Assembly: GCA_964036045.1 (NCBI GenBank)
Contig: OZ038378.1
Location: 171,802,001-171,866,000, forward strand
Reading direction: 5' to 3'
Source: Eutreptiella sp. 'Long Island Sound 2002'
Taxonomy: Eukaryota; Protista; Euglenida
Length of the DNA: 64,000 nt
Shown here: in pieces, positions 1-64,000 of the stretch
Layout: each line of letters starts with the position of its first letter
Position numbering within the stretch: position 1 is the first letter of the stretch
The notes under the pieces: model-generated
What the model was told of the DNA's origin: nothing
The model's database searches: none
The model's input: the letters and a program-made list of their open reading frames with translations, nothing else
Position numbers and translations under genes: made by a program

Positions 1-239
1 CTGTCATAGACAAATACTGAGTCCTACTACCCCAAGGATGAGGATGACTACCAGGGAGACCCGGAACTGGCCAGCCGAGGGGTGGGGGCAGTGGGTAGTG
101 TGCTAGTGGCCCCTAGCCTATGGTGGAAGTGGGTACCGAGTGGCTTGTATGAGATGTACCGAGAGTGGTAGTCAGGCAGGGTGCTGGAGTTATCGAAGGG
201 CACGGGGGGTAGGCGCAGTGGACGGCCAATTACTGTACA

Positions 240-390
240 CTAGTCCTCCTCCTCCTCCTCCCCTGGCACGTAAACCTTAAAATTGTGCCTCCACTGGGCC
301 GGTAGACGAATGCTCCTGTAGCAGTTACTCAAATCCAACTTACACATCCACCACCTCGCCTGCTTGTTCTCAAAGACATCTCCTTTCCCT
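240..390 (-). pseudogene. Reverse-transcriptase fragment, tyrosine-recombinase retrotransposon type (DIRS/Ngaro/VIPER/TATE-like)
   Basis: Hand translation of the minus strand gives ..WWMCKLDLSNCYRSIRLPAQWRHNFKV.., resembling RT motif A of YR retroelements. The surrounding frames are broken by stops. Confidence 0.4.
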
Positions 391-1305
391 ACGGTTGCGC
401 CTCACTATGCCACTCCAGGGTTTTCGTGGATTTACGAAGAAAGCTGCCCACCGCTAGTACTTGTGTACGAGGATGAGTCGATACAGATGGCCATGGGCAC
501 ATGGTGTAGCTAGCACTGGTGGGCAGCGTGAATATGAGTTCGACGACCGAGATGCCTAGTGATGAGGATGGAGAGAAGGCCCCAAACAGGAGTATAGGGG
601 AGACATTGGAGAAGCAGACGGCTTGCACGGCGTGCGATGTGATACAAGTGGTTAGTGGAATGGAGAGTGTGCCGGGCGAGCAAGTTCCCCGGTTGAATGC
701 AGCACTTCTATCAATGATTCAAGGGGTCCAGGATGCCACGAATACCCAGGGTATGGCCGAGTCTAGAGTTCTGGAGCCTTTGGAGACACTACGGGATGGA
801 CCTCCGACTCACCCTCTGTGCTCCACCTCACGCATACTCTGTAGCCACATGGGTGTACGACACATCACCCGGGAGACCCTCTGGTATACTGTGCCCCATG
901 CGACTGTTCCCTGGGCGCCCCAGTTGAGAGCCTAGTGGAGTACCGTAGGGTGTCCTTCTGGCCAAAACCAATTGCCCGCCAAGTCCGCCCGCCGAAGGAA
1001 AATAAACGCGTTTATGCGTTTATTTTCGCGATTTTCACCGTTTTGGCCCCGTTTGGGCCGTTTATTGATGTTTATTGATGTTTGTTTTTCTGTTTTTTTT
1101 TGTGTTTTTCAAAGGTATTTGAAAGGTTTATGTGGTTTTCATTGCCTATTGCCTTTTTTTTTGGCTTTTTTTCAATCTAATTTGTCACAGAATTCACTTG
1201 TGAGCTGATTTTTCGAGGTGTTTATGAGTGTCGCCACTGTCTTAAGCAGCACTACACGGTCCCATGGTTCCGCAGACAATATACAAGGTAGAAACTACAA
1301 AGCAT

Positions 1306-1310
1306 AAGTA

Positions 1311-1350
<40 letters not shown>
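1306..1350 (+). repeat. (AAGTAG)n-like microsatellite
   Basis: Directly visible tandem hexamer. Confidence 0.8.
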
Positions 1351-1715
1351 GGAGAGATAACGAAACGATCCGCGAAGAGCACTAAGGTCGCTAAGTGTAG
1401 AATTGTTCTCATGTGTCTCATGGAGTCCCTACACGTGCACGCTTATGGGGTCAAGCTTGTGGAGTAGACGTTCAAGTAGTGGTTTGAGGCCCTGGTCGCA
1501 TTCTTCAGCAAGGGTGTGCAATTGGGAGAAGCGAGGTTGCGAGAGCTCCGCAGGCATAACGTTCGGGACGGGGTCGGGGGCAAGGGTCGGCACACGCTTC
1601 ATTAGTAGGAGTTTCTCGGGTCAAAGCTATACCAAGGGTTCAAGGCCTAGGGGAAAGGGTGGGAATGGGTGGCTCATACAATCTTCTCTTTTGTCCCTCT
1701 CACTAGCATCTTGTT

Positions 1716-2462
1716 ATGTGTCCCATTTGGGTTCGACGCGCCGACGAAGGTCAATGGGTGCACCTAGACTCCGTTGCCGATGCGGTAGCTCATGTGAAGC
1801 ACAACGATACGGACATCTTTCACACGCATGTCACCCGGACGGCAAACAAAGGGGCTACCAGCAAGGGATGGCATTTCTCTTTTGAAGATGAGATCCCACA
1901 TCCACCCCTTTTGGCCACCGCCCCTCTGAGCAGTGCACCAGCGGTGGTGTCTTCCTTCTTCCGCCCTGTCTCTTCTCTCCCGACATGTGCTTGCTGTGGC
2001 AACAAACTACTCGGGGATATCCTCACTTGCACCAATTGTCATCACAAGGTTCATGTCTTGTGCACGTAGCGCGGTCATTGCTTGAAATGCGTATGCCGTG
2101 TGTGCAATCAACCACCCGGTCCTGACATGCGGGCATGCAAAACATGCAAGCATCTGGTGCATACCACATGTGCAGTGCACGTCTCCTTCCGTGTGGAGGT
2201 CGTATGCAAAGCATGCACACTCCGGCCACGGGAGCACCCACCGCCTGCCAAGAAGGAGAGGCGTCGGTTCCAACTCGCATGGCAAGCCCGTCGCCCATGG
2301 TTGCAACATGCCAATGGCGTGATGTGGTGCGCTGCCTGCTGGGAGTACCCCCAGACCGGTGTGCAACAGTGTTGGGTGACCGGCAACAGACAATTGCGCC
2401 GTAGGACTGTGGAACAACACGGCAACTCGGGCTTGCACTGCTCCCAGCATGGACACCCGTGA
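1716..2462 (+). pseudogene. Degenerate N-terminal part of a hAT-like transposase: NUMOD1-like motif, two PHD-like fingers, TTF-type zinc finger
   Basis: ORFs 1716-2069 and 2082-2462 are in one frame, separated by TAG at 2067-2069. Two C4HC3 patterns (CACC..CTNC..HVLC..CLKC; CRVC..CKTC..HTTC..CKAC) are followed by RRRFQLAWQARRPWL..MWCAAC..TVEQH..LH, typical of ZnF_TTF in hAT transposases. Confidence 0.5.
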
Positions 2463-3630
2463 CAGCCGGAGTGCTGCCATCGTGTGTGGGTGACAGTGAC
2501 AGTCCCAGCCATAGACAGGGTGGCACAGACAACGACGCAGATGCAGGGCAGGGTAGCAGTGCAGGGCAGGGCAAGGCAGGGCAGGGGGGCACAGAAAATC
2601 AATTAATTGCACACACGCATGTGTCACACAAATGTGTGCATTGTATCCCAGCTCCGCAACGTTGACACCCCCAGCATTGATGCCCCCGACAACGCAATAT
2701 CGCAAGGTGTGCTGCCGTTGTGTGTGGGTGACAGCAACAGTCCCAATCACAAACAGGATGGCACAGACAGTAGTGCAGGGCAGGGCAGCAGTGCAGGGCA
2801 GGGCAGGGCAGGGCAGGGCAGGGCGGCACAGAAAATCAATTAAAAAACATGGCACTCACTGACAGCTGCGAAAGGTGACCCCCCCCCCCCGGCCCTCCAT
2901 CCTCAACGTTGCACACACTTTTGTGTCACACAGATGTGTGCAGTCCAGCCCAGCTCCGAAAAGTCGACACCCCCGACCGCGCAAATTCGCAAGGTGTGCC
3001 ACCGTTGTGTGCGGGTGACAGCGACAATCGCAGTCACAAACAGGATGGCACAGACAGCAGCGCAGGGCAGGGCAGCAGTGCAGGGCAGGGCAGCAGTGCA
3101 GGGCAGGGCAGGGCAGGGCACGGCGGCACAGAAAATCAATTAAAAAAACATGGCACTCACTGACTGTTGCGAAAGGTTAACCCCCCCCCCCCGGCCCTCC
3201 ATCCTCAGGGGGACAGTGACAGTCGCAGTCACAAACAGGGTGGCATAGACAACATTGCAAGGCAGGGAAGCAGTGCAGGGCAGGGCAAGGCAAGGCACGG
3301 CAGCACAGACAATGAATTAAAAAAGAACATGGCACTTACTGTTGGGACAGGTGAGGGTTCCCCCCCCGGCCCCTGGCCCGGCCCTGTATGCACACACTTC
3401 TGTGTCACACAGATGTGCGCAGTCCAACCGTACCTTCAAGACCTTCGTCCGAGAAGATGGACACCTAGGGCGGCGCAATTTCGCAAGGTGTGCCGCCGTA
3501 GGGTGTGGGTAACAGTGACAATCCCAGTCACAGACAATAAATTAAACGAAATACGGTGCGCCAGGCAGTCAGAGGGACTCAGACTCATGGACAAAAAAAA
3601 TTACACTCACTGTTCGCAGAGGTGACCCCC
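2463..3630 (+). repeat. Complex tandem repeat, about 4-5 diverged units of roughly 170-320 bp with internal (GCAGG)n arrays
   Basis: Recurrent blocks GGTGACAG..CACAAACAGGATGGCACAGAC..GCAGGGCAGGG..CACAGAAAATCAATTAA. Confidence 0.8.
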
Positions 3631-3933
3631 GCCCCCCCCTTGCCCCACTGTCCTGTGTGTGAGCGACACCAGGCGGCAGCGCAAGAAGCGAAAGCTCAGG
3701 AAAAGCAGGAACCCAGGACAGGGTCGATAATGACAGAACCTGTAGCCCCTGCATTGTGGTGCGGATATCTCAGAGGTTTCAAGCCCAACAATGCATGCAT
3801 GTCTGAAATCTGCGTTCTGACGCAGAGCTTTCCGTCACAAGAGCCGCGTCCTGCCGCGGCTTGCAGCAGCACACAGTAGCGATAACGAAGCAGCTGAACT
3901 CCGCGTCGTGTCGCGGAAGAGCATCCGGGCGTA

Positions 3934-4573
3934 ATGCCGCCGGGAAGGACAAGGCAGGAGAAGGGACCACGTCAGCAACGGCATGGCCCTTACACACATC
4001 CAGCCAGCCCCAAAGAAGGTCAAGCCTCAGCAAGAACGCCAACGTGTCAAGGTGCAAGCACTGAGCCAGCTAGACGCTATCGCGAATGAAGGACTGAGGG
4101 CAGTCGAATCAGAGCTGACCACAATGGCCTGGGCCCGCAATCAGCAGATGTGGCTCCGACTGGACCAACCACACAGCACCAGGATGCACTGTGAGATTGT
4201 AGACAATCACGGGGAACCATTGCTGATGAGCAATCAGGAGCTCTACTCGGTGATGGTCCAGATCAATTGGACCCTGAAGACTCAGGCTCTGGCGAACATG
4301 CAGGTCCAGTGGCGACCCAAAAGTGCAGGCACGTGGCATCCGTTCCAGTGGGAGGCGATCCTCCACTGTCCGACGGCAGAGGGACACAGAGCGGTGCCCT
4401 CATCTGTGCGCAGAACTGGAGACTGCATGCATGTGTGGCTGGCAGGCCGAGCGGACCTCTTGAGGCTGTTCCAGAGAACGCTCTTCAGGCAGGCGTACCT
4501 GGTACCCGGGGACGCTGTGCGGTTCCTCTACACGATGCTGAGCACACCCCAGTGCGAAAGGAGATATGCATGA
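3934..4573 (+). pseudogene. LINE accessory ORF3, copy A (2-nt deletion in a CA run near 3990)
   Basis: ATG CCG CCG GGA AGG at 3934 aligns with the ATG at 21556. TACACACATC here versus TACACACACATC in copy B shifts the frame. The remainder closely matches 21556-22197. Confidence 0.75.
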
Positions 4574-4631
4574 CAGGGGATGACACGCAGGGGGGAGTAG
4601 GACAGATTGGAGCAAGTGATGCAGATAACAA

Positions 4632-4735
4632 ATCGTCATAGCCCAGTGGATTAACCGCACCTCTTCTGTCCTGTAGAGGAGGGTTCGAACCCCGGGGGGG
4701 ATAGAGATCCACCGAACGTCCCGAAAACCCCTTTT
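4632..4735 (+). ncRNA. tRNA-derived Pol III cassette inside the LINE 3' region (copy A)
   Basis: A box TAGCCCAGTGG 4639-4649, B box GGTTCGAACCC 4682-4692, TTTT 4732-4735. CTGTCC resembles a tRNA-Asp anticodon loop but the stems are imperfect. Confidence 0.55.
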
Positions 4736-4738
4736 ATG

Positions 4739-4845
<107 letters not shown>

Positions 4846-5723
4846 GCAGTGGGACGCAGTGGGAGAGGAACGGAGAGGAGAGAGAGAGAGAGTGGGGCGC
4901 AATGGAAAAGGAACGGAGAGAAGGAGAGCGAGAGAGAGGGCAGGAGAGCGAGAGAGAGGGCAGGAGAGAGGGCAGGAGAGAGAGAGAGGGAGAGAGTGGG
5001 AGAGAGACCCACATAGCAAGAGTCGGTGGCTAACCGGCGCAACGGGAGGGTGGTGGGTTCGAGCTGACCAGGGTGTATGGGACGCCATGGCAGCACAGAG
5101 CAGTTTAATGGTGAAACAACAGGGCGCCATTGCGCCCCTGGAGCAGAGGCGCGACACGTCGTTACGTGTTGAAAAGCCGAAGCATGACAAGGGCTGCGAG
5201 AATGCGGCCCATGTGACGGTATTGGAAGCGAATGGACATGAAAATGTGGGCGGCTTGTGCACGCATGGTGTGGTGCTGAAAAGGTATGCACCACACACAG
5301 TACAACAATGATCTGTTGAAGTGACCGGCAGCCAGAACTTTTGTTGAAATGTTGAGATGCCTTTGCGCCACCATAGGCGCCTTTGCGCCCCCGAAGTTCG
5401 GGTACGGCACGTCCTCACGTGCCAGAGAACAAGTGCATGACAGGGGCGCGACCTGCAGGGCAAGGGTTAGAGACTAACCGGCACTGTGGGAGGGTGGTGG
5501 GTGCGAGCTGACCTCCGTGTCCAGAGGACCAAAGCCAAAGCACAGTCAGCAACCACCTGGTGTGGTACATAACTGGTCTGCGCTGTAGTGCAGCAAGAAA
5601 AACACTGAACGATGTGGTTATGACCATGCGCCTGTGACACGGGGGCGTATGCGAGCCCAGTTTCCGTTGCCTCATGGCCCTTGCCCCACATCCACCACTT
5701 TGCACCGCCTCTGTTCTCCACAG

Positions 5724-5878
5724 ATCTGTGGAGTTCACCCGCAGCCGCCGACATGGAGACCCCCTACGACAGCGACAATGATTCACATCGTCATCGGCAA
5801 CCATGGCTCCTCGATGTTCAACACGCCAGCCTCGCCGAACAGGTCGCCGACTCCGCCGAATGGCCTCCCGACTTTTAG
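5724..5878 (+). CDS. Candidate orphan exon of an unidentified host gene
   Basis: Pyrimidine-rich acceptor CTGTTCTCCACAG at 5723. Frame LWSSPAAADMETPYDSDNDSHRHRQPWLLDVQHASLAEQ with C/G-ending codons. Possible donor at 5843 or stop at 5878. No partner exons were identified. Confidence 0.3.
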
Positions 5879-6774
5879 TGTAGGAAGATGGGAGTATAGG
5901 AAGATAGGAGGAGGACCAAGGCTCGTTCCGGACCCCACCCGCACAGAACAGAAAAACAGGAAAATTTCGACGCGAACTAGCCTTCCGAGAACTGGTTACG
6001 ACTTTGCATCTTTGCTTTGTGGATGGGTTGTGTTTGCATGCTTGAGGAAGTAAGGGAATTAGCAGGTGCAAGGGACAACAACAAGCATCCAACAGCCAAC
6101 AAAAGCCTAGTTAACAATCCTGTGACAAAAAACAATTTACTAGAATCAGATTTATTGAACCCTAATCGGAACGTTTTTTTGCCGAACGTAAACCTTTTGG
6201 TCGAAAATCCTGTCACGAAAAACAAAAGCTGTGTACCCAAGCCAATGTATTTTCACTAGAATGAAAACCTTTTTACCAAAAGCAAAACCCACATACACAA
6301 ATGTTTTACCAAAATCCTTTTCCCAAAATGAAAACCTTTTTGCCAAAAATAAAACTGTTTTACCAAAACCAAAGCCATTTCACCAAAATGGAACCGCTTT
6401 TACTGAAACAACCTCTTACCCAGTTGCCAGTACCTAATAGCAAAGTCCTTTTAGCAGAATCAAAACCTATTTACCAAAATCAAAAAGTTTTCTCCAAAAT
6501 GAACAAAATTTAACTAATCGCAAAACCAAAGTCATAAAGTGTTTACCAAATCTTTTCACCAAATCCGTTTTTATAAAAAAAACGAAAAAAACAACCTTTT
6601 CACTCCTCGGCCCGCCAGCCCGCCGAGACCCCTGTCGGCGGGCGTGTACACAAGGCAGATTCTGGGGAAAACGACACGCAATTTTTGCAGGTAATTTTGA
6701 AAATATTGTAGGTAGATTTCCTGGTTTTAATGTACCCAAATATGTAGGATGAAGGACCAGCACCGCGGTAACAT

Positions 6775-7767
6775 GTGAGGATCTTCAATAGGCTATGGTG
6801 GTCTGGGACCCTGATGCACTTGTTTTGGGTCAAGTCAAAGATGATGCTGGCGGATGCCTTGTCCAAGTTGAGTGGGACCGACCCGACATCCATTACTCAG
6901 GCTACAATAGACGCTCTTTCTAAGTGGAGATCCCTCATGTCCAATATCCACCAGTTGACCCACATGGGCTCGGCCTGGGTCTGGGCACAAGTCAGCTCCT
7001 TACGGCAGCGCCTGGCCAGTACTGACCTCCGTGCCATAGCCTTTTTCATACATGCTCGTGTCTGCACACGTGAGCCGAGGCCTCTTGGTGTCATGCCCCC
7101 AAAGGGGCAAGATGAAAGGCCTAAGCCTCAACAGGAGAGACAGGGCTTCAAGGTGCTGGCCATACAACGCTTGGCGGAAGTGGAATAGGAGGCATTGGAG
7201 ACGGTGAGGCTGACACTTGAAGAGATCATCTGCATGCGAAATCAAAGAATATGGCTCCGACTACAAATCAACTTGGGAGTAAGAACGACGATGGAGGTGG
7301 TCACGACCAGAGGGGAACCACAGGTGATGCTGAAGCAGGAAATGTACTCGTTGCTCGTTAAGGTGATGTGGACTCTTAAACCGAGAGCATGCGAGAACAT
7401 GCTGGTAAGGTGGATCTGCAAAGACACACTTCACGACTTTGATTGGGAGGTCTCCCTGATTGTTCCCACCCGGGGAGGACGGAGGTAAGTTTCAGTTTCC
7501 ACCAGCCAAGCCACGGGGTCACACCACATCTGGTTTTCGGGAATGCCCAGCATCCTGCGCGTTTCGAACAAGTGCTGTTCCGATAGTTTGATCCAATTTC
7601 GGGCGATGCAAGTAGTCTATACGTATTTGATTACACCATGCAAGGGCAAGACCTACTCTATTGCGAGTGTTGTGGAGGACGAGAGTTGCATACTCCTGGG
7701 ATGTACTTTCCTCATGAGTCATGGGTCTCGGGCAGGATACATACCCGTGTCTTTACACGGGTACTGA
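6775..7767 (+). pseudogene. Fragment of a YR-type retroelement: RNase H C-terminus followed in frame by a diverged homologue of LINE ORF3
   Basis: LFWVKSKMMLADALSKL resembles the DIRS/Ngaro/VIPER RNase H end. From 7093, MPP..KPQQERQGFKV..RNQRIWLRL..GEP..QEMYS..TLK..NMLVRW..HDFDWE..HIWFSG aligns with 21556-22197. In-frame stops at 7186-7188 and 7486-7488. Confidence 0.6.
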
Positions 7768-8348
7768 AGCCCTTCGGTGTCATACCACCGAGGGTGTAGG
7801 GAGGTGACCTTCCCCACAGGCGCAGGTGGTCAGGTCTCTTAAGCTCAAGTCTGCACTCACCTACCTGCAGCGACACGGTCCCCGGTGGGGTGGGCGCGGC
7901 CAGTGATGGAGCACGTGCATGAGTTTGTGTTGTGCGTGTGAGACCGGAATCCAGAGAGGGAAATTGAGGGATTCACGGTGGGGAATCACTTGATTTGCCA
8001 TGCATGTCCATTCTGATTTCAGAATAATTTTATATTTCGGTGGTCGCTGCCCGCCCGCCAGCCCTACACGACGAGTTGTTTCCATACACTCACGGACACT
8101 CACACAATGCTGAACACATAGCCCACCAGCGGCCAGTGATGGAGCATGTGCCTGAGTTTTTGTTGTGCGTGTGAGACCAGAGTATACAGAGAGGGAAACC
8201 GGCTTGAAAGATACTATATGAACCGGGCGGCGTTCCCGCAATGTAGCATAGCACCCGTGAACTCACCGTCGCGGCTTCTGGACTATGTTTGCTGAAATTC
8301 AATGAGTGGGTACAAACTTGTTTGCGATGATTGGGTTGGGGGTGCATG

Positions 8349-8426
8349 GTGTCTAGAACTAGACACATCCTTGCAACTTCGCGAGCAACACTACGCTTTT
8401 CATCGGGTGTGTCTAGAACTAGACAC
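8349..8426. repeat. Two copies of the palindrome GTGTCTAG-AA-CTAGACAC
   Basis: Exact copies at 8349-8366 and 8409-8426; degenerate variants near 8555, 8680, 8740 and 12850. Confidence 0.8.
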
Positions 8427-9061
8427 CACCTTGAAAACTCATGGCTACAAACGTGTTTCCATTGACGAGGTGGGCCGCCATGAAATAGGGTGTGTGGAAA
8501 CTTGTTTCCGTTGAGAGGTGCGCCACCTCTTGTAGATGTGTTTTGCTTCCACATCGTCTAGAACCAAACACCTATGGTAAGTTCACATGCACCCCGGGGA
8601 GGGTGTGTAGTTTCAGACACTTCATCCTGTGTGTTGCTTGCACGGCTAGTGTTTTGGGAGAGGTTGGGGATGAGTGGTGTCTGCTTTTAGACACATTTGT
8701 GCTGAAGCATACCTCCGAAACTGTTGATATGAAGTTCTGTTTGGTTCTAGACAATTTGAGAAAACAAACGATTCACTTTTTCCTTTCGAGCTGTTGCGCA
8801 TCATAGATCAATGTACAGGTACGTGGTACAGTGTGGTGAAGGGGGAGGAAAAACGACAAAAAGGTCAAAAATTGCATTTTGTGCACACGGTTTGCCAACA
8901 ATCACGGTGTGTGGAACCATGCAGAAACTGATTTAGTGTTAATTCTTGTTCTTCACTAGCCTCCATGGGCACTGAGACCTCATGGATGTCCCGGGGGGGC
9001 GGCCGGGCCCGGTCCTTGTATGCGACACCCCCCACCCCCCCCCCCCCCCCTCCCCCCCCCG

Positions 9062-9086
9062 TTGCCCAGTTTCCGTTGCCTCATGG
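9062..9086 (+). mobile_element. 25-bp extreme 3' fragment of the LINE with TSD CCCCCCCG
   Basis: GCCCAGTTTCCGTTGCCTCATGG is identical to the LINE 3' terminus. CCCCCCCG flanks it at 9054-9061 and 9087-9094. Confidence 0.6.
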
Positions 9087-9307
9087 CCCCCCCGGGTTTT
9101 GAAAGATAGTGGTGCCGGGTCGGCCACCAACAAGTGTCCCTAGAGAAAATTGTCCGGCGCCGAAGGCGCCAATTTTTTTTTCATACTATGTGTTTATACT
9201 CAAAACACTCAAAATTTTGTAGAGAATTCATATTTGTGTTAAACAACAAGAAAAAATTTTGACCTGAAGGAGGGCTACAGGAGGGCTGCACACCCTAACA
9301 GCAACTC

Positions 9308-10475
9308 TAGCCCTAATCAAGACTGAATATTGGGACCGAGCTGGTGGGGGAGGGAACATCAGCTATGACTGATGAGGGACATCAAGAATGATTCACACAC
9401 ATTGATGGCTCTTGACAAAGTGAAATCAGCTTGCACGTGAACCCCATCACCACGAGGCCCACTTTCAAGGCTTTTTGGACTTCTGAGGGGCCAAAATGCC
9501 CCAAAATGGGCTCAAAATGGGCCCATTTCACCCGTTTGTGCACCCCAAATGGTCTAGGATGAGTTTTGGAAAAATGCGTTTTTGACCCATTTTTACCCAA
9601 TTTTGGTCCCAAAACATCGCATCTTCAAGGCATTTTGGTATTTTCGGAGGACCAAAATGGGCCACCACAAGCTCAAAACAGTCCAAAAACACTTGTTTTA
9701 GCGTCGCACATGGTCTAGGATCATTTTTGAGAAAAGTCATATTTTTGCCCCTATTGGACCCTGTTGACCCATATGGGCACCCACTTGTTTGGGCTCGAGC
9801 TTGCAGCTTGCCGCAGCCTGGTGGGCCTAGGTATTGGGGTCCAGGCGTCCGTTTGGGCAATTCTGAGGGGTGGAAACCACAAAAAGTGGGGGTTGCGGGT
9901 GGCGTAGGTGCCCTCGGAATCGCATTTGGAGGCATGTAGCCAAAGATATGGCCTATTCTTGGTTTGTGGCTGTCAGCATTTGGAGCTTCTAGGGGCCTTT
10001 TTGGGCCGTTTCCGGGACATATCATGGAGTTACAGGGCCGCAAAGAGCTCGTTGACACGGGGAAGTCAAGCCGCACGTGGAGTGTACCCACCGTTTCCCT
10101 TCATTTGGCCGTTTTGAATGTGTTCCAGGGCTTTTTTGGCCCAAAAATGGCTGTTTTTGGCCCTAAACTGCAGTTTTTGAAACTGAGGTCTGCCACTTGC
10201 GAATCCCGTTCCCGGCCGCCACCGTTGAGTTTTCTGCTCAAACTTTGTGTGATTGTACTTCACACCCATAGGTATCATCCACCAAAATTTCACCCGAATC
10301 TGAAGCACCACGACGGAGTTGTGATTTTTAGCCATTTCGCGCGTGCTGCTTCCTGCTTGCTTGCTTGCTTGCTTGCTTGCTGCTGCTAAACCTGGTAGGT
10401 CCACCCTAGACACTAAAAAGGGTTATAAAACCAAGACTGGTTCCACCAGCTCGGTGACCCTAGCCCTAACCCTAA
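9308..10475 (+). mobile_element. Non-coding element flanked by CCCTAA-like repeats, with 13-bp subterminal inverted repeats and an internal (GCTT)n tract (copy 1)
   Basis: ACCGAGCTGGTGG at 9335-9347 versus CCACCAGCTCGGT at 10443-10455. CTAGCCCTAA blocks at both ends. Homologous to 15812-17466. Confidence 0.7.
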
Positions 10476-10722
10476 TCAAGACTGAATATTGGGACCGAGC
10501 TGGTTGGGGAGGGAACATCAGCTATGACTGATGAGGGACATCAAGAATGATTCACACATTGATGGCTCTTGACAACGTGAAATCAGCTTGCAGGTGAACC
10601 CCATCACCACGAGGCCCACTTTCAAGGCTTTTTGGACTTCTGAGGGGCCAAAATGCCCCAAAATGGGCTCAGAATGGGCCCATTTCACTCGTTTGTGCAC
10701 CCCAAATGGTCTAGGACCCCCA
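10476..10722 (+). mobile_element. Head-to-tail partial second copy of the telomere-repeat-flanked element
   Basis: Near-identical to ~9317-9560 and starts immediately after the 3' CCCTAA block of copy 1. Confidence 0.75.
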
Positions 10723-12914
10723 GACCCCCCCCCGACCCCTGGCAGGAACCCCCCCCCCCCCCGGACCTCCAGCAGGACCCCCCCCCCCACCCGCGGCTCG
10801 ACCCCCCCCCAACTGCCCCCCCCCCCCACAAGTTTTGACAGATAGCTGGGGGGGTGTCGCATCAGGACAAGTTGTAGTTGCCCCCCCCGGGATGGATGTG
10901 TGTCAAGTGGGGTGGGCAACTTGAGCAGCGTGAGTTATGCAACATCATGCTAGGCAGGAGGTTGTTGTCACGGACGGAAATGGAGTCCGTGGCGCTTGCC
11001 GCTATCCTAGTTTGCCCCTTTTGTGATTGCGGGAGGCACGGACAGTGTACATGATTGGCTTGGGCAAGCTCGAATTTGAGGCGACGAGAACCGGCTGGGA
11101 GTGCATGAGGATGTGTGCTTATCGGCGCTCCTTCCAGAAACAAAGCCCCTACCCCGTCCACCACACGAAATCTCCCCTGTGTCCAACTCCTATGATCTGA
11201 ATTTGGTGGGCTTGACAAAGCTGTGGCAGCCTACACCACTGCATAACGTGTGCCATAGCTACGAATCCCCCCCCCCCCCCCACAGCGTCCCCAGCATGGA
11301 GACATGCCTCGCCCGCATGAAGCTATAGGCTACCCAATTCATGCTGTACATACTCTCCGGGCCTGAGTGCCCATGCACACCGTAGGCCGGATGGCCTAAA
11401 CTCAGTCTGGTGTCCGCAAAAAAAAAAGAACCGGCTGGGAGTGCATGTGCAGGATGTTGGGTGTGACTATAGAGATAGTTGGACTTCTTGGATGAAGAGA
11501 GGCGAAGGAGGGGCGAGAAACCGGTGGTTCCTCTCAACTTCAGCAGCCCCAATGAGTTGGAGGCGCAATGGGTTTTGCTCATGGAAGGAGGACCGCAGCA
11601 GGCCCTTGAGTGGCATCGCCACCGTCGAGGTGTGGCTGCGTAGGCCTAGGCGGTAGGAGCGATAGGACCACTTGTGTAGCTCATTTATGGGTGGTGCGGG
11701 CCGAGTGTTATGGTGCGATACACAACACCCACCCACAGAACCACTCATGGACATATCATTCTAGAGTGGCATGATAGTGCAAAAGTGGTCTCGCCTTGAG
11801 TCTACTTCATTTTGCAAATCCACTTAGAAGGTGGGATATTTAGTTTCTCCTATGCGCTTGCTGGCCGGACAAGGTGGAATATTTGGTGCATTGCGATGGA
11901 CTTCACATTTCTTGCATCCAAGGCACCCTACTGTGCCATGTATCATGCGGAATCTTTTTCCTTTTTCAAATTTAGCCATGTATGTTGATCATATCGATAC
12001 GTACTTACTTACCTGGTGTTGTTGTCAACCCCAATATTCAAGGGGTAGTGTTGTGCTTGCCAAGATTCTGTGCCCGTGAGAGCGTGGTGTTGCTGACTAC
12101 CTCTTCATCACGTTTGAGCGCTTTGGGACTTTGGTGACGCATGACTGTGCCCGTACAGCACCATTCCCTCATGTTTGCATGTCTTGTTTTGTATCGCGTG
12201 TCCCTTGCATAGTAATCGCGGGGGCGGGGGGGGGGGGGGGCAAGGGGACTGTCATTTGGGGTATCTTCCCTCGGGGGTGTGAGGATACCGTCGCGCAGAG
12301 GAGGTGTTCACAGACGGTAACTTGGAGAGTTGCCTCTCGGACTCCTAGGCTGTGAAACTGCCTAGCAGATGTCACGGTACTAAGCCCAACCCACCCTCCG
12401 CCCCCCTTGTAATCCCCCACCCACGGGGCGCTTACCTATGAGGTCTGACACCAACCCCCCCCTTTGGACCCCCCAACCCATACTAGTTAGCACCCGGTTA
12501 GAACTGGCAACTTGTGTGCTAGCGGCACCCGGAGTTTTTTTTTTGAGCCCAAAAAATTTACAAAACACTTGACTTCCCCCGACTTGTTTACAAAATGCTC
12601 ACAATGAGTTAGGGAATGCCGTGCCACGTGTCTTCTTCTGTTGCCCGGAAAGCCTTTGCTGATTCATAGGTGCATATGTTGGAATATAGTACTGTTTTTC
12701 ATTTGTGAGTGGTTGACCCAAATTTCAGCCCACTTGTGTATATTCAAAATGCTAAGAATGACATGGGGAATTCAAAAATGCCCCCCAAAGGGAGAAGAAT
12801 TTCCACCCCCCCCCCCCTCTCGGACCCCCGTGCCCACGCCGCGGGGGTTGGTGTCTAGAACTGAACTGCAAAGCCCCCCATGCCCCCTTGCAATCCCCCC
12901 CCCCCCATATGGGG

Positions 12915-13075
12915 GATGACCATGCGCCTGTGACACAGGGGCGTATGCGAGCCCAGTATCTGTTGCCTCATGCCCCCCCCCCCCCCCAGATGGGGAAACA
13001 TTGAACTGAGTGTGGTGATGACCATGCGCCTGTGACACGGGGGCGTATGCGAGCCCAGTATCCGTTGCCTCATGG
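12915..13075 (+). mobile_element. Two tandem short 3'-end fragments of a sister LINE subfamily with an 11-bp TSD
   Basis: GACCATGCGCCTGTGACAC..GCGTATGCGAGCCCAGTATC.GTTGCCTCATG occurs twice. CCCATATGGGG is at 12904-12914 and 13076-13086. Confidence 0.7.
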
Positions 13076-13959
13076 CCCATATGGGGAACCGTCACTTTGA
13101 TTTTCCTTTGACAAGGGGTTGTTGTGTATTGTTCTTTGTGTGCTAGTCCCCAATATCACAGTTGACTCCTTTTCTCGTACAGACACAAATGTATGCCATA
13201 GGCGATCATGTATGGTACCACTCTCGTAGTAGGGGTGGCCCATTGTTGGCAACTGTCATTGGGCCCTCATCCTCTGGTCTCGAGTTCCTCCACATTCAAT
13301 ACTGGGGTAATGTCAACGAACAAGAGCCAAGAACCTCCTGAACACTGCAGTGGCTACGATCCCAGCTTTGAGGGGCCGAGGGGAGCGTTTGAAAACCTCG
13401 AATGCGACTCAACGCTATGGACCATAGTGCAGAGTTATCTCGGTTGGAAGCTATACGGGCATCATTTGCGGTATCACCTGGATCTCTTGACCACTCTTCA
13501 CAACAAGCACTCGCAGCTACACCACAAGCACCTGCACCCACACGTCAGGCACCTGTACCAAAATTTGTACCCAAGCGTGGTCTGAAACGGACCCTCCAAA
13601 CATTTATGGACCAGCTTTTGAAGCCCAATACCCCTCCCTTGCCATAGATGGCACAAATTTTGATTCAGATTCAGATTCTTATGATGACTATGACGGTGAG
13701 GCATTGCCGATGCCTTCCTCCTCTGATTGTGACTCACAAGCAGAGGACAATGATGATGAGCCTGAGGTGAGGGTGGTATGGGCAAAGGCTGCCCGTGGGG
13801 TTTGGGGACAAGGTCATGTGTTCGAGGGTAAATTGTGCTTGAACCGTGATATTTGCAAGGAGGATCGTATTCCCGAGCAGGTGAAGGTACCTGTAAGGTC
13901 CAAGCCAGCCAAGCCTGCTGCTAAAAGGGCTGCCAAGAAGGCTGCGGCGTCGAGCACCA

Positions 13960-14850
13960 TCATCGTCCAATCCTCAGCCTATCTGTGAAATGCCCACCGA
14001 ACATGTCCAAGAGTTCAAGGTCGTTTGCACTCGCAAGAAAAATTTTAATACAACGATCCGCCAGAATCTTCGAGGTCCAATAAAGGGGTTTAACTCTACC
14101 CTTGGGGGAAGGGATTTTTCTCTTGAGGCAATCGCCTGAAACCTCAACTTCCCTGTTGACATCCACACGGATGCTCCACCTGTTGTCTCCCAGCAAACGG
14201 CCCCTCCCACAGTGGAAGAAGCGTATCATCTCCGTCTAGAGTGGTTTCGTATTTTCGAAGCCAAAGTTGATCATCCACTTCAATATTGTGTGGCTGTTTT
14301 CGGCCCTGATTTTGGACCCAACGCCAGTCAGCCTGATGCTTATCAATGAATTTAGAGACAGTTGCTCTTTCAATTTCGTCCAGGAACAACGAAGCATCTT
14401 TGCAGGGGCGAGGATTATTTAGCGGCAGGTTTCACCAACACTTCTTTCGCCCAAAGACAATTTCATTTGGGGAAAGGCCGTGATATAAAGGCGTGTTGTG
14501 ATAACGGCGAAGCAATGCAAAGAGAATCTCAAGCCAATGGAAGTCCTCCTCACTGGCGAGGCATTGTTGGGACTAAGCATTCAATTCAATTTCTTGAAAG
14601 AATTGTTTTTCAAAAAAAAATTTCAATTTTTTTCTCAATTTTTTTGTGTCGCATTAAGTCATAGGTGCCTTACGGAGCATATTCGTCAAAGAGCGGCCGG
14701 CTCTCTCGCCTGGCACCGCCCTGTGTGAGTGGACTTCACACCTTAAGTGATGGATTCCAAGGCGAGTACAAAGTTCCCTCCACCATTCGGAGGTGTACTC
14801 CTTGCTTGAGTCCGCAATCACCTCAGATGGGGCGTCCCAACCTCCCATCC
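13960..14850 (-). pseudogene. Ty3/gypsy integrase remnant (core, GPY/F motif, possible chromodomain)
   Basis: VIADSSKEYTSEWWRELCTRLGIHH..GER (14654-14848) and LLPLWEGPF (14144-14389); multiple frameshifts. Confidence 0.7.
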
Positions 14851-15659
14851 AAGTCTGCGCGCACCATTTGGTGGCATATGTGTCACACGTGTTGAGGATG
14901 TGGAATTCACAGCTTTGGTCTTATGTTGTGTGCTCTGAAGAGAAGGGTTCGGGGTTGGTTTTGGCCTGCTTGAGGGGCTTCTCTCAGTCTCTAGGGTAGG
15001 GTAAAGTTGGGACTAAAGTTGGGATACTTAGTACAAAGTACCATGCCTGGGAGGATGGCGGGTAGGCAACAAGGTACGGTAATGTACAGTCTCAAACAAT
15101 GAGTGTGAAGAGCCGGAACATCACCGCACAATGTCGAATAGTTGCTGATTGCACCGGATAGTATGAAAAAAAAACACAAAAGTACCATGCCTGGCAAACA
15201 TCATCCTTGAGATTTTCATGGACTATCTTCCTTAATGAAGGTGATAGCGCCAATGATTTCAGTGCTATTATCACCCTAACTAGAAAGTGCCATACATGAA
15301 CACATTTTCTTGCTTTCTTACCTCCACTCATAGTTTTGGCAGTCCACAGAATCTCCATGACTGATCGGGTCGCTTCTTGCTAAACGGGCCTAGGGCCTAG
15401 GGCTCGTGGCTGATTTAGTGTCAGCAGGATTTTGGAAGCCCAGAGTCAGAAGTGTATAAGCCGGGGGGGGGGGGGGGTCCACGAATCCTAGGACTCCAAC
15501 CCCCCCCCCCCCCCCCCCCTAGGGGGCCTCCGGCCAACACTTAGTTGCCAAAGGTGCCACCGTCAAGAGTCCTTGGGCGCCAAAGGTGCCCGACGCTCCA
15601 TGGGCACCAAAGCCGCCCGAAGGAAAATTTTTTCCACTTCGCACCCCAACACTATCCTT

Positions 15660-15836
15660 GAACCCAACCGTGACCCTAACACCCAGCCCAACCCTTAGCC
15701 TAGTCCTAACCCTACCCCTACCCCTAACCCTAACCCTAGCATTCTGAACATTGCTTGCACTAACGTCGCTAGTACTTCGGAGCATGAGTCATCTTCATTA
15801 TGGCCTAACCCTAGCCCTAACCCTAACCAAGATTGA
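15660..15836 (+). repeat. Interstitial degenerate telomeric (CCCTAA)n blocks
   Basis: CCCTAAC/CCCTAC/CCCTAG arrays. An opposite-orientation TTAGGG block lies at ~17592-17625. Confidence 0.7.
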
Positions 15837-17271
15837 ATATTGGGACCGAGCTGGTGGGGGATGGAACACCGTCTAGGAGACTTCAACGACAAATGAGGTA
15901 CACACTGGAAAGTGGATGAGAGCGGGTCAAAGGGGGCTCAAAACGAGCTATATTCATCCATTTGGGCACCACAACTGGACTGGGATCATTTTTGGAAAAT
16001 CATGGTTTTGACCCATTTTTGAGCCATTTGTGATCCCAAATTGGCCCATTTTCAAGGCCATTTCTGCCTTGAGAGGGGCCAAAGTTGCTCAACATGGGCT
16101 CAAAATGGGCTCATTCCACTTGTTTGTGCACCCCAAATAGTCCAAAAGTATCTTTGGAAAAAAAACCATCTTTGATGCATTTTTTGACTAACTTTTGGTC
16201 CCAAATGGGCATTTTGTGACTCTAGAATGGCCAAAATGGCTTGCACTGGGCTCAAAATGGGCTCATTTCACTTACTTGTGCACCCCAAATGTTCTAGGAT
16301 CATTTTTGGAAAAACACATTTTTGACCCATTGTTGACCCATTTTTGGTCACAAAACAACCCATTTTCAAGGCATTTTGTGACTTTGGAGGGGCCAACATG
16401 GCTTGCAATGGCTCAAAATGGGCTCATTTCACTTGTTTAGGCACCCCAAATGGTCTAGGATCATTTTTGGTGAAACACATTTTTGACCCATTTGTGACCC
16501 ATTTTTTGTCCTAAAACAACCCATTTTCAAGGCATTTTGGGATTTGAGGAGGGCCATAACGGGCTAACACGAGCTCAAAACTCGCCAAAAACACTTGTTT
16601 TGGCATTCCAAGTGCTCCAGGATCATTTTTGAAAAAGAGTCATTTTTTTTACACCCGGTGGGTCTTGTTGACCCATCTTGGCACCCACCTCTTTGGGCTA
16701 CCTCTTGCAGCTTGCTGCAGCCCACTAGGTACTGGGGTCTAGGTGTTGGTAAGGGCAATTTTGAGGGGTGGAACCCACCAAAAGTGGGTGGTTGCGGGTG
16801 GAATAGGTGCGCTCGAAATCGCGTTTTGAGCCGCGTAGCCCAAGATATGGTCTGTTTTTGGTTTGGGGCTGTTGGCCGCCAATGTGCACAAATTCTTGGG
16901 CTTTTGGGGGTCTTTTGGGGGCGGTTCGCAGACATATTGTGGAGTTCGAGGGCCCTAGAGGGCTCTTTGGCATGGGGAAGTCTAGCTGCATGTGTAGAGT
17001 AGCCACTGTTTCCCTTCATTTGGCCATTTTCAGCAGGTGCTAGGGCGGTTTTGGGCAAAAAACAAGCTGATTTTAGCCCGAAATTGCACATTTTGAAATG
17101 GAGCCCGTTCCCGGCCGCCACCGTTGAGGTTCTGTCTCATACTTTGTGTGGTTGTCCCTCACACCCACAGGTAGTATCCACCAAAATTTTGGTCGAATCC
17201 GAAGCACCACAAGGGACCTGTGATTTTTGCCCATTTTTCGCGTGCTTGCTGCTTGCTTGTTGCTTGCTTGC

Positions 17272-17302
<31 letters not shown>

Positions 17303-17466
17303 GCTTGCTGCTTGCTTGCTTGCTGCTTGCTGCTTGCTTGCTTGCTGCTTGCCAAACCTGTTAGGTCCACCCTAGACACTACTGAGGGTTATAAAACCAA
17401 GACTAGTTCCACCTGCTCGGTGACCTTAGCCCTAACCCTAGCCGTCGCCCTAACCCTACGCTAGGG
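15812..17466 (+). mobile_element. Telomere-repeat-flanked non-coding element, copy 3, with ~125-bp internal tandem subrepeats and (GCTT)n
   Basis: Subterminal IR at 15845-15857 and 17409-17421 (1 mismatch). Subrepeats ~15930-16640, microsatellite ~17243-17350, terminal hairpin CCCTA-CGC-TAGGG at ~17454-17466. Confidence 0.7.
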
Positions 17467-17747
17467 TCACAGTTATTGTTGGGGTCCAAAATGGAGAGCA
17501 ATGATGTGGCAAAAGCAGCCATGAACGAAATTTGGGGGATCTTGTTCAGCCAAATCAACATGGCTAGCATGGCTGAACCAGCTCGTTGCAAAGGTTAGGG
17601 TTAGGTTTAGGGTGATGGTATGGTTAGAGGGAGGGCAAAGGGAGTTAAGGAGAGCTTGTGATGGACCAACGCTTGGCTTTGGGGGCATGTACCCCCCAAA
17701 TCGCCCCACCCGGACTGCCCCCCGGGCAAAAGCCCCCCCCCCCCCCA

Positions 17748-20700
17748 TTGTATCGGTTAATGCGGGAGTTGCAGGAGCGAAAGAAACTTCAACAGCTGGT
17801 ATCCAGGACAGGCTCGGCGATACGGGGGGCAAAGACGGTGGCAAAAGAGTTGGTGGACCATTGGGACAAAGTGTCCACACCGACGGGATCCACCGAAGAA
17901 GATTGTGTGGCCTATCTGAAGTCGTTAGGAGTGGAACAGCGGCTGCGCAAGGCAGGTCGACTTCTTTTCAAGCAACCATCCCTGGACATTGTTCATGAAG
18001 GCCTTAAGAGGCTGAACAGCAACAGCTCCCCTGGATTGGATGGTTTCTTGGCAAAATTCTTCAAGAGGTTCTCGGACATCTTCGAACCGCAAATGTATGA
18101 CTCAATGAAACATTTCCTCGAAGTGGGCAAAATGCCGGAGACATGGACCTCGGGAGTGGTGACAATGATTCCCAAGACGAAGGCGATGCAAACACCAGAT
18201 TCGCTCCGACCAATTGCACTGCAAACTACAAGGCAGAAGTGGCTCACCAACATCCTCCTGATCCAGTTAGAGGATGTACTTCTCCACTGTATCCCGTCAC
18301 AGCAAACAGGTTTCCTTCGACACAGAAGCATACTTCAGCATGTCTATGGGTCACGGGCACTCTGGGATGGCCTAAGTGAAGGAGCGGCGTTATCAGTGGA
18401 CTTCAGAAATGCCTTCCCCACGATGTCTCACGAGATGGTGTCGGCAGCTCTGGGTCTAATGTGCATACCATTCTTGTATATCCGTCTGATTCTACACCTT
18501 TTGCGAGCTCCGTATCTATACTCCGTTGGAAAAGGATACGTCCCAGGCGTATACCACCACCCGAGGGCAGGCACACGCCAGGGGGATCCACTCTCCCCTG
18601 CGCTGGTCTCCCTGGTGGCATCCTTTGTGATTTTCCCACTACAAGACCTGGGTCCAGTACTGACTGTCATGATGTATGCAGATGACCTCATCATTTTCTT
18701 TGATGGAAGAGCCAACCCACAGCTGTTGAAAAGGGTATGGGAAGTGGTTTCACGTTTCGGACAGTTTTCGGGGCTGAAGGTCAACCTGAATAAAACGGCA
18801 GCGATAGTTCGCAATTGTGGGGGAATGGAGTGGGCGAGGTGCTTTCGGGACATTGGAGTGGATGTCAAAAACTTCGTCAAGTATCTGGGTGTACGCTTGG
18901 GGAACATTCGGCACCAACAAGACGACCAAGGATGGGGGCTGACGATGGAGCAGGCCTTCGCACCAGCACTGCAAGAGGCCTTCCGTCGCGCAAGGGTGGT
19001 ATCCACGTTGCAACTGTCCATGAACGAACGAGCATTCATGCTGACATCATGGATTCTGCCGGTTGTGGCATGGGTATCCAAGGCATATTACGCCCCAGTC
19101 TCGGTGGTCGGACAACTGAAGTTGGTGTATCACGTGACTATGGGTACCAACAGCTGGGGAATCACCTTACCAATCCTCTCATGTCCAAGAACGCAAGGGG
19201 GACTGGCACTACCAGAACCAGAACTGTTTCTTATGCACCAGGCGGCGGCTCCGTTCGTCAGCCTGTTGGGAGACCCTCACAAATTCCCTGACAAGGCAGT
19301 GGAGACCTTCTATGCATGGGCAACAGCCATAGGGTTCACACCATCCAAGGACAACCTTCCATATATTCAACTGGGCATGGTCCGAACGGCCGATCTTACA
19401 TTTCTGGGATGGTCGGCGAAGGCACATTCCAACATTCAGCGAGTGGCCCCGCAGGTGGCCCCCCCGGCAAACCGGGACCGCCTGCCGTTGTGGCACTCTG
19501 TGTATTTCCGAAATGAGTTCCGCTGCTCCTACTACAACACGAAATTGATCCGGCAGGGGGTGCTGACGTGGGGTCAATTCCAAAGCTTGGAGGACGCAAG
19601 ATTGTTCAATGCACTGCCTCGGACATGGAAAGGGGTCTACAATCATGGCGGACGACTCCTCAACAAAGTCATGTCACAAGGGGGGTTTGATACCCCCGCA
19701 GTCCATACCCAAAACTGGACCAGGGCATGGCTGCTCCAGTTCTACGCCTCTCAGCCAGGGGTCCGCGACCCGCAAACACCGGAGGTATGGGTACAGCTGG
19801 CACAGGCACAGCTACCACCGAGGGCTCAAGACTTTGCGCGAAAGGCGCTGTGGCACAAACTGACCGTACATGCAAGAGTATACAAGAGGTCAGGCACTGA
19901 CAAGTGCCCGGTTTGCTCACAACAGGAGACGATCAAACACGCGATGGTCGAATGCCCCATGTTCAAAGCAGCAGCGGCGGTTATACAGCACTACTATGGC
20001 CAGGTGACAACTGATAACGGGACATCCACAGTTCGAGATATGATGGAGTCCGACGACCAAGAATGGTTGCTGAAAACGAACCAAGGCTGGGCGATGTGGT
20101 CAGCAAGAAGTGCCCACTGGCGATATCGATGCGAAGTCAGAAGGCAGGAGCGTCGCCGGTGTTCGTGTCATACCTTACAACATGGCTAAGGAAGCTATGT
20201 GAGTGGGTGGGATTTTACACAGGGGAGCACAGGGAACAATGGAAAGGATTTCAAAAATCGCTGGAACAACTTCGAGACACCGGAGTGCAGCCACGACAAG
20301 GGGAAGTGCAAGTACATGGGGGACTGAATGCGTGGTGGCAAACACACACGGAATGCTTCACCCAAGAAAAGTCAGCCGACAATCAAAGTTGGCAAAGGGC
20401 AACGGAGTCACGCCCGAAGCGCCCGAGGCAGGCAGGCCCGGGAGTGCTACAAGGAGTGCAAGAACTGATTGCAGAACTGGTGGAGCAGGGCTACAGGATA
20501 GTGTACAGTGATGGATCGTCGAAGCGACTGGGCCTCAAGGACATGCGCAGGGCCGGGGGATTTGGCGTGTTCGCGGCGGAAGACGACCAAGGACCAGAGG
20601 TGCGCTTCTGTGGCTACGTACCAACACATTACAGGCAAACAAACAACGGAGCAGAGCTTTGGGCAGCCGTGGAAGCCTTACAGGGTTTCTGGGTGCCAAA

Positions 20701-21319
20701 ACTGGCAATCCTCACCGACTCACAATACCTGCAGCTGGGAGCGACTGGCAGGGCCCAACACTGGAAGTCAAAGGGATGGACAACCACATCTGGAAAACTG
20801 CAAGTCCACGTCCCAGTCTGGGAAATGCTGCTCCAGGAAATGGCGACGCCGGGAAGAGAAGTCAGGTGGGAACATGTCCCAGCACATGTCAACGTGCAGG
20901 GAAATGAGATGGCGAATGGATTGGCCATGGAAGGCATGTGTTCAAGCCCACTGTGGTCACAGCATGTTGCACCAAAATCATCATCTGGGTCAGAGTCCAC
21001 GGTAGGTTTGAGGGGAGGGTGGGGATCAGAGTCAGAGGGCACAAGGGCACTCTGGTCGTCCCTGGGTATAGTACCCATGGACAGTGATGAACTGACAGGG
21101 GAAGCATCCGGGGAGCCAGCGCCACGTGGGATGGGACCGTACTCCTCAAGCAATACAGAAAGTGAGGAAATGAGACCAGGACACACACACCAGGGAGTGC
21201 TGTCGAGTGCACTGTCAGCAGCAGACACACTGTCCTTCAGCACTGATGTGAGTGACACCAGGCGACAGCGCAAGAAGCGAAGGCTCAGGAAACGCAGGAA
21301 CCCAGGACAGGGTCGATAA
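17748..21319 (+). pseudogene. LINE ORF2 remnant: reverse transcriptase + zf-RVT + ribonuclease H, one frameshift near 20145-20150
   Basis: RT motifs SSPGLDGF, RPIAL, VDFRNAF, GTRQGDPLSP, MYADD, GLKVNLNKT, KYLGV, GGLAL. Zinc finger CPVC..TIKHAMVEC. RNase H motifs YSDGSS, TNNGAEL, ILTDSQY, WKSKGW, HVPAH..GNEMANGLA. Confidence 0.92.
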
Positions 21320-21555
21320 TGCCAGAGCCAGAAGCCCTTGCACAATGGAACAGACATCCCACAGGCACCAAGCACAGCAATGCATGCCTGAAACACCTGT
21401 GTTCTGACGCAGAGTCTGCATCACATGAGCTGCGTTTTGTCGCAGTAGAGCTTGCAACACATGGGCTGCGTTCTGCCGCAGTGAGCAGCAGCACGCAAAG
21501 GAGCACGCCAAGCAGCTGAACGCCGCGTCCTGTCGCGGAAAGGCACCCAGGCGTT

Positions 21556-22197
21556 ATGCCGTCTGGGAGGACACAGCAGGAGAAGGGATCTCACCAGCAG
21601 CGGTATGGCCCATACACACACATCCAGCCAGCCCCAAAGAAGGTCAAGCCTCAGCAAGAACGCCAGCGTTTCAAGGTGCAAGCACTGAGTCAGCTGGACG
21701 CCATTGCGAACGAAGGACTGCAAGCAGTTGAAGCAGAACTGACCACAATGGCCTGGGCCCGCAATCAGCAGATCTGGCTCCGACTGGACCAACCACATGG
21801 CACCAGGATGCACTGTGAGATTGTGGACAACCATGGGGAACCACTGCAGATGAGCAATCAGGAGCTCTACTCGGTGATGGTCCAGATCAACCGGACCCTG
21901 AAGACCCAGGCTCTGGCGAACATGCAGGTCCAGTGGCGACCCAAAAGTGCAGGCATGTGGCACCCGTTCCAGTGGGAGGCGATCCTCCACTGTCCGACGG
22001 CAGAAGGACACAGAGCGGTGCCCTCCTCGGTAAGCAGAGTTGGCGATTGCATGCATGTGTGGCTGGCAGGCCGAGCGGACCTCTTGCGATTGTTCCAAAG
22101 AACGCTCTTCAGGCAGGCGGACCTGGTACCCGGGGACGCTGTGCGGTTCCTCTACACACTGCTGAACACACCCCCATGCGAAAGAAGATACGCATGA
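21556..22197 (+). CDS. LINE accessory ORF3, 213 aa, unknown function
   Basis: Intact ORF downstream of the RNase H ORF. Versus copy A, about 15 synonymous and 7 non-synonymous codon differences over ~99 codons (counted by hand). A diverged homologue lies at 7093-7767. Confidence 0.8.
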   Translation: MPSGRTQQEKGSHQQRYGPYTHIQPAPKKVKPQQERQRFKVQALSQLDAIANEGLQAVEAELTTMAWARNQQIWLRLDQPHGTRMHCEIVDNHGEPLQMSNQELYSVMVQINRTLKTQALANMQVQWRPKSAGMWHPFQWEAILHCPTAEGHRAVPSSVSRVGDCMHVWLAGRADLLRLFQRTLFRQADLVPGDAVRFLYTLLNTPPCERRYA

Positions 22198-22257
22198 CAG
22201 GGGGTGATAAAAAGGAGAAGAAGAGAGGAGCGCATGGTGCCATGGTGCAGATAACCC

Positions 22258-22363
22258 ATCGTCGTGGCCCAGTGGATACACCACACCTCTTCTGTCCCGT
22301 GGAGGATGGTTCGAACCCCGGGGGGGATAGAGATGCACCGAACAACCCGAACCCCCCTTTTTT
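22258..22363 (+). ncRNA. tRNA-derived Pol III cassette inside the LINE 3' region (copy B)
   Basis: A box TGGCCCAGTGG 22265-22275, B box GGTTCGAACCC 22308-22318, T6 at 22358-22363. Confidence 0.6.
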
Positions 22364-23909
22364 GGGCGCGAGAGGGAGGGCGCGAGAGAGAGGGAGAGAG
22401 AAACAGAGAGAGAGAGAGAGAGAGAGAGGGTAGAGCGCAGTGGGAAAGGAACAGAGAGGTGCAACAGGAGAGAAAGAGAAGGGGAGAGCAAGAGAGAATG
22501 GAAGGGAGAGAGTAGGAGAGAGACCCACAGAGCGAGAGACCGGGGCTAACCGGCGCAAAGGGAGGTGGTGGGTTCGAGCTGACCAGGGTTCGAGCTGATC
22601 AGGGTGGGTTCGAGCTGACCAAGGTAAAAGGGACGCCACGGCGGCACGGAACAGCCGAGAAATGTCAAGAAATGAAAAAGCAGGGCGCCGTAGCGCCCCT
22701 GAGCCACTGGCTCGACACGTTGTCACGTGTTGAACAGCCGAAGCAAGACTGGGGCGGCGAGAGTGCGGCCCAAGTGAGGATGACGGAAGCAAGTAGGCAT
22801 GAATGTGTAGGCGGCATGCGCATGCATGGTGGGGAGCTGAAAAGGTATGCGCCACACGCCACACAGCGATGATTTGTTGAATTGCCTGACAGACGGAGCA
22901 CATACCGAGACGCCTTTGCGCCATCCAAGGCGCCATTGCGCCCCTGAGGATTGAGTATGACACGTCCTCACGAGCCAGAATGCAAGTGCATGACAGGGTC
23001 ACGACCTGCAGGGCAAGGGTTAGAGACTAAGCGGCACTGTGGGTGGGTGGTGGGTGCGAGCTGACCTAAATGTCCAGAGGACCAGTGCCTATGCACAGTC
23101 AGCAACCACCTGGTGTGGTACAGAACTGGTCTACGCTGCAGTGCAGCAAGCAAAACACTGAACAATGTGGTTATGACCATGCGCCTGTGACACGGGGGCG
23201 TATGCGAGCCCAGTTTCCGTTGCCTCATGGCCCCCCACCATCGCCCCTCCTCCCAAGGGGGCCTCCGGCCAACAGTTAATTGTGGGGGTAGTTGGCGTCC
23301 AGGACCGAGGAGTCGCCCCCCCCCCCCTGGAGTATAAGCCAGTGGTACAATGAAGGTAAGTTGTTTTGGCCAACAAAACACAGCCTAGTGAGCTGACCAT
23401 GAATGAACTACACAAATGAAACGGGTGCCACACGCTGAAGCATACATGCGCACATCCCATGTGTGGCACTACCAGCACACACACCCTGTATACACTGCGA
23501 TTGATGTTGTAGATGCTCGTTCCCTGAACAACATGCACATAACCTCCACACTGATCGATTGCCTGATAGCCGTGGCAGACCGCCTGCGCTACTGCGTGAA
23601 GGGTCAGCACATGTTATGCCAGCACAATGCATGGACCTCTGGTCTGCTCAGTTTCTGAGTACACCTGTGCTGCACATAAATGGACCTTCAGCTTTCCGGA
23701 GTTCTCCCGAGTACACTCAATGGAACCTTGAGCGTCAAGAACTCAAAAAAAAAAAAAGAATAAACTACACAAATGAAGGAGACTGTACATGTGTTCTTGT
23801 GCATGAGTAGTCAGACACAAATGCATGGTGGTGCTCCAGGGAGAACATATGGATCTGCATATGTGGAGTGCTCTGTGATCTGCTGTCTGCCTTTTACGTA
23901 CCACCATGC

Positions 23910-23911
23910 AG
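23910..23911 (+). promoter_or_regulatory. Putative spliced-leader trans-splice acceptor of the DEAD-like gene
   Basis: CAG 17 nt upstream of ACACC-ATG at 23929, preceded by a pyrimidine-rich stretch. Euglenids add a spliced leader to mRNAs. Confidence 0.3.
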
Positions 23912-23928
23912 CTCATTGTTTTCACACC

Positions 23929-26547
23929 ATGAGTCAGTCCGCGAGCGAACGAGCCCTTCAAGCAGAACTTGAAGCACTTAAGCAAGAACTGGAAGTAAAG
24001 AAAAAAGAAGCACAGATTGCATCCCTTGAAGCACAGAAGTACAAGGCAGCAGCTCAACGGGCACCTCAACAGCCATCAGCTGCAGAGCGCCGGCCCTCTG
24101 TTGTGGCACCACCTTCCAAAAAACCACGCGTGGAAAACCCCACTCAAAGAGCCCCTGCTCATGGGGGATTCGCTGGAGCCACTGCTGCCACACGCCCGAC
24201 TGCGCCTCGACCACAAGCGACGGTGACCAGTCATCTTGGGTTTGCCCCCACACATCCCACTGCCCCCACACGCGGGGCTGTCCCCATGCGCGGGGCTGTC
24301 CCCACACGCGGGGCTGGCCCCAAAGGCGGGGCTGTCCCCACACGTGGGGCTGGCCCCAAAGGCGGGACTGGCCCCAAAGGCGGGGCTGCCCCCAAAGGCG
24401 GGGCTGCCCCCAAAGGCGGGGCTGCCCCCAAAGGCGGGGCTGCCCCCAAAGGCGGGGCTGCCCCCAAAGGCGGGGCTGCCCCCAAAGGCGGGGCTGCCCC
24501 CACACGTCCTGGGGTTGCCCCCCCACATCCTGGAGTTGCTCCCGAAGCCTCTTTTGTCTCTCACCAAGCCCCAATTGCACTACACATGAACCCCATTGAG
24601 AGGGGTTCCCAGCGGCTGGCACAAATGAAGGAGAAGCTTTCCAGGGGAGTGCCCGCCAAGGGCCTGCTCACGCAATTCAGCGGGGATGTTCTTTACGACC
24701 TGGCGGACCCCCTTGTGCCATCAAATGCGGTGATCGCTGACTGCATGGAGAGTATGTACGACATGTTGTATGACCGTATTATGCGCGACGTGGATGCAGG
24801 ACACCGCCACTCATGGGAGCCCATTGCAAGCGAGATCAAGCTGTTTTTTGAGGTCGGGTTTCGTTGTCGCGGAAAGTTTCCAGCCGGCCCAGCACAGAAC
24901 AAGATCTTCGTGAATTATGTGGAAATGTTGAACCTTTTCTTGACCGCTCCGGAGGAACTCCCAGCCTCCGAAACACCAGAGGGGCTGTGGCTGCGACCCA
25001 CAGTCGCAGCTGCGGCTGGGAGCCAGGGGGAGGCTTCGTTGCGTCTGCAGAACTCCCTGATTCCTGACATGCCGGCACGCAATGATGTGCTTCTCGATTT
25101 GTACTGGGATCTGGAATTGGATATCTGGCGCCGACCCGCGGGACACAGGCCCCACCGTGGGGAGGTCATGGACCGCAAAAAGAAGAGCACCCTCCGAATG
25201 GCAGCCACCATCATTCAAAACTGTGATTACGCAAGCCACATGTTTGACGAGTCCAAGCCCAAGTCACCTCCCGTCGTTGTCCTGTGCCACTCTAAGGGCA
25301 TGGTCCTCAAGCTGGCAGACCTGCTCAACTATATGGGACGATATGAGTATGGAATGGGGTACCGTGGGGCTGAGGCAGCATACCGGGACACCGAGGCCAT
25401 CAGTGACGTGCCGGTGACCATCTTGGTGTGCACACCAGGCAGGCTGCTGCATGACGTAAAGGAGGGTGCCATTTCGCTCCACGCTCTGGATATGTTGGTG
25501 ATGTCTTGCCAAATGATGCCTGTCCCAAAAGAGTACATGGCGCTCCGGAGCATGTGCCCTGAAACTGTGCGGACGTTGATGTTCTCGTCCATACGGCATA
25601 CCCCCAAGAATATTCTCCAGACAGCCGAAGAAATGTTGACCCATGAACCGCAGATTGCAAGCTGGGATTATGAAGAACAACAGCCGACTGTGGTGGTGGC
25701 GCCCTTCGTTCCAGGAGTGACCACCTTGCCTTCCAAGAATCTCCCCCCAGCCCCGTTCTCTACCACAGGAAAGGGCAAGGGCAAAGGCAAAGGAGAGTCC
25801 CTCTTGCCTGACAATTTTGCCCCCACAGGAAAGGGCGCAGGAAAAGGCTCAATGGCGGGGTTCAAGAGTGACTTCAATGGGATGGGCCTGCATGGTGAAA
25901 TCATGCCTATCATGAAGAAGCACAAGTTGACCATTGCCACCCCACTGCAAAAGACAGCCATCCCTAGCATGATGACTGGCCGCAGCTGCCTGTTTATCAG
26001 CCCTCCTCAAATGGGGACTGCGCTGGCCTTTGTCCTTCCAACGGTGCACTTGATGATGAACTACCCCCCTGGTGGGATGTCGCCCCGGGTGTTGGTGATG
26101 GCTGAGCGTCGGGAGGATGTGGACTGCATTGTCGCAGAATACCTGCGATTCACTCAAGCTCTACCCAGATACAACATGGCACCGGAGGGATTGCACTCCA
26201 CCCGTTTGACAGACTACGACACGCCCGTCAACACTAGTGCCTCGGTGATTGTAGGCACCCCACACAAACTGGCCAACAGCATCCTGAAACCCGATAGTAC
26301 CACGCCCATTGATGTATCACTGGTGGATGTCCTGATCTTGCAGGGGCTTGGTACTGTCTGCAAGAATTTGGTGCGACCTGAGTGTAAGGATGAGAATTTT
26401 ATCTCCCATGTCTACCACGCAATTGTGAACGCAAAGAAACAAGCCCCACAGGTTGTGGCTTTTTCAAAGGATTTTTCTGCTGATGCAGTGCAGTCGATTG
26501 TCGTGGGTGTAGTCCCGGATATCGAAGTTCTGAATATTGAAGGCTAG
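23929..26547 (+). CDS. Intronless 872-aa DEAD-box pseudo-helicase-like protein (coiled coil, PKGGAA repeats, two degenerate RecA1 domains)
   Basis: Long uninterrupted ORF. Domain 1 has PVVVLCHS, ILVCTPGRLL, DMLVMSCQM, TLMFSS. Domain 2 has a Q-motif (F.GMGL..TPLQKTAIP), SPPQMGTALAF, RVLVMAERRE, VIVGTPHKL, DVLILQGL. The start at MSQSAS is preferred over 23773. Confidence 0.8.
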   Translation: MSQSASERALQAELEALKQELEVKKKEAQIASLEAQKYKAAAQRAPQQPSAAERRPSVVAPPSKKPRVENPTQRAPAHGGFAGATAATRPTAPRPQATVTSHLGFAPTHPTAPTRGAVPMRGAVPTRGAGPKGGAVPTRGAGPKGGTGPKGGAAPKGGAAPKGGAAPKGGAAPKGGAAPKGGAAPKGGAAPTRPGVAPPHPGVAPEASFVSHQAPIALHMNPIERGSQRLAQMKEKLSRGVPAKGLLTQFSGDVLYDLADPLVPSNAVIADCMESMYDMLYDRIMRDVDAGHRHSWEPIASEIKLFFEVGFRCRGKFPAGPAQNKIFVNYVEMLNLFLTAPEELPASETPEGLWLRPTVAAAAGSQGEASLRLQNSLIPDMPARNDVLLDLYWDLELDIWRRPAGHRPHRGEVMDRKKKSTLRMAATIIQNCDYASHMFDESKPKSPPVVVLCHSKGMVLKLADLLNYMGRYEYGMGYRGAEAAYRDTEAISDVPVTILVCTPGRLLHDVKEGAISLHALDMLVMSCQMMPVPKEYMALRSMCPETVRTLMFSSIRHTPKNILQTAEEMLTHEPQIASWDYEEQQPTVVVAPFVPGVTTLPSKNLPPAPFSTTGKGKGKGKGESLLPDNFAPTGKGAGKGSMAGFKSDFNGMGLHGEIMPIMKKHKLTIATPLQKTAIPSMMTGRSCLFISPPQMGTALAFVLPTVHLMMNYPPGGMSPRVLVMAERREDVDCIVAEYLRFTQALPRYNMAPEGLHSTRLTDYDTPVNTSASVIVGTPHKLANSILKPDSTTPIDVSLVDVLILQGLGTVCKNLVRPECKDENFISHVYHAIVNAKKQAPQVVAFSKDFSADAVQSIVVGVVPDIEVLNIEG
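24265..24498 (+). repeat. 13 x 18-bp coding minisatellite (P[TK][RG]GA[VAG])
   Basis: Unit CCCAAAGGCGGGGCTGCC, with 7 perfect copies at 24373-24498. Confidence 0.95.
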
Positions 26548-29350
26548 ATCGGCGGTTGAGTGCGGTATGGCAGGTGCCCATGTGCTGCAAAGGGACGCTT
26601 GCTGCTGTGCACCAGCAGTAAACCAGCCCTCGTAGTCGTGTAGGGCCGCCTGTCCGGGGGGAGTTGGCGTCTCAGGCATTTCAGGCATATCCAGGTGCTT
26701 TTTCTACAGCACAGGAATCTGAAGTGGAATCAGAAACTGTGCCGTATGATCATTTCGTCCATGGCATTGCCATGATACCGCGCACTCCCTTGGGGCTGGG
26801 CTCCAGCTATGAGGGGTAAGCACAAAAAAAAAAGCTCTGCCCAGGAATTCAAGGTTGGTGTATATGTCTGGCTGATTGCCTACCGCCATGTGCATTATAT
26901 TCCATTATATTACACAGTTTTTCCACGAATCTCTTTTGAGGGTGTTCCTACGACTGGGATTTGTACTTAACAATGACACATAGCAGCATGATTTGTATTC
27001 GTCGATGTAGAAGATGATGCCTGTGCTTGGTTGGGTGCAAAAGGTAGGATACAAGGACCCAGGGACCAAGGCATGGATGCAAAATGACATCATAGCGGGT
27101 GCAGAAGCAGAAAAGTAAAGTTGAGCACATGGTTTTAGGATTGACGTGTGCGAATAGTCTGTTGATGTGCGTGCGCAGGGTAGGGGGGGTGCATGGGGGG
27201 TTGGCAATGTGCAAGGCGGTCACAGTTTGTAGGCAGTGAGTATGAGTGGCCGCAGGTGAGAGTCGTGCAGTTTGTCGGTGCGAAGACGTTCATTTTTGGG
27301 TTTTCCTTGGGTGGAGCCTGTGGGAGCGTGTGCCAACGTGCCAACATCTGTTGGCATGCAATGATAACGAAAGACTTGTCTAGCATGGCCAAGCCAATGA
27401 GGCGAATGGTGCTGGCGCTCAGCATGAGCCTGATGCCCTGCTAGGAGGTATACTGCATGACCCTGGTTCGGATGCAAACATCTCAAACAAATTGTCCCTA
27501 GACCGTTATGGTTTTTGTAATCACCTCAAAGAGGGTTGTTAGATCAAGCGCACGCGCGAGCGCTATACACCCCCACTTCTGGGGGGCCATTCATGTAGCA
27601 TACTGCAATGTATGAAATTGGATGTCTAGCCCTTTGTAAAATCATCATTTTGGGAGACAAAATGATTCCCCCCAATAAATCTTTAGATTTTGACCCCTCA
27701 GCCTCCCTGTAGCTGGGTCCCCCTTTTGGGGACGGGGGCGGGTCGAGGGGCGCAGTCAAAAATCGAAAAGGTGACCCCGCCCCAGTTTGGACCCCAAATT
27801 CTTGATTTTTTTACGAATTTTCTTCAGACCCCCTACAGTGTGGGGTCTGCATGGACGGTGCGGGGTTTCAGTGCTTGTGCAGTATTTAGGCTGGTTAGTG
27901 GCACTTGGAAATTTTCGAAAGTTGCTTTTTTCTCCCGAAAACCGTTGAACAGTTTGGCATGATTTGGGGTTCCAACTGCTTTGAGATAGATTTGGGTCCT
28001 CATTTGGTGCCCATAAAGGTATTCTAGCGCCCATACTGACCCATGTAGCGGCTGCTAGGCCCCTGTAGCCAGCGGCTGCTAGGCCCCTGTGGCCAGGGCC
28101 ATGGGCCCATGGAAAGCTCCAAAATTGCTGTTTGTAGGGTGCGTAGTGGCCGTTGAGAACTTTTCAAACTTTGGTTTTTTCGGACAGCATTTTGTCAGGC
28201 GTGGGCGTTGGGCTCATCATTTGGTATCAATATGGATGCCCTAGCACCCATGGAAACCCACCTAGTAGCTGATAGGCCTGTGCAGCCAGGACCAACCGCC
28301 CCCCCCCCCCCCCTTGCAAAAAAAAACACCCGAAATTGCCATTTGCAGCCGGTTTCGTGGCACAAACCTGCAGATGCAGTTTTCAGCCTTGATAGCGAAA
28401 AAGTCGAAGTTTCTGAAACTAATTTTTTGATATTGTGACCAGCTACAATGATCAAATATCCCATATGAAGGATGTTTTAGACCCTTTTTGTGTCTTTTGC
28501 ACTCCATTTCCGCTCCTTGTCTTGGGGGGTACCACTTTGTGCAATACAAAAAAAGTGCACAAGTTGAGGTTTGCATAGCCTCTCCCAGCGATTTTCATAT
28601 TCTTTCAGGCCCTGAATGGTGATTTCTGGTTTACTCCATTTGTTTGCATAGCCTCTTCATTTTCATGCCCTTGCACTCATGAGAGTTCAGGTGCACACAG
28701 TGCACCATCATTGTACATCAGTGGACCTCGCTTTCGTCTGCATGCGCCTCCAACCTCGGGCTTTTAATGCAGAGTGTGCCTCAGCAAGTCATGCACTGAG
28801 TACAGCACAGCTCACTTGGTGGCTAAAATACGTGAGTGGCACAGTCGAGTTTTTTTCAAGGATTTGGAGAGGCAGCCTAAGGATGACATTGTGGTGACTA
28901 TAGGGTTACTGGTGCATTGCAACCCCGGGTAAGCCTGTCCGAATAAGGGGGTGGGGGGTGTAACAAATAGGCTCGAAGGGCCAAGTTGTCAAATTTCCGA
29001 TAATGATGCGTTCCCAATATGTTAGGATGAGGGCAAAAGCACGGAACACATATGAGCTGGGTGTGGAAAGGGGTAGAGTACTATTGAGGGTGCCTCACTG
29101 CTTGGGCTGAATCTTGCCAATCTTTAGTGACAGTTTGCCCAATTGGGGTTACAAGTGATTATTCCGAATATTTTGAAATTCTCTGTTCTTTTCCAAATAT
29201 GAGAAGCGAGGGTGTTCGGGTGATGGTCTGTAGCTTTTTTTTTTTATTTGTTGTGAGCGGATTTTCTTGATGTTGTGGCCTCTTTGCATTCAGTCATATC
29301 GGCTCGTGATGGGTTCCGGTCATATCGGCTCGTGATGGGTTCCCATCTTA

Positions 29351-29924
29351 CCCCCCCCCCCCCCCTTGTATAAGCTACGCCCTTGTCCAAGCTACAGTAG
29401 GCGTAGGGACCGTAATAATTGTGTACGTAATTTTAATTACGTACGAAATGTAGTACGGCCACATGAGACATGGGTTTGTCGTCACATTTGCCAATGACAT
29501 GGACACATGCAACATGCCACATGCAAGGCAAGCTCATTCCCAAGAATTTGAAGTTGTCCGAGCCCAGACCAGCCCCTAAGCCTCAGCCAAAGGCATCTTC
29601 AAGTGGTGAGCATGTGCAATTGTTCCGCATGGTGTATGGTCGCAAGAAGGGTTCCCAAGCCGAACATTGTAGGCTTCGCATTCTTCATTGCTTGTGCCAA
29701 CAAGGGTGTGAACCTGAAATTTTCATGTGCCCAAGGCTGTCTTGTGTTTGCATACACCTGGAAATGTGGGCAGAGGTCAAGGTGCACCCATACCATGCGC
29801 GCGCGCACGTTTGTGTCGGTAGCTGTATGTGTTTCGTGCAAGCTACGCCCTTGTCCAAGCTGCAGTGGACTTAGGGACCGTAATAATTCTGTACATTGAC
29901 GTAGCTTATACAAGGGGGGGGGGG
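29351..29924. mobile_element. MITE with TIRs beginning in poly-C/poly-G and a probable TA TSD
   Basis: Left end C15-TTGTATAAGCTACG, right end CGTAGCTTATACAA-G11. TA at 29349-29350 and 29925-29926. Confidence 0.8.
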
Positions 29925-32900
29925 TACCAAGCCCAACAAGAGATTGAAAAGGAGGGAATATGGTAGTTTTTTCTAGCGTGCACCGGCAGCGCTCAAATTG
30001 AACACATGCGAGCACTTGTACTTGAGCACCAAGGGACAATTGCATCATTTGTGATAGCACCTAAAGGCAAGCCAGCAACCGCAGGCATCTATAAGGCAAA
30101 ATCGCCAGTAAGCAGACCAAATCCTGATAGAAGTACTTGGGGGGATACACTTGGAATGGCACCATTTGGCTCAACACAAGTGTATCATTTTTCTAGGTGT
30201 TATAGTTGGAGGGACCCTTTTGCAGGCTAGCTGGAGCGGATGCCATATGTCTGTAGGAATAACAAGCATCCTTGTCACCTCCAAGAAATAATTGCAACCA
30301 GTGAAAGATCCATGGGAAACAACAACCACTAGTCAGCGTCTATGTGTGTCGGGTATTTTGTACCAAAAAATTCAATCCTATTTGAAAAGCTAGCGCCAAT
30401 TTTCTTTGCACCAAATTTTGCCACTCCAAATTTGGCTATACCACCCCCCGGCCCCTCGGTAGCAACAAGCAGCCAAAGTCCTCCTGCAACCATTAAGAAG
30501 CCCCCAAGAAATATTTTGGTTAGGGTGCATTGGAATGAGGTACCCCCCCCAAAAAAAAATCGGGGTAGGTGTTTTGAATCAGTGGGTGTAGTAGCAACTA
30601 GGGGGCACTGTGTGTTTGAGATATCATTTGTCAAATGTGTGCGGAATGTGGAATGGCAGAGTGTGGGGTCATGTTGGTGGTCCTAGCCCCGAGAGTCTAA
30701 TAAGGGGTTGGGGTGTTGGGAAACAGGCTTGGATGGCACTCCCCCGTGGAGGCAGGTGCTGAAGACAGACAACATCGTGCTCAGAGGACTTTCCCATGAG
30801 CTGCACATTGGACAGCTCCATGTTGTTGCTCTCGCTAATTGTTTCTGTGACTGTTGCGGATGCTGGTGCTGTTCATGTTGATCTGACTGGTGCTGATCAT
30901 GTTGGTCTGACTATGGCTATGGCTATGGCTATGGCTGCTGTTGTTACTCCAAGATCCTAGAACAACAACCTCTGTGACACCAATGTCGAACATTGCTACA
31001 TATGCATACCAAGACCCGCATGTGTGGTTCATTTTGTGGCTTGCCTGTGGCCCTGGTAGCAACAAGCGTCCAAAAGCCTCCCGCAACCATTAGGAAGCCT
31101 CCGAGAACATTTCTGGTCAGGAGGCATCGAAAAGGGGCAGACCCCTCGCACGACTAGGGGGTAGGTGGTTTGAACTGGAACTGGGGGGGGGGGGGGGGCA
31201 CTGTGCATTTGAGGTATGATTGATGGAATTTATGTGTGAGGTCATTAGTGGGCCCAGCCCCGAGAGCCCAATAAGAGGGGGGAGGGTGTGAGAAATAGGC
31301 TTGAAGGGCCCACCCGGAGTTGCTATGGATCCCGGGCCTAGCATGCTCTCTGTCCGTGCAGCTCCCCAAAGACCTTGCCATACTTGCTAATGCAGTGCAA
31401 GTAGACACGCGAAAACCTCAAGTGCAGAGTTGTGTGACGGTGTTTGGAGCTTCAATGATGTGCATTGATTTCCTATTGTGGTATTGTAATGTGTCACAGA
31501 CAGTGCAAAGGTTGCAAAAGGCAAAGGCACTCCGAAAACATTGTGAGGCTGCACCCAAATTGAAGTGAATGTATTGTGCTAAGATTAAAACAATGACAGA
31601 GTCGCATGTCGTGGCTTGGGCGGGCCTCAAATCTGACAACCGGAAGGCACTGAGGGTGTTGCCAGCCATTCAACCCTAGCTGGAGAGGATGGCAGGCAGA
31701 GAGGGCAAGCACAAGATGACATGTTGTCGAGGTCTGGTTGTTGAATCGAATTTGCGTAAAGTGGTGCCTGCCAAGAAAAAAATAAATCCCATCTTTCACT
31801 GACGTATCAGCACATTTTTGTCCAGTCGCTTTTGGTGTTTCAATTACGCTGTATACCCCATACCCCACCCTTGAGTATTGCATCCAAGAAAGCTTTGCAA
31901 ATTGTGCGTTTCCTTCATTCTCCACTTTTTACAACTGTGTTTGGCACATTGGTACATGTTACAAATCAGTGTCATATTTGCTCTTTTGCAGGTACTATAT
32001 GCATTCTTCATCCCCTTCCCTCGTTCCACACGTGTTGTCTCAAAATGATCACAAGCTGATATGTTTTGACAGATAAAATTCCAATATTTTTGAATTTGAG
32101 GTCTACACATTCTTTGTGTCTCCCATGCTTTCACAGACAGGTAAATTGTGTACGGATACATACTATTCTCATTGCTGCAACATACAGCACACTGAAGTTG
32201 ACTGGCTGCTGTGCTTAAGACCGTCAGCTCTTGCACTATACTGAGACTTGCTTCTTTCAGAAGGCGAAACATGTGCTTGAAAAAATGCACTGATGTGACA
32301 GTCAGGTTTCACACCCAACATATGAAACACAGACACAGACACAGACACAAAGCAGATGGGAGCGTGCACACCAGAGCACTGAAAAGAGAACTAGCAGTTG
32401 TTGGTAAGCCGGGCCATCACCAGACGCGGCCAACACATGAAATCCACCTCTTGGCAGTGGCTTTTTACGATGTTTTGGGATCCCAAAGTGTGCAAAGTTT
32501 GTAGAAAAGACACTGTCAAAACCCTTCAGAGAACAAGAAAACGAAGCATGGATAATTCATTGTGAGGAAGAATGCTCTTGAGGTTTCGGGGTTCTTGCAA
32601 GATGACCCGCCAAAGCCATTGCCTCTGTGATTCTTGGGGAAACATTATTGATGATCCCTGTGCATCACTGCCCTGTGACTTCTGTCAAGGAAGAAACAAT
32701 GCCATAGGATACGCTGCCTGTGCAGTACCAAAGGCTCATTCCTTTCAAGCCCTGGTATTTCAGCATTACCAAAATGTTGGTCATCCAACTTTAGTCCATT
32801 TGGAAATATTGCTGCGTTGGGTGCAGCAGAGGGACAGCTGTCCCACTGTCACTTGTTAAAAATACTTTTCCCCGCCAGCTTGGAACAACCAATGTGAAGG

Positions 32901-33204
32901 ATCTATTTCTAACACTCAAGACATACACCCAGATGTACCAACTGTCACATTTCCTCAGCCTTTATCCCCCACCGGGAGCACTCTTGTGCGCCAGGTATGG
33001 AGCACACCATGGGGTGGGGGTAATGGGGCTGGTGCCGATGGATACACATTCCACTGATGAGTTTTCTTGTCATGAGTACTGCTTGTGCCTCACCCTGGCA
33101 CCCCACCACGGCCACAATCAACAGCAACCCTCCGGGATCTGATCTTGTGCTCCTGCCTTGCTTTTGCCTTGTTCCCTGCTGTACCATTGCAGTCTGATTG
33201 TCCC

Positions 33205-33393
33205 ATGGCCTTGGTGGAGTCTAGTGCCATGGAGAATGATGGGCCGTTCGTATCAAGGGAGACCTACGGCGAGGAAATCCGCGAGACTTTCCCGCAGGAG
33301 CGCGCAGACCACCTCAGCGCCCGCGAGACTTTCGGCAATAGTGCGGACTGGTACGACCATTTTACACGGGGCCGCCGCGACTGGTTGAAGTCG
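33205..33393 (+). CDS. Host gene X exon 1 (MALVESSAMEND..RDWLKS)
   Basis: Strong pyrimidine tract plus CAG at 33192 (possible SL acceptor); ATG at 33205; GC donor GCAAGC at 33394, phase 0. Confidence 0.6.
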
Positions 33394-35186
33394 GCAAGCT
33401 GCACAGTGGTGGGAGATTGCACCACGTATGTGAAGGGAAAGGTCGGGGGCCCATTTCTTCGCACCCCAAAATGGACTCCCGAGAGGGCACAGGTTGTGAT
33501 GCTTTTTTTTTTTATCCCTTTTTTGGGGCCGCAAGGGTTATATTAGCCTTTTCTTTGCATCCCACTTATGGGACCATAAGACGGCAGGGGTTATGTGGCT
33601 TGTGATCTCTGTAGCAAAACTGCATCGTCCAAAGGTAGCGTGAGGAGGTGAAAATTGAAGACATTTAGTTGCCAACATCCCTGAGCAATCTTATAAGACA
33701 ATTTTGACAGACAAGAAGACGGACCTTTGTACCGTCCTTTTTCCTCCGCCACCAAGGCAAGAGGGTGAGAAACAAATGGCCTCTATAAGTGCAGCCCCTG
33801 TTGCACCTCGCAGGTGTACTTGGCGCTGCATTTCACTTGGAACCGAGCAACTTGTGGAGGAGATTGGTTGATGGGCAAGGATATTGTGTTTTGGCTTGAT
33901 CCAGAGTTCTGTTGCATGGAAATTCGTTACAATATGGGGTTGGGAGCCCTTCAGCTCCCTTGCTGATCCCCTTTTTGGTGTTGCTCAAACGTATTATCTT
34001 TGGAGCAGCGGACCTTGGGCTTCCAAAAGGCCGGTGATGGTCAGTCTTGTGGTCATCAGAACCTGCCTCAAGGTAGGTGGTTGAACACTAGGGTTTCGTT
34101 GATGAAGTTCATCACCCAAATGCTTGATGGTTTTGTGAAGGTGTATTGAGCATCGTCAATGCCGATGGTGCTTGTGCGGATCATCAAGGGGCTAGGTGAC
34201 AGTTTTTCAACACCACTTTGTATTTTGCTGGCCGCCTCTTCAGCCGCACACTACACAATCTGCACAATGAACGCCGTGCTTCACATTGCACATGTGGTTT
34301 GTAAAATACACCTTGCGCATTGTTCTTCAGAGCGGACTCAAACGGGCCAAAACATGCAATTGCCGCACTTCTTACTTTAGCGACAGTCCCAGCTTGAGGG
34401 GGCAAAACCTCATGTGTGACCAAAACTTGTTTGAGTATCGCAAAGCTTCTGGTATTATTTTGGAAAAAGGGCAATTTTGACCTAATGTTGGCCTCAATAA
34501 GGGTTGTTTCCAATGCTTTTTGGAACTTTTGGTGCACGGAAAAAGGGTGAAATGGACTCAAAATAGGCTAAAGAAACTTGTTTGAACATCCCAAAAGGAC
34601 CAGTACCTTTGTTGACCATTTTTTGACCCATTTTTGGTCCCAGTGGCACTCCACCTCTTTGGCACCTGAAAGAGGTGGTTGCTCATGCCGTGGATTTGAA
34701 GGTTGAGACAATTTGGAGTTGAAGATAGCCCACACAATACCAAGATGCAACCTTATGCACTCTACCCCGAGGCACCCTGGAAGAGGTGGTTGCTTGAAGA
34801 GTTGAATATAACATGGATTACACAGAGCTTTTTTCCCTGCACCTTTTTGATACCCTTACAAACCTATTGTCATATTGGCCCAGTCCTTTTAATTGGTGGC
34901 CACACAAAGTACTTTGTGCTTTGTGGACTTGGCATCCCATCGATTAGATCATTATGGGGTGCTGTACAGACCGGCAAGTGTACATGTTGCAATAATGGCA
35001 TCATAGAAAAGATTGGCACTCACATTGCGGAATTACTTGCATTACACTTTTTAGGAGGTGGTGCTGAATTGTTTTTTTAAATTACTCCATAATGGCAAAA
35101 AAAGCTGGCATTCATGTTTACAGCCAAAAGAAAATGCATTGCAGTGTGATTCTTTTGTGCTTGGTTACGTTTTTTCCGGGAGCATC

Positions 35187-35240
35187 AAGAGGAGGAGGAG
35201 GAGGAGGAGGAGGAGGAGGACGAGGAGGAGGAGGAGGAGG
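35187..35240 (+). repeat. (GAG)n microsatellite
   Basis: Directly visible. Confidence 0.9.
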
Positions 35241-35446
35241 GCCATGATTCAGGGTGTATGAGATGGGGTTGTAATCCCGCCATATGTGTGCTTGTTCAAG
35301 TAAGGCAACCCTGTCCTCTCATCTCTAGAATCAGGGTCCAACGGCTATGTCCAATGGCATCCCATCAAACCGAACCCTTGAGGATAGGTCAAGCCTCTTG
35401 CCTGTCAGCGCACAAGCCCACACACAGACATGAGATCAGGTTGCAG

Positions 35447-35523
35447 TGCTTCATCATCGGTTCATGGATGTGGCCGCAACAGCAAGGCCCATTGCCTGAT
35501 TTCATGAGCCAGATGAATACTGA
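35447..35523 (+). CDS. Host gene X exon 2 (CFIIGSWMWPQQQGPLPDFMSQMNT-E)
   Basis: TTGCAG acceptor and GTGTGT donor. Phase 0 to 2 exactly bridges exon 1 and exon 3. Confidence 0.5.
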
Positions 35524-36506
35524 GTGTGTCAAAGCCCTAGGCCCACGCCAGGCCCAGTCCATGGTGGGCCCAATCCGAGGATGCAGCCACCCCTCCGACC
35601 CCACCCCCCTCCTCCTTCTTCTTGAAAGTTCGTTGCTGGGTGGCGATCAAGGAAGCCCACAGAGCCAAAGGCACTGGTGAATTTTTTGGGGGCTCAATGC
35701 CCCCCCCCTTCTTTTTTTTCAATAGATAAAACCATATATGCCTGAAAATCATCATCATGACGTGGTGATTGTTATGGTGTGATCCCATGTCCAACAACCA
35801 CCCGACAAGCACCTGACACACGCCGGACACAACATTCACCCAACAGCACTGCACGATCAATCTCGTGAGTAGGGCGTGGACCATAGTCAATGAGGACGGT
35901 GTCCTTGCATTCGCTTGGAGCTTGCTATCTTGCAGTTGCACTATTTTGGCCTCTTCAGTAAATCCCCCCCACCCCCCCCTTTGTTTGGGCCCTTTGGAAA
36001 GTGGCCTTGACAACTTTGCGGCACCTCATCTAGGCCCTCAAGAAAGTGGCCTTGACAACTTTGCAAAACCTTGTCTAGGCCTTCCGGAAAGTGGCTTTGA
36101 CAATGGGGGATGTGCTGACCAGTCCCATCCACACCCAACCAACCAGCCCACACGGTGGTGGTGAGCACCCTGCAAAGTCCACAGCCTTGGGAAAAGCTTT
36201 GTGTGGAGCGTGCCAGCACCGGCATGGAGGCACTCCAAGGGGCAGGTACAGCACTTGTGAGTAGTGGGATAGGTGTCCCACTCTCATGTGGTAAAATTAG
36301 TTTTCTCCAGTTGTTACAGGTAGCCAAGCAGGCTGCCCACCTCTCACCTTTTAACGTGCCCTCTTCGCCCTCAACCCAATTGGGGGTCAATCAACCCACC
36401 TATCCATGAGTGAAGGATTTCCTCCTCAAAAGGCGTGTACACCTGACAGAATCTACCAGTATTCTCTTTCAGCCTTTACGCCCCCGAAGAAAGGCTATCT
36501 AATTGG

Positions 36507-37831
36507 TTGGCAGGTTGGTTGGCCAAGACCTCAAGCTACAACGGTCAGACGGGCTTGCCATGCGTAGACAAGGCAATGCTGGCGCAGTGGAGATGGGATG
36601 CTGATGCACAGATGCAATGGTCCCCTGGTCGCCAAGTCAGACGTGGTCAAGAGGAGCTGGATTTTACTAAGTTGGACACAAGGGGGCACACTCAGCGCAG
36701 TGCAACTATTTGGGCGTCCGGCCGTACTAGAGACCCATACTTTGAGATACTAGGGGCTATGGGGCATCATGGTGACCCCTAGCGGAGGTTTTGACTTCTG
36801 AATTTGTCCCCCTTCTTCGCAACCCAAACCACTTGCCAAGAAAACTAAGAGAAGGAAGCACCCCGATAAACCTCGGACATTCACCGAGGAGGAGGTGGCA
36901 AAGATGAACAAACAAACGGAAGATAAGATTCTTGAGATGTTGCTCCATGTACATGAGAAAAGCATTGGGGCGCACCCCCTTGACCCTCAAGCAGATGGTG
37001 TTCAATGGTGGATTAAGCGTTGCGGCGGATCTCGGTCGATGAGACTGCAGATTAGTTATATGGGTCTTGATGCCTACTCTGCCGAGGAGTTTTGGCTGAA
37101 GTATGGGCACGAGGACATACTTCCGCGCAAGCATTTGTTCCGCTTCTTTTTCTTCTTCTTTTTTCATCCTTTGTGATGTCCTCTTCAATGTGAATTATGC
37201 GGGTTGCATATGTAAGGTAACGGTTGCCATTGACAGTCTTGGCAACATTGTATGGATTTGTCCGTTGGCCCCACGGACATCGGCGGATGTTCTCATTTGG
37301 GATCACGAGGGGCCCAAAAGGGTGAAGGGACATTACATGGATTATGAGATTGGCTCCATGGATGGTGCATACAAGGGGCGCCTCCATGTGGTATGGCCCT
37401 CTATCGGTCGAAAGACTTTGACGGAGCGCCAAAAGGAATACAACGATGTGCATGGTTTCTATAGGGCACGGATTGAGCACTTGTTTGCACGCATGTGGCA
37501 TTGGGGCATTGTAAGGAACATATGGAGGGGATCCGGTACTGATTTGCATGAGTACGTGCGTGTACTCTTGCATTTGCAGCAATTTTTGATTCGAAGACAA
37601 GTACGGTACCCTCCATATGGTCCATGGGAACATGTACCCGCACATGTATGGACCGCACCTACACAGGAGGACAATGATGATGAGGATGTTGTGGGTGACA
37701 ATGGGGATGTATGTGCCCTTTGTTGCACCAAGTCTGACCCTCAGAAGATGTCCATGTGTGAAAAGTGTCAGTTGCAATATTGTACAGATTGCATTGACAC
37801 GCATACATGTGACAATGTCACGGTGCTTTAA
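36507..37831 (+). pseudogene. PIF/Harbinger(ISL2EU)-like DDE transposase with C-terminal Cys-rich finger, fragmented, within an intron of gene X
   Basis: KVTVAIDSLGNIVWI..SAD..MDGAY..YNDVHGFYRARIEHLFARM matches the DDE_Tnp_4 pattern. The C-terminus is CALC..CEKC..CTDC..HTC. The upstream part is in other frames. Confidence 0.75.
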
Positions 37832-39030
37832 TTCAGCAACTGTGTCATGTTGTGCACACAAGTTGCTCATCCTCATTTTGTACTTCTTGGACAATTGAAC
37901 AGAAAGAAGGACGTGTGTTGTTGAGAGTGGACATTTGGGGTTGCGACCATCGCTGTTCATGGCTTTTCGCATTTTGCATGATGTCTTATGTAGAGGGAAG
38001 GTAGCTTGCATTTGTCTTCAACTGCGGTAGTTCAGGTGACCTGAATTGAGGGGCCTTTGGAAGGGGTGGGTCTGGGGTCTCTTCGGGGGGAACCTAGTGG
38101 AAAAGTAGCGTGCGCAGTGCAGGGGGGCAATGGACTGTGCACTTACTGTACGTATGTTTTTATGCATGTTTTCACATGCCACCAAATCAGGCATCATGTG
38201 CCGCTTCGTAGTATCCGCTCTGTTGCAGCCAAACCATGGAGTAGGATGACACAGCATCTTGGGGGGATCCCTTCCCCCCCCCATACAGTCCTTTGTATTA
38301 CACTTCCCACCTCATGTGTGTCGGAGAGCATACTCCACACTTCACGGGCATGGGAATGACTTCTTGTGAGGCCTTCCCACTCCAGCAGGGGAGTGGAGGC
38401 CCAGGGGGCAGCGTGTGAGCAGTGGAATCAACAGTCCACTCTCACCCACAACCCTCGAGGCGCAATTTGATGGCGAGCAGAGAACAAGTAGCCTTTGCGT
38501 TGGTAAGCTACGGCACGTAAGAATGCTGGTGGTGTTTTAAACTGGTTTGCCGCCCTCTGGAAGCACCAACGACCTCAATCTACACACAAAACAGTCACAC
38601 AATAGACGTGGCACTGGGCACCGATTGTATTCCACAGTCCTCAACCAGCCTTCATGGAAGCCGCCTGCCAGCTGAGCACTTGGCGTCCATAATACTGTCT
38701 ATGCCATATGCCAGAGCCTCCCACATTATAACCGCACCCTCCTTTATACCCTCTCCCCAGCCCCACCCACGAATGACCCAAATCAACAAAAGCAGGCCAC
38801 ACAACACATACCGCAACGGACACTGGTTGTGCTGCGCGGTACCCAACCAGCTTTCATGGAACAACCCTCGGGTGCCAAGAAGCAGAGCTTGAACATGGAC
38901 ATGCAGTTTGCTCCATTTTTGTTTGAACCTCACTGGATTCAATGGCACTTACTCAGAAATGCTCCGGTCTAAACCCTCCTCCTATTGTCCTGTCCACCGG
39001 AGCCCCCTGATGTGTTCCTGCATCACCCAG

Positions 39031-39244
39031 GCATGAAGGGGAGTTTTACAAGCACAACGATGCGCCATACAAGTACAAGCGCTCCCATGATAAACAGAAA
39101 GGGGCTGAGCGGATGGCGATGTCCTGCTTTTATGATCGGAGCGCGGGGGACACGGAGGAACGCAGCACTTGCAAAACGGTCGTGATGCGCCAGGGTACGA
39201 ACTACAACCCGGAGATGGAATCCCTCGCTTCATTTCGTAGCATG
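39031..39244 (+). CDS. Host gene X exon 3 (HEGEFYKHNDAPYKY..FYDRSAGD..SLASFRSM)
   Basis: CCCAG acceptor (phase 2), stop-free frame, donor GTGTTG (phase 0). Confidence 0.6.
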
Positions 39245-41727
39245 GTGTTGCCCCATCTTTGCTTTAAAAGCACAGCACAGCACTCTCAGATGGACGGTCT
39301 AACCCCCCCCCCCCCCACCAAGGAGTAGCAGGACAACTGTCCCGCTCTTGCACAGTAAAAACAATTTTCCCTTGGCTGTTAAGCCCCACTGGCTGCCCAC
39401 TTCTCGCAGTTTTTTGAACCTGCCCGTCTCACCACCAACCCAACGGGTGGGCAACCCACCCACCTGTCCACAAGTGGAGGATTCCCTCCTCAAAAGGCGA
39501 ACACGTGCGTACACCCAGAAGTACCAACTGGCATACCCTTTCAGCATTTTTGGCACCCCCCCCCCCCAAAGGACACCTCCTGGGCCCAATAACTGGGCAA
39601 CACTGCGACACAGCGACACCCTACCCCCACCTGAGCGTCCTCTTCAGGGGAGCACCTCTCCACGGCCGCCATAGGAACATGGTCGGCAGGGGTGGGGGTG
39701 GGGGGCACAGACATTGCTCAGCAGCCCGGGGGGGGGGGGGGGGGCTGGGCACCCAGGGTAAAGCCTCAGTCCTGCAGCTGGCCAATACCTGGGTGTCGGT
39801 GCACCTATGGTGGGGTTCGTTTCAAACATAGTGGGGGGCTTGCTGGAACCCACACCCGATGTAACACCATACCCCCTGCAGCAGGTCGATACCTGTTCGG
39901 GTGCAGTCCGGGTGGGGTGGGGGGGGGGGGGGGGGGGCTGCCATTGTGTTTTTTGGGGTGGGGGTTGACGGGAGGATACACCAAAAAAGAGCACAAAAAC
40001 CTATGACAAATTGCCTGGAACCACTGAGGGGTACTACTTGATGATCCAGAACCTCCTCACCCTGAATTGCATTTTCCGCATCAGTGGTGGTGAGCACCCT
40101 CCAAACTCTGTGGTATTGGGAAAGGCTCTGTGTGAAGCATGATGGTGCCAGCATGGGAGGGGCAGAAGCTGCAAGTGTGAGCAGAGGGGCAACTGTCCGC
40201 CCCGCTGTCACCTAGAAACATGCCCAGTAGCTTGGTGCTAGCAATGTAAACAATTTACTTTAAAACAGCAATCCGTACACCCAGAAGTACCAAGCGGCAG
40301 CCTTTATGGCAAAATTTTCGAAATATGCATGCCCAATGAGTTTCAGTCAAGGGGGCCACCCCGCCAGTAGCACCACAGAATATGCCTGCAGCTGCTGTGC
40401 ACCATTGATGTGTGCCGCTTGGGGACCTGCATCCACTGGCCCTGTGCTACAATTCCCACATCATTTGTGGGGGGAGAGCACCCTTCAAATTTCACGCATT
40501 GGAAGGGACTGAAGACGAGGCCTGTCAGCGCCATTCTTTCCTCCCCACATTGGGGTCCTGCGACAGCAGGGGGTATGTACCCTTTTCTCGGGTGCTTTGG
40601 GGGGGGGGTAGGCAAGGGTGCACCAAATGCTGACATAGTGTTTATCCCTCAACAGCGCATGACTCAAGACTCCAAAATTGGTTGTTTGGTATTGTGCCAA
40701 CTCACAATGATCAAGTATTCCATCAACAGCATGTCATAGCCCCTCATAATTATTGTGGATCACACCATTTTCTGTGGCTGGCAATGCGCACAGCACAAGG
40801 CGCAACAGGATTTGGCTTCTCCTGGGGTCAAGCCCTGTATTGGGGTGGGTGGTTGGAGGCTCTGGAGCACCCCCTCTCTTCATCATTGGCGAAGTTCCCA
40901 ACAGCCGCATGCCGAAGGAGTATGGGGCTCCTTCCCCACGGACAGATCCCGATGGGGGGAGGGCGGGGGGGCTCCGGCCCTCGTCTAGTCACTCACCAGG
41001 CTGGAACGGGGTTTCTGTGGTGCCATGGTCATGTCCGCCAACAGATTCAAACATCATGCTGTACCAGAGCACGACCGGACCAAACCAGGCCAGACCCCTG
41101 TCAGAAAAAGTTTCTCAAAGAACATCACCAGGGTTCCGCTCAATGAGAAGAGAGGGGGCGAGAGAGAGGGAGGGGGCTCTGGGATCCAAACGTTTTGCGT
41201 GCCCAACATGGCACAAGACAGTCATTGGGGAGACAGGCAAGGGAATATTCTGCTGTAATTCTAGTGTTGCAGTGAAAGATTTTGGCCCCTTGTAAACGGG
41301 GGTTGGCATGCGGTGCAAGCAAGACCCCCCCCCCCCCGGCGGTGCACATCTGGACTGGTTGAACAGGTATGATCCCCTGTCCCTGCCCCCATGTTGTCGT
41401 TCGTCATGCACACTGCTGGGACACATGTGTTTTGGGATGGTAAATTCACAACAGTTTTGTCCAAACAACACTTTCCCTGTTGGTTCTACAATGCTTGGGG
41501 GTTTGCCGCTGACTGCAATGGAGGTTGTGAAGAATTAGCGCTGTCTGTGGACAGGGATCCACAGGCTTTAATGCAGGGTTGGCACAGGCTGTACACAGGC
41601 ACAGGCTAAAGAAAGTTAGCATCCGTTATACTGAAGGAGTCATGCATGCTTCAAAGAAACGATGATCAAGGCTTTGGAGAGGCCTTGCGCGCGGTGCTGC
41701 CATCCTCTGCTTCATGCCTCTGCGCAG

Positions 41728-41856
41728 GTTGCCCTTCTTAAAGAGGAATTCATCGATGATGTTAAGAATCCGGTTGTCTCGTACGAGCGCAATTTTATCA
41801 CTGGGGAGTTGGCCATTACGCTCTGGCCCCCGGGCATGTACGAGAAGGCCCACTCG
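41728..41856 (+). CDS. Host gene X exon 4 (VALLKEEFIDD..PPGMYEKAHS)
   Basis: CTGCGCAG acceptor, GTATGC donor, phase 0-0. Confidence 0.7.
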
Positions 41857-43473
41857 GTATGCCTGACCTATGCAACACCCATCCCTCGGTACACAACTGC
41901 GGGTGGGATACGGGGACTGCAGAAGGGAGACAAAGCAGGGACCCCTTGCATGTTAAGGCGTTAAGGCGAGAGTCAGGGATGAGGATACTGGGGTGTAGCA
42001 GCCGGATCAGTCGCAGTTGTGTTACCCTTGGCCGAGACTTTGTGTGAAGCATACCGGCGCCGGCATGAGAGGGACACCCTGGGGCAGAAGCAGCACCAGT
42101 GGGCAGAAGGACAATTGTCTCACTCTCACCCACCAAAAATAGCTTTCCCCACCGTTTGTGGACAAGCAACATAGTCTCCACCCTCTCCGCTTTGCCATGT
42201 TCATTGTCTGGCAGGTGGCCCGTGCCCCAGTGCTTGTTTACTGTCTATTTTGCCTCCCAGGTACAATTACCACCCCTTGCAAGAGACAAGACACAATCGA
42301 CGGGATTCTTCCTGGGATTCTTCCTGTGTAATTATAGACTCGCCGGGAGGAGGAGATACAACGCGCAAATAGCATGTTCCACAATTTTTTGAGTGGCCCA
42401 ATGGCAACGCTGTACAAGCTTGGACAGCAACACAGGAAATGGAAAAACCAGAATCAGGTGAACCCAATGCAATCTGCTACTGTCCATTTTGCAACCAAAT
42501 GGGCCAAAAATGTGGTGTCCCAAAATGATCCTAGGTAATTTGGGATGCCCCTTTAAGGGGTTTTGGCCCGTTTTCATTTGCCCCATTTTGACTTTTACAA
42601 GTTCCTCAATGCCTTAAAAACGGGCCCAGAACGCAAGAACGCCGTCTCCCAAAAGCAATACCGTGGACCGGGTCGAGACGAGGGGAAACCTGAACCGACC
42701 CTCAATAGTGAATTTCATATGCTTTGCTGCTGACAAGACATTTCAATGTAATGATGGGCCATTGTCCAAGTCTTGGGAATCAAGTATATTCTGGCGGGGG
42801 GCGCACCCCCTCCTTCCGCTCAAGCAAGTTTCTGGGCAGGGATGGGGGGGCAGTGTACAGCCCGCGTGGAAGGGGGCATTGGCCTGACTGAGGTTGGATT
42901 CCTTTGCTCCTAAGAGAACTGAAATGGAGCAAGCATTGAACGATATGTTCACTGGACACAAAGCACACATCGACTTTCCTGGATCCCCTTGTACGGGTTC
43001 CAAATGCCGTCTTCAGCTTGTCTGAGTTTCGAAGGTTGGGTAACATCTGGTCTCCCCATCTTAGTCCAGCAGATTCAATTAATTCAGTCAGTTGAGCCTC
43101 TTCTGAGGGGGAGGGGGGCTCTATTGCCCCGCCAACCTTTGCAATTGAATATCCGCCCACCCTCTGGCTGCATTGGATTGTATGTAGGACTGTTAACCAT
43201 GTATCATCATGAGGCTGACATATCTCTCGGGGACATCCGGTTTATGCCAACATGGAGCGAATTCGCAATTTTTCGGGGTTTTTTCAAGTTTTGGTCCAAT
43301 GCACCAAAATTTCGTTCCGGAGGGGGGGGTATGTGTATGCTTTTTGAAATTTGTGAGAAAAGGCCGTTTCAGAAATGTATGGGTTGGGGGGGGTGGTAGG
43401 CGGTCACAGTTTTGAGCACAGAGCTGAACAAGAGACGACACACAGGACGGGGCACTGCTCCAGGGATCACTCA

Positions 43474-45424
43474 TTATTCGGAATTCGAGTCGCTGTCATT
43501 GTTGCCCCCCTCCACAAGGGCAGGGACTCCATTGGGGCACACATCCCCCTGCTTGTGACTGGGAACATATTTCTTCAGTTTTTCCCAATCCTGTAGCCTG
43601 CGTGCCTTGACTCGCACCCATCCTGTGTTCAAGGGCATGGCCCACAGGCCATCAGTTGTGAGGTTCACATTTCGCTGTTTCGTCAGCCGGACCTTGCGCC
43701 ATGCGATGGCCTCACTGTACCCTGATTTCACCCAGACAAAGCCAGGATGGGCCTCAAGGTTTTCAGGGTCAGGTGTCTGGCCAAAATCCAGCCATTTTAT
43801 TTTGTCATCTCTGATCAAAACAGGCTTCTGCTGATGGTCCAGGTGTCCGCTGGAAGACTTATATGCACCTTCCAGCCACTTGGACCTACCCCAAAAATCG
43901 GTGCGCTTCAAGATGCGGAGTTTCCGCACAAACCGCTGTTTGTTTCGCACAACGTGCTGGATTGTTAGGCCAGCCATGTCTGTTAGACCGTAATAATAAT
44001 CAATATTGTGCAGGGTGCGGTCCATGGCACGGGACGCTGCATCACACAAATTGTAAGAGTGGCCCTTGATAAAAACACACCATGTGATGCGATGGAACCA
44101 GCGCCACTGCACCAATTTGTCATACAAATTACAGAAGGCCCCGTTCAGAAATTCAGAGCAGCAACCGTCTGTATGGATAAACAGATGGCCTGCCCCTGTG
44201 GAGCACCTGTACAGCTCTCCAATCAGGGCAGAAGCTGTCTCATTAAAGCCCTTACCGGCCACATACTCGGGCCAAACCAGTACAGTGTCAACACCCACAG
44301 TGGTGCGGTGCAGGACCAAACGGTGCGCTTTCAACTCCGCAGTGTACCACTTTTCCCCAACGGGCAGTTTCAATAAATTCAAAGCTTTGCTGTAATCCAG
44401 GACCATGTGCTCTGCCCGCTCAGGGAACCGAATCCCAGGAGTTGAAAATGTAGTGACTTTGGCTCCGCCCCAGGTCTGCATGCTGTACTGACCGTGGTAC
44501 TTGTTCCGGTCATATCCTTCGCTGGCCAATCGCAAATGCGTGGCCTGCTCGTGGCGAAGTTTGGCCTGAAAACGGACAAAAAAAAAGCGCCACACAGTTT
44601 GGAGCACCCAAAAATCTAAGGACCGCAACGGCAGAGCATAACAACCTTCAAAGTAGGTGGGGCTGTTCGGATTTGAAGGTTGTACAGCTCACATTCCGCG
44701 CATGTATCCTTCATCGGTGCTTGGTATCCCACTTGAATGTTTTCATGGTCCGCTGGGCCGTTTTCAACGAAATCTGGTGCTTGAAATCCGCTTTGCCCCG
44801 CTTTGCAAACTGATATGCTTCCTCTTTTTGGAGCCAGTGGATCCACACATTGTGTGGGGAGGCGCGACGTCCACCCATGGGAGCCAGATGCACCGTCTCA
44901 GTGCTGGCCCGAGCGGCGTCACTGAAACGGTTCTCAGTTTGTGGCAGTGCCTGCAGGAATTTCTCAAATTTTGCTTTGATGGCCGAGGTCCGCCGTACGT
45001 TGTCTGAACCCTGTTTTTGGGGACTCTTCATGGGACTCAGGGGGCTGTCAACGGCCGCGGCTACTTTGGCTTTGGCCACCCCCTCCACAACGATGGGCGA
45101 GATTTTAAAATAGTGGAGGAACTGTGTCTTGCAAATTTGTCGGCGCGACCCACGGTAGGGTACAAAGTACGTTGTCTTGTGTGCCCTCTTTCTGGTGTAC
45201 TTCTGGCGACCTGCGTGTTTCACATCTTGCTCCAAATCGACGTCGATGCAGGTTGCTAGAAATTCGTGTTGCGAAGCCTTGGTGGGGTGAGTCTTTTTAT
45301 CCCAAAACTGGGCTGCAAAAGCCGCGGCCTCAGTAGTGGATAAAATGTCGTGCTCTGTGTGGGTGCAAGCAGGTTGCTGCGAACCACCTGTACGAGGCTT
45401 TTTTGCGGTGCTAGGGGTCCTCAT
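43474..45424 (-). pseudogene. Sola-like DDD transposase with an 80-nt GT-AG intron and one frameshift, within an intron of gene X
   Basis: ICKTQFLHYFKIS, PMKDTCAEC, LDYSKAL..WY..L, HTDGCCSEFLN, FIKGHSYNLCD. An intron at 44566-44645 joins PPTLK|AKLRHEQ. Frameshift near 44740. Confidence 0.75.
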
Positions 45425-48400
45425 GCAACTAACCTACACCCAGGTAGCACCCCCAGAGCGTGCTCTTTGCGAACCAAAGGTTGTTGCGGTGCATCCGGGG
45501 ATGCAACAGCACGTGGCGTGAATTTGTATCCGGACATGGTGGCTGTCTGTTGACAAAAACAGCCAGCAAGCAACACAGGCACTGTCCAAAAAAGACAAAA
45601 ATCTCAAACATACTATCAGTACAACATGCAGACCCAGGGTGTTCCAAATAGCCCTTTTCAAGGGCTTTCCGAATATACCCCACATACCCCCCCCCCCTTT
45701 GGGAGACTCAGCGGGCACAAACGAGGCAACAATCACGGCGATCCCTGAAAACGCTCCATGTTGGCATATTCCTGACCGTCCCCGAGAGATATGGCGTCCC
45801 CACTGCAAAAATTTACTCGGGCGGTCGCATACGTACACTCCAAGGCAGTTGTGCATGACACCTTCAAGCATCCTGCTCCCACCTGTCTACCTGCCAAGGC
45901 ATCTATTTGCCCCTTCTTCCACACCCTTGGATTCAATGCAACTCACCCCTTTCTGAATATGACCAACAACCAGTGCCACAGGTCCACAGGGGAGTAGAGG
46001 CCTTTCCCCCAGGTAGGGGGGGGGGGTGACCCAGTCTGTGCAGCGACCCCCCCCCCCCCTTTTGAAAGTTAGTCGATACGATGAATCTATTGTGCAGCCC
46101 CAATGCTCCAACCTGTGCTGTAAATGTCATGAATTGCCCTTGCACAGTGGACGCAATGCACCTATTGGGCTATTAGGGCAGCCCGAGCACCCATTGTCAT
46201 CCCCCCCCCCCCCCCATCGGGGGCCAATTTCCCCAATTTTCTGCCTCGATTTGTTGGATTCTTGGTGCCCTGTTAATAATTGACAGTTCTTAGTGTCCAC
46301 ACGTTTTACTTCTTGTGTGGACAGGCCGCTTTTACATTCATGGCCTGTCATATTTGTGGTTGCAAATGCTCCCGCTTGCAGGCAGTGTCAGATCTTGCAC
46401 CTTCTGTTCAAGCCCAAGTAGCACGACACCATTCTCAACTGCCAACAGATGCTGAACTATGTTCAGTCTGCATACGTTACTGTCACCCATATCAAATCTT
46501 TGTTGCCAAACCTCTCGCTGCAATTCTGACGAACACGGTAAACACGGGCACAGTGACCTCTTGTGACCTCTGCCACCAATTCCACCGGTACCATGATATC
46601 TGCTACAAATTCTCGAGTTCTTGCACCGTATTAAGCACAAGCATTGCGACTGGTGCAGCTACTGCCACAATTGCAGCTACTACAACTAGTGCAACGGCTA
46701 CAACCCGTGCGATTACCGCCAGTGCAATTTCTCGGGCTGTGAAGAAGTCCAAACCAAATTTAGCTTAAAAAAGAGGAGGACACCATGGAATGGGCAAAAT
46801 AATTTCTTAGATGAAACAAAATTTCCATCAGGTTGAGCACCACGGCACGTGATAAAAATATTCACAGGTGGATTGGAACAAGCACTAGGAAGTTGTTTTG
46901 CCAAAAATTATGCCGAAAATCCGCTGAAAGTAGTCCCCCATTTTGTTGCCCCAGTTTGTTAGAAAATTCCTCGCAATTTGGGGGGGAGAGGGGTGCATTA
47001 TTTGGCTTGGTTGTGGGACAAAGTCTGAATGTGTTCGCCAATTACCACTCAAAGATGGTTGCCATGTGGTGTTGCAAATTTCCACCCTATGGGGGATGGT
47101 GTGAGTTGGTTGCTTTGCCCATTCCGCTATTGCTAGTTGCATGTCACTTCATAATATGTATCCCTTGATGGCAGGCACATTGTGTGCATCGCACGCATGT
47201 ATTGATGTAACTCTCCCACGGTTCTCCCCACTTCCCCTCCCTCATGTCACCTATTTCTCACAGTATTTTTCATTTCGTTATGGAAGGTGTCTTTGAAGAT
47301 GTTTATCCAGTGGGTTGAAGAATCTCTACGATAAATTCTTTTCATGTTCTTGCATGTTGCGGGACAACCCATGGAGATGGGGATGCAAATATATGAGGAA
47401 TGTGGGTGAGTAGCATATGGACAAGAACCACAACAATTGGGTGCATACATGGGCATCTTCATGCTTGTGCCTTGGGTTTGGGAACTACTAGGGCACTTGG
47501 ACTTCGTTTGGTAATGTGTGCTTCGTTGGCAACTAGTTTTTGTGGGCATTTGTAAGCAGGGCAATTTGGATGCTTTTTTGGGAGGCTTCAAGAGCGGTTG
47601 CACAAGTTGCTACTAGTGGTTGGAAAAGGGCTGGGTGGACAGGGTCTACCGGGCAAATTCCAATATTTTGCCAAAATATTTAATTCCAGAGTGTTTTTTT
47701 CTGAGCGCAAAAAAAACAAGAAACGCAAAAATTTGAAATAATTCTGCCGTTCGGGACACAGGATTTCGCAAAAAAAAATAGGTTAATTAAATAAATAATT
47801 CGGAGAGTGTAGGGTTTGTACTATTTGTGAACAATGGTACAGGTATGATGCAAGGACCCTTGTTGCTTCCCCTATCTGCCCCGACCGCAGATGACCGCAG
47901 ATGATAGTGTTAAAGTCCAGTAAGGTTTTGATGAGAGTTCTGTGTGTATTCTTCATGTTGTGACACACTTTGTTGTGCATGGAACAAATTTATTTCATCA
48001 GGTGGACAACTGCAAGACAACTGATAAGTTTGGTCCCTGCAAGATTTGAAGCAAACAGCAGCATTGAGGACACAGTATCAAACGCAAAATGGTAGTCGGA
48101 CAAAAATTAATCGCAAAAAATAAATTTATTTTATGGGTGGAATACACAGTTTTTGGCTCGCAAATTCAAAATAATCGCCAAAATAAATTATTTTTTGGGC
48201 TATTTAGTGGCAAAAACAAAAATTTTGCTAAATATTAATTGTTTTTTTTCCCGCAAAATATTCGTATTTCAAAAATATTCATATTTGCCCGGTAGCGGCG
48301 ACAAAACAGGTAGGGGCTGTTGAGGTCACATGGAAGTGGTTGGGGTGAATAAGATTTGGCATGGGCGCGCGGCCAAATTGGTTTTAGACGAGGTGCCGCA

Positions 48401-48651
48401 ATTCCGGTTTTCTTTTGTGTGGGGGTTGGGGTGATACACAACAAACTGGCTTTCTGATGTTCATGTGTAACGGAGTACAGCATTTTTTGGCATTAAGGGT
48501 GCAAATAATCAACAGACGCTGGAGTGCAGCTGAAGGATCCGACCACTGCCCAAAATATGTTCCAGAGGTTGTGGGTTTGAACCCCAGGTATGACACCAAT
48601 GGTTGAAAACATGCAGTCCTGCACTGGTGTGTCACCTAGTGCTCTTTAGAC

Positions 48652-48750
48652 CCTATTACACCACCCTATTACACCACCCTATTATACCATCCTATTACAC
48701 CATCCTATTACACCATCCTATTACACCATTCTATTACACCACCCTATTAC
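48652..48750 (+). repeat. ~14-bp minisatellite (CCTATTACACCAYC)n
   Basis: Directly visible tandem units. Confidence 0.8.
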
Positions 48751-48819
48751 TCAAGTGCATCCCTCGGCGTGGGGAATCGGCCAATGAAGTGGGGTTGACA
48801 CACGGTGCACACAAGGCAG

Positions 48820-48897
48820 TGGATGGACGGTGCAAGAAGATCCATGGCTGCTGAGATGACTGCCAGTGACGTGACTGTGCAGTCCGAAGAGCAGTCT
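48820..48897 (+). CDS. Host gene X exon 5, tentative (WMDGARRSMAAEM..SEEQS)
   Basis: Weak acceptor GGCAG; GC donor GCAAGC identical to the exon 1 donor; phase 0-0. Confidence 0.4.
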
Positions 48898-48987
48898 GCA
48901 AGCTGAATGTGGCACAAAACCAGGCATTGCTGACGATCTTCCACATAAGGCTCCTTTACTACGCCGACTACCGACAACAATTTTCAG

Positions 48988-49050
48988 TCTGCAACGAAAA
49001 AGGCATCTGATTTTCTGGGAACCGTCCCTCCCCTGTACGACCGCACTGCT
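48988..49050 (+). CDS. Host gene X exon 6 (SATKKASDFLGTVPPLYDRTA)
   Basis: TTTTCAG acceptor, strong GTGAGT donor. Confidence 0.6.
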
Positions 49051-49080
49051 GTGAGTGTCTCTGTGATGCACTTTGTTCAG

Positions 49081-49206
49081 GGGGATCCAGAAGTGGATGT
49101 GCTGAACCATGCCACGTGGACGTACAGCAGCTCAGGGGACTGCCGCTCCATTGAAAACTGCAACTCCAAGCCCTCTCCAGAGGAGCTTGAGGCCCAGTAC
49201 GAATGG
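49081..49206 (+). CDS. Host gene X exon 7 (GDPEVDVLNH..EELEAQYEW)
   Basis: TTTGTTCAG acceptor, GTGTGA donor. The spliced junction YDRTA|GD matches the internal paralogous motif YDRSAGD in exon 3. Confidence 0.7.
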
Positions 49207-49534
49207 GTGTGACCCTCGTTGCATGTCTTCCCCTCTCCCCAGGGTAGAACTTGCTTGGCCACAGCAGGCTTTTCCGGGAGGCTGCTGCGGTTGCACACGC
49301 TTGTGTGTGCATGCCCGAAACACACAAATGGTCCATCATCCCCTGAAGTAACCCATACATGGTCTTTGAAGGCGGCCCTACCCACCGAGGGCAGACTGTG
49401 AAGGGCATGTCCGCATACAGCCTCGGCCAACCCAAAATTTCCCCTGCCCCGCCCCCTCCGGCCCAGATTACTCCAGATGCCAAAAGGCTGATATGCCGAA
49501 CGTAAACGTGGTTCATAGCTGTTGTACCGAACAG

Positions 49535-49612
49535 GTGATCCGGAGGCTGACACCCACCATCCACCACACCCACTGACCCATGGTGTACTGGTTGAAGAAC
49601 CGTGATTTCAAG
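49535..49612 (+). CDS. Host gene X exon 8 containing an in-frame TGA (VIRRLTPTIHHTH*PMVYWLKNRDFK)
   Basis: AACAG acceptor, GC donor GCATGA, phase 0-0, TGA at 49574-49576. Confidence 0.5.
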
Positions 49613-51989
49613 GCATGAAAATGCTGTGCATTTGGGGCAAGGATGTGCTTAGTGTTCGGCCTACGGGACGGGGGGGGGGGGGCGTGTTATGGTCTTTGGG
49701 TGCTGAGGGGTTCTCCTGCAATGCTGCTGTTGTGTTCCCATTTCACATTCACTCACTGTTTGCTACGTCTCCACGCGAAATTTGGCTTTGGAGAGCCAAA
49801 GCATCCGACTCACCAAGGCCCTAGACCCCTCCCTCCCTCCCTCCCTCCCCCGCCACGATTTTTCTCACATAGCTTCTAGCTGCAGTCTGATGGCCTGGCG
49901 AAAGGTGTTGGCCAGAGTGGCCATGCTGATCACCATTTGTGCCATGCTATACCATGGCACACATGGTAGGTTCGAATGCATTTTATACTTGGAGCCCCCT
50001 CTCTCAAAGAAAAACAAAAGTGTCCGTCACTGGAAGAACATTCACGCGGATTCACGTGACTTTCGGCCCATCAAGCAGACATCTATGGAATCCTGCCTGT
50101 GACGCAGCCATCCAAATCTCTGCTTCCCCCCCTCCCCCCCCCCGTACCCTTTCCAGGGGTGACCTGGCGCAATCCTTTGTAATGTGCCCCCCGCTTTTCT
50201 GCAGGTATATCTATTCTCATTGCGTGCTGCACTGGTTTTGCATTTCTAGTCACCTGCCTCTTGCTACCATTTGCCATTATTTGAGTCAAAGTGTTGAAGT
50301 TTCTCTTCGTTTTTTTTTCGTACCGTAGAATGCGTGGTATCGCCCAATGGCACAATAGCAATACCCTTGGGTTGGGCAAGACATTGAAACAGGGTGGGTG
50401 CACCAAGAATGGGTTTGGCAGCCATGTGGTACATGCGTTGTTGCCATGTTGTCAACATGTTTTGCTCAGCCCTCCTGATTTAAAATGCAACCATTCCGCT
50501 TGTATGCATGCTCTTTGAAACAGTGGCCACAACTTCAAACATCAGATGTGTAGCTGCAACATATGGTTGATGGAACCTGTGACGACACTTTCTTAAGCAT
50601 GGAATAGCAGGATTGGTGGGTACTTGCACATTACACACACACTCTCTCTTTCTTTCTGCTAGAGGTGTTGGCCCACATGGGGTCAAAGGTTTCAAATGGG
50701 GGCAGCGGGAAGGCCATGCACCATATCGCACCTGGCACCGCACTAGGGCAGACCTTAATGAAAATTGGCAGGAAACCCTGCCTGGCTCCAGTGTGCCTGC
50801 TGCTGAACAGAGCACTGGCTGTCCAGCAACTGTCAATTCAGGGCCAAAGGGCGTCAGTCGACACTTGAAGACTATCGGCTGACTGCCAACCACTGTCTGT
50901 TAAACCAAATGATCTCGAGCTGTCCTACAAAAGGCGAATTGGAGTGAGGGGGGTTCCAGTCCTCTTAACAAAGAACAAGACAAAAAAACTGAGGGAGTGG
51001 CCTGGCGCAACACATGTGGGCTTAGTGGTTGAATGAAGATTCTTGAAGGTTAGCGTTAAATGATCAACGTAAACTCCGTGTGGTCAGACTTGCAAAATCG
51101 ATGGGCAGAATGCCTCCAGAGTATATTTCGGGTGTGAAAGAAAACTTCGAGGACCTTGAAAAGCTGCCCCTCTAAGAGGAGGAGAAGGAGGACCGTCCTG
51201 TATGTTTCAATTGAAGCTCATTTTCAAATCATCTCACCCTTCTTGGTGCACCTTCCCACACTTTGAAGAGGACGAGCACGCTCCACCATAGAGCCCCCCC
51301 GAACGAGTTTGAAGTGGGCAGAGGGCAACGAAATGTCCAGTGGAACGGAAGCTAGAAGGGGGATGTCCGTTGGTGCAAGATGAAAATGAGCACACCGAAC
51401 TGGGTGGGGCCGTTTTTTTTTTTTTTTGCCTCATGCATCACCCAATTTGACACAACTTCCTGCTCATCGCCCGCGATGCGCATTGGCTGTAACCGTGTTG
51501 TATTGTGGACATTTGCACAATGTTGTGCCATGCAGTATGATAAGGTTGTCTTCATATACAATAGGAGGAAGCACACAATGTGGTTGCTGCATGGGCAATG
51601 AGCTGATTTCTTTGCCAGGGTGTTCCACCACAGTCTAGATGGTTTACTGCAACAATCAAATACTATCAAAGTAAACAGGGCGTGCGCCTCTTGCTATGCA
51701 CAAGCACCTGGGTGGAACATGTCACACGGTCTCCACAACAACTGCACATGGTGGCCATCGAAAGGCCTTCCTATCCCCTTGCATTGCAGTGAGCGGGAAT
51801 AGTGGAAATGGGTGGTGGGGCTGCGGGTTTGTTGACCTCTGCCAGGAGAGCTACAGCTGATTCTGGGTCGTTCTCCACAAGCTTGGCTGGGTTTGCATGA
51901 ATACCTTGGACCCACACAGCATGCGCAGTAAAATGTTGTGCCCATTGTCCCTGGACAGGTGGTCTATTGCACACACACTATCTGCACAG

Positions 51990-52110
51990 GTGCGCGCACG
52001 GGAGGAGTACGCCATCTCTGAGTGCCTAGCAATGGAACGATGGCTTGTATTCTTTTTGCATGGGAGAGAGTCCGAGAAGGGGAAAGCGGCCCTGAAGGTT
52101 CATGTGCACG
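51990..52110 (+). CDS. Host gene X exon 9 (VRAREEYAISECLAMERWLVFFLHG..KVHVH)
   Basis: CTGCACAG acceptor, GTAAGG donor, phase 0 to 1. Confidence 0.75.
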
Positions 52111-52805
52111 GTAAGGGTGCGGGTGCGCGTGCTGGTGTTTGTGTGCAGGTGGGGCAAGGCAGAGTTCCACGGAACAAATGGGCACCCCCCCCCCCCCTCC
52201 CCTGACACCACCACCCCGACTACTCCCCCTTCAGGAAAAACCTCTGCGCATCAGCAGCAGTGCGAAGAAAATGGCCCACCCAGGCCTACCCGCTCCACGA
52301 TGGATCAATGTCCCATCAATCAACAGAACACTGCCCTGCATCTGCTGAACCAAATGCCAGGTGTTTGAGGCATGGTACCCATGGCTTGTGTCGGGTGCAA
52401 TCTGCAAGGATTTTTCAAGTGGGTCATCCTGCAGTGACACAAACACCACTGTTGCAGGTGCAACCATGTGGCACGGTGGCACTAGGAGAGTGCAGTGTAG
52501 AGATAAAGTACGCACACATCAATGACCAAGGACATTGAGGTGTGAATATATAAGCTGGCTAGTCGCACGCGCAGGTTCGCAGCTTTTGGTTGTTGTGTTC
52601 ACCTGCAGTACTGGAAGCAGGTTTGTTCACTGTATGCTGAATCTTGATTGCAGTGTCGTAGGTGCTTATGTGCATGATGATCGCCCTAGAGTACCACCCT
52701 GTCTGACCATCACGGCCACTCCTTCCTGAATACTCTGCAGCAACAGCATTTTGGACTTTAACAGGTCCATGCCCTCTTTAAGGCTGCAATGCTACCCCCA
52801 CGCAG

Positions 52806-52861
52806 TCTCTAAGACGTGCCGCTCCAAGGAGATCCGGTACTGGACCAAGAGGACCAATTTG
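52806..52861 (+). CDS. Host gene X exon 10 (VSKTCRSKEIRYWTKRTNL)
   Basis: CACGCAG acceptor (phase 1) and GC donor GCAGGG (phase 0), bridging exons 9 and 11. Confidence 0.5.
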
Positions 52862-53438
52862 GCAGGGCACAGCAAAAGGGCGGCTGCCCTCTTTAAGACA
52901 AGCAACCTGAACCTGAATAGGCCCGTGCCCTCTCCAAGACAGCTCCCTCCAGCACACGAGCGGCTTGGACCTGAATAGAGGCATCTCCACGACCCCGCGA
53001 CCTCACGTGCACACCTGCCACCCACAACCACTGCCCCCCCCCCCCCCCCACCGATTCCCCGTTTCTCGAGGCAACCCCCCCCCTCCCTCCAGACACCCAG
53101 AAACCAGCGCTCATTTCGTCACCCTCTGGGCCAGAGGAGCTGCACGCGCGCGGATCCCTTGCGCTCTGCCCAGGGAGAGCGTGCCAACAAATTTCCCGTC
53201 GGCACGTGCCGAGCACCTCAACACCAAGCACCACACACCCGTCCAGGCGACCTTTTTCACAGACCCCGCATACTCCAAACTGTACTCGGTCGCGTCTGTC
53301 CAGACATAATTTGGGTGTGGAGAGGGGTCACCGATGGGTGCCACAGGGGGTTGGCTGCCTCCCGCTGAGCTTCTGTTCTTCTGTTCGGTCGGTGTGGCTG
53401 TACCAGGCAGCATCCCTGACCCCCTTTCCACTGCACAG

Positions 53439-53672
53439 GACGCGGACGACCACGCCGCACGCCTCGAGAGCATGGTGCGGCAGCTGTGGGCCAAGGTCGA
53501 CGCGTCGGTCATGAAGGCGGTCGCCGGCGACAAGAAGAGCGAGGCGTACGATGGCATGGCCTCTCTGCTGGAGACCAAGATCGCGCAACTGGAGCAGGAG
53601 CTGCGGGCGAAGGACAAGCTGATCCGCGAGCTGTCCACCGCCGAGCCCCCGTCCCCCGTGTGGCTCCAGTGA
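53439..53672 (+). CDS. Host gene X terminal exon, coiled-coil (DADDHAARLESMVRQLW..LETKIAQLEQELRAKDKLIREL..WLQ*)
   Basis: CTGCACAG acceptor, strongly GC3-biased codons, heptad pattern, stop at 53670-53672. Confidence 0.8.
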   Translation, partial: DADDHAARLESMVRQLWAKVDASVMKAVAGDKKSEAYDGMASLLETKIAQLEQELRAKDKLIRELSTAEPPSPVWLQ

Positions 53673-56600
53673 GCAGTGCCCGCGGGACATGGGCAGGGCC
53701 ACGGAGACACGGCGCCTTCGTAGCCCCCCATTCCGCTTCTCCCACTGTCTCCGGCCTTCTCTACGCAGACGTGCCACGAGCGCCTGTCAGATCAGAGCGG
53801 GTCCAGACGGGCCTCGGTCCCACTCGGACTGGCACAGGGCAAAGGGCTGGTGGCGAACGACACTCAGTTCCCCTGCCGGACACCCGTAGCACGTCTCCGC
53901 CACACTGGACTGTCAACGACCCTTCATAACGCTCCCCAACCGTCACACGCCATCCTCCACCTCCACAACCACCGACACCCCTCCCTCCCTCCCTCGACTC
54001 TCTGACCCCCCTCTCTCCTTCACATCCCCTTCCCCACCGTCTATCCCCTGCATGTGTGTTTGGACGTGTAATTCCGCACGGGAGGACACGGGAACGTGCA
54101 TGAGAAAGTGGATGCATTGGCAACACATCGATATTTCCGTGGATGCTGCCGGCCTTCTTTCCTGTTTATTGTGCTTTTTTTTCGTGGGGCCTTTTCGCCT
54201 TCGGGTACGTGCAGACCCTCGTCGCTTGACCGTCGACCGCCTTTCAGTTGGCCCTTGAGTGCTGTCGGTTGAGCTCATGGCTGCGTCACGTGCGGACTAT
54301 CTGCCGCGGCTCCGCAGGGCATGCAGCCCCAGCGTGCGTCACGGCACTGTTCGATACCTTGCTTTTCTTGCACATTTAACGCGCAAACCAGTGATCTCTT
54401 CCCCTCGGAAGCAGCCACATGGGAGAGAGTGGTGTTGTATGTATGTCGCAAGGCATATCTTATGGGGGGAGGATGCTTTCCCCTTTGCTTAAGTCAATTT
54501 ATCGTTCCTTCGGTGGCCCCGACCGCCGCCTATCGTCAACGGACGTCTGCACATCTTTAACCCCGTTTGCTTTTGTTTCTAACCATCAATCACCGCCAAC
54601 CTTTTTCTTCACTGGACAGGAGTGACGCTGATTTCCGAGGAGTGCGGGTTGCATGGCTGGCAGGTGTCCCCAACACGAGGGGGTTCCAAACACTGCACAC
54701 CTAACCGTGCCTCTGTGGGGGGTCAAACCACGTGTCCACCTGCGCAGTAAGTCATTGAACAGTGCCCCCCCCCCCCCCCCGCTTAACCGAGGTCCAACCC
54801 AAAGTTCCTCTGTGTGTTGATCAAATTTTACAAATGACAAAATGGTCCCGGCCATGTTTTGTACGCAGACCCTTGAGCCTCAGGCCTCTCCCTCCTCCCT
54901 CCCGTTCCAGCACACGTCTGGGTGAGCTCTCAAACAGTGTCTCCCAGTTCTGGTTTTTTGTGCCACAGTCCTCTGCTGGGACGGCACAACACAATGTCAG
55001 TCCTCTCCTTTCTGGATCACTTGGGGGCAGACCCTTGGACGTGCGCAACTCCGCGTTTCCTTCACCAGTCAGCCGTGACGGTAGGTGTCGAGCTCAGGTA
55101 TTGGCTGGCCGTCACCATGCCAATCCCACAGCGATTCACAGTGCGCGCCCTTGTGCAAACCACATATGATACACAATCTAGCCTCACCTGGGTGACTGCG
55201 TTTGGTTTGTAAGCCATCTCTCCGCCACCCTGCACAGGGCCACCCCGACAGCCGTGTGGGCCTGGGTGCGCCCATGTGGTGTGGCCAGAGCAGCGCTTTA
55301 CTCTTTCGGGGAAGGGGGGTGATGTTAATGTCACATTTGCATGTTTTTTTTGTATCAGTACTGCACCTCTGTTGGTGACCCCACCTTCTTGTGATTTGCG
55401 CTGTGTGTATTTGTTGCTCCGCTGTGTAACCAGAAACCTGAACTAGGCACAGGACCAACCACTCCGATGCCCCCCCTCGCCCCCCCACCCCATCCACTGG
55501 AGGACTGGAGCAGCAATGGTAGCATCTTGGGGTGTGGATCCAACCCTGGTCCAGCCATTGTTTCCGATCAAGTCATAGCCATGACAGTCAACTCGCCACA
55601 GGCCTGGATGCAGGGTCTCTGAATTCTCAGCTGTAGGAGTTGCTTAGAGGACCGCCCAGCAAATGTGGCCATTTAAAGACCGGGGCTGAATGAGGCAAAG
55701 TATCCTGCCCCCTAGTCCAAGCTATGCCCACATGCCAAACAGTATTTGCGCCTCCTGTAGCTCAGACCAGGCATAGCTTGGTGTGGTACACTGCATGTAT
55801 CACATAAAAACACCAATACAATTGCAACTGTGAGCCATAACATGCATGGTGTCCCTTTTCCTGAGGACTGTAGAACGCCACCAGCTTGGGGGATTCCCTC
55901 CATGTGCTCGAAAGGGCTCGTGGTAGCAGATACATTTTCCCCATTCATATACCTTTGGAACACATGTCTACCAGGTGCAGATCAAGAATGTTCCTTGTTG
56001 CAGCCAAATGCTAGACGCAGGTGGGTTCTGTGACTCAGAACAGCAAAAATGGTGCCAAATGGGCGAAGAAACGTCGATCAAATCACAGTGGAAGCACTGT
56101 GAGTCAGTTAACAGCTGAAACCGCGTGTCTATCAATCGTCAGTCATTCCTGACTCTGACAAATTGGGACCAGATTACAAGTAGGTCCCCAAGTGGTACAG
56201 TACCCCCCCCCCCCCCCTCCTCCTGGATGCGGCACACTTGTTGATGGTGAGCGAGGACAGTGATGTGGTGGGGATGAAGGCCGTACCACAAACTCCTCAA
56301 GGTCTGCGGGCTATGTATGGCTACATCACCCCTGCCTTCTCGGGGTCCCCATAGTGGGGTGAGTTCAATATGGGGGATGGAAAATGGGTAAAAAGGGTTG
56401 ACATTGGGCAACAAAGGGTGACAATTCAAATGTGCCACATCCCAAATGCATAGGAAGCTAAAAAAAAACCCCAATATGGAACCAAAAACTTGTCAAAAGG
56501 GGCCAAAAGTAGGGTCCGAGTATTTGCCGACATCCAAAACTTCACACTCTGTGGGCACTGCGTGCACGGCATTCCCCTACACTGAACCCCATGGTGGGGT

Positions 56601-58574
56601 GTTGTAAAAAGGATGTCATGTGGATTTGTGACATGTTTTGGTGATGGGTTACTTAGCCATCATTTGTCTCACTGGGCACCCCAAGATAGCACCGGTTAGG
56701 TTGGTTAGGTTGGCCTCGCCACTTTGGGGATCCCGAGGTAGCAGGGGTTATGAAGCCATTGTTTGCCTCCTTTTTCCTTTCTCGTTTTTCAAAAAAAATT
56801 GCAGGCAAAGAGTGTTGAGGAGCGACATGATACCCCAACCAATGGTTGAGTGGATGGCAGCCCCCTAGCCCCCGCAACCCCTGCCGCCCAAGCAACTGGG
56901 CCTTTATAGCAAACTCCCCGCCTTAGCTATATGTTGGCTCAGAATCACCACCGCCCTCCCCTTCACCCTATTCACGGTCCCCATCACCCAAGAGACCACG
57001 GACAGCGCGTTCCCTGCGCTCCGAGTCAAGGGACACCTCATCACCGCCTCCAAGAGCAAAGCCACGGGCACTGAAACACTCAAAGCAGGCCGACTTTACA
57101 AGGCTGCGTGATTTGTTCATAGGGATAGTGGAGTACCAAGTTGAAGGCAGTTTCGTTGTTCTCATGTGGGCTTTGCTGCTTCGCTGTGCAACCAGTCAGG
57201 TGACAGGTATTCTTGGGTGAGTATCCCGGCCTCTTTGTGTGTGCAGTATGCACACAGTGCAACAACTTGGCCTAGGGTTCATACGATCCCTGGCCCCATT
57301 GGCGTAATTTTTCACTGACCCTTCCCGTCAAGGTTAAGTGTTAGTTTGCAGTTGATTACCAGCGAACGGGTCTCAAGTGCTTCCCGTGGTCCCAGCTTTC
57401 AATAACACACAGAAGACAATGGTGCATAAACTACTAGAGGTTATATTGAAGTGCGGGAAGCTCTGAATGCATATTTAGCACACTGAGGGCTGGACAGTAG
57501 TATCTGAGATGATTGCTGCTTTTGAGTAAGGCAGAGTACCACAAGGGCAGCCCCCCCCCCCCCCCAGGCAATGGGATCCGCCAGCCCGTCAATCACGTAT
57601 CTGCGAGCTAAACAAAAAGCCTTGCAACGGAAGAAAGCAGGTCAAAACGTTTTGTAAGGAATGGGCCTGAGCTGATGCCGGTGCCCATGTATTGAGACAG
57701 ACACCGTGGCGTGTGCACCGATCCCGAAACAGTTGTGTTGTAAAAGAAATTAGGGGCTTGCAAAAAAATTTCAAAACGTGAGCCCAAACTGTGCGTGGAG
57801 CCACACTTTGGGGGTGGGTAGGCAATACGCCCCCAAGTCGGGCGGTTGGGCCAGATGTTCCAAACAGCACACACCAGACTCCACACACAGCAAACGCTGT
57901 GTCTGAAGAGATATTCCCCGGGCGCACCCCTGGTAACCCCCAGGTAAACCGGGGAGGGGGGAATATGGTTGAATTTGGGGCACTCGGGTGAGACCCAATT
58001 AAGGTGAGGTAAGTGAAGGCGTAGGTGTGGAAGACTAACCTTGTTGGAAGGCTAACCTGTGGAAGACTAACCTTGTTGGGGGCAAGGGGGGGTTGGAGAA
58101 AGCTGTATAAAGGGGTTGTGTGGTTCCCAGCACGTGGGCATGGTGTGGGTGGATGCTAGGGGAGCCTACGAGGGAGCGTTAGCGCGTAGGGAGCGTTAGC
58201 GTGCAGGGCGCGTAGGGCAACTTTTTGGGCTATTTCCGATCCCTACCACTGTGGGACCCCTAAGAAGGCAGCGGTTATGTAGCCAATCCGCCCATTTTTG
58301 GGTCCATGAGAACGCAGGGGTTAGGTAGCTAGGTCCGATTTTGTCCCCGTGGGTCCTAGGGCGCCAACCCAGCGGCCTATGGGTACCATGCATTTGAAGG
58401 GGTTACAATCACTCAGGGACTCAGTTTGGGGAAATCATCATAGAAGTAGCGCGCAGGGTGTGCGCAGGGCAAACACTCCCCCTACTGTCCACACACAAGA
58501 GGGGGGTGATTTTTCACATGCTGAGAAGCACAAATTTGGTTGTCTGACGAAACATACTTCTTCTCCCCCCACAG

Positions 58575-58696
58575 CCTATGGAAGATCCATTGCCATAGAA
58601 GACCTCAAGACATGTAGCCGAGAGGTTGTGGACAGGTTGGAAGTTGATGCATGGGATTACAACAAAGAGCTGGTGGTGCAAACATCAAACAACTCG
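58575..58696 (+). CDS. Candidate orphan exon (YGRSIAIEDLKTCSREVVDRLEVDAWDYNKELVVQTSNNS)
   Basis: Pyrimidine tract CTTCTTCTCCCCCCACAG, protein-like frame, possible donor at 58697. No partner exons were found. Confidence 0.25.
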
Positions 58697-59564
58697 GTTT
58701 CGGGTGTTTTCACCGTTCAGCTCCTGCATGTGTGAGAAGTTTTTAAATTTTTGTGGAAACTTGGGGGGAAACTAAAGTCATGCAAATAACATTAGTTCTG
58801 CCACGGGGGATACGGGAGATCAGGACACTTATGTGAGAGGGGCAGAGCTGAACTGAAGTGTGTTCTGGGGAGGTCGGGACTCTTTACTGAACTAATACAG
58901 AATACCGTTAACAACAACAGAAAAAGGGGGGCACAGAGGACAAATGTGCCAACAGTGGACCATGTGTGACACACCAGCCTCCAGCTTGTGCCTTTCAAAG
59001 CATCATCAATTCTCTGACAGCCATAAACACCCCAGTTCAACAGCAATCTACCGTCTGCACCTCCTATCAACCCCAATTTCCGAAAAATGCTGAGCACGGT
59101 TTTCTTGCGGCGCCTGTCCGCCTGCGGTATGACATTGTTGTAATTGCAGAAATTGCCCTCACAGCAGGGACCATCTCAAGTGTGGTTTGTATTTGTACGT
59201 GCTGCGTGCAAGCTACGGTCCTGTCTACAGTTGGTGTAGGGACCGCATCAATGTGGGACTTTTTTGTAGCTTGGATGGGGGAAGGGGTTATCTTTTCATA
59301 TTGTTGAGGTTCCCTTGGGTCCTGGTGAAGAATTTTGGATACCCGTATTTCCTTACCTAGCCGGAACACAACACAATGGTTCAAGCCCATTGGACTTTCA
59401 AAATGTTTCCTGGGCTATTAATGACTCAGTTGTGCAGACGGGTCGCAAGTCATGGAATGCCACAACTGCCCATTAACATTCAGAGAAGCACGTCATGGTG
59501 CCATGGCGACAAGTGGATTAGATATGTGTGCGCCAAGAAAGTTGCATTGCTTCTTGCCATCCTC

Positions 59565-59566
59565 AG
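59565..59566 (+). promoter_or_regulatory. Putative spliced-leader acceptor of the plastid-targeted gene
   Basis: TTGCTTCTTGCCATCCTCAG ends 20 nt upstream of ATG 59587. Confidence 0.45.
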
Positions 59567-59586
59567 ACCTGCCAGGCTTTGTTCTA

Positions 59587-59925
59587 ATGCTATCACCAGC
59601 CTCCAGGACCCCCCGTTTGCCCTTGATTGTGGGCTTTGTCCTCGCAGCCGCCGTTGGTGTGTGCATCGGCCTGTCTCTAAGTCCCACTGCGCCCGACACC
59701 GCCGTGCTGTATGCCTTGACAACTGCCACCGCGCCCCCGCTTGTAGCCCCTCGCAGCCTAGTGCTGAGGGATGGCAGTGCGCCAGCAAGCCCCTCCAGGG
59801 CTGCGGCTTTGCGTGCACTACATGCACCACGCCCCCTACATTCTACCGTACGCGATATGGAGCTGCCAGCACTGGAACTGCGTCCCGACAGCCCTCCTTC
59901 TCCAACGACTGCATATTTGTTGCAG
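59587..59925 (+). CDS. Plastid-targeted protein exon 1: signal peptide/TMD1 + transit peptide
   Basis: MLSPASRTPRLPLIVGFVLAAAVGVCIGLSLSP..LYA.. then an A/S/T/P/R-rich segment; donor CAG|GTGTCG, phase 0. Confidence 0.75.
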
Positions 59926-61367
59926 GTGTCGATGGGTGTCATGTCAGGTCAACCAGCATCGTCCGGCCAATCAACGTGGTCCACGTGAGACCTCAAGCTA
60001 CCATCTTAGTCCCCCCCCCCCCCCCTTATGAGTCCCACATCGGGGGCCTGGGATTGACTGCCTGTGAAGCCTGTCCGCACTGCAGGGGCGCGGGCGCCCC
60101 CGAGGGAGAGGCCTGCAATTGGGAGCAGTGGGCAAACACACCACCTTCACGCACAAAATTGCACTCCCGCCCAAGTGACCTCAAAGGCATGGCACTTGAC
60201 ACAGGTTGGTTTACGCCTCAACCAACCAACAGATGGCGTGCCCTCTGGACAGGGCCCTGCCCAGGCGTCTACGGCTCAACCTCCCTTGAGGATCAACACC
60301 CACACTCCCTGCCCCCTCCCTCCCACCGTGTCGTGGGGGTTGGTGTGCCGGCACACGCCCATTGAGACACAAGTGGGGCAGGTCATCAGGGTCTGGTCGG
60401 TTTGTGCATGTCACGATGGACATGTGGCACGGCTCCAGGAAACCTACAGTGCACTAAGACAACAGAGTACTCCAGAAGCGTCCAGAAGCGTCCCAGGGGC
60501 AGCAGTATGAGGGGCTCCATGCAAGACAGAACGCACTCGGCGCCATTGGGACTAGAGATAGGGGTAGCTTGGGACTGCTGGCGCTGGGGAGGGGTCGGTG
60601 CTGGGGCTGCACTCATGTGGGGACGAAGAGGGCTATGCAATTGGCTGATGAGGACAAGAAAAACACTCTACGCCATGCACTCCGCGTATCAAATGGATTC
60701 AGGCAGGCAGACCTTTGGCGCAGGTTGCAGTGCAACACACTGTCCGGTGCACACACAGTGCAAGTCTCAACGTGTCACAAGGCACTTTCCATTTGAAATC
60801 CACCCCCCCCCCCCCCCCAGCCAGCTCAATTGGTCATTTTTTCAATTTGCCTCTTCTGTCTGTTTATGTTTCTGCTCCTGTTTCCGCATGTCTGTTTCCA
60901 AACGCCATTGTGTTCAAAAGGTGATAATGTCTGGTACCATACCTGGACACTCGGTGACAAGGGTCTGGAGAGTGTTGTTCATCCCTCACCTTCTGGGCCT
61001 CAGTTTCTGCACATTAGGTATTCCCAGGGCAATGGCCCATGCGAATGCCAGTGTGCCCTTGCAATCCACCCCTGCCCCGCCTTGGGGGGGGAGCGGGATC
61101 GTCGTTTGGGTGTGGTCCGCGGGGGGATGGGGGGTGGGAACCATCGCTAGGGGCGCGCGCAAGACGGGGGCGCAGGGTATGTTTGATTAGATTCCATGAT
61201 CCGCGATTCATATGTCTGACATTTACTTGTCTGACAAACGCAAGTGCACAGCAGCCCCACATACCCCCACATACCATGTCATATATCAAAGCCCATGACC
61301 CTCACCGTTTCCTTGGGGTACATCGTCTCATGGTCTGTCACTCCCACAGCCGTCCTCACTTCCACAG

Positions 61368-61509
61368 GTTGGATCCACGGCCTTGGCATGGGCTTCAGTA
61401 GTTTTCGCAACGGCTCTTTCGATTTTTGGGTATAGGACTGCGGTGCAATGGGCACTGCGCCCCTCCTGCAATGCTGCGGTTTCTACTGTTGCTATGGCTG
61501 CGACCACCG
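61368..61509 (+). CDS. Plastid-targeted protein exon 2: second hydrophobic (stop-transfer) domain
   Basis: CCACAG acceptor, phase 0. VGSTALAWASVVFATALSIFGYRTAVQWALRP..VAMAATT-G; donor GTGTGC, phase 1. Matches the euglenid class I presequence layout. Confidence 0.75.
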
Positions 61510-62814
61510 GTGTGCCTTTGCCATGTGCATGTCCCTGCCCTCCCTGCCTGTGCACTGTCCATGCTTCCGAGGTCTGATGGAGCCCCCAATGTTTGCACAG
61601 ACCATGCTTGAACAAGATGCTGCACCCACCAATTGAAGGTTGCATTGTGGGGGATGATTCGCTGCTTGGGAGGTGGTTGCTGTCAGTACGCACGCTCGCC
61701 CTGACCTTTGTAGCGTACGTCTTGCTCAGTACATGCACTTTTGTGATCTTTCTCATCTGCACTCCTGTGTATGGCAGTACTGTTCACCTTGCCCACCTGG
61801 TGGTTCTGACGTTCATTTCTTCTGCCGCCGGCAATGTTGGAGATACTGAGGAACCACGGAGGAACATAAACGGCCAAAGGAGAAGAAGATGTGCAAGGCA
61901 TCCACCTGCAATCACCAGAATCCGTCCAAAGTCCGTCAGGAAATGATAGCAACCATCTAGAGTCCACCAGGAAATAACAGCAACCATCCAGGGTCCAAAC
62001 ATTGATGCACGCAAAACAACAGTGGTGCAAAATCAATCGCAAATTTTTATGTTTTCTGGGCTCTGCACTTATGCAAATTCAACGTTCACAAAATTGAATC
62101 ACAGCTACTCGTATCTGCAAACCCGCCAAACACTGGGTGGCCCCAAACAATACCCTCACGTAGCGAAAAATGAACACACCACACCACATAGCCCACACCC
62201 CCACCCCAACCCCCCTTTTTTGAATTTTGGTGTGGAGGGCGTTTGAAGCATGTTATCCGATTTCTGAGAAGCCCCCCCCCCCCCCCGTGATCGGTTTGAT
62301 CTGATAGGTGGACAGTGCATCATACTGATCAAGGACAGGCTGATGATCTCCTCACTTGTAGAGCAGCCTTACCCAACCGTCCAGACTGTGGTCATCCCCA
62401 GCAAGGATCCGATCACGGGTGTGCACAGGACTGCAGGACAACTGCTAACTCCCTCCCTCCGTATGAGATCATGTGGCTCAGCTGCCATGGCAATATGATG
62501 CCTGACCAGAGGTGCACAGTTCAATCTTCGATGGAGCATGAATGATAACATTGAGCTGTCCCAGGTGCCGGGGTGATGTCCTTGGCGAACCTGCGAGCCG
62601 GAAGGGATTAATAACGGTTTGCTGGTGATCCCAGACATCGAGCGGGTATTGCACCTCGACGGTTTGCTGGTGATCCCAGACATCGAGCGGGTATTGCACC
62701 TGTATCTCTGCCAACTCCGTCCCTCCGAAACTCCCTGCATGTGCAGTATGGTGCTTCGATTGAGTTCCCACTCCCCCATTGCTACTTTCGCTCTTCTCTC
62801 TTCTCTCTCTCCAG

Positions 62815-62855
62815 GAGAAACTACGTCTGCAGCTGTGGAGAAAGCTCAGTCACAG
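62815..62855 (+). CDS. Plastid-targeted protein exon 3 (GETTSAAVEKAQSQ)
   Basis: Long pyrimidine tract plus CCAG acceptor, phase 1 matching exon 2; donor CAG|GTGTGT. Confidence 0.65.
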
Positions 62856-63315
62856 GTGTGTCATAGTGCGGTTGTTGCCAAGTGGGATCGCACTACCGCA
62901 TCCCACAAGCTGCATTTGCGTTCCAAGGGCAAATCAGCGCTGCAGTGCATTGCTATCCTATTGACAATCAGCACATGGCATTGAGATACAGAGCCTGAAT
63001 AGCCCTGCTGGAAAACTTCCTACCCGCTCTACCCCATCTATACACGCTGGGCGGTTGGGATACAGGACCGGCACACACTGTACTGCATCAGTATGGGTGG
63101 TGCTCCTGCATGGCCAGTATTGAAGGATGTTTATTTTAGGGTTGCGATGTTCTCCACTGAGATTTAGTGTGGGGTGCCATCATTGTGTAATGCAATCCTG
63201 TGCCGTATGAGCGCACTGTAGATGCCAAACCCGCAGATCCTGGGTGTTCTGTATGCCCCTCACGGACGTTTTGTTGATGCCAACCATGCAGGTTGTGGGT
63301 CTGTTCTGTATGCAG

Positions 63316-63342
63316 GGATCTGGATGTGCTTGGGACCCTAAG
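63316..63342 (+). CDS. Possible exon 4 of the plastid-targeted protein (GSGCAWDPK)
   Basis: TATGCAG acceptor, phase 0, and AAG|GTGACC donor; too short to verify. Confidence 0.25.
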
Positions 63343-63964
63343 GTGACCAGCCCAGATGAGACTGGAGCCTCCATCGCTGATGTTTACTTGTTTCCCTCTG
63401 ATATGAGGCTGAGGGGGTCACGCTGCAGGGTAACCCCCTCTCAAGACCTCGCAGCCCCCCCCCCCCCCCTGTAGGGCCCCAGTGAACAAAGGCCCCATGG
63501 AAGGACCCGTATACTCTACTACAGTACATAACCATTTAAGCATTTAACGCCCACTTCCAGCAACTAGGCAGAGAGCCTGCACCCCATCCCGACCTGGGTG
63601 TCCGCTTCAGGGGACCACCTCGTCAGGAGCACCAAAGGGAGGGGTCAACAGGGTGGCAAGCTGAACTCATCTGAATTGGTTTGTGCTCCCACAAGGCACC
63701 CAATGACACAGCTCCATGCCACGGACCACTGGCAAGGAGCAACAAGCCCGGGGCCTAACAGGGAATGCCAGGAGATCTCTGCAAGGGGGATGGGGGCAGG
63801 TGGGTTCGGGGCAGGTTCTTCACACCCGCCACCATTGGCAGCCGACCAAGCTTTGGAAGGTCCAGTGAGCTGCGTTTGGCAGGGAACTGGGAGACACCGT
63901 CAGGGTGAGGAGCAATGATGGGTGGGAACCCTTTGGCAACAAAGGCCCTGTTGGTACACTCCCT

Positions 63965-63967
<3 letters not shown>

Positions 63968-64000
<33 letters not shown>
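63968..64000 (+). repeat. (CA)n microsatellite running off the window end
   Basis: Directly visible. Confidence 0.9.

Follow-up and report, generated by a model that had tools for sequence, protein, structure and literature searches.

Can one accessory gene belong to two unrelated kinds of retroelement within the same genome? The question is raised by a 64-kb stretch of euglenid DNA (the window, 64,000 nucleotides), in which ORF3 of a young, abundant LINE (213 codons, 21556 to 22197) has an apparent relative at 6775 to 7767, behind the RNase H of a different element; these and the other mapped parts of the two elements lie on the forward strand. The preliminary description read the pair as an accessory gene shared or swapped between a non-LTR lineage and a tyrosine-recombinase (YR) or LTR-type lineage.

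The sequence blocks on which that reading was founded are all present, in order. The RNase H block WVKSKMMLADALSK occupies 6826 to 6867, and the MPP start at 7093 is followed by KPQQERQGFKV, RNQRIWLRL, GEPQVMLKQEMYS, TLKPRACENMLVRW, HDFDWE, and HIWFSG. The extent originally given proved too generous at its 3′ end, as homology to the LINE gene runs to about 7659 and is absent from there to 7767. The frame at 7195 to 7488 matches LINE ORF3 with 41% identity (BLASTP, E = 5e-22), the whole LINE ORF3 aligns to the window at 38.8% identity over 183 residues (tblastn, 7123 to 7659, E = 2.5e-32), and an intact copy of the YR gene elsewhere (L005) matches LINE ORF3 at E = 8e-42. Identity between YR and LINE proteins is 38 to 41%, with no gaps through the core and an alignment that reaches the stop codon in both. 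The intact YR gene (L005:1810-2388) begins with MPPKG and ends in CIRQYA-stop; LINE copies begin with MPS or MPP and end in CERRYA-stop. The two are thus members of one family, colinear from KPQQERQ to the C-terminal YA-stop by way of the RNQxxW, GEP, QE.YS, W.LK, WE, and H.W..G blocks. At the DNA level, the LINE and YR 3′ regions resemble each other only in intragenic patches of some 34 nt, and the sharing is therefore old.

The window copy (6778 to 8198) belongs to a retrotransposon that measures about 5.8 kb when whole. It is decayed and, being truncated on the 5′ side, retains only the last 1.4 kb: the RNase H terminus, a conserved spacer, an ORF3-like pseudogene, and terminal repeats in the order B1-A2-B2. 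The cut lies at about 6768 to 6778; the DNA upstream of 6768 is unrelated, matching no other copy of the element, and no further part of the YR element was found in the rest of the 64-kb window. Directly 5′ of the fragment, at 6000 to 6600, is an AT-rich degenerate repeat array (aaaacc/ttttaccaaaa units). The 68 C-terminal RNase H codons that close pol (6778 to 6981) are 75% identical to residues 109 to 176 of the RNase H ORF of copy L041 (tblastn). The pol stop site (6982 to 6984) reads TGG here and is TGA in the other five of six copies aligned at the DNA level. In the spacer between pol and ORF3 (6985 to 7092), the last 55 or so bases before the ATG (7040 to 7092), including a CACACGTG motif, hardly vary across the aligned set of six (the window copy, L005, L009, L003, L014, and L008); they may act as an internal promoter, as a splice-acceptor region, or as a translation signal.

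The pseudogene, which corresponds to the fourth gene of the element, spans 7093 to 7659; its intact counterpart, L005:1810-2388, has 193 codons. In-frame stops interrupt it at 7186 to 7188 and 7486 to 7488, a shifted patch at about 7561 to 7613 contains one further stop, and the terminal stop is lost. The frames 6775 to 7188 and 7195 to 7488 are pieces of the same reading frame divided by an in-frame TAG, the first translating as ...RIFNRLWWSGTLMHLFWVKSKMMLADALSKL... and then MPPKGQDERPKPQQERQGFKV, and the second carrying the blocks RNQRIWLRL, GEPQVMLKQEMYS, TLKPRACENMLVRW, and HDFDWE. Beyond the gene lies a 3′ untranslated unit, R1 (7660 to 7895), which is single in the window and a tandem duplicate of about 290 bp in several other copies, as seen in self-comparisons of L035, L036, L038, and L040 and in second genome matches of query positions 903 to 1116. 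In L040 and L008, the C-terminal part of ORF3 is itself repeated by another duplication, about 320 bp long and 95% identical. The fragment closes with B1 (7896 to 7964), which matches both B copies of L031, A2 (7965 to 8128), whose partner A1 is the 5′ end of full copies, and B2 (8129 to 8198), the 3′ end of the element, where the similarity of many copies stops. B1 and B2 of the window copy agree at 63 of 70 positions (90%).

Searching the 2.28-Gb genome with positions 6778 to 7860 returned at least 61 matches (70 to 89% identity), at least 16 of them covering the RNase H end as well as ORF3. The structure of the element was read, in its own sense, from 10 kb around each of eight minus-strand copies. 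Fuller copies read A1, a gag-like ORF, a tyrosine recombinase, RT/RNase H, ORF3, and B1-A2-B2, with ORFs visible in L031, L038, L041, and L042. The order gag-like, recombinase, RT/RNase H is found in L042, L032, L051, and L045, and three copies (L042, L032, and L039) remain colinear from A1 to the RT by way of gag and recombinase. In all three the element opens at the same base with A1, matched over about 98 bp. More than 15 copies show the 3′ set, with a B1 and a B2 of 69 bp apiece on either side of an A2 of about 168 bp, and a portion of A2 is found again upstream of gag in L042, L040, L008, L030, L032, and L039. The YR-type copies seen are all old (70 to 89% DNA identity); a few remain open and most are broken. 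The RT is recognized by Pfam (RVT_1, E = 9e-7), and the RNase H of the copies ends in WVKSEMMPADALSRL ... HMGSARV-stop. Word-based searching with the RT gave five matches, all from ENA and unnamed, and thus no classification.

The host element had been proposed as a tyrosine-recombinase (or LTR-type) retroelement from the style of its RNase H terminus, and the full-length relatives bear out the former: they carry a gag-like ORF, a recombinase ORF, an RT and RNase H apparently of LTR/DIRS type, and split direct repeats and are not LINEs. The recombinase ORF of the fetched copies, which follows the gag-like ORF, reads GLRVGEMAGIKV ... RWHGWHRL ... AWCGWRSTQTAEGY and contains the motifs RxxE, HxxR, and W-x8-Y, the versions GLRVGE, RWHGWHR, and W-x8-Y being kept across three families. 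The predicted protein accordingly has the catalytic residues that define YR retrotransposons (order DIRS in the wide sense), and we take the spacing of these motifs to resemble that of Cre. Among the clusters nearest to it in the Atlas (score 0.98), 20 of 30 have Phage_integrase. The Pfam Phage_integrase model itself matched the HxxR-W-Y region weakly and below its cut-off (positions 108 to 167 of 172, E = 0.015), a profile of the ORF found nothing at E up to 1 among sequences of solved structures, and an AlphaFold model (L042 ORF, four sequences) had a pLDDT of 39, too low for use. Between A1 and B2, no integrase or endonuclease ORF was found in L042, L041, or L032. Two other YR groups were considered and rejected. 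Ngaro elements have the recombinase after pol, and here it precedes the RT. DIRS1 and PAT elements carry a methyltransferase domain after the RNase H and repeats of other kinds (in DIRS1, inverted terminal repeats and an internal complementary region); here the gap from the pol stop to ORF3 is only some 110 nt, Pfam recognizes nothing in ORF3, and the split repeats run in direct orientation.

The junction between RNase H and ORF3 is likewise not peculiar to this locus, recurring at no fewer than 16 loci spread over many chromosomes as well as in a further subfamily of the same gene order (L051), whose proteins are 49% (recombinase), 38 to 76% (RT), 50 to 63% (RNase H), and 52% (ORF3) identical to those of the first. 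The preliminary description had named two findings that would speak against sharing, namely, full-length relatives that are LINEs and a junction found once only, as from a chance nested insertion. Because the relatives are not LINEs and the junction is recurrent, neither holds.

On the LINE side, the window copy lacks its 5′ part and retains ORFs for RT (17658 to 20189) and RNase H (20063 to 21319), together spanning 17658 to 21319, with Pfam matches to RVT_1 (E = 7e-23), zf-RVT (E = 2e-7), and RNase_H (E = 3e-22). No endonuclease of this LINE was found within the 64-kb window; the full LINE carries one of AP type (P0086; Exo_endo_phos, E = 5e-4), and the ORFs upstream of it may form ORF1. A first look at the genome gave more than 2,400 candidates for LINE ORF3, the best 150 of which are 94 to 100% identical and mostly have an open 225-codon frame. 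LINE copies are mostly 5′ truncated, and fragments with little beyond ORF3 and the tail are common. One such fragment of 1.2 kb lies in the window itself (3658 to 4830) and consists almost only of ORF3 (3983 to 4573) and the tail; it is 83% identical in DNA to 21247 to 22458 and 93% identical in ORF3 protein, indicating that LINE truncation yields ORF3-only pieces. The spacer between LINE RNase H and ORF3 contains, at 21395 to 21480, two similar hairpin-forming units (ctgcg-N6-cgcag). Elsewhere in the window, a 242-codon ORF (37103 to 37831) with ...HGFYRARIEHLFARMWHWGIVRN... and a cysteine-rich tail at its end is a putative PIF/Harbinger-type transposase by the look of its sequence.

We searched 1.84 billion representative proteins exhaustively with a profile of both ORF3 types and obtained 123 representative clusters, with matches to genes behind LINE pol as well as behind YR pol; those looked up were all from ENA, and every contig fetched belonged to one euglenid assembly (ERZ25074135). 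Word-based protein searching with LINE ORF3 returned LINE-type copies only, again all from ENA. Pfam assigned no family to either ORF3 type, and an Atlas feature search gave no relatives (best score, a meaningless 0.78). In L044, L047, L048, L050, and L052, ORF3 comes after the RNase H or RT of a LINE, and these contexts represent at least five LINE lineages. L044 is a LINE of the window type with ORF3, L047 and L052 have RNase H 38% identical to that of the window LINE, and L048 has an RT 32 to 38% identical to it with a Pfam RNase_H gene upstream. Four additional ORF3 lineages (L046, L049, L054, and L055) are seen in fragments that lack an upstream pol and so give no information on their carriers. 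The LINE at L050:4043-7591 resembles the window LINE closely in RT (44 to 64% identity) and RNase H (50%) but only at about 27% in ORF3, which falls on the far side of the deepest split in the family. The histories of ORF3 and pol thus disagree among LINEs too, which suggests that the gene moves or changes fast there.

A more distant YR family (L045:1-3186; 30 to 38% identical) has an intact recombinase ORF of 488 codons (160 to 1623), and its one copy has no ORF3 homologue after the RNase H. In that place stands a different ORF of 149 codons (3337 to 3783) without Pfam match; it was ruled out as a relative of ORF3, since alignment to the ORF3 family with hhalign gave a probability of 0.2%. 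The unrooted ORF3 tree has two clades (support 100/100) with LINE-borne genes in both, and the YR genes form one group (94/70) within clade II. Because the tree is unrooted and clade II is not resolved, the donor cannot be read from it.

From the distribution of carriers, we infer that the YR lineage probably took ORF3 from a LINE: the gene occurs in five LINE lineages across the deepest split of the family versus only two fairly close YR subfamilies, and the more distant YR family is without it. By the simplest route, a 5′-truncated LINE would have inserted between pol and the 3′ repeats, ahead of B1, giving the four-gene layout of the YR element; template switching during reverse transcription would be an alternative. 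The opposite course, with an origin of ORF3 in YR retrotransposons and one or more later transfers to LINEs, is allowed by an unrooted tree that can be rooted on the YR branch and agrees with the way ORF3 similarity among LINEs is out of step with RT similarity at L050. We consider it unlikely, however, given that the LINE lineages on the two sides of the 100/100 split number at least five and have RT identities down to 32%.

That there is a separate gene to transfer can itself be questioned, in that the YR ORF3 might be a C-terminal extension of pol reached by readthrough of a single TGA. Two copies, that of the window and L009, have the ORF3 ATG in frame with the stop site at a distance of 108 nt, and the spacer is highly conserved. 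Across the six aligned copies, however, the spacer ranges from 106 to 109 nt (in a family 70 to 89% identical in DNA to the window copy), so that no fixed frame relation between ORF3 and pol can be read; the MPP/MPS start is conserved in both kinds of element; and in the LINE, ORF3 lies 237 nt past the RNase H stop in another frame with stops in between. An extension of pol is therefore quite improbable.

If ORF3 is a gene in its own right, LINEs and YR elements might each have captured it from the host, as retroelements elsewhere capture host genes and as an unresolved direction of transfer would permit. Against independent capture, the family comprises only 123 clusters among the 1.84 billion representatives, no context examined is a stand-alone host gene, all being retroelements or isolated fragments, and the position directly after RNase H is the same in both kinds of element. 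We regard such a double origin as very unlikely.

The remaining matter is whether ORF3, once acquired from a LINE as we favor, does anything for the YR element. The gene is enclosed by the terminal repeats and has a conserved MPP start about 110 nt past a pol stop that is retained as TGA in five of six copies. Between L005 and L009, ORF3 has a dS of 0.87 and a dN/dS of 0.15 (bootstrap, 0.08 to 0.24), and RNase H has a dS of 0.85 and a dN/dS of 0.20 (0.13 to 0.31); the matching dS and similar dN/dS indicate that in this lineage ORF3 equals pol both in age and in constraint. Among copies generally, ORF3 dN/dS is 0.15 to 0.22 at dS of 0.5 to 0.9. A LINE 3′ fragment that landed in a YR element and was copied along without serving it would leave the same architecture, this being the outcome of a nested insertion by a 5′-truncated LINE like the common fragments exemplified at 3658 to 4830, and the YR copies are indeed mostly broken, but constraint equal to that on the adjoining RNase H, a start, stop, and full colinearity kept in two subfamilies about 50% apart in protein, and the lack of any trace of a LINE 3′ UTR or (GA)n tail make such a passenger very unlikely.

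We conclude that the fourth gene of the YR element very probably shares a protein family with the ORF3 behind LINE RNase H and is a working part of the element, because it sits inside the repeats, has its own MPP start, shares the YA-stop, codiverges with pol, and is under purifying selection. Recurrence and selection together exclude nested-insertion artifacts. The claim of one accessory gene common to non-LTR and YR lineages is thereby sustained by ORF3 homology, a recurrent junction, and purifying selection; for the further suggestion that its function is useful to unrelated retroelements, the one support is that selection keeps the gene.

Short contigs from public sequencing runs (four runs from two studies under two species labels, of unrecorded kind) cover L005 from the RNase H end through the spacer and ORF3 with 0 to 1 differences. 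These four are the public runs that contain intact L005, and none is identified as an RNA run. In the run under the second species label (X2, organism B), contigs tile L005 positions 1539 to 2583, also with 0 to 1 differences; either this is the same strain under another name or the old insertion is shared.

Both ORF3 proteins are basic (pI 9.5 and 10.5). The predicted structure (mean pLDDT, 66.8; pTM, 0.58) comprises a disordered, basic lysine/arginine-rich N terminus, a helix at residues 32 to 66, and a beta-alpha-beta4-alpha domain at residues 70 to 201. In an exhaustive structural comparison, KA1-type domains came first, taking 14 of the 36 best rows at a level that unrelated models also reach. 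Residues 73 to 200 superpose on the KA1 domains of SAD/MARK/Chk1 kinases, the METTL16 VCR, and TUT1 over 84 to 95 residues (rmsd, 2.7 to 3.0; Z, 8.7 to 7.3). The top match, to SAD-B, has a Z of 8.7 and an rmsd of 2.8 over 94 residues, a score no higher than that of unrelated models, and is followed by METTL16 VCR (7.6), Chk1 (7.3), and then AMPK, TUT1, and Kcc4. A Foldseek search of the PDB with the same model did not find KA1 domains (best E, 9e-3; TM below 0.3), and an Atlas fold search (TM at most 0.43) gave no fold assignment. KA1 domains bind acidic lipids or structured RNA, and a basic protein such as ORF3 would suit either ligand; the likeness is a lead only, as ORF3 has no sequence similarity to KA1 domains.

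Were the lead to hold, the ORF3 protein would bind an anionic surface, either the RNA of the element or acidic membranes, and so help the ribonucleoprotein form or reach its place. Such a role as an RNA or acidic-membrane binder is possible but less likely than not. A lipid-binding role has earlier been proposed for LINE ORF1 proteins (PMC3905857). A binder of this kind would offer a service useful to any retroelement, whatever its mode of integration. More tentative still is the wider idea that ORF3 is a portable accessory, a small basic RNA or acidic-membrane binder encoded as a self-contained 3′ cistron that any retroelement could use. Euglenid gene expression, for example, spliced-leader trans-splicing of polycistronic RNA, would let any retroelement use a 3′ cistron, and portability, if true, would explain the horizontal spread of the gene among LINE lineages and into recombinase retrotransposons.

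Among described elements, the YR element is most readily compared with VIPER and TATE, kinetoplastid tyrosine-recombinase retrotransposons with the order gag/recombinase/RT-RNase H and split direct repeats (PMC6681497). It shares with them the order of gag-like ORF, recombinase, and RT/RNase H, the arrangement A1 ... B1-A2-B2, and a host within Euglenozoa, and domain libraries recognize the recombinase weakly in both cases, only weak domain scores having been reported for VIPER recombinases (PMC6681497). It differs in its host, a euglenid rather than a kinetoplastid, and in its gene number: VIPER and TATE have three ORFs, whereas the element described here has a fourth gene, under selection, between pol and B1. 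The likeness is one of layout.

Gene sharing between retroelement classes is itself already known from bdelloid rotifers, in which post-pol ORFs are common to LTR, Penelope-like, and LINE elements (Rodriguez, Kenefick and Arkhipova 2017, PMC5408684), a pattern read there as modular gene sharing. The common feature is one type of accessory ORF after pol in retroelements of different classes. The bdelloid genes, however, encode known enzyme folds (GDSL esterase and DEDDy exonuclease) and link LTR elements, Penelope-like Athena, and LINE ORF1, whereas ORF3 is an orphan without known domain that links LINEs and YR elements. Accessory modules also move between retroelement classes in the case of adenine methyltransferase domains, which are exchanged among DIRS-like and LTR elements (bioRxiv 10.64898/2026.05.21.726589), but that module sits inside pol and has other partner classes, unlike the LINE/YR gene after pol described here. 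The same study suspects that domains are still being transferred between retroelements in Euglena gracilis, where nested insertions or assembly artifacts could not be excluded. What is new in the present case is the orphan gene, the pairing of LINE and YR elements, selection in both hosts, and a four-gene element of VIPER/TATE type in a euglenid.

Euglenid genomes are 2-Gb genomes of which more than half is repeats (PMC11252322). For such genomes, ORF3 provides a clean case of between-class gene sharing, free of nested-insertion and assembly artifacts, and its YR carrier adds to the VIPER/TATE type a four-gene form from outside kinetoplastids. Insertion proceeds by target-primed reverse transcription in LINEs and by means of a recombinase acting on a DNA intermediate in YR elements. 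Since these modes of insertion differ and selection keeps ORF3 in both kinds of element, the gene must serve a step that they share, for which RNA handling, particle assembly, transport, and escape from host silencing are candidates. ORF3 is in this sense a handle on a common requirement of euglenid retrotransposition.

Follow-up and report, generated by a model that had tools for sequence, protein, structure and literature searches.

The window, a stretch of 64,000 nucleotides from a contig of the euglenid Eutreptiella sp. 'Long Island Sound 2002', contains on its forward strand a copy of a LINE (copy B, 17748..23233) in which a reverse transcriptase (RT), a zf-RVT domain, an RNase H, a spacer, a third gene (ORF3), and a 3' tail follow one another in this order. 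Copy B shares 92% identity with positions 3223-8648 of another copy, L001. Its 5' end, read at the junction, lies at 17748 directly after a run of 14 cytosines (C14) and corresponds to approximately residue 328 of the ORF2 product in L001. The 3' end is common to copies A, L001, L002, L004, and L005, and in RNA-library contigs the flanks diverge from 23233-23237 of copy B. The first-pass annotation had placed ORF3 in a LINE. This assignment is correct, but copy B is not intact: it is a dead, 5'-truncated LINE copy without the endonuclease part.

The RT part of ORF2 (17748..20189, forward strand) has Pfam matches to RVT_1 (E = 7e-23) and zf-RVT (E = 2e-7), and RVT_1 matches in the LINE family range from E = 7e-23 to 3e-25. 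In a PDB search, the closest solved structure to the L001 RT is human LINE-1 ORF2p (E = 1e-18), followed by R2 (E = 1e-11). The RNase H part (20063..21319, forward strand) is of the cellular RNase H1/HI type (Pfam RNase_H, E = 3e-22; RNase H1 in the PDB search, E = 2e-14). RT and RNase H lie in different frames in copy B and in one frame with a single stop between them in L001. For the endonuclease part, the only match is a sub-threshold one to Exo_endo_phos in L004 (5690-6190; E = 1.2e-4; 22.3 bits, with the cut-off at 24.5), and the 413 residues ahead of the RT match in L001 contain no Pfam match. By its RT type, 5' truncations, common 3' end, and target-site duplication (TSD), the family is an L1-like non-LTR (LINE) retrotransposon, and its components are arranged as a candidate endonuclease, RT, zf-RVT, RNase H, a structured spacer of ~220-240 nt, ORF3, and a 3' tail.

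ORF3 (21556..22197, forward strand) starts with an ATG and encodes a protein (ORF3p) of 213 aa, with a mass of 24.5 kDa and a pI of 9.5. It had been described as an intact frame ~240 bp past the RT-RNase H stop, and the spacer measures 236 nt from the end of the RNase H ORF at 21319. Frame +1 alone is open in all nine ORF3 copies examined, and both start and stop are unchanged across subfamilies of 73-97% identity. In the copy B protein, R replaces the nearly invariant W113 and M replaces K134; RNA-library contigs carry the consensus residues at both places (21892 and 21956). A fusion of ORF3 with ORF2 is ruled out because frames vary among copies and stops intervene. An origin as a duplicate of the element's own 5' ORF was also rejected, as the ORF3 profile has no match outside the ORF3 position in ~236 kb.

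Copy A (3649..5680, forward strand) is a truncated copy that starts inside the final part of the RNase H region and retains ORF3 and the tail. ORF3 does recur here at 3934-4573, as had been reported, but its beginning is frameshifted: a 2-bp deletion near 3991 changes the reading frame at around codon 20, such that codons 1-22 (3934-3999) and the remainder (3992-4570) are in different frames and the gene is open only from an internal ATG at 3983 (196 aa). The reported 12-bp TSD of this copy, CCCTTGCCCCAC, is present at 3637-3648 and 5678-5689. These are the only two matches to this sequence in the window, compared to 0.05 expected, and the first three C of the TSD overlap the terminal CCC of the element. 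The 5' ends of the family are variable, at 17748 in copy B, 3649 in copy A, and about reference position 6561 in L003. Other traces of the same LINE family in the window are a very short 3'-end fragment at 12996..13078 on the forward strand and further short 3'-end fragments ending at 9089 and 12976.

The spacer between RNase H and ORF3 (21320..21555, forward strand) contains four small hairpins (21397-21412, 21430-21445, 21466-21481, and 21523-21538), each with a 5-bp G+C stem and a 6-nt U-rich loop, and the ORF3 ATG lies within the loop of another predicted stem. The hairpin closest to the ATG is kept in all seven copies compared, with changes limited to G-U wobble. Among the copies examined (236 kb of DNA), the CGC-stem hairpin motif is confined to this spacer; L004 has looser matches in a TG-rich repeat, and L003 has one. 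The 3' tail (22198..23233, forward strand) comprises a tRNA-like piece (22258-22363), a GA-rich repeat (about 22366-22530), and a conserved end. Searches of the window with Rfam and ARAGORN found nothing, indicating that the tRNA-like piece is not a recognizable tRNA. The last ~60 nt of the element are almost invariant between subfamilies, and every copy ends in ...CCTCATGGCCC, with no poly(A) or A run. In the older subfamilies represented by L002 and L004, only 410-480 nt separate the ORF3 stop from this same end.

Comparisons of substitution patterns provide the main evidence that ORF3 is a functional gene. Between copies A and B, 193 codons differ at 12, 6, and 29 sites at codon positions 1, 2, and 3, respectively (dN 0.035, dS 0.289, dN/dS 0.12). 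Purifying selection had been proposed from a count of 15 synonymous to 7 non-synonymous differences, and the longer comparison points in the same direction more strongly. Among 21 pairs of ORF3 sequences, dN/dS is 0.11-0.32, with dS reaching about 1.2; the ratios thus lie at 0.1-0.3 rather than near 1. Fisher tests of synonymous versus non-synonymous changes give p = 1e-18 to 1e-43, far from what chance would produce. Within the gene, dN/dS is 0.46 for the tail, 0.15 for the helix, and 0.11 for the domain, and the pairs tested have no sign of positive selection. Between L001 and L004, which are 24% apart, dN/dS is 0.11 for ORF3, 0.09 for RT, and 0.14 for RNase H, with dS of 1.27, 1.47, and 1.26, respectively. 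ORF3 has diverged along with ORF2 under equally strong purifying selection. The equal dS of ORF3 and ORF2 within the same elements indicates that the two have traveled jointly since the subfamilies split, and selection on ORF3 comparable to that on RT and RNase H suggests that the element needs ORF3p to propagate. Taken together, ORF3 is almost certainly a real, selected, element-encoded third gene.

The distribution of ORF3 is consistent with this conclusion. All elements that keep RNase H (copy B, L001, L004, and L010-L012) have ORF3 downstream of it. Elements L010-L012 were picked by the RNase H protein alone, on contigs absent among those listed for ORF3 matches, and all three have ORF3 170-220 nt downstream with the 3'-end motif of the family after it; ORF3 is therefore not missing from most RNase H-bearing elements, even when these are ascertained by RNase H. 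A total of 115 database proteins match ORF3, and its 90%-identity clusters have 108, 225, and 205 members, corresponding to hundreds of intact copies; in one cluster, 13 of the 15 listed members are 213 aa long. More distant relatives with 37-47% identity (P0118, P0123, and others) occur in no fewer than three other lineages within this genome. One of these (L007) has its ORF3 relative behind a LINE-type RNase H, and two other lineages are known from truncated copies only. The window itself contains a decayed homolog from one such lineage (family C; 7093..7659, forward strand), which was detected by tblastn (E = 5e-33) and profile matches, has 39% identity over 183 aa, and is interrupted by stops at 7186-7188 and 7486-7488. 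Family C is also represented by L008 and L009, and all three copies are truncated just upstream of ORF3. An ADALSK-like peptide at 6772-6930 is absent from the other two copies. Searches for ORF3 relatives outside this genome in Pfam, PDB, ESM Atlas, BFVD, and JGI metagenomes found none; in the metagenomes scanned with the ORF3 profile, 84 patterns matched, with no relative among them.

For ORF3p, residues 1-31 are modeled as a basic disordered tail, residues 32-69 as a long helix, and residues 71-200 as a two-layer alpha/beta domain. The NLS-like PAPKKVKP pointed out in the first-pass annotation occupies residues 25-32. Signature motifs of the family are RNQ..W.RL, H.[FY].WE, and GDA..[FLV][LV]YT. 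H136, in the second motif, is identical in 21 of 21 sequences spanning all lineages and is the only invariant polar residue of ORF3p; elsewhere, Cys and His positions vary from lineage to lineage. When 24 family members were scanned with regular expressions, no C2H2, CCHC, or conserved CxxC turned up, and no catalytic-looking motif is conserved in the family. H136, W140, and E141 could form an active site. Over 19 residues, the Kyte-Doolittle score peaks at 0.71, clearly lower than expected of a membrane segment.

Database comparisons did not assign ORF3p to any described family. ORF3p and 24 family members have no Pfam match at E up to 1, a profile search of PDB sequences gave a best E of 0.056, which is not meaningful, and an ESM Atlas feature search returned scores at noise level (0.76-0.83). 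With structures, an Atlas shape search reached TM <=0.43 at most, and Foldseek against PDB and BFVD gave nothing at E 1e-3 or better (best E 8e-3). The earlier suggestion of an accessory protein of an undescribed family, with no recognized motif and no match to a described retroelement domain, stands after these searches. An AlphaFold prediction from 14 close relatives was unusable (pLDDT 50), and an alignment adding the distant lineages gave a confident model (pLDDT 79.8, pTM 0.65). The top fold match, for residues 73-200, is the KA1 domain of SAD-B (Z 8.0, rmsd 2.7 A, 94 of 105 residues). KA1-type matches have Z scores of 8.0, 6.9, 5.9, and 5.1, and about a dozen KA1-type chains are among the top 50; however, DcrB (Z 7.7) ties with KA1, and this level of Z is typical for the best matches of orphan models, reflecting a common arrangement. 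ORF3p represents a well-supported orphan family whose predicted structure is confident.

Logan contigs from four RNA-library runs are present along the whole element, and this evidence consists of assembled contigs without strand or ends, for which DNA carry-over is possible and a separate ORF3 message is not resolvable. No leader joint was seen in these contigs, and neither the dinoflagellate nor the euglenid spliced leader was found in the window or upstream of ORF3 in seven copies, which thus yield no retrocopy evidence of ORF3 messages made by trans-splicing.

Regarding function, an anti-silencing, targeting, or ribonucleoprotein (RNP) factor had been put forward earlier. ORF3p may be a non-enzymatic cofactor that binds nucleic acids or takes part in the RNP, a reading that we favor tentatively and short of considering it probable. 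Such a cofactor job is done by ORF1p in L1 and, in the trypanosome LINE L1Tc, by its C-terminal chaperone C2-L1Tc. ORF3p would assist ORF2p in target-primed reverse transcription and bind either the cDNA intermediate or the element RNA, the latter at the hairpins of the spacer or at the invariant 3' end. Its translation might start anew behind ORF2 on the full-length RNA (reinitiation) or use a sub-message produced by spliced-leader trans-splicing. This role is consistent with the pI of 9.5 and the basic tail, the lack of conserved Cys/His clusters and catalytic-looking motifs, and the spacer-specific hairpin array adjoining ORF3. Furthermore, METTL16 and TUT1, whose KA1 domains bind RNA stem-loops, are among the KA1-type matches (PMC7229813), and a chaperone encoded 3' of RNase H in another euglenozoan LINE provides a precedent (PMC2805920). 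Against it, the fold matches have Z <=8 with KA1 tied with DcrB, and the invariant H136, W140, and E141 could be an active site. Moreover, the near-full-length L004 has ~1.6 kb of ORF-bearing sequence from its spliced leader to the candidate endonuclease, where an ORF1-like chaperone may exist already.

Alternatively, ORF3p may be a counter-defence factor against host silencing or restriction, such as small RNAs, DNA methylation, or RNA decay. Arms-race genes are commonly orphan and lineage-restricted, and ORF3 belongs to an orphan, lineage-restricted family found in one genome only. With its hundreds of intact copies, many of which sit in dead 5'-truncated elements, ORF3p could be supplied in trans, and the N-terminal tail evolves faster (dN/dS 0.46). 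However, the domain is strongly and uniformly constrained (0.11), no positive selection was seen in the tested pairs, retention in lineages of 37-47% identity suggests a stable and conserved partner, and no likeness to known suppressors was found. We consider this explanation unlikely.

Somewhat less likely still is an adaptor that acts in nuclear import through PKK.KP or tethers the RNP to preferred C-rich sites. The B family retains P.PKK.KP, as does family C in part, and insertions are found in C-rich DNA (the C14 before copy B, the flanks of copy A and L004, and contig loose ends). Yet this motif belongs to the tail, where constraint on ORF3p is weakest, the called ORFs of P0118 and P0123 begin downstream of its expected place, and no DNA-binding fold was recognized in ORF3p. 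LINE target choice is normally set by the endonuclease and 3'-end pairing, and the element end GGCCC alone can pair with C/G runs. A bolder version of the cofactor reading, about as doubtful as the adaptor, is that this is a three-cistron LINE in which a euglenid-born ORF3 encodes a new RNA-binding fold that recognizes the hairpins 5' of its own start codon. If true, hairpin recognition would couple ORF3 translation, packaging of the element RNA, and perhaps trans-splicing of a sub-message, as a self-recognition module without counterpart among known LINEs.

A catalytic role in which ORF3p, as a member of a new fold family, acts for instance as a nuclease, phosphoesterase, or RNA-modifying enzyme through H136, W140, and E141 is improbable. 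The presence of H136 in all 21 sequences within H.[FY].WE would fit such an activity, but a single polar residue is invariant, no enzyme family matches in sequence or fold, and the best fold matches are non-catalytic binding domains. We give hardly any credence to ORF3 being a host gene or fragment that was transduced or captured at the LINE 3' end, or to its copies being domesticated. 3' transduction is common among LINEs, and ORF3 is open in many elements lacking RT; however, all traced homologs are in a LINE-tail context, with no stand-alone host gene or other organism among them, ORF3 and ORF2 have equal dS in the same elements, and dN/dS rises to 0.32 in the closest pair, as expected of post-insertion decay. 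Finally, the reading of ORF3 as a frame left open by chance within a conserved, non-coding 3' UTR is already refuted. The tail around ORF3 does have conserved non-coding parts, but third-position differences dominate, dN/dS is 0.1-0.3, the other frames are closed, and protein similarity persists at 37-47% identity.

LINEs are usually described with one or two genes, and a literature search for conserved extra genes after the polymerase yielded examples for LTR and Penelope-like elements only. The family described here kept a third gene through long divergence (dS >1), constrained like its enzymes, and diverged versions are present in related lineages. A LINE with such a long-kept third gene indicates that the minimal LINE toolkit is not universal. 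The euglenid host may serve as a system for studying further LINE needs, such as RNP assembly, import, and counter-defence, and the family could show how a downstream cistron is expressed where spliced-leader trans-splicing resolves polycistronic RNA. Structural and biochemical studies would have a good target in ORF3p. For annotation, the family accounts for hundreds of ORF3s that would otherwise be labelled hypothetical host genes.

Among known systems, L1-clade LINEs with an added RNase H domain have been described in plants and other groups, and share with this family an L1-like RT, zf-RVT, and a cellular-type RNase H. To our knowledge, ORF2 in those elements is followed by a short terminal 3' UTR, whereas this family has a spacer and a third gene behind it and a fixed 3' end that lacks poly(A). 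L1 itself has a poly(A) or simple-repeat 3' tail; the fixed end without an A run seen here resembles LINEs whose RT recognizes a specific 3' end. The ORF1 proteins of LINEs, which include L1 ORF1p (coiled coil, RRM, and CTD) and the esterase-type ORF1 of CR1/L2, are like ORF3p in being small, non-RT, basic, and under purifying selection, with a long helix followed by an alpha/beta domain. However, ORF1 lies 5' of ORF2 and ORF3 lies 3' of it, and ORF3p has no Pfam match to ORF1 families, that of L1 ORF1p (Transposase_22) included, and no L1 ORF1p chain among its top 50 folds. KA1 domains, built of a beta sheet with two helices packed on a single face, also occur in MARK/SAD/Chk1 kinases. Those of TUT1 and the VCR of METTL16 bind the U6 snRNA stem-loop (PMC7229813), but the resemblance to ORF3p is in shape only (7-14% identity, no Pfam KA1 match).

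Extra genes after pol that are common to different retroelement lineages of a host, as ORF3 is here, are found in LTR retrotransposons and Athena Penelope-like elements, in which ORF3s encode env-like proteins, GDSL esterases, or DEDDy exonucleases (PMC5408684). These have recognizable domains or transmembrane segments, whereas ORF3p, from a non-LTR element, has neither; for an env-like protein in particular, ORF3p has no hydrophobic segment and no BFVD match. A closer parallel may be C2-L1Tc, a nucleic-acid chaperone whose coding sequence lies 3'-terminally in L1Tc, a LINE of Trypanosoma cruzi, and which is defined by two C2H2 zinc-finger motifs (PMC2805920). ORF3p has no sequence similarity to C2-L1Tc and differs from it in lacking C2H2, CCHC, or CxxC in any lineage and in being a separate cistron behind a spacer of ~220-240 nt. 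Current readings treat C2-L1Tc as the C-terminal portion of the long L1Tc ORF. Nevertheless, both come from euglenozoan LINEs in which an endonuclease (a candidate one in the present family), RT, and RNase H are followed by a small, basic, non-enzymatic part, and C2-L1Tc would by this likeness be the best functional analogy for a cofactor encoded after RNase H.

ORF3 (213 residues; ATG at 21556 to the stop at 22195–22197, + strand) begins 236 nt behind the stop (21317–21319) of a + strand ORF with a Pfam RNase H domain (E = 3e-22), which is preceded on the same strand by an RT ORF that matches Pfam RVT_1 (E = 7e-23) and zf-RVT. Comparison of the window with itself showed that the segment 21247–23233 is repeated at 3658–5680 and that a short piece of the same LINE 3' end lies at 12996–13078. 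The two long copies, A (3649–5680, + strand) and B (17748–23233, + strand), have an identical terminus (...CCTCATGGCCC). Copy A is flanked by a 12-bp direct repeat, CCCTTGCCCCAC, at 3637–3648 and 5678–5689, a sequence with just two matches in the window vs. 0.05 expected by chance. As the first-pass annotation had proposed, this repeat indicates that ORF3 is mobile as part of the retroposed unit. The recurrence of ORF3 in copy A (3934–4573), also noted there, is borne out as a repeat, but the loss of 2 bp near 3991 puts it out of frame from about codon 20 onward. Copy B is not full length. It starts at 17748, directly behind a run of 14 C, at a point that corresponds to approximately residue 328 of ORF2 in L001, a longer copy from the same genome. 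Its RT and RNase H are in different frames that overlap at 20063–20189. Just upstream of copy B is an unrelated repeat of about 900 nt (16503–17440 and 9601–10474, 72% identical) with telomere-like CCCTAA motifs at its edge. Separately, thirteen tandem 18-nt units at 24206–24538 encode a GAAPKG-like repeat inside a 924-aa ORF with a partial DEAD-box match.

Multiple comparisons show that ORF3 is a genuine element-encoded gene under selection. Among seven copies (from the window and five loci), the 21 pairwise dN/dS values range from 0.11 to 0.32 (NG86) or from 0.07 to 0.39 (YN00), with dS of 0.09 to 1.2, and the purifying selection first suspected from copies A and B is thus confirmed; that pair, which comes entirely from the window and was not selected for openness, has a dN/dS of 0.12. 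Third-position changes predominate (47, 25, and 91 at codon positions 1, 2, and 3 between copy B and the diverged copy L004), with Fisher test p-values of 1e-18 to 1e-43. The ratio is highest (0.32) in the closest pair and lowest in deep pairs, a pattern predicted when selection maintains the active lineage and inserted copies degenerate. Between L001 and L004, dN/dS is 0.11 for ORF3 (dS 1.27), 0.09 for RT (dS 1.47), and 0.14 for RNase H (dS 1.26), and these comparable values indicate that ORF3 has traveled together with ORF2 under equal constraint. Frame +1 is free of stops in all nine copies, and all remaining frames are interrupted by stops in most copies. Only the two youngest copies keep open an antisense ORF (21421–22491, − strand, 356 aa) that covers ORF3; the rest contain two to five stops in it, and it is thus a by-product of the sense codon pattern. 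Copy B itself has R at W113, a residue nearly invariant across the superfamily, and M at K134; RNA-library contigs have W and K at these positions.

The protein is also widely repeated. A large protein collection yielded 115 matches, all from ENA, with 90%-identity clusters of 108, 225, and 205 members, and 13 of the 15 listed members of one such cluster are exactly 213 aa long and encoded on different contigs. The start (MPP/MPS) and stop (...ERRYA) are unchanged across subfamilies that are 73–97% identical. For a test free of ascertainment, the RNase H ORF was used as the query, and three proteins (88, 74, and 66% identical) were chosen, whose contigs are absent among those listed for ORF3 matches. 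All three loci have ORF3 170–220 nt behind RNase H, followed by the family 3'-end motif. One of these ORF3 copies is open with ATG changed to ATA, one has a single stop, and the oldest has several frameshifts, matching the decay in the rest of that element. ORF3 is therefore not missing from most elements: it is present in all six that keep RNase H (copy B, L001, L004, and these three).

More distant relatives suggest a longer history. Searching 1.84 billion representative proteins with a profile returned 100 matches, including full-length proteins 37–47% identical (e.g., P0118 and P0123); relatives of such divergence in separate lineages indicate that ORF3 is older than the split of several lineages. 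At locus L007, about 240 nt separate a diverged relative from the LINE-type RNase H upstream of it. Judged by its RNase H, one further ORF3 lineage is a LINE, and the others are known from truncated copies alone. The window contains a decayed member of one lineage, family C (7093–7659; 39% identical to ORF3, E = 5e-33, two stops), which shares sequence with loci L008 and L009. Upstream of it, an open frame at 6772–6930 reads ...WVKSKMMLADALSK... and is similar to the terminal part of an LTR/DIRS-type RNase H. This segment is not common to L008 and L009, whose alignment begins only near 6944. The 3'-end motif of the family of copies A and B is absent from the other ORF3 lineages. All ten traced clusters are found in ENA only, all traceable related sequences come from the single ENA assembly ERZ25074135, and JGI metagenomes contained no ORF3 relative.

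The core of the element is that of an L1-like LINE. Among solved structures, human L1 ORF2p is the nearest to its RT (E = 1e-18, vs. 1e-11 for R2), its RNase H belongs to the cellular H1/HI type, and in L001 both domains are in a single frame with one intervening stop (5285–5287). The nearly full-length L004 (76% nucleotide identity) has, in order, a spliced-leader-like 5' end (4082), a region of about 1.6 kb that contains open frames, a weak endonuclease match, RT, zf-RVT, RNase H, the spacer, ORF3, and a 410-nt tail, with 4082–5690 as the putative 5' part. A euglenid spliced-leader query matched two of the retrieved loci; in L004 the similarity (4082–4105, three mismatches) lies at the apparent element start and is followed by an apparent stump of a second leader. 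At the other end, the last ~60 nt are almost identical between subfamilies that are 24% diverged elsewhere and terminate in GGCCC without poly(A). This end recurs in the window at 23170–23233, 5617–5680, 13015–13078, and 9075–9089 and in L001 at 8588–8647 and 8697–8711, and very short 3' fragments are common. This combination suggests that the RT recognizes a specific 3' end. Insertions are sited in C-rich DNA, such as the C14 run before copy B, and together with the 3'-end features this is compatible with RT priming on G/C runs. In older subfamilies (L002 10655–10910, L004 10655–10870), about 450 nt of tail separate ORF3 from this conserved end, and about 1,000 nt do so in the young one (copies A and B and L001; window 22198–23000), in which a GA-rich repeat and a tRNA-like piece (22258–22363, without ARAGORN or Rfam matches) were added.

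The spacer between RNase H and ORF3 contains two to four small hairpins with a CUGCG/CGCAG or CCGCG/CGCGG stem and a UYCUGN loop (window 21397–21538 and 3810–3917; L001 6843–6984; same position in L002–L005). Across ~236 kb of retrieved sequence, the CGC-stem form occurs nowhere but in this spacer of the copies examined; the looser pattern also matches an unrelated TG-rich repeat in L004 and, at one site, L003. Among hairpins, the outer stem pair alternates between U-A and C-G. All seven copies retain the hairpin ~33 nt ahead of the ATG, with no changes beyond wobble; covariation is thin (double changes in 6 of 29 pairs). The ATG itself lies within another predicted stem-loop, in its loop. The 3' halves of the hairpins resemble a pyrimidine stretch followed by AG, and none of the copies examined starts with a leader in front of ORF3. 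Assembled RNA-library contigs, derived from estuary metatranscriptomes and from data under one further organism label, span RT, RNase H, ORF3 (e.g., 21447–22365 in one run), and the tail, although such assemblies are blind to strand, ends, and the leader joint and may include DNA carry-over. One contig from RNA-labeled run X5 begins in C-rich DNA at 21256, near the start of copy A, and at 21386 jumps directly to the terminal ...TTGCCTCATGGCCC; it may represent a short derivative of the element that has lost ORF3 through internal deletion.

The ORF3 product (24.5 kDa, pI 9.5) has no membrane segment, and its family has no zinc-finger pattern. Residues 1–31 are basic (pI 10.3), predicted to be disordered, and weakly constrained (dN/dS 0.46), and contain PAPKKVKP; residues 32–70 form a long predicted helix (0.15), and residues 71–213 a conserved domain (0.11). 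Motifs shared across lineages are RNQ..W.RL, GEP..M..QELYS, W113, H136.[FY].WE, and GDA..[FLV][LV]YT. AlphaFold gave a pLDDT of 79.8 and pTM of 0.65 with a diverse alignment, and a pLDDT of 50 with close relatives only. Fold searches of the model found no clear relative (best Foldseek E = 8e-3). With an exhaustive aligner, KA1 domains rank first (SAD-B, Z 8.0, rmsd 2.7 Å over 94 residues; METTL16 VCR 6.9; Chk1 6.8; also AMPK, MARK, and TUT1), tied with DcrB (6.8–7.7), BamC, and RnlA NRD, at Z 7–8 that is usual for the best score of models without a true match. We read the modeled domain as a common type of two-layer alpha/beta sandwich. Its similarity to KA1 is no more than a lead, noteworthy since in METTL16 and TUT1 this type of domain binds an RNA stem-loop (PMC7229813).

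We infer that the element needs this protein for propagation. Tentatively, we favor a role in which it would act as a non-enzymatic RNP or nucleic-acid-binding cofactor, given its charge, its tail-helix-domain layout without catalytic signatures, the weak KA1-like resemblance, and the location of ORF3, with ORF2 on one side and, on the other, the RNA end to be recognized by the RT. A factor that counters host defense is unlikely, and an adaptor for import or targeting somewhat more so. A new enzyme built around H136 would fit the invariance of this residue (21 of 21 sequences) and is improbable next to the missing catalytic signatures. The capture or domestication of a host gene is very improbable for an ORF found behind LINE-type RNase H in diverged lineages, and a chance ORF is scarcely credible under the constraint observed.

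The cofactor role also has a precedent: in the trypanosome LINE L1Tc, a chaperone, C2-L1Tc, is encoded 3' of RNase H (PMC2805920). However, the ORF3 product lacks the C2H2 motifs that define C2-L1Tc and is therefore not a member of that family. The literature searched contained no report of a LINE with a conserved third ORF downstream of its RNase H, nor any work on LINE genes of Euglena. Extra genes behind pol have been described in LTR and Penelope-like elements (PMC5408684; PMC7998251). Here, an otherwise ordinary LINE core carries an additional conserved gene of an orphan family.
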